Source of the DNA: Antedon mediterranea
Lineage: Eukaryota > Animalia > Echinodermata
Reading direction: 5' to 3'
NCBI RefSeq assembly: GCF_964355755.1
Contig: NC_092678.1
Coordinates: forward strand, 8,448,422 to 8,512,421
Length of the DNA stretch: 64,000 bases
Part shown: in pieces, positions 1 through 64,000 of the stretch
How positions within the stretch are numbered: the first letter of the stretch is position 1
Layout of the letters: each line of letters opens with the position of its first letter
The notes under the pieces: generated by a model
Told to the model about the DNA's origin: nothing
The model's input: the letters and a program-made list of their open reading frames with translations, nothing else
Database searches by the model: none
Program-made: the position numbers and the translations under genes

Positions 1-361
1 GGGAATACTCTACATTGTGTGATTCATTTTGATGTAGATTTCAAAGGTGTCTGGAGAGTGAGTGAATCAGTCATTTTGAAGGCAGTTGCACATTTTCTTT
101 GCTTGTCATTAGGTGTGGTTATGTCCCCAGGATTTTCTTAACATAGTGTTCTTGTTGACTTTTTCACTACTACACTTAAACAAACGAATTTGCATCTTCA
201 AAATGCGCAACAATAAAACATTTCTGTTCTGTTCACTTATACCTGCTAGATAGTCTAGGCTCCAGGTGGCAACAAAGTTGGTTTAACTTTTTAATTTCTT
301 TTTGAAAAAAAAACATGCATGGTGTATGTTTATATTAAGTTATATAAAAAAAACTACATAC

Positions 362-1124
362 CAATCGGAACAACATCCCTAAGGAGTGCTTTTTGAAGGT
401 CTAAATTAATTGTCCGGTACTCTTTGACCTCTTTTTGGCATTCGGCTAGTTTCTGGTTTACGTTATCGATTTCTGTTTTATGTTTTTGCATTTCTGACGG
501 TATTTCTCTGCCAGTTAAGACACTTTTAAATATTCTTCTTGTGATACATATTTACTTGTTGAAACAACAGTACAGAGAGGATTTTCCCTCTTTTTTTTTT
601 TTTTTTGATTTCTCTTCTAGTACTGTGCTCAGAGCAGTCTTCTCAGCAGCAGCAATACTTGATTTTTTTTGATTTCTTTAATTGCAAGAATAACAAGAAC
701 TATATTAGAAAATGTGTGTTTTGTAATTATAGGATACATAACAAAAGGTGTACCGTAGTGCAAAGGTTGCATTAAACAAATATCCTTTATCCATGAATTT
801 ATTTTTGATCAGTAATCATGTAAATATGCACCACTGTTTTAACTATTAACATAATTTAAACCAACATTTTTATGTTGTAAAAGTTATAAATTTTGAACAC
901 TTGAAAATAAATGAAAAAGTTAACATTGTTTTTGTTAACTCAATTAGTAAAAATTAATTTAACCAAAATTAAATCAATAGAAATATAAATATAATTACTT
1001 ACTCTTTCCTTTTTTGCTGATTGTATTAAATCCTCGTCACTTGTTTCATCCACACTTGTGTCAAGGATTTTGGAAACCTTTACTCTTGATTGACTGATAA
1101 GCACATCTAGATTTTCCCAGGTAT
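362..1124 (-). pseudogene. Spliced exon remnants of a coiled-coil protein, possibly BEN-domain (BEND5-like) or transposon accessory protein
   Basis: Exon 1003-1124 has AG/GTAAGT borders and reads DTWENLDVLISQSRVKVSKILDTSVDETSDEDLIQSAKKER. A second exon ending at a GTATGT donor (361) reads ...QKLAECQKEVKEYRTINLDLQKALLRDVVPI, but frame is broken around poly-A runs. Confidence 0.4.
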
Positions 1125-2029
1125 CTATTAAAGCAAAATTATACTGTTAAGATACTTTTGATGGTCCGTTATTTACCATTAAAACTATGGTGCATTGAAA
1201 CTCCCAAAGCAGTATGTTAATTTATGTAGCAACATAAAAGGTAATCACTATATAATATTAAAAATAAAATAATTTTGAAAATGATTTAAATATAGATAAG
1301 ACAACTTTATTTGTCCACTAGTGGAAATTACAGTATGATGGCGAGGCCAAGTGCTTCAGACCCTTAACTGGCAATATCTCATGAAGGTGTGGTATACCAA
1401 ACCAAACTTGGTTGCTTTCAAGTTTTTTGTAACACTTCTTTTGTGATAATCTTTTGGTGGTTTACTTCCAACTACAATACACACTCTGAAACCGTTTGGT
1501 AATGCATGTTCTCCCGACACCATATGCGAAACAGACTCTATATGAAACAACTGCTTAAATATTGCAGAAGCAGGCTGCATTTAAACTTGTTCATTTAGCA
1601 TTGTTAAATTTGTGTGATGGCGCATAATACTTTTTGGTACCACCACCAATATTTTCAGTAGCACTCATTGTTTAAAATAGTATTAATGTTCAGGGATTGA
1701 AGAACTACTACTACAGTATGCCATTAGGCCTGTTTCTATACAGGTCAACCCAAAAAGTAAAATAATTAATTCCATTGGGTTCAAGATTAAGGAAAATTTA
1801 TAAAAGAAGAAATTAAAAATAAAAAATCCAAGAAAGAATGGTTTAAAATGTTTAAAATTTATGGTTTAAAAGAAAATGTTAAAAAATACAAATTCAAGAA
1901 AAGAAAAGCATTGACATGTTTTTGGCTTAAAATCGTCTTTTGCATTGGGGCAACAGATATACAGAATCTTCCCTAACCTTCACTTAAAAACATTTGTATA
2001 GCATAAACTGTAAAGTCGTAAGAACTGTC

Positions 2030-3545
2030 GGTCACAACTGTCTAATTGACTTATATAGATACCATTGACGTTGTATTGAAAGGTTGGGTGGTGTTAGAGG
2101 TTCAGGTAGGTCATGAGGTGGCCATCTGTCTAATTGACTTATATAGATACCATTGATGTTGTATTGAAAGGTTGGGTGGTGTTAGAGGTTGGTAGGTCAT
2201 GAGGTGGCCATACCCCATTTTGTTTTAACGTAGCCTTAACCTGAATTGTACTGTCAGCATAATTCTGGCAATAAGCAGTGCCAACATTGTGATGGAAGCT
2301 TTTAATTCCATGCAATAGATGAGCACATCCATCAAGGAAAGATTTCCAGTCATACACTGGGATCAAAGAGACTCATTTCTCGTCTCCTGAAAGATGAGGT
2401 ATGTTGATTGTGGCCTGTGTGCTCTCTTTATTCGCTCTGCTGATGTCATTTAAATTTATGACCATAAATTTTCTCTTGTAGTAGTTACATGTTCACACAT
2501 TTTCAGAAATATTACCTGCCACACCTTTAGCATGAAATAAATTAATGTACGGATTGCGAACCATCATGGTTGTATGTTTCCAATTGTGATGTAGGCGAAT
2601 CATAAGACAGAGCAGCATAATAATAAATATTAAAATAGCTAGCAAAAACAGATGTGGGCTACGAATTCACATTACATACCAAGCTATGTTGCGGACTCTC
2701 TCATTGTTATATACCAAAGGAACATCGTCTTCACTATCCCTTTCACTATCATCTGATGAAGAAAGCACAACAGCCATTCTTTTTTTCGATAATGGCTCGA
2801 ATTGATAAGGCCTAATCTCTAAATCAGGTATTTCTTTAATCACCATCTATCACTTTGTTTTGATACAAATCTGTATAATGTGCCGGTGGTTTACACAGCG
2901 TGGTCGAAAGTGTGTTGCAGCCTCAAAGGTTAATGACTGTTAACCAAATGAAAACTTTGGTAACACTTGATTCACCACAGGATTGATGTTTTTCAGAAGG
3001 CTACTTCCAAAAAATGTTATTTACTATAATTCAAAACTATTTATAAGACGCATAACTGACACAATTTGTTCAGGTATTAGGTTATAATAGGAAAAATGAT
3101 TTTATCAAAAGGAACAATTCCAGTATAGATTTAAAAGCAGCTGTAATGTTTGCTGGCCTTTGGAAAGGCATATGAGACTAGCTCAGGTAGGTCATGAGAT
3201 GGCCATACCCCATTTTTTATAAATAAATAATTCTGACAATAAGCAGTGCCAACATTGTCAGCCTTCCAGTCGTACACTGGGAAGAAAGTGCCTCCTTTCT
3301 CATCTCCTGCAAGATGAGGTATGTTGATGATGGCCTGTGTGCTTTCTCTATTTGCTCTGCTGATGTCATTTAAACAGGAACTGTGTTGCCGGTTGTAGAG
3401 CGTTGCTTAAAAAGGCCACATCACCAGTCGATGGTGAATTTGGTGTGCCCAGCAATCAAATCAAATCAATCTTACATTGATTTCTCGGTGTAGTCCATGG
3501 AAAGTGCACCATATTAAGTACCACATTACATTTTTATTTTGCCCA
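2030..3545 (-). mobile_element. Fragmented Sola-superfamily (Sola1-like) transposase relic with internal duplications
   Basis: Minus strand ~3410-3530 reads NVMWYLIW..HGLHREINV..LIAGHTKFTIDW*CGLFKQR; 2139-2366 reads YDWKSFL..GIKSFHH. ~2195-2452 is repeated at ~3184-3372, and there is an ~88-bp tandem duplication at 2038-2210. Confidence 0.55.
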
Positions 3546-3599
3546 CTACAGTTAATATCACAATGACACACCGTATCATTTTAGATAAGTACGGTTCAA

Positions 3600-4390
3600 C
3601 AAAATCCATAATAATCTGATATAGTAAATCTTGGTATGTTCGTCATCTATCTCTATTAATTCAAGAACTTCTACAGTAGTCATTTGGTTATCAACTATAT
3701 TTCCTTCAAATATAAGATCGTCCTGAAAAAGCAAAATACACAATGCTAGTACTAGTCTGCCTATAGTATATAGTATAAGAAAGTGACAGTTTTATTATTA
3801 CTTGGGTAGCTTCTTGAATGTCATATCCAATGTCTACTGCTTGTGCCTATAGTTGAATTGGTGATTTATTTCTCTCTCTCCTTATCTTATGATGACAATG
3901 TGCTTCTCTGAACTTTTCTAGGTGAAAGTTGATAATTGGTAGAAATACATAGTGTAGTGTAGTGTGTTTTATCCAATGGATCTAGCTGTTCGTTTGCTTC
4001 CAGTTCATAAAACAATTTTGAAAATCTACCTGTGCATTTCTATAAAAGATAGAGACTAGATTTGGTATTATGTAAAGATGTAATGTAATTTATAATTAAC
4101 GATTCTTTGTATACAGTACTGCGGAAGGATATTAAAGAAATTACATTTTATACCTCAAACATATGTTTCCAGTGTCTTTCAATACGTTGTTTATGAACAC
4201 TCCGTCCTCACCGTAACGTGATACCATATATTTTGCCACCAGGGTGTTTTCCAACCCCATATCCGTATGCACCTTTGTAGGGATGCCGTAATTACCAACA
4301 GCACTCAGGAATCCTTTCAATACGGTCTCTGCTCTATCATTAGGCGCGTAAAACCGTTGATTGCCCATGTACCACAAATCGCCATCTGTG
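3600..4390 (-). mobile_element. IS3EU-like (integrase-core DDE) transposase pseudogene with introns
   Basis: NDRAETVLKGFLSAVGNYGIPTKVHTDMGLEN, then after a frameshift HKQRIERHW; next exon FYELEANEQLDP..LHYVFLPIINFHLEKF..HKIRRERNKSPIQL*. Confidence 0.7.
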
Positions 4391-4827
4391 ACAGATAATA
4401 TTTACAAAATTAAAACAATTAATATCAATGTAACAGGCAATATAATACACATGGTGTTATTGAATAAACATGGTTATACCATTAGGATTTGAGTACTAAA
4501 ATGTTATGATAATATTGACGAAAACTAATTGTTTTTGTTTAAATGTTGTTTTATAAATAAACTATAAGTCCTATGTATTTCAATGTAAAAAGTTTTACTT
4601 ATTAACTAATTTCTTCATAATTCGTTTTCACAATAACTTCACAATAACTTTTTATACATAAAGTAAATTAAAATTAAATAAAACGATATACATTGCAAGT
4701 TTGATTTTTCAATACAATTCAAAACATTTCATTCAAAGCATTCAATCCAAACAATTTCATTCATATATCGTGCCATTCAATTCATATCGATGCATTTCAT
4801 TCACATATTGCTTCATAAAATTCATAT

Positions 4828-5931
4828 CAGGGTCATTCCATGCCAAATCACCTAAATTTCAGAAAAGTTGCCAGGTGACCCCCTTAGATTTTGCCTAAAA
4901 TTCTCCAAAATGTTCTTTTATGTAAACAATGAACACCCAGAAAATGTTAGACCCGAAGTCCCAGTCGTTTTAAAAATACGACCCTCCGAAATATGCCACG
5001 CCCCCTTTATTTTTTGTCGCTTGTTACGTCAATGTCCTTTCTGTCATTTTAAAAGACCCATAACTTTTGATTGAAAAAAGATAGAAAGCTGAAACTTGCT
5101 ACCCTGGGTATTCTGTGGGTGTACTTACATATGCAATCAGAAACAGTGTATCTTGCTTCGTTTCAAAGTTATTAGCTCTTCAAAATGAAGGATATTTGTC
5201 GCAACTTTCTTTTTTTGACATTTTACGTTTACCTAGTGCCCGTACCATAGGTCTGACGAAGGTCAAATTGTGTATACATGATCTTTAGGTACAGGTATGT
5301 AATCCTAAGCAAATATAGTCTAATCAGATAATCAATGGAGGTATGGTTAGAACTTAAAGTCGGACCCACCCCTGAAAAATTAAAAAACCATCACTTTTCG
5401 TTTCCTCGGTCTTGGGGCCAGGTCAGAGCTGTATGCATAGACATCATTGTGTTCATCTGATCATTCTACAATGTTTCCAATGAACCATTCTTGGTGATAT
5501 ACACCGGCTATGTACTTGCCAGCTTGAAAATCATTCGAATCATGAGGTGCTTTGGAGGCAATGGACTGTTCACCTATTGAAATAGTATTGCAAACGTCAT
5601 CTCTTGATAGCCGCCGCATCTTCAGTGCACATTCTGATATTAGTATGAAACTATGGTGTGAGCGTGTACCAGACACAGTCTTCGACAATGAATAGCGCTT
5701 CTCGAGCTGATAGATGTCTGAATTTCTTTGAACTTCATCATTACTCACAAAGGAAAACTTTATCCCACTTAAATATTATGCTGATCAGCCTATTTAAACA
5801 TTTGTTGAGGCGTTAGGATTTGATCTTTTTCTATTGGTGCTTGTAAGCTGACTCTAGCCACTAACCGTTTAGTAGTTCCACCTAGCCCATCACAGGGACT
5901 TTTACCGTGGCTTGTAGCAAAAAAGTTCCAG
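4828..5931 (-). mobile_element. Sola2-like transposase C-terminal relic plus probable element end
   Basis: WNFFATSHGKSPCDGLGGTTKR at ~5865-5930, continuing through stops/frameshift into ORF 5461-5748 (..SGTRSHHSF..WFIGNIVE). Probable terminus AGGGTCATTCCATG near 4829. Confidence 0.7.
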
Positions 5932-6629
5932 CCCTAAGTTAAGGTCAGTGGTTAGGGTTAGTAATCCAGTATCACTCAATTTACTAGCAAAAGCTATTGT
6001 TTTATATTCTTAAAAATTGCTAATAACTAATCCTTTTTGCGGAGGTGAAAGAGAAACATGTTTCATTTATTAATGCTTTTGGGATTACACTAATTCCTTG
6101 ATAATTAATAATTTCAAAATCATTTTCAACTTAAATTTCCTGTGAAATACTAAAAATTAGGATATACAAAAGCATATTTTGACTATTATACAACTAATGA
6201 ATGTTTATGAGTGCAATGATACAAATAATTTTCATTTTCTTTTACCAAATTTGTTGTTCCAAATATAAAATATTCATTATTTGTTTACATTCAACTGTAA
6301 TTATTCATTTGATAACACCCCTGTTATAGGCCGCACTCTAAATTATCAAAATCAAATTTATTTTGTCCTCCAAGAAACTATTTTGAGCATATTTCATAGT
6401 ATCATGTAAAAATATTTAGAACATTTGGTTAAAAGTATTAAAATATTTAAGAAGAATACTATTTGACATTTTACATTAAATGCCAGAATTCTGTAGGTTA
6501 TTTCGTACACTTTTCATCAGGTGTGGAGCATCAGACATCATTATTTCATGTATCCTGGTAAGCATGCAGACCAGTAGAAGCATAATAAGCTATAGGATCT
6601 TGTAGCTTGGTGAAAATGTCTCGGACAAA

Positions 6630-7035
6630 CACGACATGATCTAGTGGCCCATTTGTTTTTTTTCCTTGCGGGAACGGATTTTTCCAGCTAACTTTTTTAT
6701 AGTTACCAATCCAATCCTATAAAAACAGTTGGTATTTGATTTGGCAGTCTGTCATGCTGAAAACATGTCAACAATCTGCTCAGCATCTATGTGTGGTTTT
6801 GTGCTGATTTAGTCTCCTTTCGAAGCTGTTCTGATAAGTCTAACTCAAAGTACCTCTTGTAGTGATGTACAAGTACCTCATTCGAGCACCTTTCAAGCAT
6901 GTTGACATCATCTTGAAAACATTTGTGTTCATACCTCTAGGGACATAAAACAGTGTCATCCAAGAGCCGATCAACAACTTCCCTAAAAGCCCCAACAATT
7001 GAATTTCAAGTTTTGCAATTGGATTAGCATCCTTT
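6630..7035 (-). mobile_element. Degenerate transposase-like coding relic, family unassigned
   Basis: Interrupted frame ..LVHHYKRYFELDLSEQLRKETKSAQNH..DAEQIVDMFSA*..KKLAGKIRSRK resembles C-termini of invertebrate DDE transposases as I recall them. Confidence 0.3.
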
Positions 7036-7189
7036 GAACTGCATGATGTGCAAGTTAAAAATAATATTTATTTGATCTACTAACTGCTGTAAAAATGTCA
7101 CTGATTGGGCACATTTGATATGAGTATTGTTTTGTTTTTGTCAGGAAATATATTTTTCTCACCGACAATCAATGGTCAATGCTTCCCAA

Positions 7190-8840
7190 TGCACCAAAGT
7201 CTACCAAGGTTTGGCAGACATTGATGTAACCATTTAAGGCACCATGCAATGCTGTAAAGCCATCCTTTACATAAAGACAAAACAAAAATAAATAACAGTA
7301 AATAGTAGCCATCACAAAATGAGGTCAACTTGCCTTCAATTCAAGTAAAAAAACAAACTAAAGAATACAGTAAATGCTTGGCATCACTAGTCTGTTACAC
7401 ATTAAATACAAGATGAAAACAGTATATTACTTACCTTACTCTTTATGAACATCTTCATCACCTGCAATTAACAGTTAATATGTATTCATTTTCTGAAATT
7501 GGATTACTTTGTTGTTGAATTATTTTATTTGGTCACAATTAAAAAGTACTTACTATCCATCCATTTCCTTGAGTCGTTTCCCAACTTTACGTATCTCATC
7601 AATTGCGGACGGAGTCTGGTACTGTAGATGTTTGCATTTACGAGGGCAGAATGCCCCATATGTTTATAGAAGAGAACCCTCTCTCCTTCTGGAATTTCCA
7701 TGCTAGGCAGGTAGGCCCTATGGTTTGTTTAACTGCTTTTGTTAATAACTCTTTCTGTCTATCACTTCTATAACTATACATTCCTTTCTTATAAAAAGCA
7801 ATGAGAACTGATTGATCTTCTGTATATAAATTATGCTTAATTCTGACATAGGCGAGCACTTGCTGCTTTATAATCAAGAAATTTATCTTAATGACTTACC
7901 TTATCTTGTATGCCCACAGTTGCGCCAAAGTCTACCAAGGTTTGTCAGACATTGATGTAACCATTTAAGGCACCATAATGCAATGCTGTCCATCCTTTAA
8001 CATAAAGGGGAAAAAATATGTAAGAAAAATGCACATTACAGTCATGTGATGGTCCAGTCCAGTTGTATCCCACTTGTACAACAACCCTTTGCCAAGTTCT
8101 AATGAAATACATAAAAAACATAAATTTGATATAAATGTAAATAGAGTTATCGTTTTCTAATGAGTAATTAAATGACAATATCCACTTAAATTTTCCCATT
8201 GTGCTCTGACGAGCACAATGTGAAAATTAGGGGACAAATCTCCGCCTTTGATCTATCTCAGATGTATCGCGAAACATAGATTTGATAACATTAGTTTTCA
8301 TTATTACGCTATTGTTCCATTTTTGTCTTTTATGACAAATCTTAGCGTTTCCTATCGAAATTTGTAGATATTACAGGGTTAATTTTACACACTCTCGCTG
8401 ATCAACAGGTTTCCGGGTCCCTTGACTTCCCGCAAAATAGTCATTGGTGGAGACATTCAATATTTTTATTCGTCAGTAAGTCCAGAAAATATTGGATACA
8501 CGGCAAAATAAATAACTCATTGATATTAATTCTATATAAAATAGGGAGTGGCAGGACATATGCCGGCCTGAAATAACAGGCTTTTACTTTTCGTCCTAAT
8601 TACAATTTGATTTTAGTTAGTAACTAATTATTTGATTATTGAAGGCCTTTACTTTTACGTGAACTACAATATGATTTTAGTGATTTTAGATGATCTTGTC
8701 TTCCATTGGCCTACATCACGTGCTGCTTTATAATACAGAAATTAATCTGACTTGCCTTATCTTGTATGCCCACAGTTGCTGCATAGGCTAGGCAGACATT
8801 GATGTAACCATTCAAGGCACCATAATACAATGCTGTTTAG
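7190..8840 (-). pseudogene. Three dispersed copies of an ankyrin-repeat exon (~7190-7266, ~7900-7995, ~8755-8838)
   Basis: GWTALHYGALNGYINV(C/*)QTLVDFGATVGIQDK followed by GTAAGT in the middle copy, which has an in-frame TGA. The other two copies are truncated or carry deletions. Confidence 0.7.
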
Positions 8841-9563
8841 CAATGCTTTATCATAAAGCTGAATAAATTCCAGAAGTTTTTGGCTTCTTCTTTCATTGTT
8901 GTCGTTTCTTGAGGTACACAGAGTTGCTTTGTTGCTTCAACAACTGTGTCGAAATGTTTACTGTGTAAACACGCCTCTAAACTCATTTGAACATTTTATT
9001 TCATTTACAGTAAACACAGGCGACCCAGATGATGCTTTCAAGCGGCAATTTCATTTTTTTTGCGGTCTCCCATTCTTTCTAATAAAATCATCATTTGTTA
9101 TGGTTTGTTTAATTTCTTCTGATACTCTTTCTCGCATGCCGCTGACTATAACTTGTAAAACTTGATTCCCAAGATTTCTTTCCTTTTCCTCTCATGTAAG
9201 TATTACCTACTTCTAACAACATTCTACATTGTGATACATATGACTAAATTTCTCTTGAATCATGTCCTTCTTCATTTTCATTGTGTTTACAGCGTTTGGC
9301 ATGCAACCAAATTTATTATTTATTAACATTAATGTAAGGATAAAAACAACCATGGTCTGGTAGTGGCTTTGGCTTTATTTGGTATTACTGTAGCAAAGAT
9401 CAGATGGTCCTTCATTTTTATTTCAACTTTATTTATAGAGGGTAACCCTTCCAGCTGAACCCGCAGGCCAGCTGATATTCAGGGGCCCTCTTAAAAATGA
9501 CAAAATATATAAAACTATACTTAACTAATACGAATCTACTATATACATTTAAATTTAAAACTA

Positions 9564-9609
<46 letters not shown>

Positions 9610-9635
9610 ATCCAAAAAAAAATTCAATTAAACAA

Positions 9636-12600
9636 TTACGATAAAATGTGTTTTTTAAAATTAAATTTAAACGAGTTAATATTTGTACATTCTTTCAAAA
9701 CAGAAGGTAATACATTATATAAAATACAAGCAGAATAAATAAAAGAGCGCCGGAAACATTCCAATTTAACTTTGGGTACCAGTAAGTCTCCCCTGGAAGC
9801 AGCCCTAGTCCTCATAGAGTGTATCGGAACAGTGGAAAATCGTTGGGTGATGTATCGAGGGGCAATATTGTTCATGGCTTTAAAAGCTAGGCAGCCTACC
9901 TGGTACTGCACCCTCTGTGACACATTCATGATGTGTAGAGATGTTAGAAGAATGTGAGTGCTGGTGCGAGGCGGAGCTTGAAGAACTACACGCATAGCGC
10001 GATTTTGAAGTTTTTGAATCTTATTAATGTTTGTTTTACTTCCGGTGCCCCAGAGAAGAGCACCGTAGTCAATGTGTGGTAAAATTAATGTGTTGTAAAA
10101 TAAATGTGCTGTACGTTTGTCAAGATATTTTCTAATTCGTGCAAGTGTGTGGATTTTGAAAGAAAGTGTAGAGCTCAACTTACTGACATGGGTATGCCAG
10201 TTAAGTTGATTGTCAATGTGCACACCTAAGTGTTTGTGGTTAGTTACAACTTTGATCGGTTGTGCAGCAATCGATACGTCTATTGTTTTGTGTTTAAGCC
10301 GCTGAGGGACGCCAATTAACATCGCCTCAGTTTTGTCAGTGTGTAATGATAATCGGTTAGAGGTGAGCCATGTGTTAATTAGTGAGAGGTCAGAGTTGAT
10401 GTTTCTGTTAATTATATGTATGTTAGAGTGCGAATAATAGAGGGTGGAATCATCAGCATAAAGATCAAGAGTGCCATGTTCTGGAACAGTGGCAAGATCA
10501 TTGATGTAAATTGTGAATAACAAGGGTCCAAGAATGGACCCCTGAGGTATACCGTGTGTTATGGTGAGAAAATTAGAATAAGTGTTTTTGAATTTAACTG
10601 TTTGAGTGCGGTTAGTTAGATATGATGTGAACCACTCGATGCCAGATGAGGATACACCACACCGAGTCAATTTTCTAAGCATGATCTTGTGGTTGACCGT
10701 GTCAAAAGCTTTTCTTAAATCTATGAAAACTGACCCGGTGAGGCGACCCCCATTCATAGCATCGAGCCAGTTGTCACATGTGTTAGTAAGTGCTGTAGTG
10801 GTAGAGAAGTGTTTCCTAAAGCCTGATTGGTTATCTGAGAGAATGTTCTGTGCTGTAAGATAGTCATAGAGTTGGATATGAGCAGCGCGTTCAATGATTT
10901 TAGAGAGGATTGGTAAAACGGATATAGGTCGATAATTGTTGAGTTCGTCCTTGGCCCCACTTTTATATATGGGAACAACTTTGGCGATTTTTAGGTCATT
11001 TGGAAAAATACCAGATGAAAGTGAAAGATTACAGATAAATGTCACAGAAGGCGCAATAACAGGGGCTGCCAACTTGAGCAATTTGATAGGGTAACAATTT
11101 ACTCCAAGCGACGTTCCACAGTCCAATCGACTAAGCTGCTCCAGGACAGACTCACAAGATACCCTCTGAAAATCAAATTGAGAATCAAATAAAGGTAAAT
11201 AAGAACATGGATCAACATTATTAGCTGCAAGTGCATTGTCAAGATGAGTAGCTATATTTACAAAATAATCATTATATGCATTACTAATTTCATTTTCATT
11301 ACAAGAAGCATGACCATTGATCCTAACAGAAGATGGCAACCAGTTAGACTTTGATGAGATCAAATGTTTCATTCCTTTCCACATCTTGCTGGTGTCATTC
11401 GCAGATTCAATTAAAAAGTTCCTATAATAATTAACTTTTGACTTTCTACACATTTTATTAATCTGATTTCTTAATTTTTTAATTTGTAACCATAGTTCAG
11501 CTTGACCGTTTGGTTTTGCCTTTGACTTTAATCTATCACGTTCGTGCATCAGAATCAATATGTCATCACGACCTTTTAACCACAAGGGCAAACTTTTTTT
11601 AAAACGTTTCGTTTTTTCTGGAGCATGGACATTAATTACTCCACCAAGGAAATTGTGAAGAACTTTTAAACAGACGTTCACGTCATCAAGTTGAGGAATT
11701 ATGTTCCAAGGTAGTTTTTTCAGGTCATTAATGAAGTTATCCTCATTGAAATTTCGGAAGTCCCTGAAGGTCTGCTGATCATGTACATTCTTGGGGGGTT
11801 TGATACGTATTGATGTAAAAATAAAGTCATGATCACTTATGTCTGAAGACAACGTTGTATTGTTGTCGTGTAATTCCTTGTTGGTTGTGAGTATAACATC
11901 AATTAACGTTTGAGAGTCTCTGGTCGTACGCGTTGCATTCGGGATAATCTGTGTCAGATTGAATAAGTCCATGATATGCATGAGACTGTTTCTATTCGTG
12001 TGTGGTTTCAGCATGTCCACATTAAGATCGCCTAGCATGATAAAATCCTTGGAATCACAATAGTCTTCCAGGAAACTCTCAAGATGAGTAAAATATATCG
12101 AAGGCGAGTTTGGGGGTCTGTAGACAACTGATGCCCGTATTACGACTGAAGCCACATGAATTTCTACAAGAAGGGATTCGATACTAGCATGTTTAGGATC
12201 CACGATTAACTGGGTAAAAGACAATGAGCTGGCAATAAACATTGCCACCCCTCCTCCATGTCTATTCCTATCACGGCGAAGGAGAGTATACCCAGGTAGT
12301 GATACTTCATTATCGTGAATTATATCCGAGAGTTTAGTCTCCGAAATTGCCAAAATATGTAGTTGAGTACGATGCAATAACAGTCGTAGTTGATCGATTT
12401 TGTCCGTTAAACTGTTTATATTGATGTGCGCAATTCGTAATCCCTTGCATTGATTTATAAAATCAAACGTTGGGGATCTCCGGCTGCCACCTGCATTCAA
12501 ATCAAGCTGGGTATTCCTTCGAAGTACTTGAGCTTGATTGTTGTTGTTGCAAACAATGGTATTCGTTCCGGGTTGATGATTACTATTTCCGTAATGTCTG

Positions 12601-13001
12601 CCATTTTGTGGACCAGGGTTTAATTCAATATCTCCACACATACATAATTCTGACATGTTAAATGTACTTTGAGAGTTATGATAGTATCGGATGGGCGCAT
12701 TGAAAAATTTGCGTTTGAAAGTCCCGCTATACGTATTTATACGCTTCAGATCGTGTAGAGCATTATATGTATCCGGCCTTGCTGTCGCCTGCGACAACTC
12801 GACGTAGGAGAGCGATAATGAAATTGATATAGGCTTACCGATAAAATCACTGTCGTATGTCCAATTTAGTCCATTAAAACGGTCATTGTTCGCCAATCCA
12901 TAAACAATATCATAATCATACTTCTTGTATCGGTAGGATCCATAATATATGAACCCAGATACAGCAATTAATGAAAGTAATGATAGAGTATAAAGACCCA
13001 T
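9636..13001 (-). CDS. LINE polyprotein: N-terminal hydrophobic leader + 2A-like peptide + APE endonuclease + reverse transcriptase
   Basis: Uninterrupted 1121 aa. APE motifs HININSL, ISETKL, VYRPP, GDLNVD, TLIDVI, SDHD; RT motifs YRPISVLP, FIDLRKAFDTV, GIPQGSILGPLLF, YADD. Confidence 0.95.
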   Translation of the reverse strand: MGLYTLSLLSLIAVSGFIYYGSYRYKKYDYDIVYGLANNDRFNGLNWTYDSDFIGKPISISLSLSYVELSQATARPDTYNALHDLKRINTYSGTFKRKFFNAPIRYYHNSQSTFNMSELCMCGDIELNPGPQNGRHYGNSNHQPGTNTIVCNNNNQAQVLRRNTQLDLNAGGSRRSPTFDFINQCKGLRIAHININSLTDKIDQLRLLLHRTQLHILAISETKLSDIIHDNEVSLPGYTLLRRDRNRHGGGVAMFIASSLSFTQLIVDPKHASIESLLVEIHVASVVIRASVVYRPPNSPSIYFTHLESFLEDYCDSKDFIMLGDLNVDMLKPHTNRNSLMHIMDLFNLTQIIPNATRTTRDSQTLIDVILTTNKELHDNNTTLSSDISDHDFIFTSIRIKPPKNVHDQQTFRDFRNFNEDNFINDLKKLPWNIIPQLDDVNVCLKVLHNFLGGVINVHAPEKTKRFKKSLPLWLKGRDDILILMHERDRLKSKAKPNGQAELWLQIKKLRNQINKMCRKSKVNYYRNFLIESANDTSKMWKGMKHLISSKSNWLPSSVRINGHASCNENEISNAYNDYFVNIATHLDNALAANNVDPCSYLPLFDSQFDFQRVSCESVLEQLSRLDCGTSLGVNCYPIKLLKLAAPVIAPSVTFICNLSLSSGIFPNDLKIAKVVPIYKSGAKDELNNYRPISVLPILSKIIERAAHIQLYDYLTAQNILSDNQSGFRKHFSTTTALTNTCDNWLDAMNGGRLTGSVFIDLRKAFDTVNHKIMLRKLTRCGVSSSGIEWFTSYLTNRTQTVKFKNTYSNFLTITHGIPQGSILGPLLFTIYINDLATVPEHGTLDLYADDSTLYYSHSNIHIINRNINSDLSLINTWLTSNRLSLHTDKTEAMLIGVPQRLKHKTIDVSIAAQPIKVVTNHKHLGVHIDNQLNWHTHVSKLSSTLSFKIHTLARIRKYLDKRTAHLFYNTLILPHIDYGALLWGTGSKTNINKIQKLQNRAMRVVLQAPPRTSTHILLTSLHIMNVSQRVQYQVGCLAFKAMNNIAPRYITQRFSTVPIHSMRTRAASRGDLLVPKVKLECFRRSFIYSACILYNVLPSVLKECTNINSFKFNFKKHILS
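12609..12635 (-). other. 2A/StopGo ribosomal skipping motif GDIELNPGP
   Basis: Exact match to D(V/I)ExNPG|P, preceded by APIRYYHNSQSTFNMSELCMC, ~130 aa into the ORF and upstream of the APE domain. Confidence 0.85.
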
Positions 13002-13349
13002 CGTGCCTAGTCCCGTGTTGTACAGTCCTTATGTCAGCTAAACAATAGGTAGGCCTAGGGGCGGTTGTATGGCGGTGTCCTTTGTATGAATCGTTACGAA
13101 TCTATATGAATGAAGCTATATGCAGCTGTTTTTATTGCTGGAATTGTACCTCTTTTTGAGGTAATAATACGGAATAAGGCAGAAGAGAAGAGTAAAAAAA
13201 TTATTCTTGAAAAATGCATTCGGCAAGACATTAAAGAATATTTCAAAACACGACTCAATCTCAGATGGTCCTTCAATCTCACAAGAAAAGTACAATAAAA
13301 CTAGCTGTTGCTTCCTTAAGCATGGATCTAATTTTTAGGTCCATGCCCT

Positions 13350-14045
13350 AGTGCATCGTCTTTCTTGGGTTCATAGTCGCCGCTAACATCGTCTTTGTCA
13401 GGCGCATCAGAATCGAATTCTCGCTCTTCAAGATCGTGATAAAATTTCTCATAAAGTCACTTTCATCAAGAAAGAGTAAATCGAGAGCCTCCTCGGCATT
13501 TTAGGCCATTGTATAGCACTAATTGAAAAGTTAATTGATTTTCAATTTAAAATTACGGAAAATATTTGAAAAACCAAAATAGCGTTGTTGCAAATTTCTG
13601 AATCGAAATTTAATTAAGCAATATTTTTGTATTGTATTTAATGTGTGCATCCTGAGCAAATAAGAGCTTCTGCGCATACCTGTTTGTCTCCGTCACTACA
13701 TGCTGTAACAGCCCATTATCTAAGAAATGCAGGAAGATCTCTGCGATTGATGATTCGGTATCATGAATCTTCGGCCCTGATTGTTCAGCCTAAAAATATA
13801 CACAATAAATAAATATAAATATAGTGCATCGTCGTTCTCGGGTTCATCGTCGCCGCTAACATCGACTCTCAGGCGTGTCAGAATCGGATTCTCGCTCTTC
13901 AAGATCGCGATAAAAGCCTCCTTGGCATAGACCATTCATTGTACAGCACTAATTGAAAAAACTGATTTCAATATAAAATTATGGAAAATATGGGATAAAG
14001 CAAAATAGCGTTGTTGCAAATTTCTGAATCGAAATTTAATTAAGC
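13350..14045. repeat. Diverged direct duplication (~13350-13620 and ~13822-14045)
   Basis: Both copies begin TAGTGCATCGTC..GGGTTCAT.GTCGCCGCTAACATCG and end AAATTTCTGAATCGAAATTTAATTAAGC. The minus strand encodes an acidic peptide like a transposase N-terminus. Confidence 0.8.
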
Positions 14046-14089
14046 TTTCCAAAAAAGCTATCCCAGAATCCTCAGACAAGCAGAAGTTA

Positions 14090-15310
14090 GTGATTAATTC
14101 TGAAATAATAGCACTTCGGATTTGCTCTGCCCTTCCACAATTTGGTTGACCTTAGCAGGTTGGCATGATAAAGGCATTTCACCTCATCATCTGTCCAAGC
14201 ATGTTGGTAGGGAACTCCATTGCTAGTACAAATGTTGTTGTACAACTGGACAAAGTTTTTGTGTCTCATGCTCGTTCCTTTTTAGTAGTATTAGCCATCG
14301 ACCCTTTAAATGCCCAAATTACCCTACATTGAGAAAGTTTATAATTGAAATGAGACTGTTCCCTTTGTTTGTTTAGACGATTCGGAAAAGGCAGCATTAG
14401 ATTATTTAATAATGGGAAGTGCCCCTCCATTTCAGCCAGCTTCTGTCGCAAAAGCTCTATTTCGTTTTCTGACATACTGATAATCCGTTTGGTCTTGTCA
14501 TCACATCTAACTTTATGTATACCTGAAGATAATCTTAAATCTATAAAGTGTCATGGCAACTCTTTATTCTGCAGAGAATGGGGGACCATTGTTGTTAGTA
14601 GTAGTAGTAGTAGTTGTTTCTCAATATATGGCCTTAGTTCCTCAATATATGGCCTTAGTTCCTCAATGACAGGTTTCCTTGTTTATTCTGTAAACGCAAT
14701 GTTATATTTCATATTATTCAGTTGAAATGTTTCAGTGCGTTTCTTTCTTTTAAACCCTTACTGAATTTAACTGAATTTAATTTATTCTCTCCCACTCCTA
14801 CCTGTATTTAGGTAGGCGCAGTGTAGGCCTAGCTAGTTAATATAGACTAGAGAAAGTAGGCCTAGCCTAGGACCGTAGTAGTAGTACTCCTACCTACAGT
14901 AGGTTAGATAGCTACAGTGTGTAGGCTAGCCAGCTAGTACAGAGTTTTAACAACAAAAAACAAAAATAAATTGTAATACTATTATTAATATTAATTATTT
15001 ATTATTTATTTATTACTCTTTATTATTTATTTTTTAATTGTTTGCCACCAATGAATACTTTTTTCTTTCGCCAAAGTTGCCTTCTAACCGTTACATCTAG
15101 GCTTGTATGTAAAAGAAACATTATCTCCCCGAGTTCCTGCTGTTCTTTGGCATTTCGTAGGTATCTGATCCGTCGTTGTTGTCGAATCATGCGCTGAGAT
15201 TCCAGGCAGCTAGAAACGTACTCAACTAACGCAAACAGCAGCAAAGCAGTACTTTCATCCAGTTCAGTGTCGTCATTATTGATTTGTATTAATATAGGTA
15301 AAAACAATAA
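14090..15310 (-). mobile_element. PIF/Harbinger transposase relic (HARBI1/DDE_Tnp_4-like)
   Basis: HFPLLNNLMLPF..QSHFNYKLSQCRV..AF / LKGRWLILLKR..NIC at ~14220-14425. ORF 15023-15307 resembles the N-terminus (..RRQLWRKK..WW). Confidence 0.7.
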
Positions 15311-16779
15311 TAATTAATATATAATAATAACGGAGGAAACATGGTGCCGACCAGTGGTACGGTAGTGTTGTGCGTATACACAAGGAAATATAGCCCACAA
15401 TTCAGTAGGCCCTAACCTGTACAACTGTACTTCCTATTTTGTGTCGTGTTTAAATTATCTCACCCTAAGTTGAACGCAATTTAATGAATTTAATCAAATT
15501 ACCGCTCTCATAAAATTTAACTAGATCAGTACTTATCTCGCCCTAAGTTCGATATGAACCCAACTTTAGTGAAAATGATTTAGGACCAATACATGACCCT
15601 TATTCAAGAATCTAACATTGACTCCACCTATCAGAAAGCCTATTTTATGATCAAGCATGTGAAATGCTGCCGACAGATCATAACAATAAGAACATGCGGA
15701 TTGTCAATTGGATGACTTTTGCGCCTCAGTAGTGTAGTCTCTCTGTACTATAGGTACTGTAGATCTGTAGGCAGAAAATGACACTGTATTAATTATGTGA
15801 GTCAATATGGATAGCAAAAGGCCTTTAAAAAAAAAATTATTAATATGAATGTGATACAAGCTGTCCCAGAGGACTGGAAGAAGGGGAGGGGAGTGGTTTA
15901 GTGACATTTGACATTCACCGGCTCATCCTGGCTACAGCCCTAATTTATCATTAGTATTACAAATGATATAAAAATAGACCTAATTTTGAGAATTTGCCTC
16001 GTCAGGGTGTCTCAATATAAATACAATGACATCCTTAGCTTCCACTGGGAGAACAATAGTCCACAGTTAAGTTGCGTTTCCTAGATGTCAGTAGAGCATT
16101 GTATAAGACTCTGATTACTTCCTCAAATAGGGCTTATTAAATATTTTGGTCCATTGCACTTGTTTACATTACATAAGAACATGTAGCTTGATTTTTTGAA
16201 AACTGTTTTGTTCAATTTTCGAGATCCCCACCCACATATTTTTTCTGTGGGTTACAGCTGTAAACATTTTAAATACATAAACCCCTCCATATCTAGAAAA
16301 TATCTCATCTAATCTAGGCCTAAGACTATAATTATTAATGAAATTATTTAAATTTTCTTTTTCATTTGTATATATTTATATTGGCTCATATTTTATAGTT
16401 TAGTTTTTATTTTCAACCTGTTATTGGTGTTTTACACTGTTGGTTTGATATAAAGAATAAAAAAAAATATAATTTCTAGGCCGGAATCATCCAGTGAGGC
16501 TTAGCCTATTATATATATATTGTATATTTGGTTATCTGAGTTTTATACTAATTGTACCCATGTATTGGCTTGACTCTCTGTGGTAACATTTAAGTCTTAC
16601 AATTGTTTTTCGTATGAACCACCTTCATAAAAATTAAAAACTGGATCCAGACGGTGGAAGAATTCTAGAATAGAAGTTACACGCCTTACAGCTGGAAATA
16701 ATAATGGAAATTTACAAAAAAGTGATTTTGAAATCAATTACAAAAATTATTATTTTATAATACAAGGCCTCTATAGTTT

Positions 16780-16983
16780 AGTTTAAATTGGATTTAAGTT
16801 TAGGCGGTGTGTGCCTTTTTAACCCCATTTCTACAACAAATCCAATCGGTTTTTAAATGTGTTGGTGATTTCAGAAATGATGACTTCGGTTGGCAAACTA
16901 TTCCAATATGTAATTACTCGTTGTGAAAAAGTGGATCTCCTACAGTTCAGTCCTGTGTGAAGTTTAGGTTTGAAAAGTCTATA
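16780..16983 (-). mobile_element. 5'-truncated CR1/L2-type LINE 3' end
   Basis: YRLFKPKLHTGLNCRRSTFSQRVITYWNSLPTEVIISETTNTFKNRLD* is the typical ORF2 C-terminus; short-repeat tail follows. Confidence 0.75.
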
Positions 16984-17773
16984 GTAAAATTTATAGAATT
17001 TATTTTATACCCGGTAGTATTTAGTATTTAGGTGTACGGGTCAGCTTTCCTACTTGACAGCAAAGACACAATACTATGCACCCTGCTACGTCATTCATAT
17101 CCTGAATTACGCACAGATCCTATAGGGGGTTTTTAGCCTTGAGCCGATGTTATGGTCATGATGATGTATATCACGCTAAATTGTTTAACTTGTTGGCTGC
17201 TGGATACTGGTTTACAGCCACTTTAAAGGTTGAATTTTGTATATTTTTTTATTTTTTTTTTCATTTTGACATCTCTCAAGATCTGTGTGTGTGTTTTTCA
17301 TGTGAATTGTAGCTCTCTTTCTAGCCCATCACATATTCTTGTTTGATCTTCTAAAGTAATTCTCCAAAACCTCACTAATACAGAACAACATACTGATTAT
17401 GACAAATCAGAACACTGGTCCCTGCCATCTCTACAGAGTGTCTGGTTTTTAAAAATGTAATCACATTGTTACTATATTTTTAATATTCTTTGGATTTTTT
17501 ACTTGGATTGGTTGTTTCTGCTAAGACGCTAACTAAATGTAGATTTTAAAATAGGATTTAAGCAACATTTTCCAGTTTGCCTAAATTGCACTCTAATGAT
17601 GTGATTTGCAAGCCTATAGCCTTTATCTCATAATAACATTACTTAAAATTTAAAGTATTTTGTAAATAGTAAACATGTTAAAAGAACAACAATGTCATAC
17701 AGTACTGTAAATATAAAACTGAAAGTGTAAAGGGTCCGGTCATAAAACGACATGGTACAAGATAAATTTACAT

Positions 17774-17975
17774 TAGGGAGCTTTCGATTTTGCGACGACT
17801 GACGGTCAAACTGCGTTGTGTTAGTTCATTGTGCACATGCGAAAATATTGGGATGTGTGTCCTTACTCCTCACCTAGACACAGGTGATGGTTTCTAAGTC
17901 CAAAGTGAGACCACCGACGCATCAATCGATCTGACTTAGGTTGGTCGTTGGTCATCGCAAATCATAAGCTCTCTA
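17774..17975. mobile_element. ~200-bp MITE
   Basis: Imperfect TIRs TAGGGAGCTTTCGATTTTGCGACGAC / GTCATCGCAAATCATAAGCTCTCTA. Confidence 0.65.
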
Positions 17976-18647
17976 TAATTAAAGATTTATATTTAACAAT
18001 ACACAAAATATAAACAATGTATGTAATAGTATATGATATAATACAGTAAAAAAATAAAGCATTATATACTGTAATAATAAATAAACAATGCACTTTTATG
18101 ATTGGACTAGTTTAGAAATTAATCTGGTTTAAAAATATTTGTAATTGATTTTAAAAATAAGCAATGTTTGTTTTTAAATAATTACTTTATAAATTCCAAT
18201 AAATTTAGAGATTTAACCAGCATGAATGATTTCAATTATAATTTTCAAAATGTTCACAGCCTTTGGAGAATATAGAAAGTTCCAGAAAATAATCAAAATG
18301 CTATATTTAGTAAAACAAGTTCATCGTGCCCTGAGATGAATTGATATTACTCTGTCTAGTCTGTGGTAACTGTGTTGGCAACTGATTAACTATGTATCCT
18401 ACTAAGAATATTGTAATATTAAATTCAAATGATTTTTTAGGTTTTATTTTTGTATCCATATTAACATGATGAAAAATGTTATTTATTTTGATGATTGTTG
18501 GTCACATGACGTGCAATAGTACGTACTAATGATTGTATAATAGTGCATTTTTACAACAAAAAATCCAATAGCAGCATATTCGTTGTTCTCCAAAACAGCG
18601 ACAACAAGATCAGAACAATAGCAATGACAAGAATCTACTTAAATGAT

Positions 18648-18815
18648 TTAAAACAAATAATGAATGTTTTTATACTTGTGTGCCATTAAGAAAACTTCTG
18701 GTGAAATACTAAATTCTATTTTCACTCGTTCTTCGCCTGATGATAATAGAATTTCATCTTTCACCTCATGGAATTATTTGTACCATCGCACTCATAAACA
18801 TTCATTATTTGCATA
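18648..18815. repeat. Palindromic ~165-bp interspersed element; related copies at ~49656-49820, ~55841-56015 and a partial copy at ~6188-6235
   Basis: Ends AAACAAATAATGAATGTTT... / ...AAACATTCATTATTTG with a central CTT(C/T)GCCT motif in the three full copies. Confidence 0.7.
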
Positions 18816-19190
18816 TTATTGACCAGTATATTTGTATAAATTCTGTATATAATTGTGTATAATAATTAAATAAACTTCATTAGCTTTTGTCCTTTTCCTC
18901 TCAATAATGGTTTCTTAATTGCATTAATCATCATTTAAAATATTGATAAGTTGAAATGTATTTTAATTATATAAAGTTTATATATTTTTAATGCAATTTA
19001 TTAATCAGTTTTTACTGCCATTTTGTAATGTAATTTAAAAATATTAAAAAATGTATCAATAAAAAGAAATCAATTTGCAACAAATTATTTTTGAATTGTG
19101 CTTCTTTCAGTTTTTCAATCAATCATTCTTTATTTCCATCATTAATATAATCATAATATGTATTAATGATACAAGTGTTAGATACATTAA

Positions 19191-20928
19191 AGATGTATTG
19201 TCCCCCAAAAACATGAAAAATAAAGATTAATAAAATCAGACTTTGAATATATTATTAGGTGATCATTTTATTCTAAATGATCACCTATTGTTATTGTATG
19301 AAATCTTTATTATTTTTTTTTTCTTTTTATTGTTTCTGTACACTATTTTGTGTAACAATTATCTCAAAAAGTTTAATGTCAATGATTACCAAAATTTCAG
19401 AATATCTTTCAAATAATATAACTTAATCCTAATAAGCTTCAGGTCAAGGGTAAAAATATTAGCAAATAAAAAGTTGCGCGTTTCAAGGTCATGCACGTGA
19501 AATCGCGCGTTCAAAATTTAAAACGCGCAAAATTAGGTTTTTTTCAATTTAGAGCATGAATTCGGCCATTTGCGCGTTTCAAAAAATTACTGCGCAAAAA
19601 TGCGTTTTTGTGCGCACGATTCTTAAAATGCGTAAAAAATAAAATTTGATGTATAAATCACATTCTACTCACAATCCTTAGTACATTCACCAATTTTGAG
19701 TCTATTCCGACTTAAAATAACGCTATACGAGCACGTTAAAAATGACAAAATGCTAAAAATGGTAAAAAATAAGGACTTTTTAAAATGAATATAACTCTTC
19801 AGAATGGCAGATGACCCCCAATTTTTTAACTTATTATGGAAGCCAATAAGTTGTAGATACAAATGTATATACACATTAGACGTACAAAATGGTATGACGT
19901 CATCAAATGGCCACTTGAATTTAAAAATTAGGAATTTTTATCTTTTTGTGTGGGTTATCACATTCAATAGAGCGCATCTCCGTTATTTGAGCCCGATTTT
20001 CGCACAACTTTTAGTATGTGCTTGCTCAATTAATTATTCTTCTAATGAGTTGTCAACATTTTTATTTTGATGACGTCATCACGCGTAAAAACTTGAATAA
20101 CCTAGGTCGTGTAATTTCAGCTACACCATACATTTGAATATCTTATAGCTCTTCAGAATTAAAGGTGACCTTGAAGATTATAACTTATTATGAAAGCTGA
20201 TGAAATGTAGATGAATTCATATTAAAATTAAGCCTATCGGATGTTGTGATGTTATCATATGGCCAGTTGAAGTTAAAAAGTAGTTTTTAAATTTCTTTAG
20301 TCAAAGTTATACAAATTTCAAAGACCGCGCATTGCGCTTCTACGTGTCAAATTTTCTTCCAATCCTTATATTTATTTGCTCAATTCATTATCTTTCGAAA
20401 TCGTCATCTTCGAGTTTATTTTGAAAATTCCATCATACCGAAAAAATTAGAACACGATATGAGTCCCGTAATTTCACCTATGCTACACTGTATATAGATA
20501 TACAGTATATACTGTACATATTGTAAGACACATAATAGGTAGAACTCAGCACTATAAGTGTATATGCATCATGTCATAGGATGACGTACATCAACTTTTA
20601 ACGATCGTATGTTAACGTACATGCATGTTTAAAAAATGTTAAAGTGACGAATTAAATTCTAGTTTATATTATTATATTTTCATTTTAATAACGTTAAGCA
20701 CTTTCGTAGGAAAAAAAAAAATCAATGTTTTCACTTATAAAATGACAAAATAAATGGTTAAATTCAACCAAAAATCCATTGGCTGGCAGCCAATTTGACT
20801 TTATATTACTGTTTTTTCAGGTAAATATATTTTTTGTTCGATCTAATTTTTGGTCAAAGTGAATAACTTTTGAACTAACTTCAACAGAAATGTTTTAATA
20901 ATTATATTTTCAGGGGGACAATACATCT
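19191..20928. mobile_element. Non-autonomous Kolobok-like element carrying a nested Helentron/HINE-like insert (from ~19253 to roughly 20500)
   Basis: Perfect 16-bp TIR AGATGTATTGTCCCCC / GGGGGACAATACATCT, flanked by TTAA and TAAA. The insert starts with hairpin TAGGTGATCATTT...AAATGATCACCTA. Confidence 0.6.
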
Positions 20929-21688
20929 TAAATTATTACAAATGGTAAATATTGAATGTAATTATAAAATGACTAATAGGCAATAAACCTTTGAAAATCT
21001 TTTTAATTAGTAATGTGATTTGATAAATCATTCCAGATAAACCGGGGCAAAATTATCGCCATTATATAATTGTTAATCTGATTATTATTTGATGCTCTGA
21101 GGGCAATGGAGAGATTTCCTGCGTTGTCACATTCTTTTCCATCTAGAAATATACTCTGGTCAACTCAGGAGATACTGTACAGTATACCTATTATGGAAAC
21201 TTTGTAAGGTCCCCTCAATAAAAGTTCCATTGTATTTGAATACATTTTAGCTCTTCAACAGTGACAGTGTTAAAGATATGGTTTAGTCTTGGCTCATTGT
21301 CAAGTTCTCTGAAACAGGAAAAGGTTTCAACATGTGATTGTGACAAAATGCTATTTTATGGCATATTACCATATTATTAGCATTGAATACATAATTTGAT
21401 GACTGTTTATTTTCTGTCTGTCTTTCCAGTTTTCATTTTCTTTGCTCCTCAAGTGATTAGTTTATTAAAGGCTTCCTCTCCCTGTATGATAGTGTTGCTA
21501 ATATTTCTTGGAATATTAAATTTGCTAATGAATTGTAGTGGTTTCACATGATACATAAAATACACTTGCACAATTTGAATGGATTTTCACATGTAAAATG
21601 ACCTGAAATAATTTGTCAGATGTTTTGCCCTACTCTGACGTAATTTGTACTTCATACTAAGTACATTTGAGACAAAATTTGCAAGTAA

Positions 21689-21760
21689 TTCTTGGGTGGG
21701 ACTCGAACACACGACCTCCAGATCACTAGCCTGGCGTTCATATCTCTAGACCACCGAGCT
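21689..21760 (-). ncRNA. Degenerate tRNA-like sequence (Thr-AGT-like), probably within a repeat
   Basis: A-box-like TGGTCTAGAG, anticodon arm CCAGG-CTAGTGA-TCTGG, B-box GTTCGAGTCC; acceptor and T stems imperfect. A related fragment lies at ~53372-53408. Confidence 0.55.
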
Positions 21761-23592
21761 TGCGCTGATGGCTAGTGGTTAGATTTGAGCCCAAGTAAGC
21801 AGCGGGTACTGCACCAACAGGGTTGTAATTATATTAGAGTGACTAGCTGATTACAGATATCACATCAGCTAAACCAATCATGTCGCTAACCACTGGTAAT
21901 CGTATATCAAATACTCCTTCAAATAAATTTGTCTGCGATGAAGTAAGTAATAACTTTGTAGTGGAAGGAATTATATATACAGTTTGTCACTGTATGATAG
22001 AAAAATTAAATTAATATAAATTGATAAAGTAACCTTAATTATTATTGATACTTGAAATTTACTTCTTTTAAAATCACTAATAGCACACTTGTAATAATTG
22101 GTTTATTGGCTATAATCCGGAGATTTCCATTCATTAGTTGACGTTCTTGAAGGGCCAATGATTATTAATATCATGTGATTTCAGTCACATGGGTATACGA
22201 CACTTGTGTATGGATAACCTGAAGACATGAACTTTTCTGCTATAACATAGCACCGAATAAACTGTTTGTATTAAAGATGTAATTTTATAGCGACTGATTT
22301 ATCCTAAATTTGTGCTCACAGGTTGCATACACTTTTAAATAAAAATACACAAAATGTCGGTCAAATGTTAAAGATGCAATAGTTGCCTGGAAGGTCAAGT
22401 AACCGTTTTGCAGCTAAATTTACATAGCGATAACCGATTTGGCTTTTAGCCGTTATGTATCTGCCATTTATCCAATCATTAATAGAAAATCTGTATGATT
22501 TTAAAACTTTCAGATTTTGAAAACTTTTTTCTGCCAGCAGAATTGGGTCCACAAAAAATGATGGCAAAATCTTTAAAACCGTTTAAAAATCTCTTATTCT
22601 GATATTTATCGTCAAGAACTGTGGAAGAATTGGAGGGTGGAGAGGGGAGTGTTAGTACTGTACTAGGTTCAGGTCACATGGAGGGAAGGACTTGCTTTCA
22701 AATCAAAAAAGAAAACAACAAATATTTTTTCAGGGAGATAATATATTATTTTAAAATATAGACTTGTTTTAATCAATTCCAGACCAATTTTAATCTTCGA
22801 TTTACAAAGTCTTTACAGAGTCTTATTTCCTAGTAAAAGTAAAGATTTTATCTATGATATTTCTAGACTGAGCTTTACATTTGAATCTTTTTAGGTGTTA
22901 AAAGGATATGAACTTGTAATCCGTTTTTCCGTTAACCTGTTATGCTATTAGATTCATCGTTATAAAAGTAAAATTTATAAATTGTTTAGGATTATGGGCC
23001 TCATGAATAATATGTAATCATACTGGTACTTATTTTATCCAAAAATTGTATAGTGGAAAAGCAAGTTGTTTAAACTCTGACTGGTGAACATGTGGTTTTC
23101 GATTTCACCTCATCACTTTATGTAATTAGTACAAATTTCCTATCTCGGTATTACTAGCCCAATAGGGACTGAGATACTCAGTATCATGTGTGAAAGCCTT
23201 CAACATTTCAGCCAGGATTATAATAGTTCAAATTCATTTTCTTTCTAAATTTCATATTTAAATCATGGCTTATACAGTCATGATTTGGCACAGGATTTTA
23301 TTCATATGCATCAAGTGAAGTATTTTTCAAATCATTTTTCATTTTAAAGCTTGTTTATGAAAAGAAATTCGGAAGTTTCTTCAGGAAATTAAGTGGGATA
23401 TTACATTGTTTATTTAGCATTTATTGCAGATGCTGTTGTGGGTATAGAGGACCCCTATTACTTGATGTTCAACAACAGGAAGAGGTCAAGGATTTTTATT
23501 GAGGCTGCTAGGCTACAAGATATTGGGAGATTACTGATTTGTTGTAAAAACTACAAAAATAACTCTGAATAAGAATAATTGCAAAATTGACT

Positions 23593-25725
23593 ATGGGTGC
23601 ACAAGTAAAAAGCTTCCTTTATTGGATTTTGTTTACTATTCAACTGGTATCCTGTCAAAGATTGTCATTACCGAATGAATTTTTAAGTGGTAAGGATATT
23701 TGCGATACGTTTATGTCCGCATTGGGTAAAGTGTGCGACTGTAGCGGACGTTTGTTGCATCTTGTTCCCAGCTATGTTCCGGATGATTGCTTTATACTTG
23801 ATTTAAGTGCTAATGAGATTAGTAACATAGAACGACATACATTTGTGCGATTTCAACAACTTGAAAGGCTATATTTAAATTCAAATAATATACAAGCAAT
23901 TCATCCACATGCTTTTGACGGCTTGAGTAATCTAACAGTTATTGATCTTGCTAATAATAAGTTACTTGAAATTCCACCACGTACATTTACTGATACCAGA
24001 TACTTGCAGGTCCTGAACCTCACTCATAACAATCTTCGTGTTCCACCGACGATTGGACACTTAAACCGTCTACAGGAGTTGATCATATCCCACAATTCAC
24101 TAAGATTCGTAACAAGTTCTGCTTGGACTGGTTTAATAGCCCTTAGAATTCTTAACATATCATCAAATCATTTGGTCAAGTTGTATGCAGATTCATTTAA
24201 AGGGCTTAGGTATGTAGTGACCCTTGACCTCAGTCACAACAGCCTAAACACCATTCAGAATAAGGCTTTTTCATCTTTGGTTCGATTGGAAGTTCTAAAG
24301 TTGAATGATAACCAATTGACAAAAATTGATGAAAATGCATTTCTTGATTTGAGCATGATGACAAGATTAGATCTGCAAAACAATCAGCTGTTTTCTATCC
24401 CACTCAGCTTCCAGAATGGTTTTAGTAGTCTTAAACATTTAAATTTACAAGGAAACAAAATAGTTGAGATATCAATCAATTCGTTCAAACATCTGTCCAA
24501 CCTGAATGTCTTGAACTTAAATGATAATAGATTACAGATCGTAGCTGGTCGATCTTTCTTACTTTTGCCGCAACTAGTGATGCTTGATTTAAGGAATAAC
24601 CAGATTGAAGTATTGCCTGCAGATGTTTTTATTGGTCTTCGAACCCTGAAAGTATTAGATTTGCGTAATAATAGGTTGAAAAATGTCGGAAAAATTATGC
24701 ATCCATTGTTTAACTTGGAAACTGTTCTGCTTTCTGATAATATGATATCTTATATTCCAGTGGATACTTTTGATCAATGTGCGCGCATAATTGAAATACG
24801 AATTGACCATAATAATTTGACTTATATTCCTGAAGGAATTGGACATTCTAAAACTGGTTCTCAGACATTGAAAGGATTATCATTAGCAGATAATCCGATA
24901 AAAGAGATTAGTGCCACCAGTTTTGGCAGATTCTCATCTTTACAGTTACTTCGTTTAAGTAACACCCAGTTAAACATTCTTCCAATTGATGCCTTTACTC
25001 AAATGCCACGATTGCTCCAGTTATGGTTGGATGGAAACCAGTTGACAACACTTCACAAAGGAATGCTTGGTTTTCTACCACGACTTACAGCAATCCACCT
25101 CCAGGGAAACCTCTGGGATTGCCAGTGTGATCTTCATTATTTCTGGTCTTATATGGATTCAAGGGGTATCTCTAGTGGAATTGATGAAAAACCAGTTTGT
25201 CATTCTCCCCCAATTTTATCTGGTGTAACTTTGGAAGTGGCATTTGCTGTGAAAGAATGCTTGGAAGATAATGGTGCGTTTAGCGTGATGGAAATTGAAA
25301 TTCTGATTCCAATCATTGTTGGTGCTATTGTGTTAATGTTCCTTATTGTTGCTTGCATATGCATAACTGCAGGACATAAGAATCCCATATATGCTAAGAC
25401 CATTCCATCTGATGGCAATACAGCAAGAGCAATGTCTCTGCCTTCTTTTGCATCTTTAAACTCAATGTCAAGCTCATCACCATTGACCCTGCCACCACGT
25501 AATGGAACCAATAGCACGCGCTACCATAACCATAGCAGTATATTCCATGAACGCAAGTTACATCGTACAACTCGGCCAAATCTTGACCGACAGGGCTCTT
25601 ATTTGTCTATTAATGTACCCACCCCTGGGGGTGAGTATGCTAGTCCGTATGCCCAGCCATACTCACAACCAAGAGACCATCCGAGCTGGTTCCAGGACTC
25701 TGACCAGAGAGAGGACATTTATTGA
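23593..25725 (+). CDS. LRR-TM receptor 1 (signal peptide, LRRNT, ~20 LRRs, LRRCT, TM, Tyr-containing tail, no TIR)
   Basis: ATG at 23593; uninterrupted ORF; CDCSGR cap; repeated LxxLxLxxNxL; GNLWDCQCDL..C LRRCT; TM ILIPIIVGAIVLMFLIVACICITA; tail SYLSI, EYASPYAQPYSQP, DIY. Candidate 5' UTR splice acceptor TTATTGCAG at 23429. Confidence 0.93.
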   Translation: MGAQVKSFLYWILFTIQLVSCQRLSLPNEFLSGKDICDTFMSALGKVCDCSGRLLHLVPSYVPDDCFILDLSANEISNIERHTFVRFQQLERLYLNSNNIQAIHPHAFDGLSNLTVIDLANNKLLEIPPRTFTDTRYLQVLNLTHNNLRVPPTIGHLNRLQELIISHNSLRFVTSSAWTGLIALRILNISSNHLVKLYADSFKGLRYVVTLDLSHNSLNTIQNKAFSSLVRLEVLKLNDNQLTKIDENAFLDLSMMTRLDLQNNQLFSIPLSFQNGFSSLKHLNLQGNKIVEISINSFKHLSNLNVLNLNDNRLQIVAGRSFLLLPQLVMLDLRNNQIEVLPADVFIGLRTLKVLDLRNNRLKNVGKIMHPLFNLETVLLSDNMISYIPVDTFDQCARIIEIRIDHNNLTYIPEGIGHSKTGSQTLKGLSLADNPIKEISATSFGRFSSLQLLRLSNTQLNILPIDAFTQMPRLLQLWLDGNQLTTLHKGMLGFLPRLTAIHLQGNLWDCQCDLHYFWSYMDSRGISSGIDEKPVCHSPPILSGVTLEVAFAVKECLEDNGAFSVMEIEILIPIIVGAIVLMFLIVACICITAGHKNPIYAKTIPSDGNTARAMSLPSFASLNSMSSSSPLTLPPRNGTNSTRYHNHSSIFHERKLHRTTRPNLDRQGSYLSINVPTPGGEYASPYAQPYSQPRDHPSWFQDSDQREDIY

Positions 25726-26103
25726 ACATTTATAGTACTGTATCCAGACATTCTATTTTAACCTTTTGTATGGTGCAGAAAAAGATACATTACTCGTCAC
25801 ACTAGCTATGCAATATGCATTGTCTGTATAATGAATTATTGTTTTCTGCTTCAAAAAATATGTATATTTTTCACACTATATTTTTTTGGCCAGAAAAATC
25901 AGAGCTATTAAAAATTTAGACTTGATTATTAGTATTTATTTAGAAAAAAAAAAGCTTTGTAATATAGTGTTTTCATATAATGCAAAATATCAAATTATAA
26001 TTATATAAGCATGCATAATATATGGTTGGTCATGTTAGAAACAATATTATCAACAGTGAGAGAAATAAATAATAATCAAAAATTGATCAAAATAAATGTT
26101 TAA

Positions 26104-26187
26104 AAAAATGTAGATGCGTGTAATAACACAAAATAAGGCATATAATTATATTCCTTATTTTGTGTTATTACACGCATCTACATTTTT
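26104..26187. repeat. 84-bp near-perfect palindrome next to a TA-rich microsatellite
   Basis: AAAAATGTAGATGCGTGTAATAACACAAAATAAGG(C)ATATAA | reverse complement, one mismatch, no spacer. Confidence 0.9.
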
Positions 26188-26693
26188 ATATATATAATAT
26201 ATATAATATAATATATATATAATATATATAGTATAAGTAAAACCAACATGTTGACAAGAATGTTAATTTAATTTTTGTTTAAATTGATTTATAATAAAAT
26301 TGCTTTTATGTCACACACTTTCCTGTTTTTGACACATGTCTAATCTTGGAAAAAAAACTAATGGATTATCTAATGTAGTTGCCAACATTCATTAATTGAA
26401 CATCATTTTCTACTGCATCCTTAGAATACTTCTCAATTTGAAAGATGCACTAGAATATTTTACAAAACACATTAAACCATAGAAATCATCTATAACAAAT
26501 TATTGGTATCTATTTTCTGTTTCTCTATCTAGTATAGAGCCTAGTAGTATTTATCAGAAATACTTTTTTTTTTAACAACATTGCTGTTTAGTAAGACAGA
26601 GGGCTATTAGAGAAATGTATGTGCTGGAAGACTAGTGGCAGAAATACAATTACAGATGTTTCTATCCAATTAGTTTGGAGGCATTGTTACAAC

Positions 26694-28860
26694 CAAAGAT
26701 CGTATAGCGCCAAGATATGGAACTGACGCTCGAAAAATGATAATTGCATGGGCAGCCATTCCGGCAAGCGGATTACCCAGTAGGCAATGCGGCACGCCAC
26801 CAAATCAATGTAAACAAATAGGATTTACATCTACGCGATAAACAGTACGACTTTATTTTATCTTTCGCGTCAAAATGAAAGAACAGCTATATAAATTTCG
26901 ATTATATAAATTTACTCCATTTTATATTACACTTGCATATGCGTATATCACTGTCCAACCTCAAACGGCTACAGAATAAACACTGACTGTATGGAGGACG
27001 AATTTTGTAGGCAGTAGGTTGAGGCATAGTTATAAATAGTGTCGCTGGGTGCAGCGCGATGCTACGCACTTCACGCCCAAGGTCGGCCGCGTTTGGCCTA
27101 GGCTGGGATGATGGCACAGTTTATGTGCGAGAGAAGCATTTTTTGGAGATGAATTGTAATAATTGCCAAATATATTGTCCAAAACTGTCTTTTTAATTTT
27201 TTTTTTTTTTTAAATTAATGGGGCAGGGGGATGTTCTTTCCCCTGTTCGGACCCTCTCTTTCTATTTTGTGTGCTTCAGGCCTACAAAGTTATTTCATTG
27301 CAAGGGGAATTTTACTCCGATCTGCCACAACTGTAGTATACTGTACATACATTACTAGATACAAAAACAATTGTTACATTTTTTTTATTTCAAAAAAGTA
27401 AAAGTATTAAATATTAATTTTAAAAATTCAATCATAAATCATAATTTGTTCTTTTCAACCCACTTTTTATTAGCTCAACTTTCAATATTACAGACAGGAT
27501 TAAAATGCAATAAAAATACTGAAAAATCTAACTTATATAAGTTGTTTATACAGTATTAATAAATGATATGGAATAATTAAATACACTCAATAAATAAATT
27601 ACGAATGTATGGTTTTAGCCTTCTTAAATACAAGGAAAATTCTATTATTTTGATTTCTTGTATTACAAAAGAAGCCAATAGGCCTAAACAACAGTACTGA
27701 TAATAACTGAATTCTGTTTATTTCCTTTCACTTTAAAGTATGAGGTGTGTGAAAATAGTGATTTTATTTGTAATCCTTTTCAAGAATCAAAAATATAAAC
27801 TATTAAAATATAATTGTCCATCAGTTCTGGCCTTTGTATTTAATTCTTGTTTAAAATACCACTGTGCACTCAATCATCTATCTTCTCAATAGTAATTATA
27901 CAGTATGATGACAGACTTATATCTTTCTGAAATAGGGAAAAATATATCATTAAATTATTTGGTCACTTTTCGAACTGTTACATAATCATTTGATTACTTA
28001 TTATAGTATTTTAAAATAATTTAAATGTGTGAAAACCTAGATTGTTCAGTTGTAAATATAATATCCAGAAATAATGCCAATAACAGGACTAGTAAGTATT
28101 CAAAAATGTTTACATTAATTAACTAAATATTTTTCAAATAAAGATGAAGAACAAAATAAATATGAGGATCAAATTTATAATTTAAATTTATTAAATAAAA
28201 AAAACAAACAATAACATCCTCAGTGTTTTGGTTTTTAGGAGACCTACCTAAGCTATGATTTTATTGTTTTATAACGATTTTTTATTTCATTACATTTAAT
28301 TATTTCTGTTAATGTTATTATTAATAAAACGCCATATTGTCTTGTACATTTTTATTAAAAACTCCTAATTCCCGAACAGCTTCAGTTTTTTTCTTAATCT
28401 TCCATCCATCCAAGCCTTGTTTGATCCATCTATCAAGCCGCCAATCAATATCATTCATCCTCCCAGACTTTTTTTTTATTAGTAACTAAACTAGGCCTAG
28501 TATTCGGCATTAAATATGCCTAGGCATACTACTATCTAGGCCCTAGATCGGATTGCGCAGAAACGCCTGCCTGAACTAAATTTATCCAACAATTTAATAA
28601 TTTTGTTAATGTTTACTAACAAAAAAATATATATTCTAAAATCTTTCCACTACATACCCATACAACACGAGAAAACTTCTCGAACAAACAATAACACGTC
28701 ACACGTGGATGTGGTTCAATAGTTTATTATACACTTCCGGGGTATGTGATCGCGTAACTTGCTTGCCGGAATGGCTGCCCATGGAATTTCACTCATGCGC
28801 AGTGTATAAGAGATAGGACTTCCCTATCTTGCGCCACTTCGTGGCGCTATAGTATCTTTG
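26694..28860. mobile_element. Non-autonomous P-element-like transposon, 2167 bp
   Basis: TIR CAAAGAT..TATAGCGCCA at both ends; perfect 8-bp TSD GTTACAAC; subterminal inverted repeat CATGGGCAGCCATTCCGGCAAGC. Confidence 0.8.
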
Positions 28861-28948
28861 GTTACAACCGCTAATGTGGAAAACGCCAGCTAATGTCGAA
28901 ACAATTACTGTTAATGAAATAAAAATCAACTCCAGCTAATGTTATATA

Positions 28949-29371
28949 CAGTATTTTACAAAAATGTCTAAATCATTTGGAAATGCATCGATTTTTTACT
29001 TAGCTATCAGTCTTTCCACCTCATAAGCAAAACGACCACACGTCGTAAGCAACCTGTTAAGGGACCGCTTCCGACCGAAGGGAGCGAGATAAAGGTTGTG
29101 GTCCCTAAAAAGAAGTGGTCACTTACGAAAGGTGTGGTCGTTAAGAGAGGTGGTTGCTTACGAGAAGTGGTCGATTATGAGAAGCGGTCCTTTATGAGAG
29201 GAGGTGCCGTTACGAGAGGTGGTCGATTATGAGATGGACCCTTAAACATAGATGGTTGCTTTGATGTGTAGTTGTTTTAGAAAGTTGGTTGTTTGCGAGA
29301 GGTGGAAAGAATGATAGCTAAGTAAAGATCGATGCATTTGCACATGATTTAGACATTTTTGTAAAATACTG
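28949..29371. mobile_element. Tc1/mariner-pogo type MITE
   Basis: ~80-bp TIRs starting CAGTATTTTACAAAAATGTCTAAATCAT; TA TSD; internal ~18-bp GAGAGGTGGTCG repeats. Confidence 0.8.
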
Positions 29372-30089
29372 TATATAAAATTGTTTACATTAGCTGGCGA
29401 TAACTACATAAGCTGGGAGGCAATTTTTGTTACTACATAAGCTGTTGATGTTTTGACATTAGCTGGAGGTTTTACTACAGTAGCGGTTGTAACAGGCATG
29501 TAGTAGAATAGGTGATGCATGAAAGTCCTTTTGCAAACAAAGCAATACCCTGCTAACTCAGAAGAGTTGGAATTAATATTGCCTGCCATAAATGTAGTAC
29601 TATTAAGCATGTTTTCCACATGCATCGAACATTGATACGTTCTGATTGGTTGCACGATGTGCATTAGTCAATACTTTTGATGTTGAGGTTGGTATAGTTT
29701 TAGAAATCTGTCAATCAATTCAGGAAGCTTGCATATTTCTGTTCACTTATAATTTGTGAACCATTTGATTTGTCCATTTTTGCTTGAATTTAACTTGTTA
29801 ATTTTATAGACCCCTTTTCCTGTCAATCATTAACATTTTCTCCATTACTGTTTTGTTATCACAGTTTTATTCCTGTTGTTAGATTGCCTTGCTACTGGAG
29901 CAAAAAAAAAATTTTACCGCAACCGGCAAATTAACAAGAAAACATGTATAAATATATTATCAAAGGTCAATTGAGGTCAAATTTGATATGCACTCCTATC
30001 TTTAGGTCTATCTTATTACTGTTATAAAATTTAAAAAATATTTTTATGTCATATTAAAGATAATTTTTTTTTCCTTAAACTGATACTAA

Positions 30090-31100
30090 ATTTTAGTGGG
30101 TTTGATATCATTTTGGTATAAATTTAGAGAAAAAACTGTAATTTTGATTGTTTTTTAGCTCAAAAAGTGCATGTATTCAAAATATTTGTCAAAAATAATA
30201 AAACAAATCCTGTCAACTCAATGAAATTTATTTTCAAAAACTGCCCTGACATGTAATTTTTAAAAAAAATTTAAAAAAATAAAAAAAATTAATTATGCAA
30301 AACATTCTAGATATTTGAGGTCATTTTAAGATGAAATTGGGATATTGGCAACCTATGGCAATAAGACGGCAATTTTCATAGAATTTGAGATAAAAGACAC
30401 TAATTATTATTGGTCGTATTGAAGATGATTACTTTATTGTTTAATTTATACAAAATATGGATGGGTTTCATACTATTTGGTTAAAATTTAGGGGAAAAAA
30501 CTGTAGTTTTTATTGTTTTTAGCTCAAAAATGCATGTATTCAAAATATTTGTCAAAATAAATGTAAAAAATTCTGTCAACTCAATGCAATTTATTTTCAA
30601 AAACTGCCCTGACATGTCATTTAAAAAAAAAAATTTTTTAATTAATTATGCAAAACATTCTAGATAATTGAGGTCATTTGAGGTCATTTTAAGATGAAAT
30701 TGGGATATTGGCAACCAGTTATGGCAATAAGACGGCAATTTTCATAGAATTTGAGATAAAAGACACTAATTATTTTTGGTCGTATTGAAGATGATTACTT
30801 TGTTTTTTAATTTATACAAAATTTGGATGGGTTTCATACTATTTTGGTTAAAATTTAGGGGAAAAAAACTTTAGTTTTTATTGTTTTTAGCTCAAAAATT
30901 GCATGTATTAAAAATATTTTTCAAAATAAATGTAAAAAAATCATGTCAACTCAATGCAATGTCATTTAAAAAAAAATTTAAAAAAAATTAATTATGCAAA
31001 ACATTCTAGATAATTGAGTTCATTTTAAGATTAAATTAGGATATTGCCAACCTATTGTAATATGAATTGCCATAGTAGTAATTGATAAAAAAACACAAAT
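30090..31100. repeat. ~365-bp tandem repeat, about 2.7 copies
   Basis: AGCTCAAAA..TGCATGTATT recurs at 30157, 30521 and 30889 with collinear flanks. Confidence 0.85.
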
Positions 31101-31299
31101 TATTTTCATGTCATAAAATGAATTTAGTTTGTCTTTTGTGAGAATCACTCACCTTAATTTCTATTTCAAATAAATACATTTCTTGTAATCAAAGTTTTTT
31201 GTTTCTCTTAATAATGTTTTTGTATATAATTTAAACATATTTCTTTAGTAAATTTCTATATATATATATATATATGACGTTATCCAAATTCCTTCACTT

Positions 31300-31336
31300 G
31301 CACTGATGAAGGGCTAGTGTTGCCCGAAAGCTCTGC
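31300..31336 (+). ncRNA. Minimal type I hammerhead ribozyme (Penelope-like element type) in a ~185-bp unit (31276-31460) between (TA)n tracts
   Basis: GCA-CTGATGA-A-GGGC(TAGTGTT)GCCC-GAAA-GC-TC-TGC: intact core, stem II, palindromic stem III (AGCT), 3-bp stem I. The unit's 3' part recurs degenerately at ~52320-52380. Confidence 0.75.
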
Positions 31337-31512
31337 TAACTTTTCTGCCTGTTTTACTTCTCGCTTTGATTTAGCTTTTCGCTTTTATTTTGTATCTCCA
31401 TTGAGATCCAGCCACTGATACCCACAGCATTGTCATTTTTTCAGTAATTTGCCTTTGGATTTATATATATATATATATATATATCGAATCGAGTTCGAAC
31501 AATACCATGAAA

Positions 31513-31584
31513 GCCCCAGTGGTCTAATGGTTAGGACATCTGCATATCAAGCAGGCGGTCCGAGTTCGAGTCTCGGTTGGGGCG
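31513..31584 (+). tRNA. tRNA-like cloverleaf with anticodon ATC (Asp), embedded in a repeat
   Basis: Acceptor GCCCCAG/TTGGGGC, D stem GTCT/GGAC, anticodon arm TCTGC-ATATCAA-GCAGG, T arm CCGAG-TTCGAGT-CTCGG, then TTTTT. Flanks are shared with the copy at ~49900-50090, so it is probably repeat-borne rather than a housekeeping tRNA. Confidence 0.7.
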
Positions 31585-32113
31585 ACTTTTTCTCATTCTC
31601 ACAGATTTCCTCATCTTTATCGTTTCAAATTAATTGATTAAATTTCAGTATATCACCGGGCGGTTTAGAATTAATGTTCTTTGCCTGATTTGTTTATATA
31701 TATATATATATATATATATAAAAACAAATCAGGCAAAGAACATTAATTCTAAACTGTATACTATATTTTCCTATTTGTAAATACATGTAGTCCTCAATAA
31801 GTTAAATTAGTCAGTTGTGTTGTCTTTAGTAACTCTCATCTTTATATTTTCCTATTTGTTATACATATGTAGTCCTCAATAAGTTATGGTAATAGGGGAA
31901 ATAAACATGCTTTTAATTAACCTTGAATATATCTGTTTTGTCTTTAGTTTTAAAATCATCCGGATTTAATTTAACACTGTTTTGATTATAATTTTCTTAT
32001 TTCCATTGCAACGCATATCACAAAATCAGCAGCCATGTTCTGTTCTAAAGATGTCCCCCGTGTTAACTTTACTGCTGTTTTGCTCTTAGGTCTGAAAGAC
32101 ATTTACGAAGCTA

Positions 32114-32460
32114 TTATTCTTCGATAGCTTCACCTTCACTATCAGAATCAGCATTCGTTGCTGAATATGTCAGAGGATTCAGAATCTTCAGAACAGTCAT
32201 TAAATGAACTTGCCTTACAGGTACAACTTGCAGTACATGGTTGCTGATTTTTAAGACAGGTACAATCTGCATCTCAGGAGTTGACCACGCAGTCACAAAC
32301 TATGTCGTTTAATAGTTCTGGTGCTGCTGGTGACTGACTTGTCATCTTCGGTTGCAATAAAGAGTCATCTGCTATCTCGTATCCAAAATCCAATGTTTGC
32401 AATATTACAATAATCAAATACATAGTAAAGTCATTTACATCTACGTCTTGAGGACTACTC
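32114..32460 (-). mobile_element. Relic of a CXC/tesmin-like Cys cluster typical of invertebrate DNA-transposon ORF C-termini
   Basis: GYEIADDSLLQPKMTSQSPAAPELLNDIVCDC..*DADCTCLKNQQPCTASCTC, with a stop codon. Confidence 0.45.
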
Positions 32461-33759
32461 ATTCATAAGCTAAAGCAAGCAGCAGTTATAGTATCTAAGG
32501 CCGACAGTTTTGCGACTTTGTAAACTCGACAATAATTTATAGATACCAGCTGCTGGACCCAAAAAACATCTGGGAAAAGAGTCTGTGAGGGCTCACGGTT
32601 GAATGATTTTTGGATTCTCGCCCTTTGATTGGTTGACGGGAATTGTGACAGATTGTGGAAGAATGTTCTCACTTGTACCGCCATGCAGTCACATTGTCTC
32701 TAGAGGGTATTGAGTTGCATGCCTATAAGTTGAGGTCACACACACAGCACATTAAAGTTCAAAATTGACCATTCTTAAATTGGCATATTCATAATTAAAG
32801 AACTATCTTTGATTTGTATGTATTTTTGCGATTAAAGGACATATTTTTAATAATTAATCATAAATATATCTGAAGAAAGAACAATGAATAATTTTTTAAA
32901 ATCATGTACAGCATTTTTTGTAAGAAATATTTTTTGTTAATTTTGTTATACCTTTAAAAATATCTCACTGATTGACAGAAGGATTCAATCTCTAGACACA
33001 GTGGTCATTCACTGAATATTCTCCTTGTATATTTTGATGATATCATAGTTATTGTGTTATGGTCAGTCAAGGCCTTAGGAATTTGTAAAGTCTATATTTA
33101 GATGAATCTTCAGACATCCTTTAGCAAGTTCATGGGGAGGGCAAATTCTATCCTGATTACTGTATGTTGAAATTCAAGAAAAAGAAGATTAACAGGAAAA
33201 GTTTATAAAGCAACTGAGGCCTCACTGGCATGAAATCATGGGTTTGCTAGTGCACTACATGGGAGTGTCATTGTCATAAATTTGAGTGCCATTTATCATG
33301 AATTTTATGTGCGAGAGTACCATTTCCTTGTTGCTTAAACGCTCTACTCTTTTTGGTCCAAAATTAATTAAGATGACTTCATTTCACCAGCATTTTTATG
33401 CTTGCAATTGTGCCACAATATAATGATTTATTCTATATAACTTCCTGCAAACAATGTACTTTAGCAATCACAATACTAAGCCCACCGGTCTATACACTGC
33501 CATCATCTCAACTAATTTCACTAGCTAATAAAAGTTCCAAATGTATGCCAGAGAAGCATACCATCAAGGATGATTACATCACTGCAGTTACACTTTAATT
33601 TTTCCGACCGCTGCCTGCTCAGTAGTTCTCTGAACAGAGACTATGTTTAGGTTTGATCATCGCCAATAATTGCGGTGGATTGCTGAGTCTGATAATATTG
33701 ACAACCTCGGGTTTGGGCTGAAGTGAGTGCGAGTACCTTTTTCTATTGTTTGAATTAAT

Positions 33760-35131
33760 AAACTAGAAAGCCACTCCTAGAATGCATACCTCCGCCTACT
33801 GTAAAATTCTCCTGCATAAGATTTCTCCGGGAAGAAATATATATATATATATTTGTGTGTGTCTTAATTCTGTTTCTGATTTAGTCTAATTTCACTACAA
33901 GCATGTGTATGCGAGTTTGGTGTAATGGTTATGTAACAAGCCTTTCAATAACAATAGCTTCAGTTGACAATACAATAGAACAGCAACGCAAAAATCAAAC
34001 AAGTGAATTTGAAAAGAAATAGGGTTTTTAAACTACTCGCATCAAAAAACCTGCATATTAAATCAAATTATGTTTTAAAATTAAAAATCACAAATTATAA
34101 CTCTTGGCTCTGATACAAAAATTAAGTAGTTGTCGAGAAAATGCAATTTCAGTACACTTGTTACTTTAAGACTGCTCGCCGGCTTTTGAAAATTGTCTCC
34201 TATCTTTTAACACTAGCCGGTCTGAAAATAATATCATTTTTGTTATTTGTGAAGTTATTAATAAACCAATTTTGTTGATTTTCAATAGGCATGGTCTGTA
34301 AGTAAATACCTATCTACACCCAAAAATTCAGAAAGATAACTTGAAAACTGTAGGCGCTATCGTGCTAACAAACAAACAAACAAACATACAAACAAACTAG
34401 CCTTCGCGCATAGCGCGATACTTGGCCAAATCAAAATTGGCCTCCTGACGTTGACCCAATTTTCACCAAAAGTGTGTGTCTTATGCTGTGTGATTTAGGC
34501 TAATTTCACGACAATCATGTGTATACGAGTTTGGTGTACAGGTTATGTAACCAGCCTTTCAACGAACAATAGCTTCAGTCGGCTAAAAATAGAACAGCAA
34601 CGCGAAAAACACATGGGTGAATTTGAAAAGAAATAGATTTTGTAAACTACTCGCATCAAAAAACCTCTACATTAAATCTAATTAAGTATTAAAATTACAA
34701 ATCACAAATTATAACTCTTGCCTCTTGTACAAAAATGAAGTTTTTTGGACTAGTAGTTCTCGAGAAAATGTAATTTAAGTTTACTTGTTAATTTAAGACT
34801 GCTCACCGGCTTTTGATAATTCTGTCCTATCTTTTAACACTAGCAGGTCTGAAAATAATTTTTAAAAGTGGCCCAGAATTGGAACCGTGGTCCAGATTTT
34901 AACCAAAATTGGGCGGTGTCGTCCTTGCACCAGGTGACATGTATGGTATTAATTTGGAGTCATTCGAATCAAAACTGTGAGCGCTAGAGTGATGACAAAC
35001 AAACAAACAAACAAACAGATCAACATACTTGGCCAATTTTCAATTTGGCCAAGTAACAAACAAAGTAAATTCTTTTTGCCAAGAAACAAACACACGCGAT
35101 CGATTACATATACCTCCTTGGCGGAGGTAAA
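33760..35131 (+). mobile_element. Helentron/HINE-like non-autonomous element with ~620-bp internal duplication and (AAAC)n tracts
   Basis: 5' AACTAGA..TACCTCCGCC, 3' hairpin TACCTCCTTGGCGGAGGTA; ~33855-34230 repeated at ~34475-34860; (AAAC)n at ~34368 and ~34997. Confidence 0.7.
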
Positions 35132-36183
35132 TAATAAATAAATGTGAATAAGTTTTTCGACTGATTCATTGATTATGACTTGCAGAATGAAGTGATGATT
35201 GATGTTTATAGAAACAGAAAGCACTTTGTTCTGCGCGACAATAAACCAGTATTGAGTAGTTATGACGTCCTTTCTGATTATTTATTTTGTTTCTCAAGCG
35301 GATTTGTCCTGTCATTTCATTACACATGTCTCATTGAAGGCAATGCATGATACTTTTGTTGAACTTTGACTCTTAGATCAAACATAACGTAATCATATTT
35401 ATAATCATGTGAAACAGATTGGTCTTTTCATGATCTAGAGCACCTTCTAATTTACTGGAGTTGTTTGTCTTGTGAATAGGATTGCCTCCTTTGAGGATAG
35501 TTAATGAATTTTCTTATGGTTATCCTATTAGCAAAACATGTTTTGGCAATTCTTGGTCAGATCTTCACATAACACACATTCAGGACGCAGAGAGGTCAAA
35601 GTATTTCTTCGGCTCACGTTGGTCTGTCCATAACTACTACATGTTATTCTTATAGGTGTCCATCTAAGATGAGTTGCTTCAATTTAAAAAACTTCAAAAG
35701 AAAAATGTTGCAGATAGCTTGCTCAATATGATTTCAAATAGGAAAAAAAATCCAAATAAAATTAACAGATTGAAAACAAGATTTTTCATACAAGAGGAAT
35801 ACTGGGATTATTGATGGTACTGAGAGAATAAATATGTTTAGCTTAAATTAGAAAATTGTATTAATATGGATTAAGCAAGATTGGTCGATATCATTAAGGT
35901 CCAGAAAATATAAGGGACTCTCAAAATTTCTAAATTATTTTACTGCAGTTATTGCAATACTTGCAGTAGAACAATATAAAACAAAAATCATTTACAATAA
36001 AGCATCAATCATAACATTCTAATTCCCTTAATTTGTAATCGTTGCTTTAAACCCATTATTCTTCGTGTTTCATGATAATAATTGTACATAATTTGTCTTT
36101 TTTAACACATTTCTTAGACGTTTTACTGTAACTTTCCTCAATTTATAAATTTATGTTTTCACATTTAAAAGGTCAGTCTCATA

Positions 36184-38326
36184 CAGTGGGACAGCCAGTC
36201 GACAAATCGTGTCAAATTTCGACTCGGAGAGGGCGCCCTACTTTTCTAATTTAGTTCAAAATTGCTAAATTTTAGGGTGTTGGAAAAACACAATATTTGT
36301 AAATTTAGCTGATTATCGGAAAAATATTGTTAGTGAAATAAATTCATAAATGGTTTTAATATATCGTCATGTAAAATTAAATGTATTTGAACAAAACGAT
36401 AATCTGTAATTTAACGGCAAAATCAACCAATGTCTTTTTTCCGAAATTGTACCCTAGAAAATCGTTAAAATAAAATATTTAGAAAAATTGAACAGTCCTG
36501 AATTTAAAATCCCTGTTAGAAAAATTAATAATCTACAGAATACGATATTAAGATACAAAATTCGGTGGTTGGGATGCAGCTCCGACTATTCAAACTAAAG
36601 GTACCACTATTTGTTCCATCGAAAACTAGCGAAACCGCCATTTTGTAAACACATCGTCATCGTGTTTATGAATTTATTTATAGCGAACGATATACGCGAG
36701 GTTTATAATTGTCCGCGTATAAGAATTCATATAAATAAAAACATTCCAATACAACGTATATTATTACTTGTTTATTTATCACAGTATACATTTTAGTTGA
36801 GGAATATTTATCATAACTATTATAATAGCTTTTATACGAGTCCGAGGCCTAGCCCTATTAGCGAGCGATTGTTCCAGGGGCGGAAAGTCACTTAGTGACG
36901 TTGTGATCGGGCGCGTCGGGCCTAGCTAATATTAATAATATGACCTGAAATAACCGGCTAACAAGAACTGTTATATACTTGCTTACAATTGTTTTGTTAT
37001 TGATGAACAAACAAGCAATTAGATTGAATAACAAATTATTTATTCTTTTTTTTTTGGGTAAAAACATGTACAAACTAGTACTCTATAATATAAATTAATA
37101 GTAATATTAAACTAATACAGTATTAATAAAATATAAAATAGGCCTAACATACAATAAATATTCAATTTTTAAGGTCTACCACATGACAATAACCATGGAG
37201 TAAAGTTACTCCATGCAATAACATAATTTACAGAGTATAGTGTAGTAGGTTTGCATTCAACATAAATATTTGTATTGTAATTCATCTAAATCCTCTGCAA
37301 CATACAAGTAATTCAACATTTTGTTTTAAATAATTAAACTATAGTTTGGGTATGACAATGTCGGTAGGTACCGGTGTCATCTTTTTATCCACTTCACTCT
37401 CAGTTTAAAGTCACAAAGACAAAGAACTCTGCATCATCAACGATTCCTGAAAGTGTCAGAAAAAATAATAAATAATTATTATTAAAAAAAAATGTTAATG
37501 TCAAATGGAAGCTGTATTTTATTAATTAATATTACAGTATTTGCTATTATTATTTATAATAATCTAGGCCTACTAGTAGCCTAGCTAGGCATCTATTGAG
37601 CCTAATAAATCAAATAATAAATGAAAAATAAAATAATAATATTAATACTGATTGAAAAAAAAGTATTTTTTGGGGGGGTCAGATCACCAGGCTAGGCCGG
37701 CCAGGACCAATGATACTCGTAATCAGTACAACTTAACGACTATCGGATCAGCATCAACACAGTACAACGTGCACGTCTCGCTATCGCCTATACTGACACA
37801 CGTGTCTCGCGTTGCCGAAACCACGCTCACAGCTAGAAAATGTACCTACCTTTCGAGGCCTGAGAATACACCAACAAATTTTGAACAGGATAGAAATATA
37901 TCATACTCGATTAAACTAATATTATTCTTGATAAAACAATTGATTATAATTGTTTTAATTTGTTGGGATGCACCTCCGACTATTCAGAAAATGGACAACA
38001 AAACAGTAGTCAAATCGTACCACATTTATAAATTTCACGAGTCCCGACTTCAGTCGCCGAATGTATTGTATTAGCTTCGGTTTCTTTGAAGGAAACCGAT
38101 TGGATATTCAATTATACTTATTAGGAAATGCTTTTACCATAATAGGTAATGTTGGGCGGTTCTTAAATATTCATGAGAGCTTAAAATAAAACAGCACTTA
38201 TTTGCTAGGCGACGAAAAATCGTGGTTTCAGTTTTCAACGATAGGTGGCGCTTCAAAATCGTCAATGCGGAAGTAAGTCGATTTTACACGATTTAACGGT
38301 CAAAACGCGAAGTGGCTTTCCCACTG
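36184..38326. mobile_element. 2.1-kb non-autonomous TIR transposon, superfamily uncertain
   Basis: Termini CAGTGGGACAGCCAGTCG / CGAAGTGGCTTTCCCACTG flanked by CATA on both sides; subterminal AAATCGTGT inverted match; internal direct repeat TTGGGATGCA.CTCCGACTATTCA (~36570, ~37963). Confidence 0.7.
37194..37215. mobile_element. 22-bp palindrome with 7-bp TSD, likely P-element excision footprint
   Basis: CAATAAC-CATGGAGTAA-AG-TTACTCCATG-CAATAAC. Confidence 0.7.
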
Positions 38327-38600
38327 CATAGGAAATAACCGGAATGTAGGGTTGTTAGTTCAGGCAATAATATATAATATTGTGACGCCCTTTTTTACGA
38401 CATAGGAAATTATCAATAGGTATACATCCTTATTGTTTTTTTAGATCAACCCATTACCTTAAAGGTATTTATTATATATTAAAACTAAATAGCATATTCT
38501 ACAATTATTTCCTGAATGGTTATATCTTTCTGCTTATATTGAGTGTTCTGTCTTTAAAAAAGCACTTCTTAAAATTCCACTAAATCAACAGTTGACAACA

Positions 38601-40607
38601 ATGCCTTTCAAATATTACACTGTAAGACTTTTTGTCACATTCTTCATGTGGAAATTAGTGAAAGGACAGATCTCTAGGTCTTGTCACTTCACCAGCGGTT
38701 CTGGCTTTGTGATTTGCGATTGCAGTAACCAGGGACTGACTGAAATTACCGAACCACTTGGAGCAGACGTTAGTGTGCTTATACTCCGAAACAACAGTTT
38801 ACAGACAATTTCATCTCAAATTTTTCAGTATTCTTCTCAACTAATTGAATTGGACATCTCTCAAAACCAACTAATATCTATAGAACAAAATGCATTTTCA
38901 AATCTACCAGCGTTACGCCACTTAAATTTGTCTACAAATAAACTAACGAGTTTGGACTCTTCAGTCTTGCGAAATTTGCAACAACTTAGTGTATTGGCGC
39001 TTAATGACAACCAGTTACTTGAGATTCCTATTTTGAATGATTTGCAGAACTTACGATATCTTGATGTTTCTCAGAATCAAATACACACAATTGAATTTCA
39101 GGGTTTTGCTGATTTGAATAATTTGCTTCATTTAAATCTAAGTTCTAACCAGCTCCGAGAACTTAAACCATTATTATTTCAGAGGCAAGTCAATCTTGAG
39201 AACTTAGATCTTTCATATAATTATTTAACAAGTTTTAATTTGTCAATATTCAATGGACTTACTAATCCAAAAATTAGTACACTTAATCTTACAAGGAATG
39301 CATTAAGTTCACTTCCTACAGAACTGTTCACAGAACTAGAAGCAGTGAGAGACTTACAGGTTGCTAAAAACAATATACAAGTTTGGAAAAAGTCTTTCTT
39401 TCATTCAGCTAATGTATTAGAAGTTCTGAATTTGGCTGGGAATAGTATAGCTGATTTGGATGAAAGTATGTTCAGCAGGCAAGCAAAACTTCGCATTTTG
39501 GATCTTTCCAGAAACCGGATAGAGGATATTAAAAGATCTTTATTAGATATTGATCTCCTAGAACGTCTTGACTTGAGTAGGAACAACATTAAGATGCTAC
39601 CAATGAATATACTTTCAAGTCCTTTGCAGCTAAGAGAGATTCTGTTGTCTGAAAACATATTGGATTCCACTCCAGCATTTTCAGGATATCGACTTTTAGA
39701 AGTAATTAAGCTGAATGGGAATAGGATATCTAGAGTGGACGAGAATGATTATTTACAGTTGAGAATGTTAACAGAACTTGATTTGAGTGTTAATTATATA
39801 CAAGAAGTTGATATGAATGCATTTGTACAAGCTACGAGGCTCACCTCTCTTAATTTACAGGAAAACAAACTAAGAACTTTACAAGAGGGCATTTTCATGA
39901 ACCATCAAACACTGATGACCCTTGACCTCAGAAAAAATCCATGGCAGTGTGATTGCACATTGTTTGAATTTCTTCGTTCTATTCCAAACATGGTTCAAAT
40001 TTTAGCTTCGTCAGAGGTCACTTGCCAAACGCCACCTGAATTATTAGGCGAGCCGATTGAAACTGCGACTGTGTGTAGAGATCCAGTTACAGGGAATAAG
40101 CAGCAAAAGAATAGAAGACTAGTAGCTGTTAGTGTCGTTATTCCAATCGTTTTTGTCATCTTTGTAATAATCTTTGCCCGTTGCATAGTAAAAAGGAAAA
40201 TTGCAAATTATCCTCTCACACCTGCGCCTCGACAATCAACGACGGATCCGTCACCGACTCGACAACAAGCATCACCAAATTTAACAAGAACTCTACCTAT
40301 ACCTCCTAATGCTAATTCTAAAGAGGCATCAATTCCTTATTATCTGAGCTTTGGTACATTAAGACCAGAGTATGCAAACCAGTATGACACAATTGACTCA
40401 AAAATTCAAAATCGGAGAATTAACAATTTTCAAGAAAACAGTGGCACTGACGGTTATTTATCACCAAGCGAGATAGAACAATCAACCTACGCTCCGATGG
40501 CAAATATATATTTGAAACCAATAACGGTTCCAGACAATAAAAAAACTGCTACGATGACCAAAGAAATGCCCGATATCGAAGGAAATTATCTCAGCCAAAT
40601 AATTTAA
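38601..40607 (+). CDS. LRR-TM receptor 2 (no TIR; Tyr-rich tail)
   Basis: ATG at 38601; signal peptide; CDCSNQGL cap; ~16 LRRs; KNPWQCDC..CQTP..C LRRCT; TM LVAVSVVIPIVFVIFVIIFA; tail YYLSF, EYAN, QYDTI, GYLSP, TYAPM, IYLKP, NYLSQII. Confidence 0.93.
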   Translation: MPFKYYTVRLFVTFFMWKLVKGQISRSCHFTSGSGFVICDCSNQGLTEITEPLGADVSVLILRNNSLQTISSQIFQYSSQLIELDISQNQLISIEQNAFSNLPALRHLNLSTNKLTSLDSSVLRNLQQLSVLALNDNQLLEIPILNDLQNLRYLDVSQNQIHTIEFQGFADLNNLLHLNLSSNQLRELKPLLFQRQVNLENLDLSYNYLTSFNLSIFNGLTNPKISTLNLTRNALSSLPTELFTELEAVRDLQVAKNNIQVWKKSFFHSANVLEVLNLAGNSIADLDESMFSRQAKLRILDLSRNRIEDIKRSLLDIDLLERLDLSRNNIKMLPMNILSSPLQLREILLSENILDSTPAFSGYRLLEVIKLNGNRISRVDENDYLQLRMLTELDLSVNYIQEVDMNAFVQATRLTSLNLQENKLRTLQEGIFMNHQTLMTLDLRKNPWQCDCTLFEFLRSIPNMVQILASSEVTCQTPPELLGEPIETATVCRDPVTGNKQQKNRRLVAVSVVIPIVFVIFVIIFARCIVKRKIANYPLTPAPRQSTTDPSPTRQQASPNLTRTLPIPPNANSKEASIPYYLSFGTLRPEYANQYDTIDSKIQNRRINNFQENSGTDGYLSPSEIEQSTYAPMANIYLKPITVPDNKKTATMTKEMPDIEGNYLSQII

Positions 40608-41936
40608 TTTTAAAATAGTTACAATATTTAGCAGCCGCCTCACAAACGGACATCTGCCCTAACAGCTACATATTTAATAGCCTGTGTTTCTGTGCTTTCT
40701 TATTTAATTGTTGCATTTGGTATCGACCACCTCCCAGATTTTTTTAATTACAATCCCTATTCAGGGGATATTCCCATTAAGGACACACTAATATCGCAAG
40801 TGTCCTCAATAACGTTCTGTGTAACCCTCAAACTAATGTCCAATCTGAAATTTCAAATGCTAAATGTTTCTAAGGGAAAATATCTCTCAAAAAAGCTTGT
40901 GCGTGGTTGATTACCTAATCATAAAACAGTTAAAAATACAGATTTTTAGATGTATATTATTATACTTATTATATATTATTAGATAATGTAAATATTAGCA
41001 GTGATTAATATAAGGTAAATTAATTTTTTTTTGTAATTTAATAACTTTATCAATAATAATAATTTTTGGCCAGTTTAATAAAGATGATCAATAATAATCA
41101 TATTGTTTATATTATTGTACTTCAGAGAACTGGAAAAGTTCTGGGAGGAACAATAAGATGAAACTGAAATGAATTTTTTATGTGAAAATAGCAATAATTT
41201 GTGACGTCTTTTTCAACATGTTTTACGTCCATCTACCTGTCTAGCCAGTTACACATCAACACCGCAAGCTATCATGCATGTTTTTGAATACCTACACTTC
41301 CTGTTTTTATTCATTTTTACATCACAATCGTCTCTTCCTTTTACAATGAATCATATTTATTTATACAATGTTACAATATAGTATTACCCATTTATGCAGT
41401 TAGTTCTATTCAATATTTTTAAGATTTCCTACATACAAAGTATCAAGTACTGTAAAACAAGCTTCTTTTTTGTTTTACCTGATTCAATATTTTCACTAAA
41501 ATAGATACATGGAAATAGTCATATCCCAAATCTATTGTTGTTAATCTCTGCTTGTTCAATCAAGTTTTTTCAAGTAAGCCCCTTGGGTAAAATTCCTCCA
41601 CTGAAGTAGGCCCTTGATCGGTGTATCTTCCTTGGGCAGATCTTCAGGAAAACGGGTCATGTTTAGTCATACTGAAGGTGTCTATGCTTTGATCTGTTAA
41701 GTCTATTGTCTATCTTATGATTGACTTCAGATGTATATTAAGATTTCATTCTTCTTCAGAAATTACCAGAGTCGACACGTACCATATATGGTTTTCATAT
41801 ATTTATGAGTTTTACTATCATCTGTAAAAGCTGTATTGCACTGAAAATTGATTATGTAGACATTGTTGAAATGAAAATGCAATGTGAAAAAAAATTGTAA
41901 CTTGACAGTCATACATTGTAGCAAGATTACTGAAAG

Positions 41937-43550
41937 ATGTCTACTTATCAAGTCACCATGTGGAAACTAGTTATTGGGTGTCTAACTTGGATAGTTACTG
42001 TTGTAATCTCACAGTCAACCACTACACAATGTGAGGCCTACAGTAACCTCTCAGGAACATATTACAACTGCTCTTCGCGAGGATATAGGTCTGTTCCCAT
42101 GAATATCCCATACAAGGCAGAGATTGTCATACTTAAAAATAACTTTATCAAAGAGATTCGTTCAAATTCATTTGTAAGTTTGACTAATCTTCATTCATTA
42201 GATCTTTCCAATAATCGTATCAATACAATTCAGATGAGTGCGTTTCTAGGCCTGAATAATTTACAGATGTTGAACCTGTCTGGTAACAATCTTGTTTCTC
42301 TAATGCCGGAATTGTTCCGCCCTGTGCGAAGTCTGGAAACGCTGATATTATCGCACAACAGGATTGAGAATATCCAAGCAGAGTTATTGAAAGATCTTGA
42401 CCAGTTGACCACATTAGACCTGTCGAACAACCGGATAAAAGTAATATATGATAACACGTTCTATGATCTTGTCCACCTGCAAGAACTCTATTTGCAATCA
42501 AATAGTATTTCAACCATAACGGACAAGACTCTTAACGGCTTATTGGACTTGGAGTTGCTATACTTGACTCAAAATAAACTTGTCTCAATTTCATCTGAAT
42601 TTAAAGAGCTTACACGACTCAAATTTCTGGATCTTGGAAACAACTTTATAACAACCATTGATAAAGATGCATTTGGTAACTTTGGTCGCCTTACTGAACT
42701 TGGACTTGAGAATAATAATTTATCATCTGTTCCTAAAGCTGTTGGCAAGTCAGCATCTTTACAGTTAACGCTGAGAGAGCTTTATCTCGGTAATAATCCA
42801 ATTCGCGAAATATCTGGTTCTTCATTTGGCAGGTTCACATATCTTGAGGATTTACAATTAGATCACATGAAACTTTCTGAATTAAGCCTTGATGCTTTTA
42901 AAGGAATGCCGAAACTCAGACACCTGTGGCTTAACAGTAACAAGTTGAAAACCATTCAGAAGGAATCCATCATTCCTTTACGGCATTTATTAAAGTTGTA
43001 TTTAGATGAGAATTATTGGAATTGTGACTGCAGCTTATTTGGTTTTCTTCAATATCTTGACCAACATCCAGAACTAGCAACGGAAAAGGTCATTCCATGT
43101 CACACGCCACTAGTACGTGTTGGAGAACCAATTACAAAAGTTCTTGAGTTGTCTTGCGATTTAGAAAGTGAAAATTTCTTTTCCAGATCATCATCAGAAA
43201 CACCAAAAGAGATGACAAAAAAAGATGCACTTTTAGTTGCCATACCTACAACTTTTGTAATGACTATTATGCTGTTAGCGGTTTTGTGTTTGACGACTTT
43301 GTCTGCGAGAAAATGGTTGCAATCATCTGTGAAAAATAAGCAACTTAGCGGGCAACCTCAGCTGAGACGTTATAACCACCAAAGACCCCAAAGAGAACAT
43401 TCTAAAAACTATGGAATTGAAGTGCAGGCTTATGCCACTCTTGAGCCACCTGAACCAAGTCCCTTGCCAACTAGGAAGACTCTCCAGCCCTATGCGTATG
43501 CCTATATTGATAAACGGGGTAGTATGCAAGCGACTGTTAACTTGCATTAA
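41937..43550 (+). CDS. LRR-TM receptor 3 (no TIR)
   Basis: Signal peptide (alternative ATG at MWKLV); NCSSRGY cap; ~13 LRRs; ENYWNCDC..CHTP..C; TM ALLVAIPTTFVMTIMLLAVLCL; tail NYGI, AYATL, PYAYAY. Confidence 0.93.
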   Translation: MSTYQVTMWKLVIGCLTWIVTVVISQSTTTQCEAYSNLSGTYYNCSSRGYRSVPMNIPYKAEIVILKNNFIKEIRSNSFVSLTNLHSLDLSNNRINTIQMSAFLGLNNLQMLNLSGNNLVSLMPELFRPVRSLETLILSHNRIENIQAELLKDLDQLTTLDLSNNRIKVIYDNTFYDLVHLQELYLQSNSISTITDKTLNGLLDLELLYLTQNKLVSISSEFKELTRLKFLDLGNNFITTIDKDAFGNFGRLTELGLENNNLSSVPKAVGKSASLQLTLRELYLGNNPIREISGSSFGRFTYLEDLQLDHMKLSELSLDAFKGMPKLRHLWLNSNKLKTIQKESIIPLRHLLKLYLDENYWNCDCSLFGFLQYLDQHPELATEKVIPCHTPLVRVGEPITKVLELSCDLESENFFSRSSSETPKEMTKKDALLVAIPTTFVMTIMLLAVLCLTTLSARKWLQSSVKNKQLSGQPQLRRYNHQRPQREHSKNYGIEVQAYATLEPPEPSPLPTRKTLQPYAYAYIDKRGSMQATVNLH

Positions 43551-44629
43551 ACTGGTTGTGAGTCTATAATGAGATACCGGTACCAACTATTTTGATAGGG
43601 AGAACAGTTAATATTCTTGTGAAAGTTGTTTAGATGGACAGCTGTGCAACTGTGTTTTACAGTGTGATGGGTGAACATTTTGCACATGTTGAATGCGGCA
43701 AGAAATAAATTACAGATTTTATATAATAACTTGCTGAGCATTTTTGGAAGTAAATTATGGTGATTTTGTTACACAGATTAAAAGTCTTTATTACGTTCGC
43801 TAAAGATGTTATAAAATTTATTAGTCGTTTGTTAGCAAGATTTTACCTTACACTATGTAAAAAATCCATCAAAGTTTGTAGATGCAATCAATAGTTTATA
43901 ACCTGTAATTTCCTAAAATCATACTTTTTAATTTCTTTACAACCAGTCATCATAAATACATCATTTTGTTTACTAATTTTTAAAGGCCAGGTGCGGGCAA
44001 AACATTTTTATTGATCATAGATTCCAATAATTATCGATCTATAGTTTACCCTATGTTTCATAATTTTTGGGATTTTATTTCTGTTACACGAGTTTGTTGA
44101 AAATAAGCACTTTCTCATCAGTTCATCAGTTGATAGTTCAACTTACATAGTAAAATCTATATTCTTTTGTACACAAATTTTGTAAATAGAGAGGCATTTT
44201 AAAAAGCTATGAAAAATAAATGGTGTGGTAAAAAATGTTATCAGATGACTAAATATAGATAATATAACTTGAATTTTACATTTCTGGTATTTTTTTTCAA
44301 CTTCAGATTTTTATTGTCATGCTATAGCAAAAATTATCCACCGTATATCCACCATCTTTTTTCACCTTCTAGAGAGTCACCAGACATGTTATTACATTAG
44401 GTTAAACACCTAACTACCGACAAAAAGTCTTCCTGGTTTTTATGGCAGAATTTTGCCAAATTTTGTATTTGACCATATTAAGAGAAATTCATGTTTTTTC
44501 GTCTTGATTTCTGTTTTAAATATTTAATTTATTTTAAATTCATGCCTTTATCTGAGCTTTAAACATGTATGTCTTTTGGGTTTGCATATTTTTGTGTATG
44601 CAGGGAATATATACGTAGAGTCTATACAT

Positions 44630-44800
44630 TTTTATTCTTATTCTTATTCTTTTATTGCCAAATATAAAATACATGAAAAACACGACATACAAAAAAAAAA
44701 CAATAGAACCAACTGAGTGAGCTGGCATGGGACACAAAAGCGAACCTAATCACTATGACTTAAAGCCTGTGTTCCCCACTCACCCAGTTTCACAAGCAAT
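44630..44800 (-). mobile_element. Probable retroposon (LINE/SINE) 3' end with (AATAAG)n tail
   Basis: On the minus strand a GC-richer structured segment, a T-tract, then AATAAAAGAATAAGAATAAGAATAAAAA. Confidence 0.45.
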
Positions 44801-46736
44801 GATTATACCATCTTAAAATATAATATATCAAAATTTATTGGATCAGGATCGAGATTTAGGATCCATTCCTGGCCGAGGTCGCAACTCTCTGATTGGCCAG
44901 TGAAAATCAAGACATGACTTTAATTAAAGCTTGGCTTTATTTCGGTCTGTCAATTTTTTAAGAAGTTTCAAAACAGACTTATACAGACTTATACAGAAAA
45001 CTATAATTTGTCTTTTTATTTTTAGTTAAATTGATTGATGACCAGAATTAATTTTATGCCCTTGAGATGAATGTACCGTTGTACATTGATTTTGTTCATT
45101 GTCTTCAAATTACTTTTACATTAAATATTTTACCTCTTTAAACATTTGAATTTATTGATGGTTAATAGTAATATATTATACCATACTGATAGTGATATTT
45201 GTTGATAATTTTTGTAAATAAATTACTTGTATAAACTGCTCACTCATTGCAAGTAAAATAAAGATATTTAAAGGTTTATTCATTCTAATTATAAAATCTT
45301 GTTTTATTTAGTTTTATTATTAAAATTCTTAATTACAACTGCTAATTAGTTGTAAAATTGGTAAAACACATATTCTATCTTTGGTGTAGCTTTCACCAGC
45401 ATCATGTGGCATGAATCTTTAAACATGGCTTTTGGTTCTTTTCACATAATAAATTCTATATTATGTTTTGGACATACATGGTTTTATGCTTTCATACAGC
45501 TTTATTTAATAAATTCGAGAATGTATGTGTTTCTTATGTATACTTTTAAATCAGGAAAATATTTTTTATTATAATAAATGTTTATAAAATTGACAATAAA
45601 AAGAAAACAGTTGTAATGGTGTGTTTACTATTTCAAATTGTTTCCTTTAATTTCTATAAGAGATCCATAATTCTTTGTAAACGTTGACTCTTGACTGAAA
45701 TTCTATGATAAATGACACGGATTACATTTTCCGACAGTACAGATGTTGGTAAAAACCAAGTTTCAACAAATATTAGTTTGTTTCAGCATTTTTAATGCTT
45801 TTGTCTCTCCTCGGCTCTGAAAATGATTAAAATAAATCAAATAAAATGATTTACGCTGAGATTTTGTAGTAAATTCTCTTGTTGTTTGATTGTACATTTA
45901 CTCCAGTAGAACTTGCGCACAATATTGCTGTTCAAATAACTTGCAAACAAGAGGTCTAGAGATTAGCGTGCATAACTTGATCCTCGACAAATAAAGAACT
46001 TATTGCATAATTGTACCAGATGTTATAATTTTGAGTGTTACGATTCACCTAACAAATGCTTTTTTTTATATCAAAGTTTTTAGCATGTAGTAGTTCCTTT
46101 CATTTCATTTTTTGTTTCATTTTTTTCATTTATATATTTGACATCAAAAATGTCGTGGGACCCCAAAAGCAACAGAGTCACCATAACTCCTTCCTTTCAT
46201 CCATGTAAAATCTCTCAGTGAGTTTGATTTACCAGCCTTTGTGAGACTGATACAGACAGACCTTTGGACATTCAAAAGTTTGATTTTGAAATTGGGGGAA
46301 TGATTAATTATTATTTTTTTAATTACCTATTACTTCATTCCATCAAAACTAGTTTTTACAACACGTGTGAATATGTTATATATAGTATAGCATGAATATC
46401 TTGGGAGACCTTGTTACCTTTTGTTCATGTGAAAATTGGGTATTAATGAGTACTGGATTACTATATATAGTAATGTTTTCATATTTCATTTAAAGTATAC
46501 ATTACTATTTTACTAAAGTGAACCAATACGGGGTGTTTATTAAACAAACAGGATTTTATTGCCATTATTTTTCCTTTATCATTTCCCTTTGTAGGTTATG
46601 TACTTTCTATTATCTAGATGGCTGTTGAAAAAAAATCCATTTCATTATTGTTCTACACAAAGAATGTACTGTACATTATTAATATTGATATCCTTATCCT
46701 TTTGTGTTGTTTTGAATCGTGATCATTGGAATAATC

Positions 46737-47747
46737 ATGAGCTCTGTACTGTATACCTTACTCTTGTTTATTTTTCTATGTGTTGATTTCAAGAAAACGC
46801 ATAGTGTAATTATAAAAGGGACTGTACGCATAGAAGTGTTTGACAAATGTCCTCAACATGTTGGTGATTATGTTGAAAATTTCTGTTTTGACAACAACAA
46901 ACAATTTTCTGATCCTGTACCCGTAGGAAAGAATTTTACATTTGTAATGAGAACAGCAAGTTTTCTTATCCGAATGAAAGGAGTTATGTGTGAAGAGTGC
47001 ATTGAAACTATTGCTAATAGTTTGCTTGTTTTAAAATGTGAATTGACAAACAACATGTGCTTATACACGGCTTTAGATAAATTTGTAGAAAGTGTACTGG
47101 AGGAATATTTTGGAGAAAAAGGCTTTCATTCATGCTTTCCAAAAGAGTTCAACAGCACCATAAATATTGGTAATTCCTTTTGTGAAAATGATGTACCAGC
47201 TGGGCTTATGGAAATTATGAAATCCGACCCAGAATGTAAAAATCAAACTAAAGACTTAATAGTAATGCTTCTTGCTGTGGCTCTTGTCGTTTGTTTTGTC
47301 TTTTTTACAATTGCAATTTGTGGAATTTATAAACGTGGTCAAAGAATGATGGTGGAGCTTCAGAAGGACACGCAGCATAGATCTCGACTTCAGCTAAGTT
47401 CATCAGTATCAACAGTGAATCCTGTAATAGATGGTACTCCAGAAGGTTCTGATGTAGAAGATGGCGATGACACCATACCAGATGTTGTTAACCCACTGTC
47501 TCGCAAACCGACCAACTTCCCTATGGTGGAAAATCCTTTGAACAGAGGAAATCGAAATACTTCACTTGATAGTGGAGGTTATGTTGTTCCCGATATGGTC
47601 AATGAAGCGCATCTTTACACCGACCTTACAAAACGGGATACATTAATTGAGGATAATGAAGGTTATGTTTTACCAGATCAACAGTTCCAATTAAAAGATA
47701 CTGTAAATGACTACTTAACTATTTATACACCAGAGTGTGAAGCTTAA
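46737..47747 (+). CDS. Unassigned Cys-rich type I membrane protein, copy A
   Basis: ATG at 46737 (MSSVLYTLLLFIFLC signal); ectodomain with MKGVMCEEC; TM LIVMLLAVALVVCFVFFTIAICGIY; acidic tail with YVVP, YTDL, YVLP, YLTI; paralogous to copies B and D. Confidence 0.88.
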   Translation: MSSVLYTLLLFIFLCVDFKKTHSVIIKGTVRIEVFDKCPQHVGDYVENFCFDNNKQFSDPVPVGKNFTFVMRTASFLIRMKGVMCEECIETIANSLLVLKCELTNNMCLYTALDKFVESVLEEYFGEKGFHSCFPKEFNSTINIGNSFCENDVPAGLMEIMKSDPECKNQTKDLIVMLLAVALVVCFVFFTIAICGIYKRGQRMMVELQKDTQHRSRLQLSSSVSTVNPVIDGTPEGSDVEDGDDTIPDVVNPLSRKPTNFPMVENPLNRGNRNTSLDSGGYVVPDMVNEAHLYTDLTKRDTLIEDNEGYVLPDQQFQLKDTVNDYLTIYTPECEA

Positions 47748-49913
47748 TGTGTTTTAATTAACTTATTAAGCAGGATCAACAGAATAATAGTAGACCAAAA
47801 ATATATGGAGAACTGCATTTAGGATGGACAACATGATTGATATTGAGTTTTCAAGTTGTAATGAGGTTCCAAAAGAGTGATTCAGCTTGATATTGGTAAA
47901 AAGATAAACATTTTGGCATACATGACATGTAATACGTATACTTGAGTTTGAATCACCATCTTCGCACCATGTTTTGTCACCAAGAATTTTAAGGCATAAT
48001 TATCCGGTTGATTAATTTTAGTCTCATGTGATTTACTACTAGTTAATTCTGTATTTTTTTTAAATATATCAGAAAATACTATATTCGGAGAGAGAGGGCT
48101 CACTACTTTAATATTTCGGCTTATGTTAAATTAATACAGAGGGCGTGCTATTTAATATTCCAGCTCATATTATTGAAGATATGTAGGTAACTCAGATTTT
48201 GATCAGCTTTTATGACATCATCAATATAATTTTTTATGAAAATCAATAGGCATGCAATCGAACAAACAATGAGGAACTAAATTTTTGCAAAGTATGTACA
48301 TATTGGGTAAGAATAATAACTAGAACTGCACTGATTTGATATTGTTGATTAAACTTGAGGTCATGTGAACGAATAAATCAGGAGAGGTGGAAGAAGCTCA
48401 GTAGAGAGTGGATCACCTGACAATAGGTATTCTGCCACTAGAGTTGAATTTTATTTTTTTCCTTCATCTCATTTAATTTTTCTTAGATACTTTAACATAG
48501 TTACAAAGCTCAATATCATAAGTAAACAAAAACAAATCATAATAGCAATTTTGTCTTTTTATTTAGTTTCACGTTGCGAGGCGGCTATGACAGATTTGTA
48601 ATTCTTTTTACATGTTTTTGAAGCAGTGTTCTTTAAGGAGATATGTTTCTCAACCTCTAAACTAAATTTCATTCTGTGAAAAAATAATCTGGTCTCTTTT
48701 CTTTACCTTGCAGTTAAATATGAATTGTTTACAATAGAATAAACACATTTACTGGTAAAAGAGACCAGAGTAATTGTTCTAGAGTTTTTAAATAAATGTA
48801 GAAATATACTACATAACGGTTTTAAATGTAGATCTAAATTCCAAATTCCACTACCATAGTGTATTTTCATGCAGAAAGCAACAACAAAAAACGATCGCAT
48901 GACCCATATGGAATTAATTTGTACAATTTAGTTTTTGACATTAAAGACAAATAAATTAAGTGTCTTAAATTTAAGGGTGCCTCAGATAAAAAAGGAACTT
49001 GCTTTTGGTGAACCTGTGTTTTTATATCCTGGTCACAGCACCAATAACATATAATATATCGTTGATTACTATAATATGTTATGTTCCCGACTCCGACAAT
49101 GAATATAAACACTTCAAATATAGTGGTTTTGGATGGCTTTATTCTCACTGAACATTTATGACAACATGTGCTCCATTTTATGATCTTTGTCATCACTATC
49201 TGCCACCCTCTGGTTGTGTTACATTTATATTTATACTTATTTATACTTCACTATTGAAATTGATCTGAATGTTATTTTTGAGAACTTAAGCATACATTCT
49301 GGGAACCAATCCAGGGTGTTTGTTCCACAAACATTTAATTATTTTATGTTTCAGAGCAATAAAAAAATGACATTCCAACGCACAAGCAATTTTGAAAGCA
49401 CTATTAAAATAATCGGTTATTTGAAATTTATCTTGTTGTTGTTATGCAATCGCATTTTGATTTATAACACACTTTAATATTGATTCTTGTCATCTAATTG
49501 AAGGATTTTCGGTCAAATGACTACTACAACTTTTACGTCAGAGTGCATATTCTAGGCCGCCTGTGTCACGCTGTCTAAAATTGTTTAACTCCCTGTCCAA
49601 TTGTATTGCTGCCTTCTAAAATGGTTAAGTGTTGGCCTCTCATTAATAGGTGTGTTATAAAACAAATAATGAATGTCTGATATTTGTGCAATGGGACAAA
49701 TAATTTCATGAGGTGAAGATGAAATGTTTTAACTTGGCTTTGCCTCGTAAATATGACTTATAATCTTTCACCTTTATATGAAATTATTTGCCCCATTGCA
49801 CTCATAACATTTATTATTAATTCGTGAATAAATACTGAAAGATGAGGGTGTATCAGTTTGATCTCTGGTGCACGTATACAATTGTCCAATCGGACTTGAC
49901 CAATACCATGAAA

Positions 49914-49986
49914 GTCCCAGTGGTCTAATGGTTAGGACATCTGAATATCAAACAGAAGGTTTCGGGTTCGAATCTTGGTTGGTGTG
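49914..49986 (+). ncRNA. Second, more degenerate copy of the ATC tRNA-like repeat
   Basis: Same CAATACCATGAAA leader, TGGTCTAATGGTTAGGAC, ATATCAA loop and ~100-bp downstream sequence (TATATCACCGGGCGGTTT) as 31500-31697. Confidence 0.7.
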
Positions 49987-50418
49987 ACTTTTTCTCATTT
50001 TTTTATCTTATCGTTTCAAATTAATTAATATATTTTCAGTATATCACCGGGCGGTTTTTGAATTTGTTCTGTGCCTGTGTTGTTTATAATATATCATCTA
50101 ATGTAATCTCTATAGAGTTCTGAAAACTATTTAATGACATTTTGTTCTTGTGTTTATCATACATGTTGTGGTGTTTTAATGAGAAGCAACACAAAGTGTC
50201 TATTGTACAAAAAGGATTTTATTGTTTATATTTTTCCTTTATCATTTCCTGTTATATTTGCATACTTTATACATATTGGATGGCTGTTGGCAAAAAATAC
50301 CATTTAGTTCTTGTTCTGCATAAAGAACTGACCAAATTACACGAACATAATTATTCTTATTGATATTGTTAATAACACTTTGTTTCTTTTTACATTGAAC
50401 TGTGAACGTTTGATAATC

Positions 50419-51336
50419 ATGAGCTCTCTGCTGTATACCTTACTCTTTTTTGTTTTTTTGTGTGGTAATTTCCAGACGGATAGTATTGTTATACAAGGAA
50501 GGGTAAACATAAAATTGTTTGACTCTTGTCCTGGTAATTATTCTTATGAATTTTGCTTTGTTAATAATAAACTATCTACTACTGTCAAAGGAATGGAATT
50601 TACAAGTAACATAAAAACAGAAAGCTCTGCTGTCATTATGAAAGGAGTTATGTGTAACAACTGTATTGAAATGATTACTGAAAATTTGATCATCTTAAAA
50701 TGCATGTTAGCATTGAACAATGTATGTATGTATAATTTAAACGAATTTGTACTTGGTGTTATGTACAAATATTTTGAAAAAAAGGATTTTTTTCCGTGTC
50801 ATCGGCAGAAATTCAAAAAACGTGTCAACACTGATTCTGTATGTTGGAATGGTATAACAGAATTGGAAAACAAAGACATGACTGTTTTCCTTCTGATTGC
50901 TGGTCTTATAACCTGTATTGTGTTTTTTACGATTTTAATTTGGTGTGTTGATAATCATTATAAACGAAAGATTGTAGAACTTGAAAAAGACACGCAGCAT
51001 AGATCTCAATTTCAGCGAGGACTTTCAATATCAACAGTGAATCCTGTAAGAGATTATTCCTTGGAAGATTCTGATGATATGTATGCTGATGTGTATGATG
51101 GTTCTGATGACATCACTATGCCAGATGTTGTTGATTCACAGTCTCGCAAACCAATCAACTTCCCAATGATGCAAAATCCTTTGAACACAGAGAATCACAC
51201 ATCTTTAGTTGTTGAAAGCAGCGACACGCATCAGTTCACTGGTTCCTCCAACCAGATTGAAATCGGTGAAGATGGCTATTGTAAGCCAAATGTAACAGAT
51301 CTGGTAAAAAGATATTCCCCAAATTGTGAAGTTTAA
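50419..51336 (+). CDS. Unassigned Cys-rich type I membrane protein, copy B
   Basis: ATG at 50419 (MSSLLYTLLFFVFLC); MKGVMCNNC; TM VFLLIAGLITCIVFFTILIWCV; VELEKDTQHRS and SRKPINFPM..NPLN shared with A; ends CEV. Confidence 0.88.
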   Translation: MSSLLYTLLFFVFLCGNFQTDSIVIQGRVNIKLFDSCPGNYSYEFCFVNNKLSTTVKGMEFTSNIKTESSAVIMKGVMCNNCIEMITENLIILKCMLALNNVCMYNLNEFVLGVMYKYFEKKDFFPCHRQKFKKRVNTDSVCWNGITELENKDMTVFLLIAGLITCIVFFTILIWCVDNHYKRKIVELEKDTQHRSQFQRGLSISTVNPVRDYSLEDSDDMYADVYDGSDDITMPDVVDSQSRKPINFPMMQNPLNTENHTSLVVESSDTHQFTGSSNQIEIGEDGYCKPNVTDLVKRYSPNCEV

Positions 51337-52787
51337 TAGAATAACTTTATATAACTTAAATTTATGTAATCTAATATGTTATCTAATTAGAAAATGAAAT
51401 TAGACAATATTGTTAGAATAAAAAACGACAGATAGAGAAGATACAACATGAAGTGTGAAGGAATGTTATTGAGATACACTGTTGAGGAAATTTAGTCATA
51501 AGATGTTTATAAAAATAGAAAATTATATATTCCTCTATTAACAGTTAATTAATTAATTAGTTAATTAATGGGGTTGAAAATTAGATGGATTAAAATCAAA
51601 CTACCTCAAATTAAGACGATTTATGCCTGAGCACCTACTGTAATAATTTGTTAAATTTGTTTGTTGCAAAAATAAATTTATCATCTAACGATCAATGTAT
51701 TTTCATTAAAAAGGTTAAAAAAGGACCAACATGAAATAGGTGCTCGTGGTATAATGCTTGTATTGTTCAAAATTATACTGGTATTACAATCATGCAATTT
51801 CTAGTATAGCGTATTATGCTAGATGACCATTAGTCAATGCATAATAGTTCTACCCCCCATACAGGACAGACCATCTAGTACGTATTTTTCATGAAACACA
51901 TTGATGATATCAATATTTATTAATAATGTAGAATTACTGTTTTATACTTTTACAGTATGCATCAGTTTTTAATTATAGTGTAATGTGAGATCCAATATTT
52001 ATTTACTGCAGCAGGATTTTTAAACTGAAAAAGAAATTACTGCACTACATTTTCAAGCTGTTTTAAGCCCACTAAATAGGCTAATTTCTAATTTTTAAAT
52101 GCACATCCACATAATATTATTGACCACTGATTGTTTTAACATTTTTTTTACCTGATCTGACATTTACTGAAAGACTTGATAGCAAACGATATTTATAAAC
52201 CTAATTGAATAGCCCCATAACAATTGTAAATGTTCAATTCAATCTGGTGAAAATAAATTATTTATACTTGTTTATAATTATATTCTGACTGTTTTTATAC
52301 TTTATTGTTTTGATAATAGATTTTCGCTTATCTTATTTAGTATCTTCATTGAGATTCATGCCCACAGCATTGTGTATTTTAACCATTGTTTTGAAAAAAT
52401 TAATGTATTGTATATTGATATAATATTTAACTGGTTATTTGTTTGCAGAAAATAGTTGTGTACCGATACACCTGTGCCCAAACTAGCTCAGCAGAAAGCA
52501 CATTTGACAAAATACATCAATGACATCATTGAAGACCATTCAATAAATAGATTAAAGTAGAATGTCATTTGCGTGTCTAAAACTGTAAACATACTAGGTT
52601 CTGGTGTTTTACTAAGAACAATTCAATTGTCACATCATCACCATTATTTTTCCTTTCATCACTTCCTTTTGTGGGAGGTGCTTAAACCATAGAGGTAAAA
52701 TTCATTCACGCTTACGGATACTTTGATAGCTATTGGTAAAAATACTTTTTTGTTCTCATCATTCAGTGTTGTGTTGTTAGAATAAAT

Positions 52788-53373
52788 ATGAGCTCTGAGA
52801 TGGTTATCTTGCTGTTTTTTTTTTGAATTTGTAAATTTCAAAACAATATAGTATACAAGGAACAGCCATGCATAGAATGCCCTCATCATGTTGAAAACTT
52901 TTGTTTTGACAATCAAAATAAACTGTTGTCTTTTGATATAGAACGATGGACATATTTTACATTTTCGTTTAAAACATCACATTCATTATTTTAAAAGCAC
53001 CTTTACAGAAGAATTAGGCCTATACATGACTGCAGTCGCGTGCGGAAATGTGAGTTAGTGTTTTCCGACCGACCAACCGACCGCCATAGTGAGCTGTAGA
53101 GTCAAGTTTGCACGCGACTAAAAATGCTAGTTAAGGAACAGATACGTTTTTAGTTTTTCTTAAAAAGACGAGAACTAAGGAGCCTGTCGGATATCCAAAG
53201 TGATGCTGTTCAATCTGAATGAATGGTATTTCAGCCAAGTTTTTTTATATCAACTGTAAACATGAATCCTGTAAGAAATGATGCAGAAAGTTTTTATAAT
53301 GATGACATCACCATGCAATGGTGGAAAATCCATTGAACAGAGCGAGTTGACATGCATCATTTGATAGTGATGC
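52788..53373 (+). pseudogene. Decayed copy C of the membrane-protein family
   Basis: ATGAGCTCT at 52788; TGCCCTCATCATGTTGAAAACTTTTGTTTTGACAA matches the N-terminus of copy A; 53230-53373 matches the tail (STVN..DDITM..MVENPLNR..HASFDSD). The middle is deleted or replaced, including a small element at ~53034-53125. Confidence 0.75.
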
Positions 53374-53783
53374 CAGGCTAGTGTAGTGATCTGGAAGTTG
53401 TGGGTTCATGTTTTTGTTTGTTTATTTTTATATACGGTATACTTAGACAAATTGCCAACGATAACCATAAGCGAATTCATTCACTATCCTTCTTAAGTCT
53501 ACTGTTTTGTTTTTAGAAGCTAAACCACAATTCATGTGTTTCCTGGAAGCCAATCCTGGTTGTTTATTCCACAAAGCAGGATTTTATTGCAATTATTGTC
53601 TTTTAATGTTTCCTTTTGTCTTAATATTGCCTAAAATACAATTCGTTTTGCACATTATAAACTGTCGTCATCATATGCACATGATTATTATTGTATCACC
53701 AAGAATATTTTGTGCTGATAGATTGACTTTTGACCCCCTCTGGAGCTCAGTGACCTCTATGTGGTTATTTTACTACAGTTTAA

Positions 53784-54572
53784 AGTGGCAATTTCCAAAA
53801 AGCATTTTTCTTGGATCTGTGTATAAATTGTCTTCATCAAGACAGATTTTGCATTTTCATTCAGAACATCAATTTTTTTAAAATGCAAAAGAAAGGATTT
53901 ATGTGTGAAAACTGCAGTGAAATTATTGATGTCATCGTGAAATGGATAGCAAACGACACATGCTCGCAGACTGATTTGAATGATTTCATAGGAAGCGTAA
54001 AGGACAAATATTTGAATGAAAATGGATTTAAATCGTATTCCTGTGATGCACAATATGAAAATCAAACTAAAAACTTAATAATATTACTTCTTACTGCGGC
54101 TCTTGTAGTTTGCGTTGTCTTTTTTACGATTGTAATTTGTAGAATGGATAAACGTGGTCGACGAATGATGGTAGAGCTTGAAAAAGACATGCAGCATAGA
54201 TCTCGACTTCAACCAGGTTTGTCAATGTCAACAGTAAACATGGATCTTAAAAAAGATGACGTTTCAAATGAGAATACTTTTGATGACATCACCATGCCAG
54301 ATGTTAACCCACTGTCTCGCAAACCGACAAACTTCCCAATGGTGGAAAATCCATTAAACAGAGGGAATCGACATGCATCATTTGATAGTGATGGTTACAC
54401 CAATCCTGTTAACGTAAATGAAATACATCTGTACTCTGGCCTAAAAAAACATGTTAGTACATCAAGTAGTGAAGATGATGAGGGCTACCTGCTACTCAAT
54501 CAACATTTCTCATTAAAAGAAACAGTAAACGACTATCTAAATCTAAATCCAATCACAGAGAGTGAGGCTTAG
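53784..54572 (+). CDS. Copy D of the membrane-protein family; open from ectodomain to stop but signal-peptide region disrupted
   Basis: Frame open after TAA at 53781: SGNFQK..KKGFMCENC..TM LIILLLTAALVVCVVFFTIVIC..tail YTNP, YSGL, YLLL, YLNL, ends ESEA. Upstream remnants (SSV, LYVVILL) are out of frame and the family ATG is missing. Confidence 0.7.
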   Translation, partial: SGNFQKAFFLDLCINCLHQDRFCIFIQNINFFKMQKKGFMCENCSEIIDVIVKWIANDTCSQTDLNDFIGSVKDKYLNENGFKSYSCDAQYENQTKNLIILLLTAALVVCVVFFTIVICRMDKRGRRMMVELEKDMQHRSRLQPGLSMSTVNMDLKKDDVSNENTFDDITMPDVNPLSRKPTNFPMVENPLNRGNRHASFDSDGYTNPVNVNEIHLYSGLKKHVSTSSSEDDEGYLLLNQHFSLKETVNDYLNLNPITESEA

Positions 54573-56729
54573 TAATGTTAAACCCAGACAATTACTCTTG
54601 TAAGTAGACCTCCCAAAGCTTTTTAGCATTTCTCTTCTCGTACAGCATCAACCTAAGTTCCGTGGTGATACCACAGACATTTTTTGAATTGCAATTTATG
54701 ATAATTTTATGTCCTGAAAAGCTTTCACTTGAAACGAAACAATTTCTGTTCTGAATACTATTACCCTGTAATTGCTTTTGAGAATTCCTATTACTATACT
54801 GCAAAGAATGACAGACATGAGTTCCGGTGCTGTGAAATTTTCAATGCAATTTATAACAAACTTTGTACATATTGTGTCAAATTTGTCTTCATCAACAGAT
54901 TTAAAAATATTGAAGCCTTGAGTCGGTTGGTGAGCATTAAATCAGTTTATCATCTCCATTCATCAAGTAAAAAAGATTAATTATTTGTGTTATGATTATT
55001 GTAAATTACTTCAGTATACGGTAACATAATTTGCAAAATTTTTCAAAATTTTATTAATGATGGCAGGAAATGCTGCACACAGCCATCCTCCATTTCATAT
55101 TGATTGTTTGCAATTTTTTAATTATTTTTTTGCAAAAGGTATTTTAAAGATATATTTAAAAAAAAAATTAATTTGTTTTAATTTTGCTGTTGAATATGCC
55201 ATTTTGATGTTCCATTTTATAGTTATTCACTTTGACCAAAAAAATTGGATTGGAATGCATTGTTTATTATTGTTCTTTTTTTCCCCAAATTTATGTGAAT
55301 TTTTTTCTTTTCTTTTGTAGGATGCACCTTTATTTTGAAGTGTGCCATCGATTTAAAATCCAAATAAATAAATAAGTGCATGTTGGCACAAGAAGTCCCA
55401 TACAGTAGAGTTGTGACTCGGGAAAAACCCCCATGATTATGAATCTGTAAACCACATTACGTGCAGTAACTGTAGTAGACTTATAATATTATGCTTATCT
55501 GTGGTCATTAAGTAGTGATCCCATATAGTTGTGATTCGGAAAAACCCAATGCATCTCCATATGAATCGTAACCATGTCAAAATTATTCTACTGCAGTCAA
55601 CTACATTTTGTTTTAACTTATTTTTCCAATTATTTAGCAGGATTTTTTAGGTAATAATATAATATACTAATTAATAATTAATAATAATAATTAATGCAGT
55701 GACTGCCTCATAGACCTCTACATTGAAACACACTAAAATCATACGTTTAATGCACGTTCAGCTTTCTGTAAACATTTTGAGAATATTTTGACATTTGAGA
55801 AATCAACTTGTTGTGAGCGCTACTCCACGTCTAAAGTATGTTATAAAACAAATAATGAGTATTTTGTATTCATTGAATGAAGAGAATATTTCATTCGAGG
55901 AAAAATTTACTGCTCTATTTTCAACCTGGCTTCGCCTCATTAAATATTGAGCATTACATTTTTCACCTCATGAAACATTCACACCATCTAATTCATAAAC
56001 ATTATTATTTGTATACCAACACATTTACAACTATGACCAAAAAGATCTGGAAAACTGATTAAAATTTAACAATCAACATTAAACTATTTTCCCTATATTT
56101 TGCCACGTTTTTAGTCGGAAACTGGTTATTAAATTATGATTCATTGTTCTATTTACTTGGTGGTAAGATGCCAAGGTTAAAATAATGTGTGTTACTATTA
56201 AACATAATTAAATGTGGTTTTATATAATATGCTAAATTGTACCACATTCAACTTCAGTATGTTTAAAAATAGTGGGGTGATTTGGAGTTTTTTTTAATTA
56301 GTTTTAGCTTACAAATTTTAGGTAACCAAAATTAGGTAGCCTAGGTTCGCACTCCACCCCTTTGACAGAAAAAAGGGAGCATGTTAATGAAGAGCCATGC
56401 ACGCAAAAATTACATCCATTGGCTGGGCACTCAAGGGGTTGGGGGAGGAGCCCCGAGAAGCTGGCACCGCCACTGTCACTACACTTTTACAAGGCTAAAT
56501 ATTTAGTCGATTATTAGCAGAATGCTTTGATCCAAACCTGATGTACTTCTTTCTAAAATGTATTTCAATATATTTTTTTGCTTTGACCTGTGCCTTCTTT
56601 CCAGCCAGTATTGATTTATCTTGGGTTTTTTTTCAATTGTTTGTTAATAATGTTAGAATTAAAATATAATAATATGAATTTTTTGGAAGAATATTAAATT
56701 TGATATTGAATTGAAATTTGTTTTTGCAG

Positions 56730-57602
56730 ATAAAGACGCCTCTCTTGAATACAACACTTTATTTGGTGATCAAAAAATAAAAAAGAAAAAATCAAGTGTG
56801 AAAAATAATGAGGCAGATACCAGTGTAGATGCTAACCAATGTGACCATGACAGCATAGATGGCGCTATATCTGAAACTGGCTCGGATAAAGTAATGAAGT
56901 ATGGATGGCAACATTTTAATAATAGTTTAGAAGATATTTTAAATTCAGAAATGAAGAATGAAAAGTATGATTCGGATTTAGAGGCAGATATGGGAGGTGA
57001 TAAAGATATTACTTGTGGATATGACCAGCAGGTACAATATGATATTGGTAACAAAAGTGACAACAAAACTCAGCCAAGCAATAAAAAAGAACCTGACTTC
57101 ACTAACAAGGTTTCAGATTGGCTACAATATTTGCCATCAACTAATGAAAATAAAACCACCAATCCTGAAAATAAATCTGATTTGTTTGAAAATATCATGG
57201 ATAACACCACTGTGATTTCTGAAGGTAAAGAAATCCTTATTAAACAGGAAATGCAAAAACAAAATTTGACAATGACATTGGTGAGTGGAGATACTGATAT
57301 CCAGGGTGAGAGTGAAAAAACTGAGGAATATTCTGTACCAGATAATCTTATAAAACCAAATTTAGCTCATAATAAACATGAAAAGCTACCTGAAGTACAA
57401 GATAATACAACTCTTACCTGTACCAAAGGGCATGCGTCTCATCTCCCTCATGTTTTATCACCAAAAGTTTCTGAAGATGTAATTATTTCGGACGATGATT
57501 CAACTTATGTGTCTGGTGGTCGACTTTCGCAGGGAAACTCTGACATTCCCGGAACACCAGACTCAAAACAGATGATATACTCAAATAGCAGCTCAAGTCA
57601 AA
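56730..57602 (+). CDS. Probable large internal exon of an unidentified gene (disordered, S/D/E/K/N-rich)
   Basis: ~930-bp open frame starting right after acceptor TTTTTGCAG (56729). Donor uncertain (GTAATA at 57603 or GTGCAT at 57615). No recognisable domain. Confidence 0.6.
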
Positions 57603-58139
57603 GTAATAAGTTAGGTGCATCCAAAGTGTACAAGATGATTAATAGAAGAAATATTAATTTTTAAAATCTGATAACATTTTATATAAAAAATTATAAAAAT
57701 GAATTTCAAACATTTAAAAGTTAGTTCTTACTTATGGTAGAACCTTGTTGAGTTTCCAATCATTGTATTAAAAAAATTAATTTAATAATTATATACAGTT
57801 ATAATTGGTAATCACTTTTCAGGGGGAACTCTAATAAGGGACAATTTGCTGGGTCTTGGAAGGTGTCCTCTTATCAACTAAGTGTCCGTGGATAGTTAAT
57901 TTATTTTTGGAAATTTTGCATGATATTTTTAAACGGGCATCGCACATGATTCCAATAAACTATAAAACTATAATTAACCAACGAAACCATTAAGTCAACA
58001 GTTTAGTGCAATAATAAGAATCCCCTTCATCAAAATATGTGTGCTTTTGTGTCTTGTTCTCACAATGTAATTATTAACAATTGGTAGCATAAAATGGTGA
58101 GAATATTGATAACCATTAATAAAAAAAAAGCTATTTGCA

Positions 58140-59470
58140 ATTAAGTTCATAAATGTTCAGTGATGTCATATAAATTTGGGACAAGCCAAGAATATTTGCA
58201 ATTTGGTAATTGAAATGTTCATTAATGTCATTTATATATATTGTTTGAAGGTTTGCATGGCGAAATCAAATGTTGATATAAAGTTTGCGGTACACCACGT
58301 GTATTAGTTCTGAAAAGAACTGTTGAGTTTCTCAACGTTTCGATCAATATGCTTCGATCATCCTCAGGAGTGAGAATTCTCACTCCTGAGGACGATCAAA
58401 CTCAGAACTAATACACGTGGTGTACCGCAAACTTTATATCAACGTTATTTATATAATTCCTTGACAATATTGAAATAATTAGTTAATTTCAATTAGGTTA
58501 ATGTTCAGTCATTATAAAAAAAATAAAATATAATAAAATGTATATATTATTAAAATGGTTACAGTAATATTGATAGCCATTATTTGCAGTTAAGTTATTT
58601 GGAATTGGGTTCATGAATGTTCAGTAATGTCATTATAATAAAATGTATATAATGTTAAGTGTAATGTAATGCTCAATAAATTATTAACGTCATTTACAAA
58701 TTTTAATTTGTTCATGAATATTCAGTAATGTTATAATAAAATGTATATAAGGTTTATAAATATTAAGTAATGTAAAATGCATGTAATTATTAACAATTGA
58801 ATGTCATATTAAAATGGTGACAATTAATTAATAAATAATTTCCAATTCATGAATGTTCAGTAATGTAATTTTATATAATGTTGACAATAAGTTATTAGCA
58901 ATTAAGTTTATGAATATTCAGTATGTCATAATAATTTAAAAAGTTACAATATTGATTGTGCAAAAGGTATTTTGCAATTGGTTCACAAATGTTTAGTAAT
59001 AATTAATTTTAATATGAATTTTTTTATTTTCTTATGAAATTTGTATTGGCGTAAAATGAGTTACGGATATAAAATTAAATTGCAATTCATTCATAATTTA
59101 GGTAAAGCTTAATTTTCTAATGAATTTTAAATTTTGGTTATAAAAAGATATTATTAAATTAAATATTTACTTTCCTTAAAATAGAACTTATGTTTTAGCA
59201 ATGAATAAAAAAAGATTTAAAAAGGTTTAAAAACAATTTCAACAAACTTTTTTGAGAAATAATTATTAATGTATAATTTATTATTTATTTATAATAAGTC
59301 AATGTTGTAAATGAATATTCAGTAATGTCATTTATATAATTCCATGACAATATTGATAGCTTAATAAGTTATTTGCAATTAGGTTCATAAATATTAAGTA
59401 ATGTAATAATAAAATGTATTATGTTCATGAATATTCAATAATAAATAATAATAAAATGTATTATGTTTTT
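58140..59470. repeat. Degenerate AT-rich satellite-like region
   Basis: Motif TTCATGAAT(G/A)TTCAGTAATGT recurs ten or more times at irregular spacing. Confidence 0.7.
58272..58443. mobile_element. Inverted-duplicated Penelope-like terminal fragment containing a minimal hammerhead ribozyme (minus strand 58331-58370)
   Basis: Perfect ~42-bp outer arms and an inner palindrome centred on GAATTC (58374-58379). Minus strand reads CTC-CTGAGGA-TGATC(..)GATC-GAAA-CG-TT-GAG. Confidence 0.75.
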
Positions 59471-59554
59471 GATCTGTGTATAACAGTTGGCCAAATACTT
59501 GCACAAAACATTTGTCTATTTTATCCAGAAAACATCTATTGGGTCACATACTTA

Positions 59555-60195
59555 GGCTGTGTTTATACAACACCCTAAATTTGAACACGTCTTTAATTTT
59601 TAGCGTGTTGCACGGGCCGAGGTCAACCCCACAAAAACCTTGCAGTTATACATTAAATCGTAATACCGTGTTATACCATAGTTCATAATTATAAGTTGTA
59701 TATATACTCACATGCATTATGAATTAATATGAGTTTATTAAGGATTTTAATAAAGGATGATTTCGTTAAAAATTTAGCATATTCAGTTATTGATTTTTTA
59801 AATTTGCTTTTGAGATTAGAAAAAAAAAATGTTTTAGAATAAAACTATGCTACATTACATTATTATTATTATTATGCCAAATTATGCCAACAGTTGATTA
59901 GCGTTAATGTTTAGTGCTAAATCGGTTAAAATATACAAAAAAAGGCACAATTATCTACTAGATTTGGTCAACATTTTCACAGCACATACTTTTATTTAAC
60001 GAGAAGTCAAAACAATACCCTGAGGAAACTTCCAACACGCCAACAGCAACCGGGAATCCACAAAATTTTAGGATTCAGCCAAGTAGCCTTTTTTGCAATT
60101 AAATCTCATTACACGGAATCACTTCGATGTTATACAACACACTTTTCGTAGGCGTGTTGAATATGCGTGTAATAGCGTGTTGTATAAACGCGCCC
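59555..60195. mobile_element. PIF/Harbinger-type MITE
   Basis: TIRs GGCTGTGTTTATACAACAC / GTGTTGTATAAACGCGCCC with TTA on both sides. Confidence 0.75.
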
Positions 60196-60324
60196 TTAGA
60201 CAAGACCCATGTACACCAGCCAACACAGCAATAAGCTATTATTTCAGCAACACTACCAATATAAAATTTTGAGGAAGACTGAGAACCACCCTACCAATAA
60301 CTCTCAGCAACGACCTACTCACCC

Positions 60325-60595
60325 TTTTTGGGGTAGCGCAAGTCCGTTTTGGGGTAGCGCAAGTCCGTTTTGGGGTAGCGCACATACGTTTTTTGGTAGC
60401 GCAAGTCCGTTTTGGGGTAGCGCATGTTCGTTTTGGGGTAGCGCACATACGTTTTTTGGAAGTAGCAAGTTCGTTTTTGGGTAGCACAAGTTCGTTTTTG
60501 GGTAGCGCAAGTCCGTTTTGGGGTAGCGCACATACGTTTTTTGATAGCGCACGTTTGTTTTTGGGTAGCGCACGTCCGTTTTGGGGTAGTGCAAG
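60325..60595. repeat. 21-bp minisatellite, ~13 copies
   Basis: Unit TTTTGGGGTAGCGCAAGTCCG with variants. Confidence 0.95.
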
Positions 60596-62087
60596 ACATG
60601 AGCTACTCAAACTAGCTGTCTGATACCTGACGTTGGACATGAGCTACTCAAACTGGTTGTCTTATACCTGATGTTGGACGTGAACTACTCAAACTGGCTG
60701 TGAGCTACTCAAACTGACCGTCAGATACCTGATGTTGGACATGAGCTACTCAAACTGGCCGTCTGATACCTGACGTTGGAAGTGAGCTACTCAAACTGGT
60801 TGTCTTATACCTGATGTTGGACGTGAACTACCCAAACTGGCCGTGAGCTACTGAAACTTGCTGTCTGATATCTGATGTTGGATGTGAGCTACTCAAACTG
60901 GCCGTCAGATACCTGATGTTGGACATGAGCTACTCAAACTGGCCGTCTGATACCTGATGTTGGACGTGAGCTACTCAAACTGGCCTTCTGATACCTGATG
61001 TTGGACATGAGCCACTCAAACTGGTTGTCTGATACCTGATGTTGGACGTAAGCTACTAAACCTGGCTGTCTGATACCTGATGTTGGACGTGAGCTACTCA
61101 AACTGGCTGTCTGATACCTGATGTTGGACGTGAAATACTCAAACTGGCCGTGAGCTACTCAAACTGGCCGTCAGATACCTGATGTTGGACATGAGCTACT
61201 CAAACTGGCCGTCTGATACCTGATGTTGGACGTGAGCTACTCAAACTGGCCATCTGATACCTGATGTTGGACATGAGCCACTCAAACTGGTTGTCTGATA
61301 CCTGATGTTGGACGTAAGCTACTAAACCTGGCTGTCTGATACCTGATGTTGGACGTGAGCTACTCAAAATGGCAGTGAGCTACTCAAACTGGCCGTCTGA
61401 TACCTGATGTTGGACGTGAAATACTCAAACTGGCCGTGAGCTACTCAAACTAGCCGTCTGATACCTGATGTTGGACATGCGTTACTCAAACTAGCCGTCT
61501 GATACCTGGTGTTGGACGTGAGCTACTCAAACTGGCCGTCTGGTACCTGATATTGGACGTGAAATACTCAAACTGGCCGTGAGCTACTCAAACTTGCTGT
61601 CTGATATCTGATGTTGGATGTGAGCTACTCAAACTGGCCGTCAGATACCGGACGTTGGACGTGAGCTACTCAAACTGGTTGTCTGATGCCTGATGTTGGA
61701 CGTGAGCTACTCAAACCGGCCGTCAGATACCTGATGTTGGACATGAGCTACTCAAACTGGCTGTCTGATACCTGATGTTGGACGTGAGCTACTCAAACTG
61801 GCCGTCTGATACCTTATGTTGGACGTGAGTTACTCGCACTTACCGTCTTATACCTAATGATGGACGTGAGCTACTCACACTGACCGTCTGATATGTATGT
61901 TGGACGTGAACTACTCAAACTAGCCGTCTGATACCTGATGTTGGATATGAGACTCAAACTGGCCGTCTGATACCTGGTGTTGGACGTGAGCTACTCACAC
62001 TGGCCGTCTGGTATCTGATGTTAGACGTGAGCTACTCAAACTGGCCGTCTGATACATGATGTTAGACGTGAGCTACTCAAACTGGCC
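60596..62087. repeat. 41-bp minisatellite interspersed with 20-bp truncated units
   Basis: Unit GAGCTACTCAAACTGGCCGTCTGATACCTGATGTTGGACGT; short unit GAGCTACTCAAACTGGCCGT; ~1.5 kb. Confidence 0.95.
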
Positions 62088-62199
62088 AGTCGACGCTATC
62101 GTAACGATTTACTTCAAAAGGCACTCGCTATCGTTATCATTTCAACTTGATCGCTATCTATAGCCTATTTTTGTAAATAATCTTAAAGTAATTTATCTT

Positions 62200-62559
62200 T
62201 ATGTATTTTTAATTTAAGAGGGCCCATGAATGTCAACTCGTATTGTCCAGCTGAAAGGGTTACCCTCTATAAATATGGCCATGTTTCCGCAGCCAGCCAA
62301 TAAAGTGCGCATGATCAGTTATTACCAAAACAACTAGATGTCCAATCATAGCGCAACAATTTGTCCTCCAGGTCAAAGCTTATAAATTATTGCATTTATT
62401 TGATATTTATCTGATTTGAATGAGATAAATACAGTATTGGTTAATTTTTCTTGAGTGGAATCGGAATGTTTCCACAGGCAGTTTATCGGTTACTTTTTAT
62501 TCGTGATTTATTGGTTAATATTTGGCTGTGGAAACACGGCCTAAAGTTGAAAAAAAAAA
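62200..62559 (+). mobile_element. 3' end of a LINE related to the 9415-13260 element, interrupted by a Harbinger-type MITE (62277-62541)
   Basis: AAGAGGGCCC.TGAAT..CAGCTG.AAGGGTTACCCTCTATAAATA resumes as AAGTTGAAA(A)n after the insert. MITE TIR GGCC.TGTTTCC.CAGCCA; TSD TAT/TAA. Confidence 0.85.
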
Positions 62560-63832
62560 GATAGTTTGATGTACACAAAATATTTACAGTACAATTATCC
62601 ATTCATTCAATTTTCTACACTTTATTGTACTGCATCTTATTACAAATTAAAGTCAGAACCTTAAAAATATATATAAATATGGTCATGAAGTTCTTGAAGT
62701 ACTTTATAAACCAATAAATTTCCTTAATTTGTATGCTAAATTTTTAAAAGCTTGTCATATGTCACAATGCTGACATAGAGGGCAGCGTCATAAAATAGTA
62801 TGTCTGACAATGACATTGTTGTGCTATAAAACTAATTTAACAAAATTCTAACAAACATTTTGTCGCATAATTTAAAAAACTTCAGATGTGCTAAAACGGT
62901 GTATTACATCAGCTGCCAAAAATATAATATATACACTTCAAATACACATGCAACGGAGAATACAGAAATTATTATTTGATGGTCCTCAACTAGAGTACAG
63001 TACACAATATGAAACTAAACCCAGTCCAAAGTGGGTGGGGTCATGGTGCAATGGGGTAGTTATCCTAATGTGAATAATAAAACAGACATAAATAAACAGT
63101 ATTTAATACTGTACAAACAGTTACCTGTGCATGTGTAAGCATGCACCGTTTAATTCAGCACTGTATTTGGTTGATTTAACATTTGTTTTTAAACTGCTGT
63201 CCTAAAATGAATAATGTAAAACTATGTGAAATAAAATATTAATAACTACAACTCCCAAATAACTCCCAAATCATACTACAGAAACTTAAAACTTTTATTA
63301 ATCAAGATTTAGAATTTAAAAAAAAGATGTTTCCTGATTTAGATAATCATATCCAGTAATGCATTCTACTGTAGTTACTACATTTTTCAACTGCAATAAT
63401 TTTAGCTTGTTTGTCGTAGAAGTTTACAATGTTTTACGACAAATACTTGCTAAATATTAATAAACAGGTTAAAGAAGAATAAACAAAATGTAGGTACTGC
63501 AGTAAATTAATGTTGAAATGGTCCCTTACACATTATTATATTAAAATAGTTGTTTCAATCTTAAATTGTAAACATTATTATAATTGTAAAACCACTGCAT
63601 TTATACGAAATTCTAGGAAAACTACAATTACCCCAAGACAAGCACTGCACCACCATGAATACTCCCCGACAGCACCCACCCACCAACAATCAACTGTAAC
63701 AACCAGTTGACAAAGGCTTAGTATTCCGTTCTCAATTGTACAGTTTAGTACAAGAATCCATGACAATTGTCAGCACCGCAACGGCATGGAATAGGCTCCA
63801 GCTTGGCAATTGAATTTTCGCTAGATAATGTG

Positions 63833-64000
63833 TTCCTATTCTTGTCAGGTGTGTTCCAATTCTTGTCAGGTGTGTTGCTATTCTTGTCAGGTGTGTTGCT
63901 ATTCTTTTCAGGTGTGCTCCTATTCTTTTCAGGTGTGCTCCTATTCTTTTCAGGTGTGCTCCTATTCTTTTCAGGTGTGTTGCTATTCTTTTCAGGTGAG
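63833..64000. repeat. 21-bp minisatellite running off the window end
   Basis: Unit CTATTCTT(G/T)TCAGGTGTG(TTG/CTC), ~8 copies visible. Confidence 0.95.

What the first reader, a model, noticed from the sequence alone, without database searches (positions are those of the whole stretch)
46737..54572. Tandem family of unassigned single-exon Cys-rich receptors with variable ectodomains and conserved tyrosine-motif tails
Seen: four co-oriented paralogues (A and B intact, C decayed, D 5'-damaged) with signal peptide, a short ectodomain (~150 aa in A and B) containing KG(V/F)MCxxC, one TM helix, a conserved VEL(E/Q)KD(T/M)QHRS juxtamembrane block, an SRKP.NFPM..NPLN block and several acidic-context YxxL/I/P motifs. 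I recognise no Ig, LRR, lectin or TIR domain. Established: YxxL/I and YxxP are SH2-docking motifs, and birth-and-death clusters of such receptors typify invertebrate immune and allorecognition loci (e.g. Hydractinia Alr). Inference: this may be an undescribed lineage-specific phosphotyrosine-signalling recognition receptor family.
Basis: partly seen in the sequence, partly recalled or inferred. Interest (0 to 1): 0.85.

Follow-up and report, generated by a model that had tools for sequence, protein, structure and literature searches.

The report
Feather-star orphan receptor gene cluster
Four tandem copies (two intact, one truncated, one decayed) of a gene found so far only in feather stars encode predicted cell-surface proteins with a small outer domain of no known family and a conserved inner tail that likely relays signals through tyrosine phosphorylation, but they show no sign of the diversifying selection expected of self/non-self recognition genes.

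Summary
In detail: A and B are intact, C is decayed, D has lost its start and signal peptide. The window is crinoid. The only homologue among 1.84 billion representatives is the C-terminal part of Anneissia japonica XP_033127435.1, a likely mis-fused model of three genes that shows the same order LRR-TM, LRR-TM, this gene. The ectodomain matches no family; a resemblance to copper-binding HMA domains covers only 20 residues (HHalign 6%). Across crinoids the ectodomain diverged faster than the tail (22% vs 40% identity; neighbouring LRR ectodomains 61% and 81%). Yet both parts are under purifying selection among paralogues (omega about 0.4), and the few haplotypes seen differ by under 1%. There is no ITIM or canonical ITAM; the two best-conserved tail blocks contain no tyrosine, and only two Gly-Tyr sites are ancestral. 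Best reading: an undescribed, crinoid-restricted, non-catalytic single-pass receptor, locally duplicated, that likely signals through adaptor proteins. An immune role is plausible but untested; an Alr-like allorecognition role is not supported. Fold, ligand and expression remain open.

The parts
46737..47747 (+). Gene A, intact single-exon CDS, 336 aa: inferred signal peptide 1-22, ectodomain 23-174 (9 Cys, 3 N-glycosylation sequons), TM 175-197, tail 198-336
   Evidence: frame kept in organism B, 3 of 3 indels in frame
46989..47000 (+). CxxC (A C85, C88), invariant in A, B, D and the Anneissia orthologue; predicted strand-loop-helix setting
47352..47384 (+). Juxtamembrane block (A 206-216), the most conserved stretch of the family; no tyrosine
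   Evidence: invariant columns of alignment A2
47505..47540 (+). Second tail block (A 257-268, K-P...F-x-M-x-x-N-P-L); no tyrosine
47580..47591 (+). Gly-Tyr site 1 (A Y282, YxxP); kept in D and Anneissia, lost in B
47664..47675 (+). Acidic Gly-Tyr site 2 (A Y310); Tyr invariant in 4 of 4; +3 is Pro in A, B and Anneissia, Leu in D
50419..51336 (+). Gene B, intact single-exon CDS, 305 aa (ectodomain 134 aa, 8 Cys; TM 156-178)
   Evidence: in organism B a 90-base skip at 50493-50584, letters between not known
52788..53374 (+). Copy C, pseudogene: stop after 12 codons, frameshifted ectodomain relic 52800-53000, tail relic 53228-53374
53015..53130 (.). High-copy interspersed repeat inside C (bin depth 27,572 vs about 25 for unique DNA in run X1)
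   Evidence: tables 2 and 7
53740..53882 (+). Damaged 5' part of D: ancestral ATG lost, deletions and frameshifts; possible splice acceptor at 53847-53864
   Evidence: acceptor read by eye
53883..54572 (+). Copy D, open frame of 229 aa without signal peptide: 65-aa ectodomain remnant, TM 66-88, full tail
   Evidence: tail omega vs A 0.39, CI 0.24-0.62
54474..54497 (+). D-specific tri-acidic YxxL that fits the hemITAM pattern as defined for Botryllus FcoR
   Evidence: definition
46506..46600 (+). Conserved upstream element shared with B (about 50177), C (about 52641) and D (about 53550); a further copy at 49298-49336
41937..43550 (+). L3: single-exon LRR-TM gene without TIR, 537 aa; syntenic neighbour in Anneissia (78% identical)
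38601..40607 (+). L2: single-exon LRR-TM gene without TIR, 668 aa, Tyr-rich tail; syntenic neighbour in Anneissia (51% identical)
23593..25725 (+). L1: single-exon LRR-TM gene without TIR, 710 aa, three YxxP in its tail; synteny not tested

Best explanation
This is a small family, so far found only in crinoids, of predicted type I membrane proteins that likely act as non-catalytic receptors: a compact, probably disulfide-bonded ectodomain would bind a ligand outside the cell, and the tail would pass the signal on by recruiting adaptor proteins. Shown: gene structure, synteny with LRR-TM genes, purifying selection, conserved tail blocks. Inferred: the two tyrosine-free blocks bind a constitutive partner (kinase, FERM/PTB-type or trafficking protein); clustering leads to phosphorylation of the two acidic Gly-Tyr-x-x-Pro sites, which then dock SH2 adaptors of the Crk/Nck/Abl type (specificity recalled, not from a call) rather than Syk or SHP. 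One ancestral gene at the end of the LRR-TM array was likely duplicated locally to four copies; C died, and D survives as a truncated frame whose site 2 fits the hemITAM pattern.
For: Architecture and single TM. A syntenic crinoid orthologue with the same layout. Invariant tail blocks and Tyr310 in 4 of 4 sequences; site 1 in 3 of 4. omega about 0.4 in ectodomain and tail; fixing omega at 1 lowers lnL by about 5.4 and 8.4. Three of 3 indels in organism B's copy of A are in frame. Paralogues are 48-56% identical to each other and about 30% to the Anneissia protein. Neighbouring TIR-less LRR-TM genes L1 and L2 also carry YxxP in their tails. No catalytic domain.
Against: No phosphorylation, ligand or localisation data exist. 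The best-conserved blocks contain no Tyr. B has lost site 1 and the YxxL sites, and its Tyr contexts are no better than chance (2 of 6, P 0.41). YxxPhi motifs can also be sorting signals (established knowledge). The signal peptide is read by eye. Both structure models are poor (pLDDT 43-44). High third-position identity inside the tail blocks among paralogues (0.8-0.9) suggests that gene conversion adds to their apparent conservation.
Confidence: 0.5

Rival explanations
1. A hypervariable immune or allorecognition receptor under diversifying selection, like Alr or fester/FcoR.
For: Ectodomain 22-27% vs tail 34-40% identical to Anneissia, while L2 and L3 ectodomains keep 61% and 81%. Pseudogene turnover (C, D, perhaps B in organism B). 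Four of 4 within-species ectodomain variants seen are non-synonymous. Single-exon genes with pseudogenes and divergent ectodomains are the pattern of sea-urchin TLRs.
Against: Ectodomain omega about 0.4; A-B 0.43, CI 0.20-0.72. Organism A vs B orthologue of A: ectodomain 9 N/4 S vs tail 5 N/5 S, P 0.42, from 26 listed sites, an incomplete list. Haplotypes differ at 1 and 6 of 1011 bases (A) and 5 of 918 (B). No ITIM or ITAM of 6-9 spacing. Only four copies in this window.
Confidence: 0.15
2. A signalling co-receptor that pairs with the neighbouring TIR-less LRR-TM proteins L2/L3, as FcoR accompanies fester.
For: Order L2-L3-gene conserved between the window and Anneissia, same strand, 1.3 and 3.2 kb apart; RefSeq joins all three in one model; the ectodomain is small.
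Against: L1-L3 carry their own Tyr-rich tails. No charged residue in the TM segments of A, B or the Anneissia protein as cut. L3's ectodomain is 81% conserved while this one is 22%, unlike a constrained partner interface. Synteny within one order is weak evidence.
Confidence: 0.13
3. A non-signalling or trafficking-controlled surface protein (adhesion, gamete surface, cargo receptor) whose tail motifs serve sorting and scaffolding.
For: The two invariant blocks lack Tyr; the N-P-L block resembles NPxY-type sorting motifs without the Tyr (recalled); tyrosine motifs are unstable across paralogues. Fast ectodomain change also typifies gamete-recognition proteins (recalled).
Against: Tyr310 and its acidic-Gly context are invariant; Pro at +3 is not a typical sorting residue (established knowledge).
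Confidence: 0.15
4. The ectodomain holds an HMA-derived, metal- or redox-reactive CxxC, making this an extracellular copper or redox sensor.
For: With the ectodomain profile, 11 of 11 PDB sequence hits at E<=10 are copper-transporting ATPases or a copper-binding protein (best E 7.6e-6, summed over six repeats; best single domain 0.13). An HMA profile scores A above 500 of 500 full shuffles and 500 of 500 CxxC-preserving shuffles. The CxxC is invariant.
Against: Profile-profile match covers 20 columns, probability 6%. With the 22-residue motif fixed and the rest shuffled, 329 of 500 (A), 230 (B), 133 (D) and 152 (Anneissia) shuffles reach the real score, so nothing outside the motif resembles HMA. 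No Pfam HMA hit. The Gly is absent in Anneissia. Extracellular Cys are normally disulfide-bonded (established knowledge).
Confidence: 0.06

Closest known systems
Anneissia japonica XP_033127435.1 / LOC117125143, residues about 1279-1635 (uncharacterised)
   Same: True homologue (E 3.9e-23); same layout, CxxC, tail blocks, two GYxxP, same position after the L2 and L3 orthologues.
   Different: Annotated as the end of one 1635-aa protein with three N-terminal hydrophobic leaders and three TM segments, likely three genes mis-joined; one copy seen there against four here; ectodomain only 22-27% identical.
Hydractinia Alr family (10.1101/2022.03.04.482883; passages seen)
   Same: Clustered single-pass proteins with tyrosine motifs; ectodomains hard to assign by sequence.
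   Different: Alr: 41 genes, multi-exon, Ig and Fn3-like domains, ITAM/ITIM, tails more divergent than ectodomains, highly polymorphic. Here: 4 copies, single-exon CDS, no ITAM/ITIM, conserved tail, low polymorphism in the haplotypes seen.
Botryllus fester co-receptors, FcoR (10.1101/2024.10.16.618699; abstract and section 11 seen)
   Same: Lineage-specific deuterostome receptors with tails over 100 aa bearing acidic tyrosine motifs; D fits their hemITAM definition.
   Different: No sequence similarity found; FcoR have ITIMs, alternative splicing and polymorphic haplotypes; the ancestral motif here is YxxP.
Sea-urchin TLR multigene families (PMC3367398; passages seen)
   Same: Echinoderm, mostly single-exon, pseudogene-rich, divergent ectodomain with conserved cytoplasmic part.
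   Different: No LRR, no TIR; 4 copies, not about 250; no positive selection detected (low power).
Transmembrane adaptor proteins (SIT1, LAT, PAG; features recalled)
   Same: D resembles them: no signal peptide, short outer part, several Tyr motifs; weak Pfam SIT score (E 0.031, 15 bits vs cut-off 27.6).
   Different: Score below threshold and confined to the TM region; A and B have a full ectodomain.
HMA metal-binding domain (Pfam PF00403)
   Same: Strand-Gly-x-x-CxxC-helix motif of about 20 residues.
   Different: No similarity beyond the motif; predicted extracellular.

Membership tests
Hydractinia Alr | V-set/I-set Ig and Fn3-like ectodomain | tested here: inconclusive
   No Pfam Ig hit; models predict strands followed by helices but pLDDT is 43-44; no Ig match listed
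Hydractinia Alr | ITAM (6-9 spacing) or ITIM in the tail of several members | tested here: not met
   0 ITIM in 4 tails; one YxxL-x12-YxxL in D only (definitions)
Hydractinia Alr | Multi-exon coding region with exon shuffling | tested here: not met
   A and B are single open frames from ATG to stop
Hydractinia Alr | High allelic polymorphism | tested here: inconclusive
   0.1-0.6% difference, but only window, X1 and X5 compared, and X1 may be the window's own source
Botryllus fester/FcoR | Ectodomain related to fester | not tested
   No direct comparison made; no such protein came up or 30
Botryllus fester/FcoR | ITIM, hemITAM or YxxI/L/V core | tested here: inconclusive
   hemITAM pattern in D only; core motifs in A (2), B (1), D (3), Anneissia (0)
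Echinoderm TLR / LRR-TM receptors | LRR ectodomain with LRRCT cap | tested here: not met
   No LRR Pfam hit; 12 of 12 local alignments to the LRRCT of L1-L3 at shuffle level, z<=1.3
Echinoderm TLR / LRR-TM receptors | TIR domain | tested here: not met
   No Pfam family in 3 of 3 tails at E<=10
Echinoderm TLR / LRR-TM receptors | Positively selected ectodomain sites | tested here: inconclusive
   Domain-wide omega about 0.4; site models need more than 3 sequences
HMA domain | G-M-x-C-x-x-C motif between strand 1 and helix 1 | tested here: inconclusive
   G-V/F-M-C-x-x-C in A, B, D; Gly absent in Anneissia
HMA domain | Sequence similarity over the whole 62-70 aa domain | tested here: not met
   20 aligned columns, probability 6%; no gain outside the motif; one whole-domain alignment at E 0.13 (1fvq)
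HMA domain | Ferredoxin-like fold | tested here: inconclusive
   Models too poor; none listed near the top
HMA domain | Metal binding | not testable with these tools
   needs protein
TMEM156 (PF15106) | Pfam gathering score 27 | tested here: not met
   1 of 4 members, E 0.0064; 13 bits on the whole fused protein
Non-catalytic tyrosine-phosphorylated receptors (functional class) | Type I topology, no catalytic domain, conserved cytoplasmic Tyr | tested here: met
   As sequence prediction only:
Non-catalytic tyrosine-phosphorylated receptors (functional class) | Ligand-induced Tyr phosphorylation and SH2 recruitment | not testable with these tools
   needs cells

The most novel reading that the evidence does not exclude
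A crinoid-born innate receptor family with a new extracellular fold built round a reactive CxxC, encoded with TIR-less LRR receptors in one conserved recognition locus, in which duplication has just produced a truncated paralogue (D) that switched its YxxP site to a Syk-type hemITAM: the birth of an activating adaptor from a receptor.
Probability: 0.12. Interest if true: 0.8.

Novelty: new variant of a known kind. Interest (0 to 1): 0.45.

Why it matters
Crinoids are the least studied echinoderm class, and none of the paper listings seen describes a crinoid receptor family. A compact ectodomain with no known relative, sitting in a conserved array of TIR-less LRR receptors, is a tractable target for structure and ligand work, and D would show how a receptor can turn into an adaptor. 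It also flags a probable three-gene fusion error in RefSeq. But lineage-restricted membrane proteins are common in invertebrate genomes, the family is small, and nothing here ties it to immunity directly.

Tried and rejected
Homologue searches: 0 of 831 candidates for A and 0 of 3419 for alignment A2, both limited to near lengths; 0 of 599 stretches in metagenome contigs; an L3 query there gave 1 of 288, a 27-residue match taken as a generic LRR hit and not followed. ESM Atlas: no usable hit for the Anneissia ectodomain; the window protein and the tail could not be searched. Structure: two AlphaFold2 models, pLDDT 43 and 44; Foldseek PDB 0 of 585 and BFVD 0 of at least 500 at E<=0.001; VIA-align best Z 4.1 (rmsd 3.2, 57 aligned) and 6.1 (rmsd 3.7, 88 aligned) among 48,161 chains; these absences do not show a new fold. 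LRRCT origin rejected; tails unrelated to L2/L3 tails apart from weak z 2.2-2.6 for A and D against L3 (16 comparisons). SEA- and saposin-like ideas came from memory and found no support in Pfam or PDB sequence searches; they were not tested further. TMEM156, SIT and SecY/exchanger hits are sub-threshold, mostly TM-driven. Expression: no RNA holder listed; run X5, guessed RNA, covers intergenic DNA as deeply as the genes (20.6 and 29.2 vs 16.8-19.9) and repeats at about 10,000, so it was treated as DNA. No whole genome was held, so copy number outside the window is unknown. Earlier findings of the scan: none. Print: 0 papers hold the locus id; listings (titles and abstract starts only; 25 of 40, 15 of 771 and 15 of 34 shown for the larger ones) showed no such family. 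No supplements were read; crinoid genome supplements could list the gene.


Full report
What is there. The window is AT-rich animal DNA. On the + strand lie three single-exon LRR-TM genes without TIR (L1 23593-25725, L2 38601-40607, L3 41937-43550) and then four copies of the gene in question. A (336 aa) and B (305 aa) are open from ATG to stop. C has a stop after 12 codons, frameshifted relics and a high-copy repeat in its middle. D has lost the ancestral ATG and carries frameshifts in its 5' part, but keeps a 229-aa frame with TM and full tail. A profile search of all six frames finds these four copies and no other below E 0.1. All four share an upstream element; a fifth copy of that element lies at 49298-49336. 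The signal peptides are read by eye.

Where it comes from. A has no Pfam family and no near-length homologue among 5.8 billion clusters. A full HMMER scan of 1.84 billion representatives gave 1 hit, P0121 (E 3.9e-23), which is Anneissia japonica XP_033127435.1, a crinoid protein. This 1635-aa model matches L2 (51%), L3 (78%) and then the present family, in the window's order. It reads as three proteins end to end; in the window, stops and 1.3 and 3.2 kb of spacer separate them. I infer a mis-fused annotation, though read-through is not excluded. The window is therefore crinoid (inferred), the gene predates the split from Anneissia, and the four copies likely arose later, since they are 48-56% identical to each other and about 30% to the Anneissia protein. 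Further Anneissia copies could be unannotated or hidden in the 50% cluster. A second organism (runs X6, X7) holds the orthologous locus at about 4% (A) to 9% (B) divergence.

Divergence and selection. Against Anneissia, ectodomain vs tail identity is 22% vs 40% for A (P 0.002), 27% vs 34% for B (P 0.27), 81% vs 80% for L3 and 61% vs 42% for L2. So this ectodomain changes much faster than its neighbours'. But among A, B and D the likelihood peaks at omega about 0.4 for both ectodomain and tail, and omega=1 fits worse by 5.4 and 8.4 log units. Pairwise values scatter: A-B ectodomain 0.43 (0.20-0.72), tail 0.73 (0.43-1.18); A-D ectodomain 0.83 (0.43-1.76), tail 0.39 (0.24-0.62). The ectodomain tree is longer (3.3 vs 2.3), and third positions in the tail blocks are as alike as the others, which hints at gene conversion. 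For A's orthologue in organism B, one search listed 40 of 56 places; I dropped 15 rows that came from the D contig and added one, leaving 26: ectodomain 9 N/4 S, tail 5 N/5 S (P 0.42), signal peptide 2 N, TM 1 S. Its 3 indels (3, 3, 6 bases) are all in frame. Within organism A, 11 coding variants were listed (8 N, 3 S; ectodomain 4 N/0 S); A differs at 1 (X1) and 6 (X5) of 1011 bases, B at 5 (X1) of 918; only 2 of 7 X5 differences on B's contig were listed. These are live genes under purifying selection with no detectable hypervariability, on thin sampling.

The tail. Invariant in 4 of 4 sequences are the juxtamembrane block, the K-P...N-P-L block and the acidic Gly-Tyr310; neither block has a Tyr. 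Site 1 (YxxP) is kept in A, D and Anneissia. The YxxL/I sites of A and D are absent in B and Anneissia. There is no ITIM and no ITAM of 6-9 spacing (definitions from passages of 10.1101/2022.03.04.482883). In D, site 2 has Leu at +3 after three acidic residues and Gly, which fits the hemITAM definition in section 11 of 10.1101/2024.10.16.618699 and recalls the tri-acidic stretch before the Dectin-1 hemITAM (passage of PMC11624271). That pYxxP binds Crk/Nck/Abl-type SH2 domains is recalled, not from a call.

Is D alive? Its tail is constrained against A (pairwise, so A's branch contributes). In organism B the D contig spans 541 window bases in 514 letters; 9 of the missing bases lie upstream of the ATG, and from 54049 to 54363 the lengths are equal (315 vs 315; derived). 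The net frame is kept; stops were not checked. D may be a signal-peptide-less adaptor-like protein, or a 3' exon spliced in at 53864. Both are untested.

The ectodomain. Two AlphaFold2 models are poor (pLDDT 43, 44). The four-sequence model has four strands, then the CxxC, then helices; the single-sequence model has only helices. Fold searches gave nothing. One lead arose: 11 of 11 PDB sequence hits to the ectodomain profile were copper ATPases or a copper-binding protein (that these carry HMA domains is recalled). I built an HMA alignment from 13 prokaryotic domains. The match covers 20 columns at 6% probability, and shuffling everything outside the motif does not lower the score. It is a motif-level likeness, not domain membership. 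An origin from the neighbours' LRRCT was also rejected.

Mechanism and verdict. Most likely a non-catalytic type I receptor: ligand binding outside, a constitutive partner on the Tyr-free blocks, phosphorylation of the Gly-Tyr sites, adaptor recruitment (0.5; all steps after gene structure are inferred). The single-exon, pseudogene-bearing, ectodomain-divergent pattern recalls sea-urchin TLRs (passages of PMC3367398), and the LRR neighbourhood makes an innate-recognition role plausible, but this is guilt by association. The Alr analogy fails on exon structure, motifs and the direction of divergence. No RNA evidence could be obtained. I found no description in print (searches, listings only). 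It is an undescribed family of a known functional kind with an unassigned ectodomain: interest 0.45.

Noticed in passing
P0121 (XP_033127435.1): The RefSeq model joins orthologues of L2, L3 and this gene into one 1635-aa protein; likely an annotation fusion, possibly read-through.
   Followed up: partly
window 23593-43550: Three single-exon LRR-TM genes with Tyr-rich tails and no TIR, only 25-29% identical to each other; L3 is strongly conserved in Anneissia including its tail (80%); L1's tail has an NPxY and three YxxP.
   Followed up: partly
window 50493-50584: In both organism B runs a contig skips 90 bases of B's ectodomain with unknown letters between; B may be deleted or broken there.
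   Followed up: no
window 46506-46600, 49298-49336, 50177, 52641, 53550: Shared upstream element with a CCAAT box and a forkhead-like site (motif names recalled); in A it is followed by a pyrimidine tract and AG at 46596, so there may be a 5' UTR intron.
   Followed up: no
window 31513-31584 and 49914-49986: tRNA-like sequences inside an 81%-identical repeat with very high read depth: probably a tRNA-derived SINE.
   Followed up: partly
window 9636-13001 (-): Intact 1121-aa ORF that looks like a LINE endonuclease/reverse transcriptase (by eye).
   Followed up: no
window 56730-57664 (+): Acidic low-complexity open frame after a splice-acceptor-like site; no Pfam hit; likely a large exon of another gene.
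   Followed up: no
window 60300-62090 and 63735-64000: Tandem repeat arrays; the far end reads as a SET post-domain-like exon on the - strand (by eye).
   Followed up: no
window 47235-47237: A has an odd ninth ectodomain Cys (C167) next to the membrane, absent in B and D; it could form a disulfide-linked dimer.
   Followed up: no
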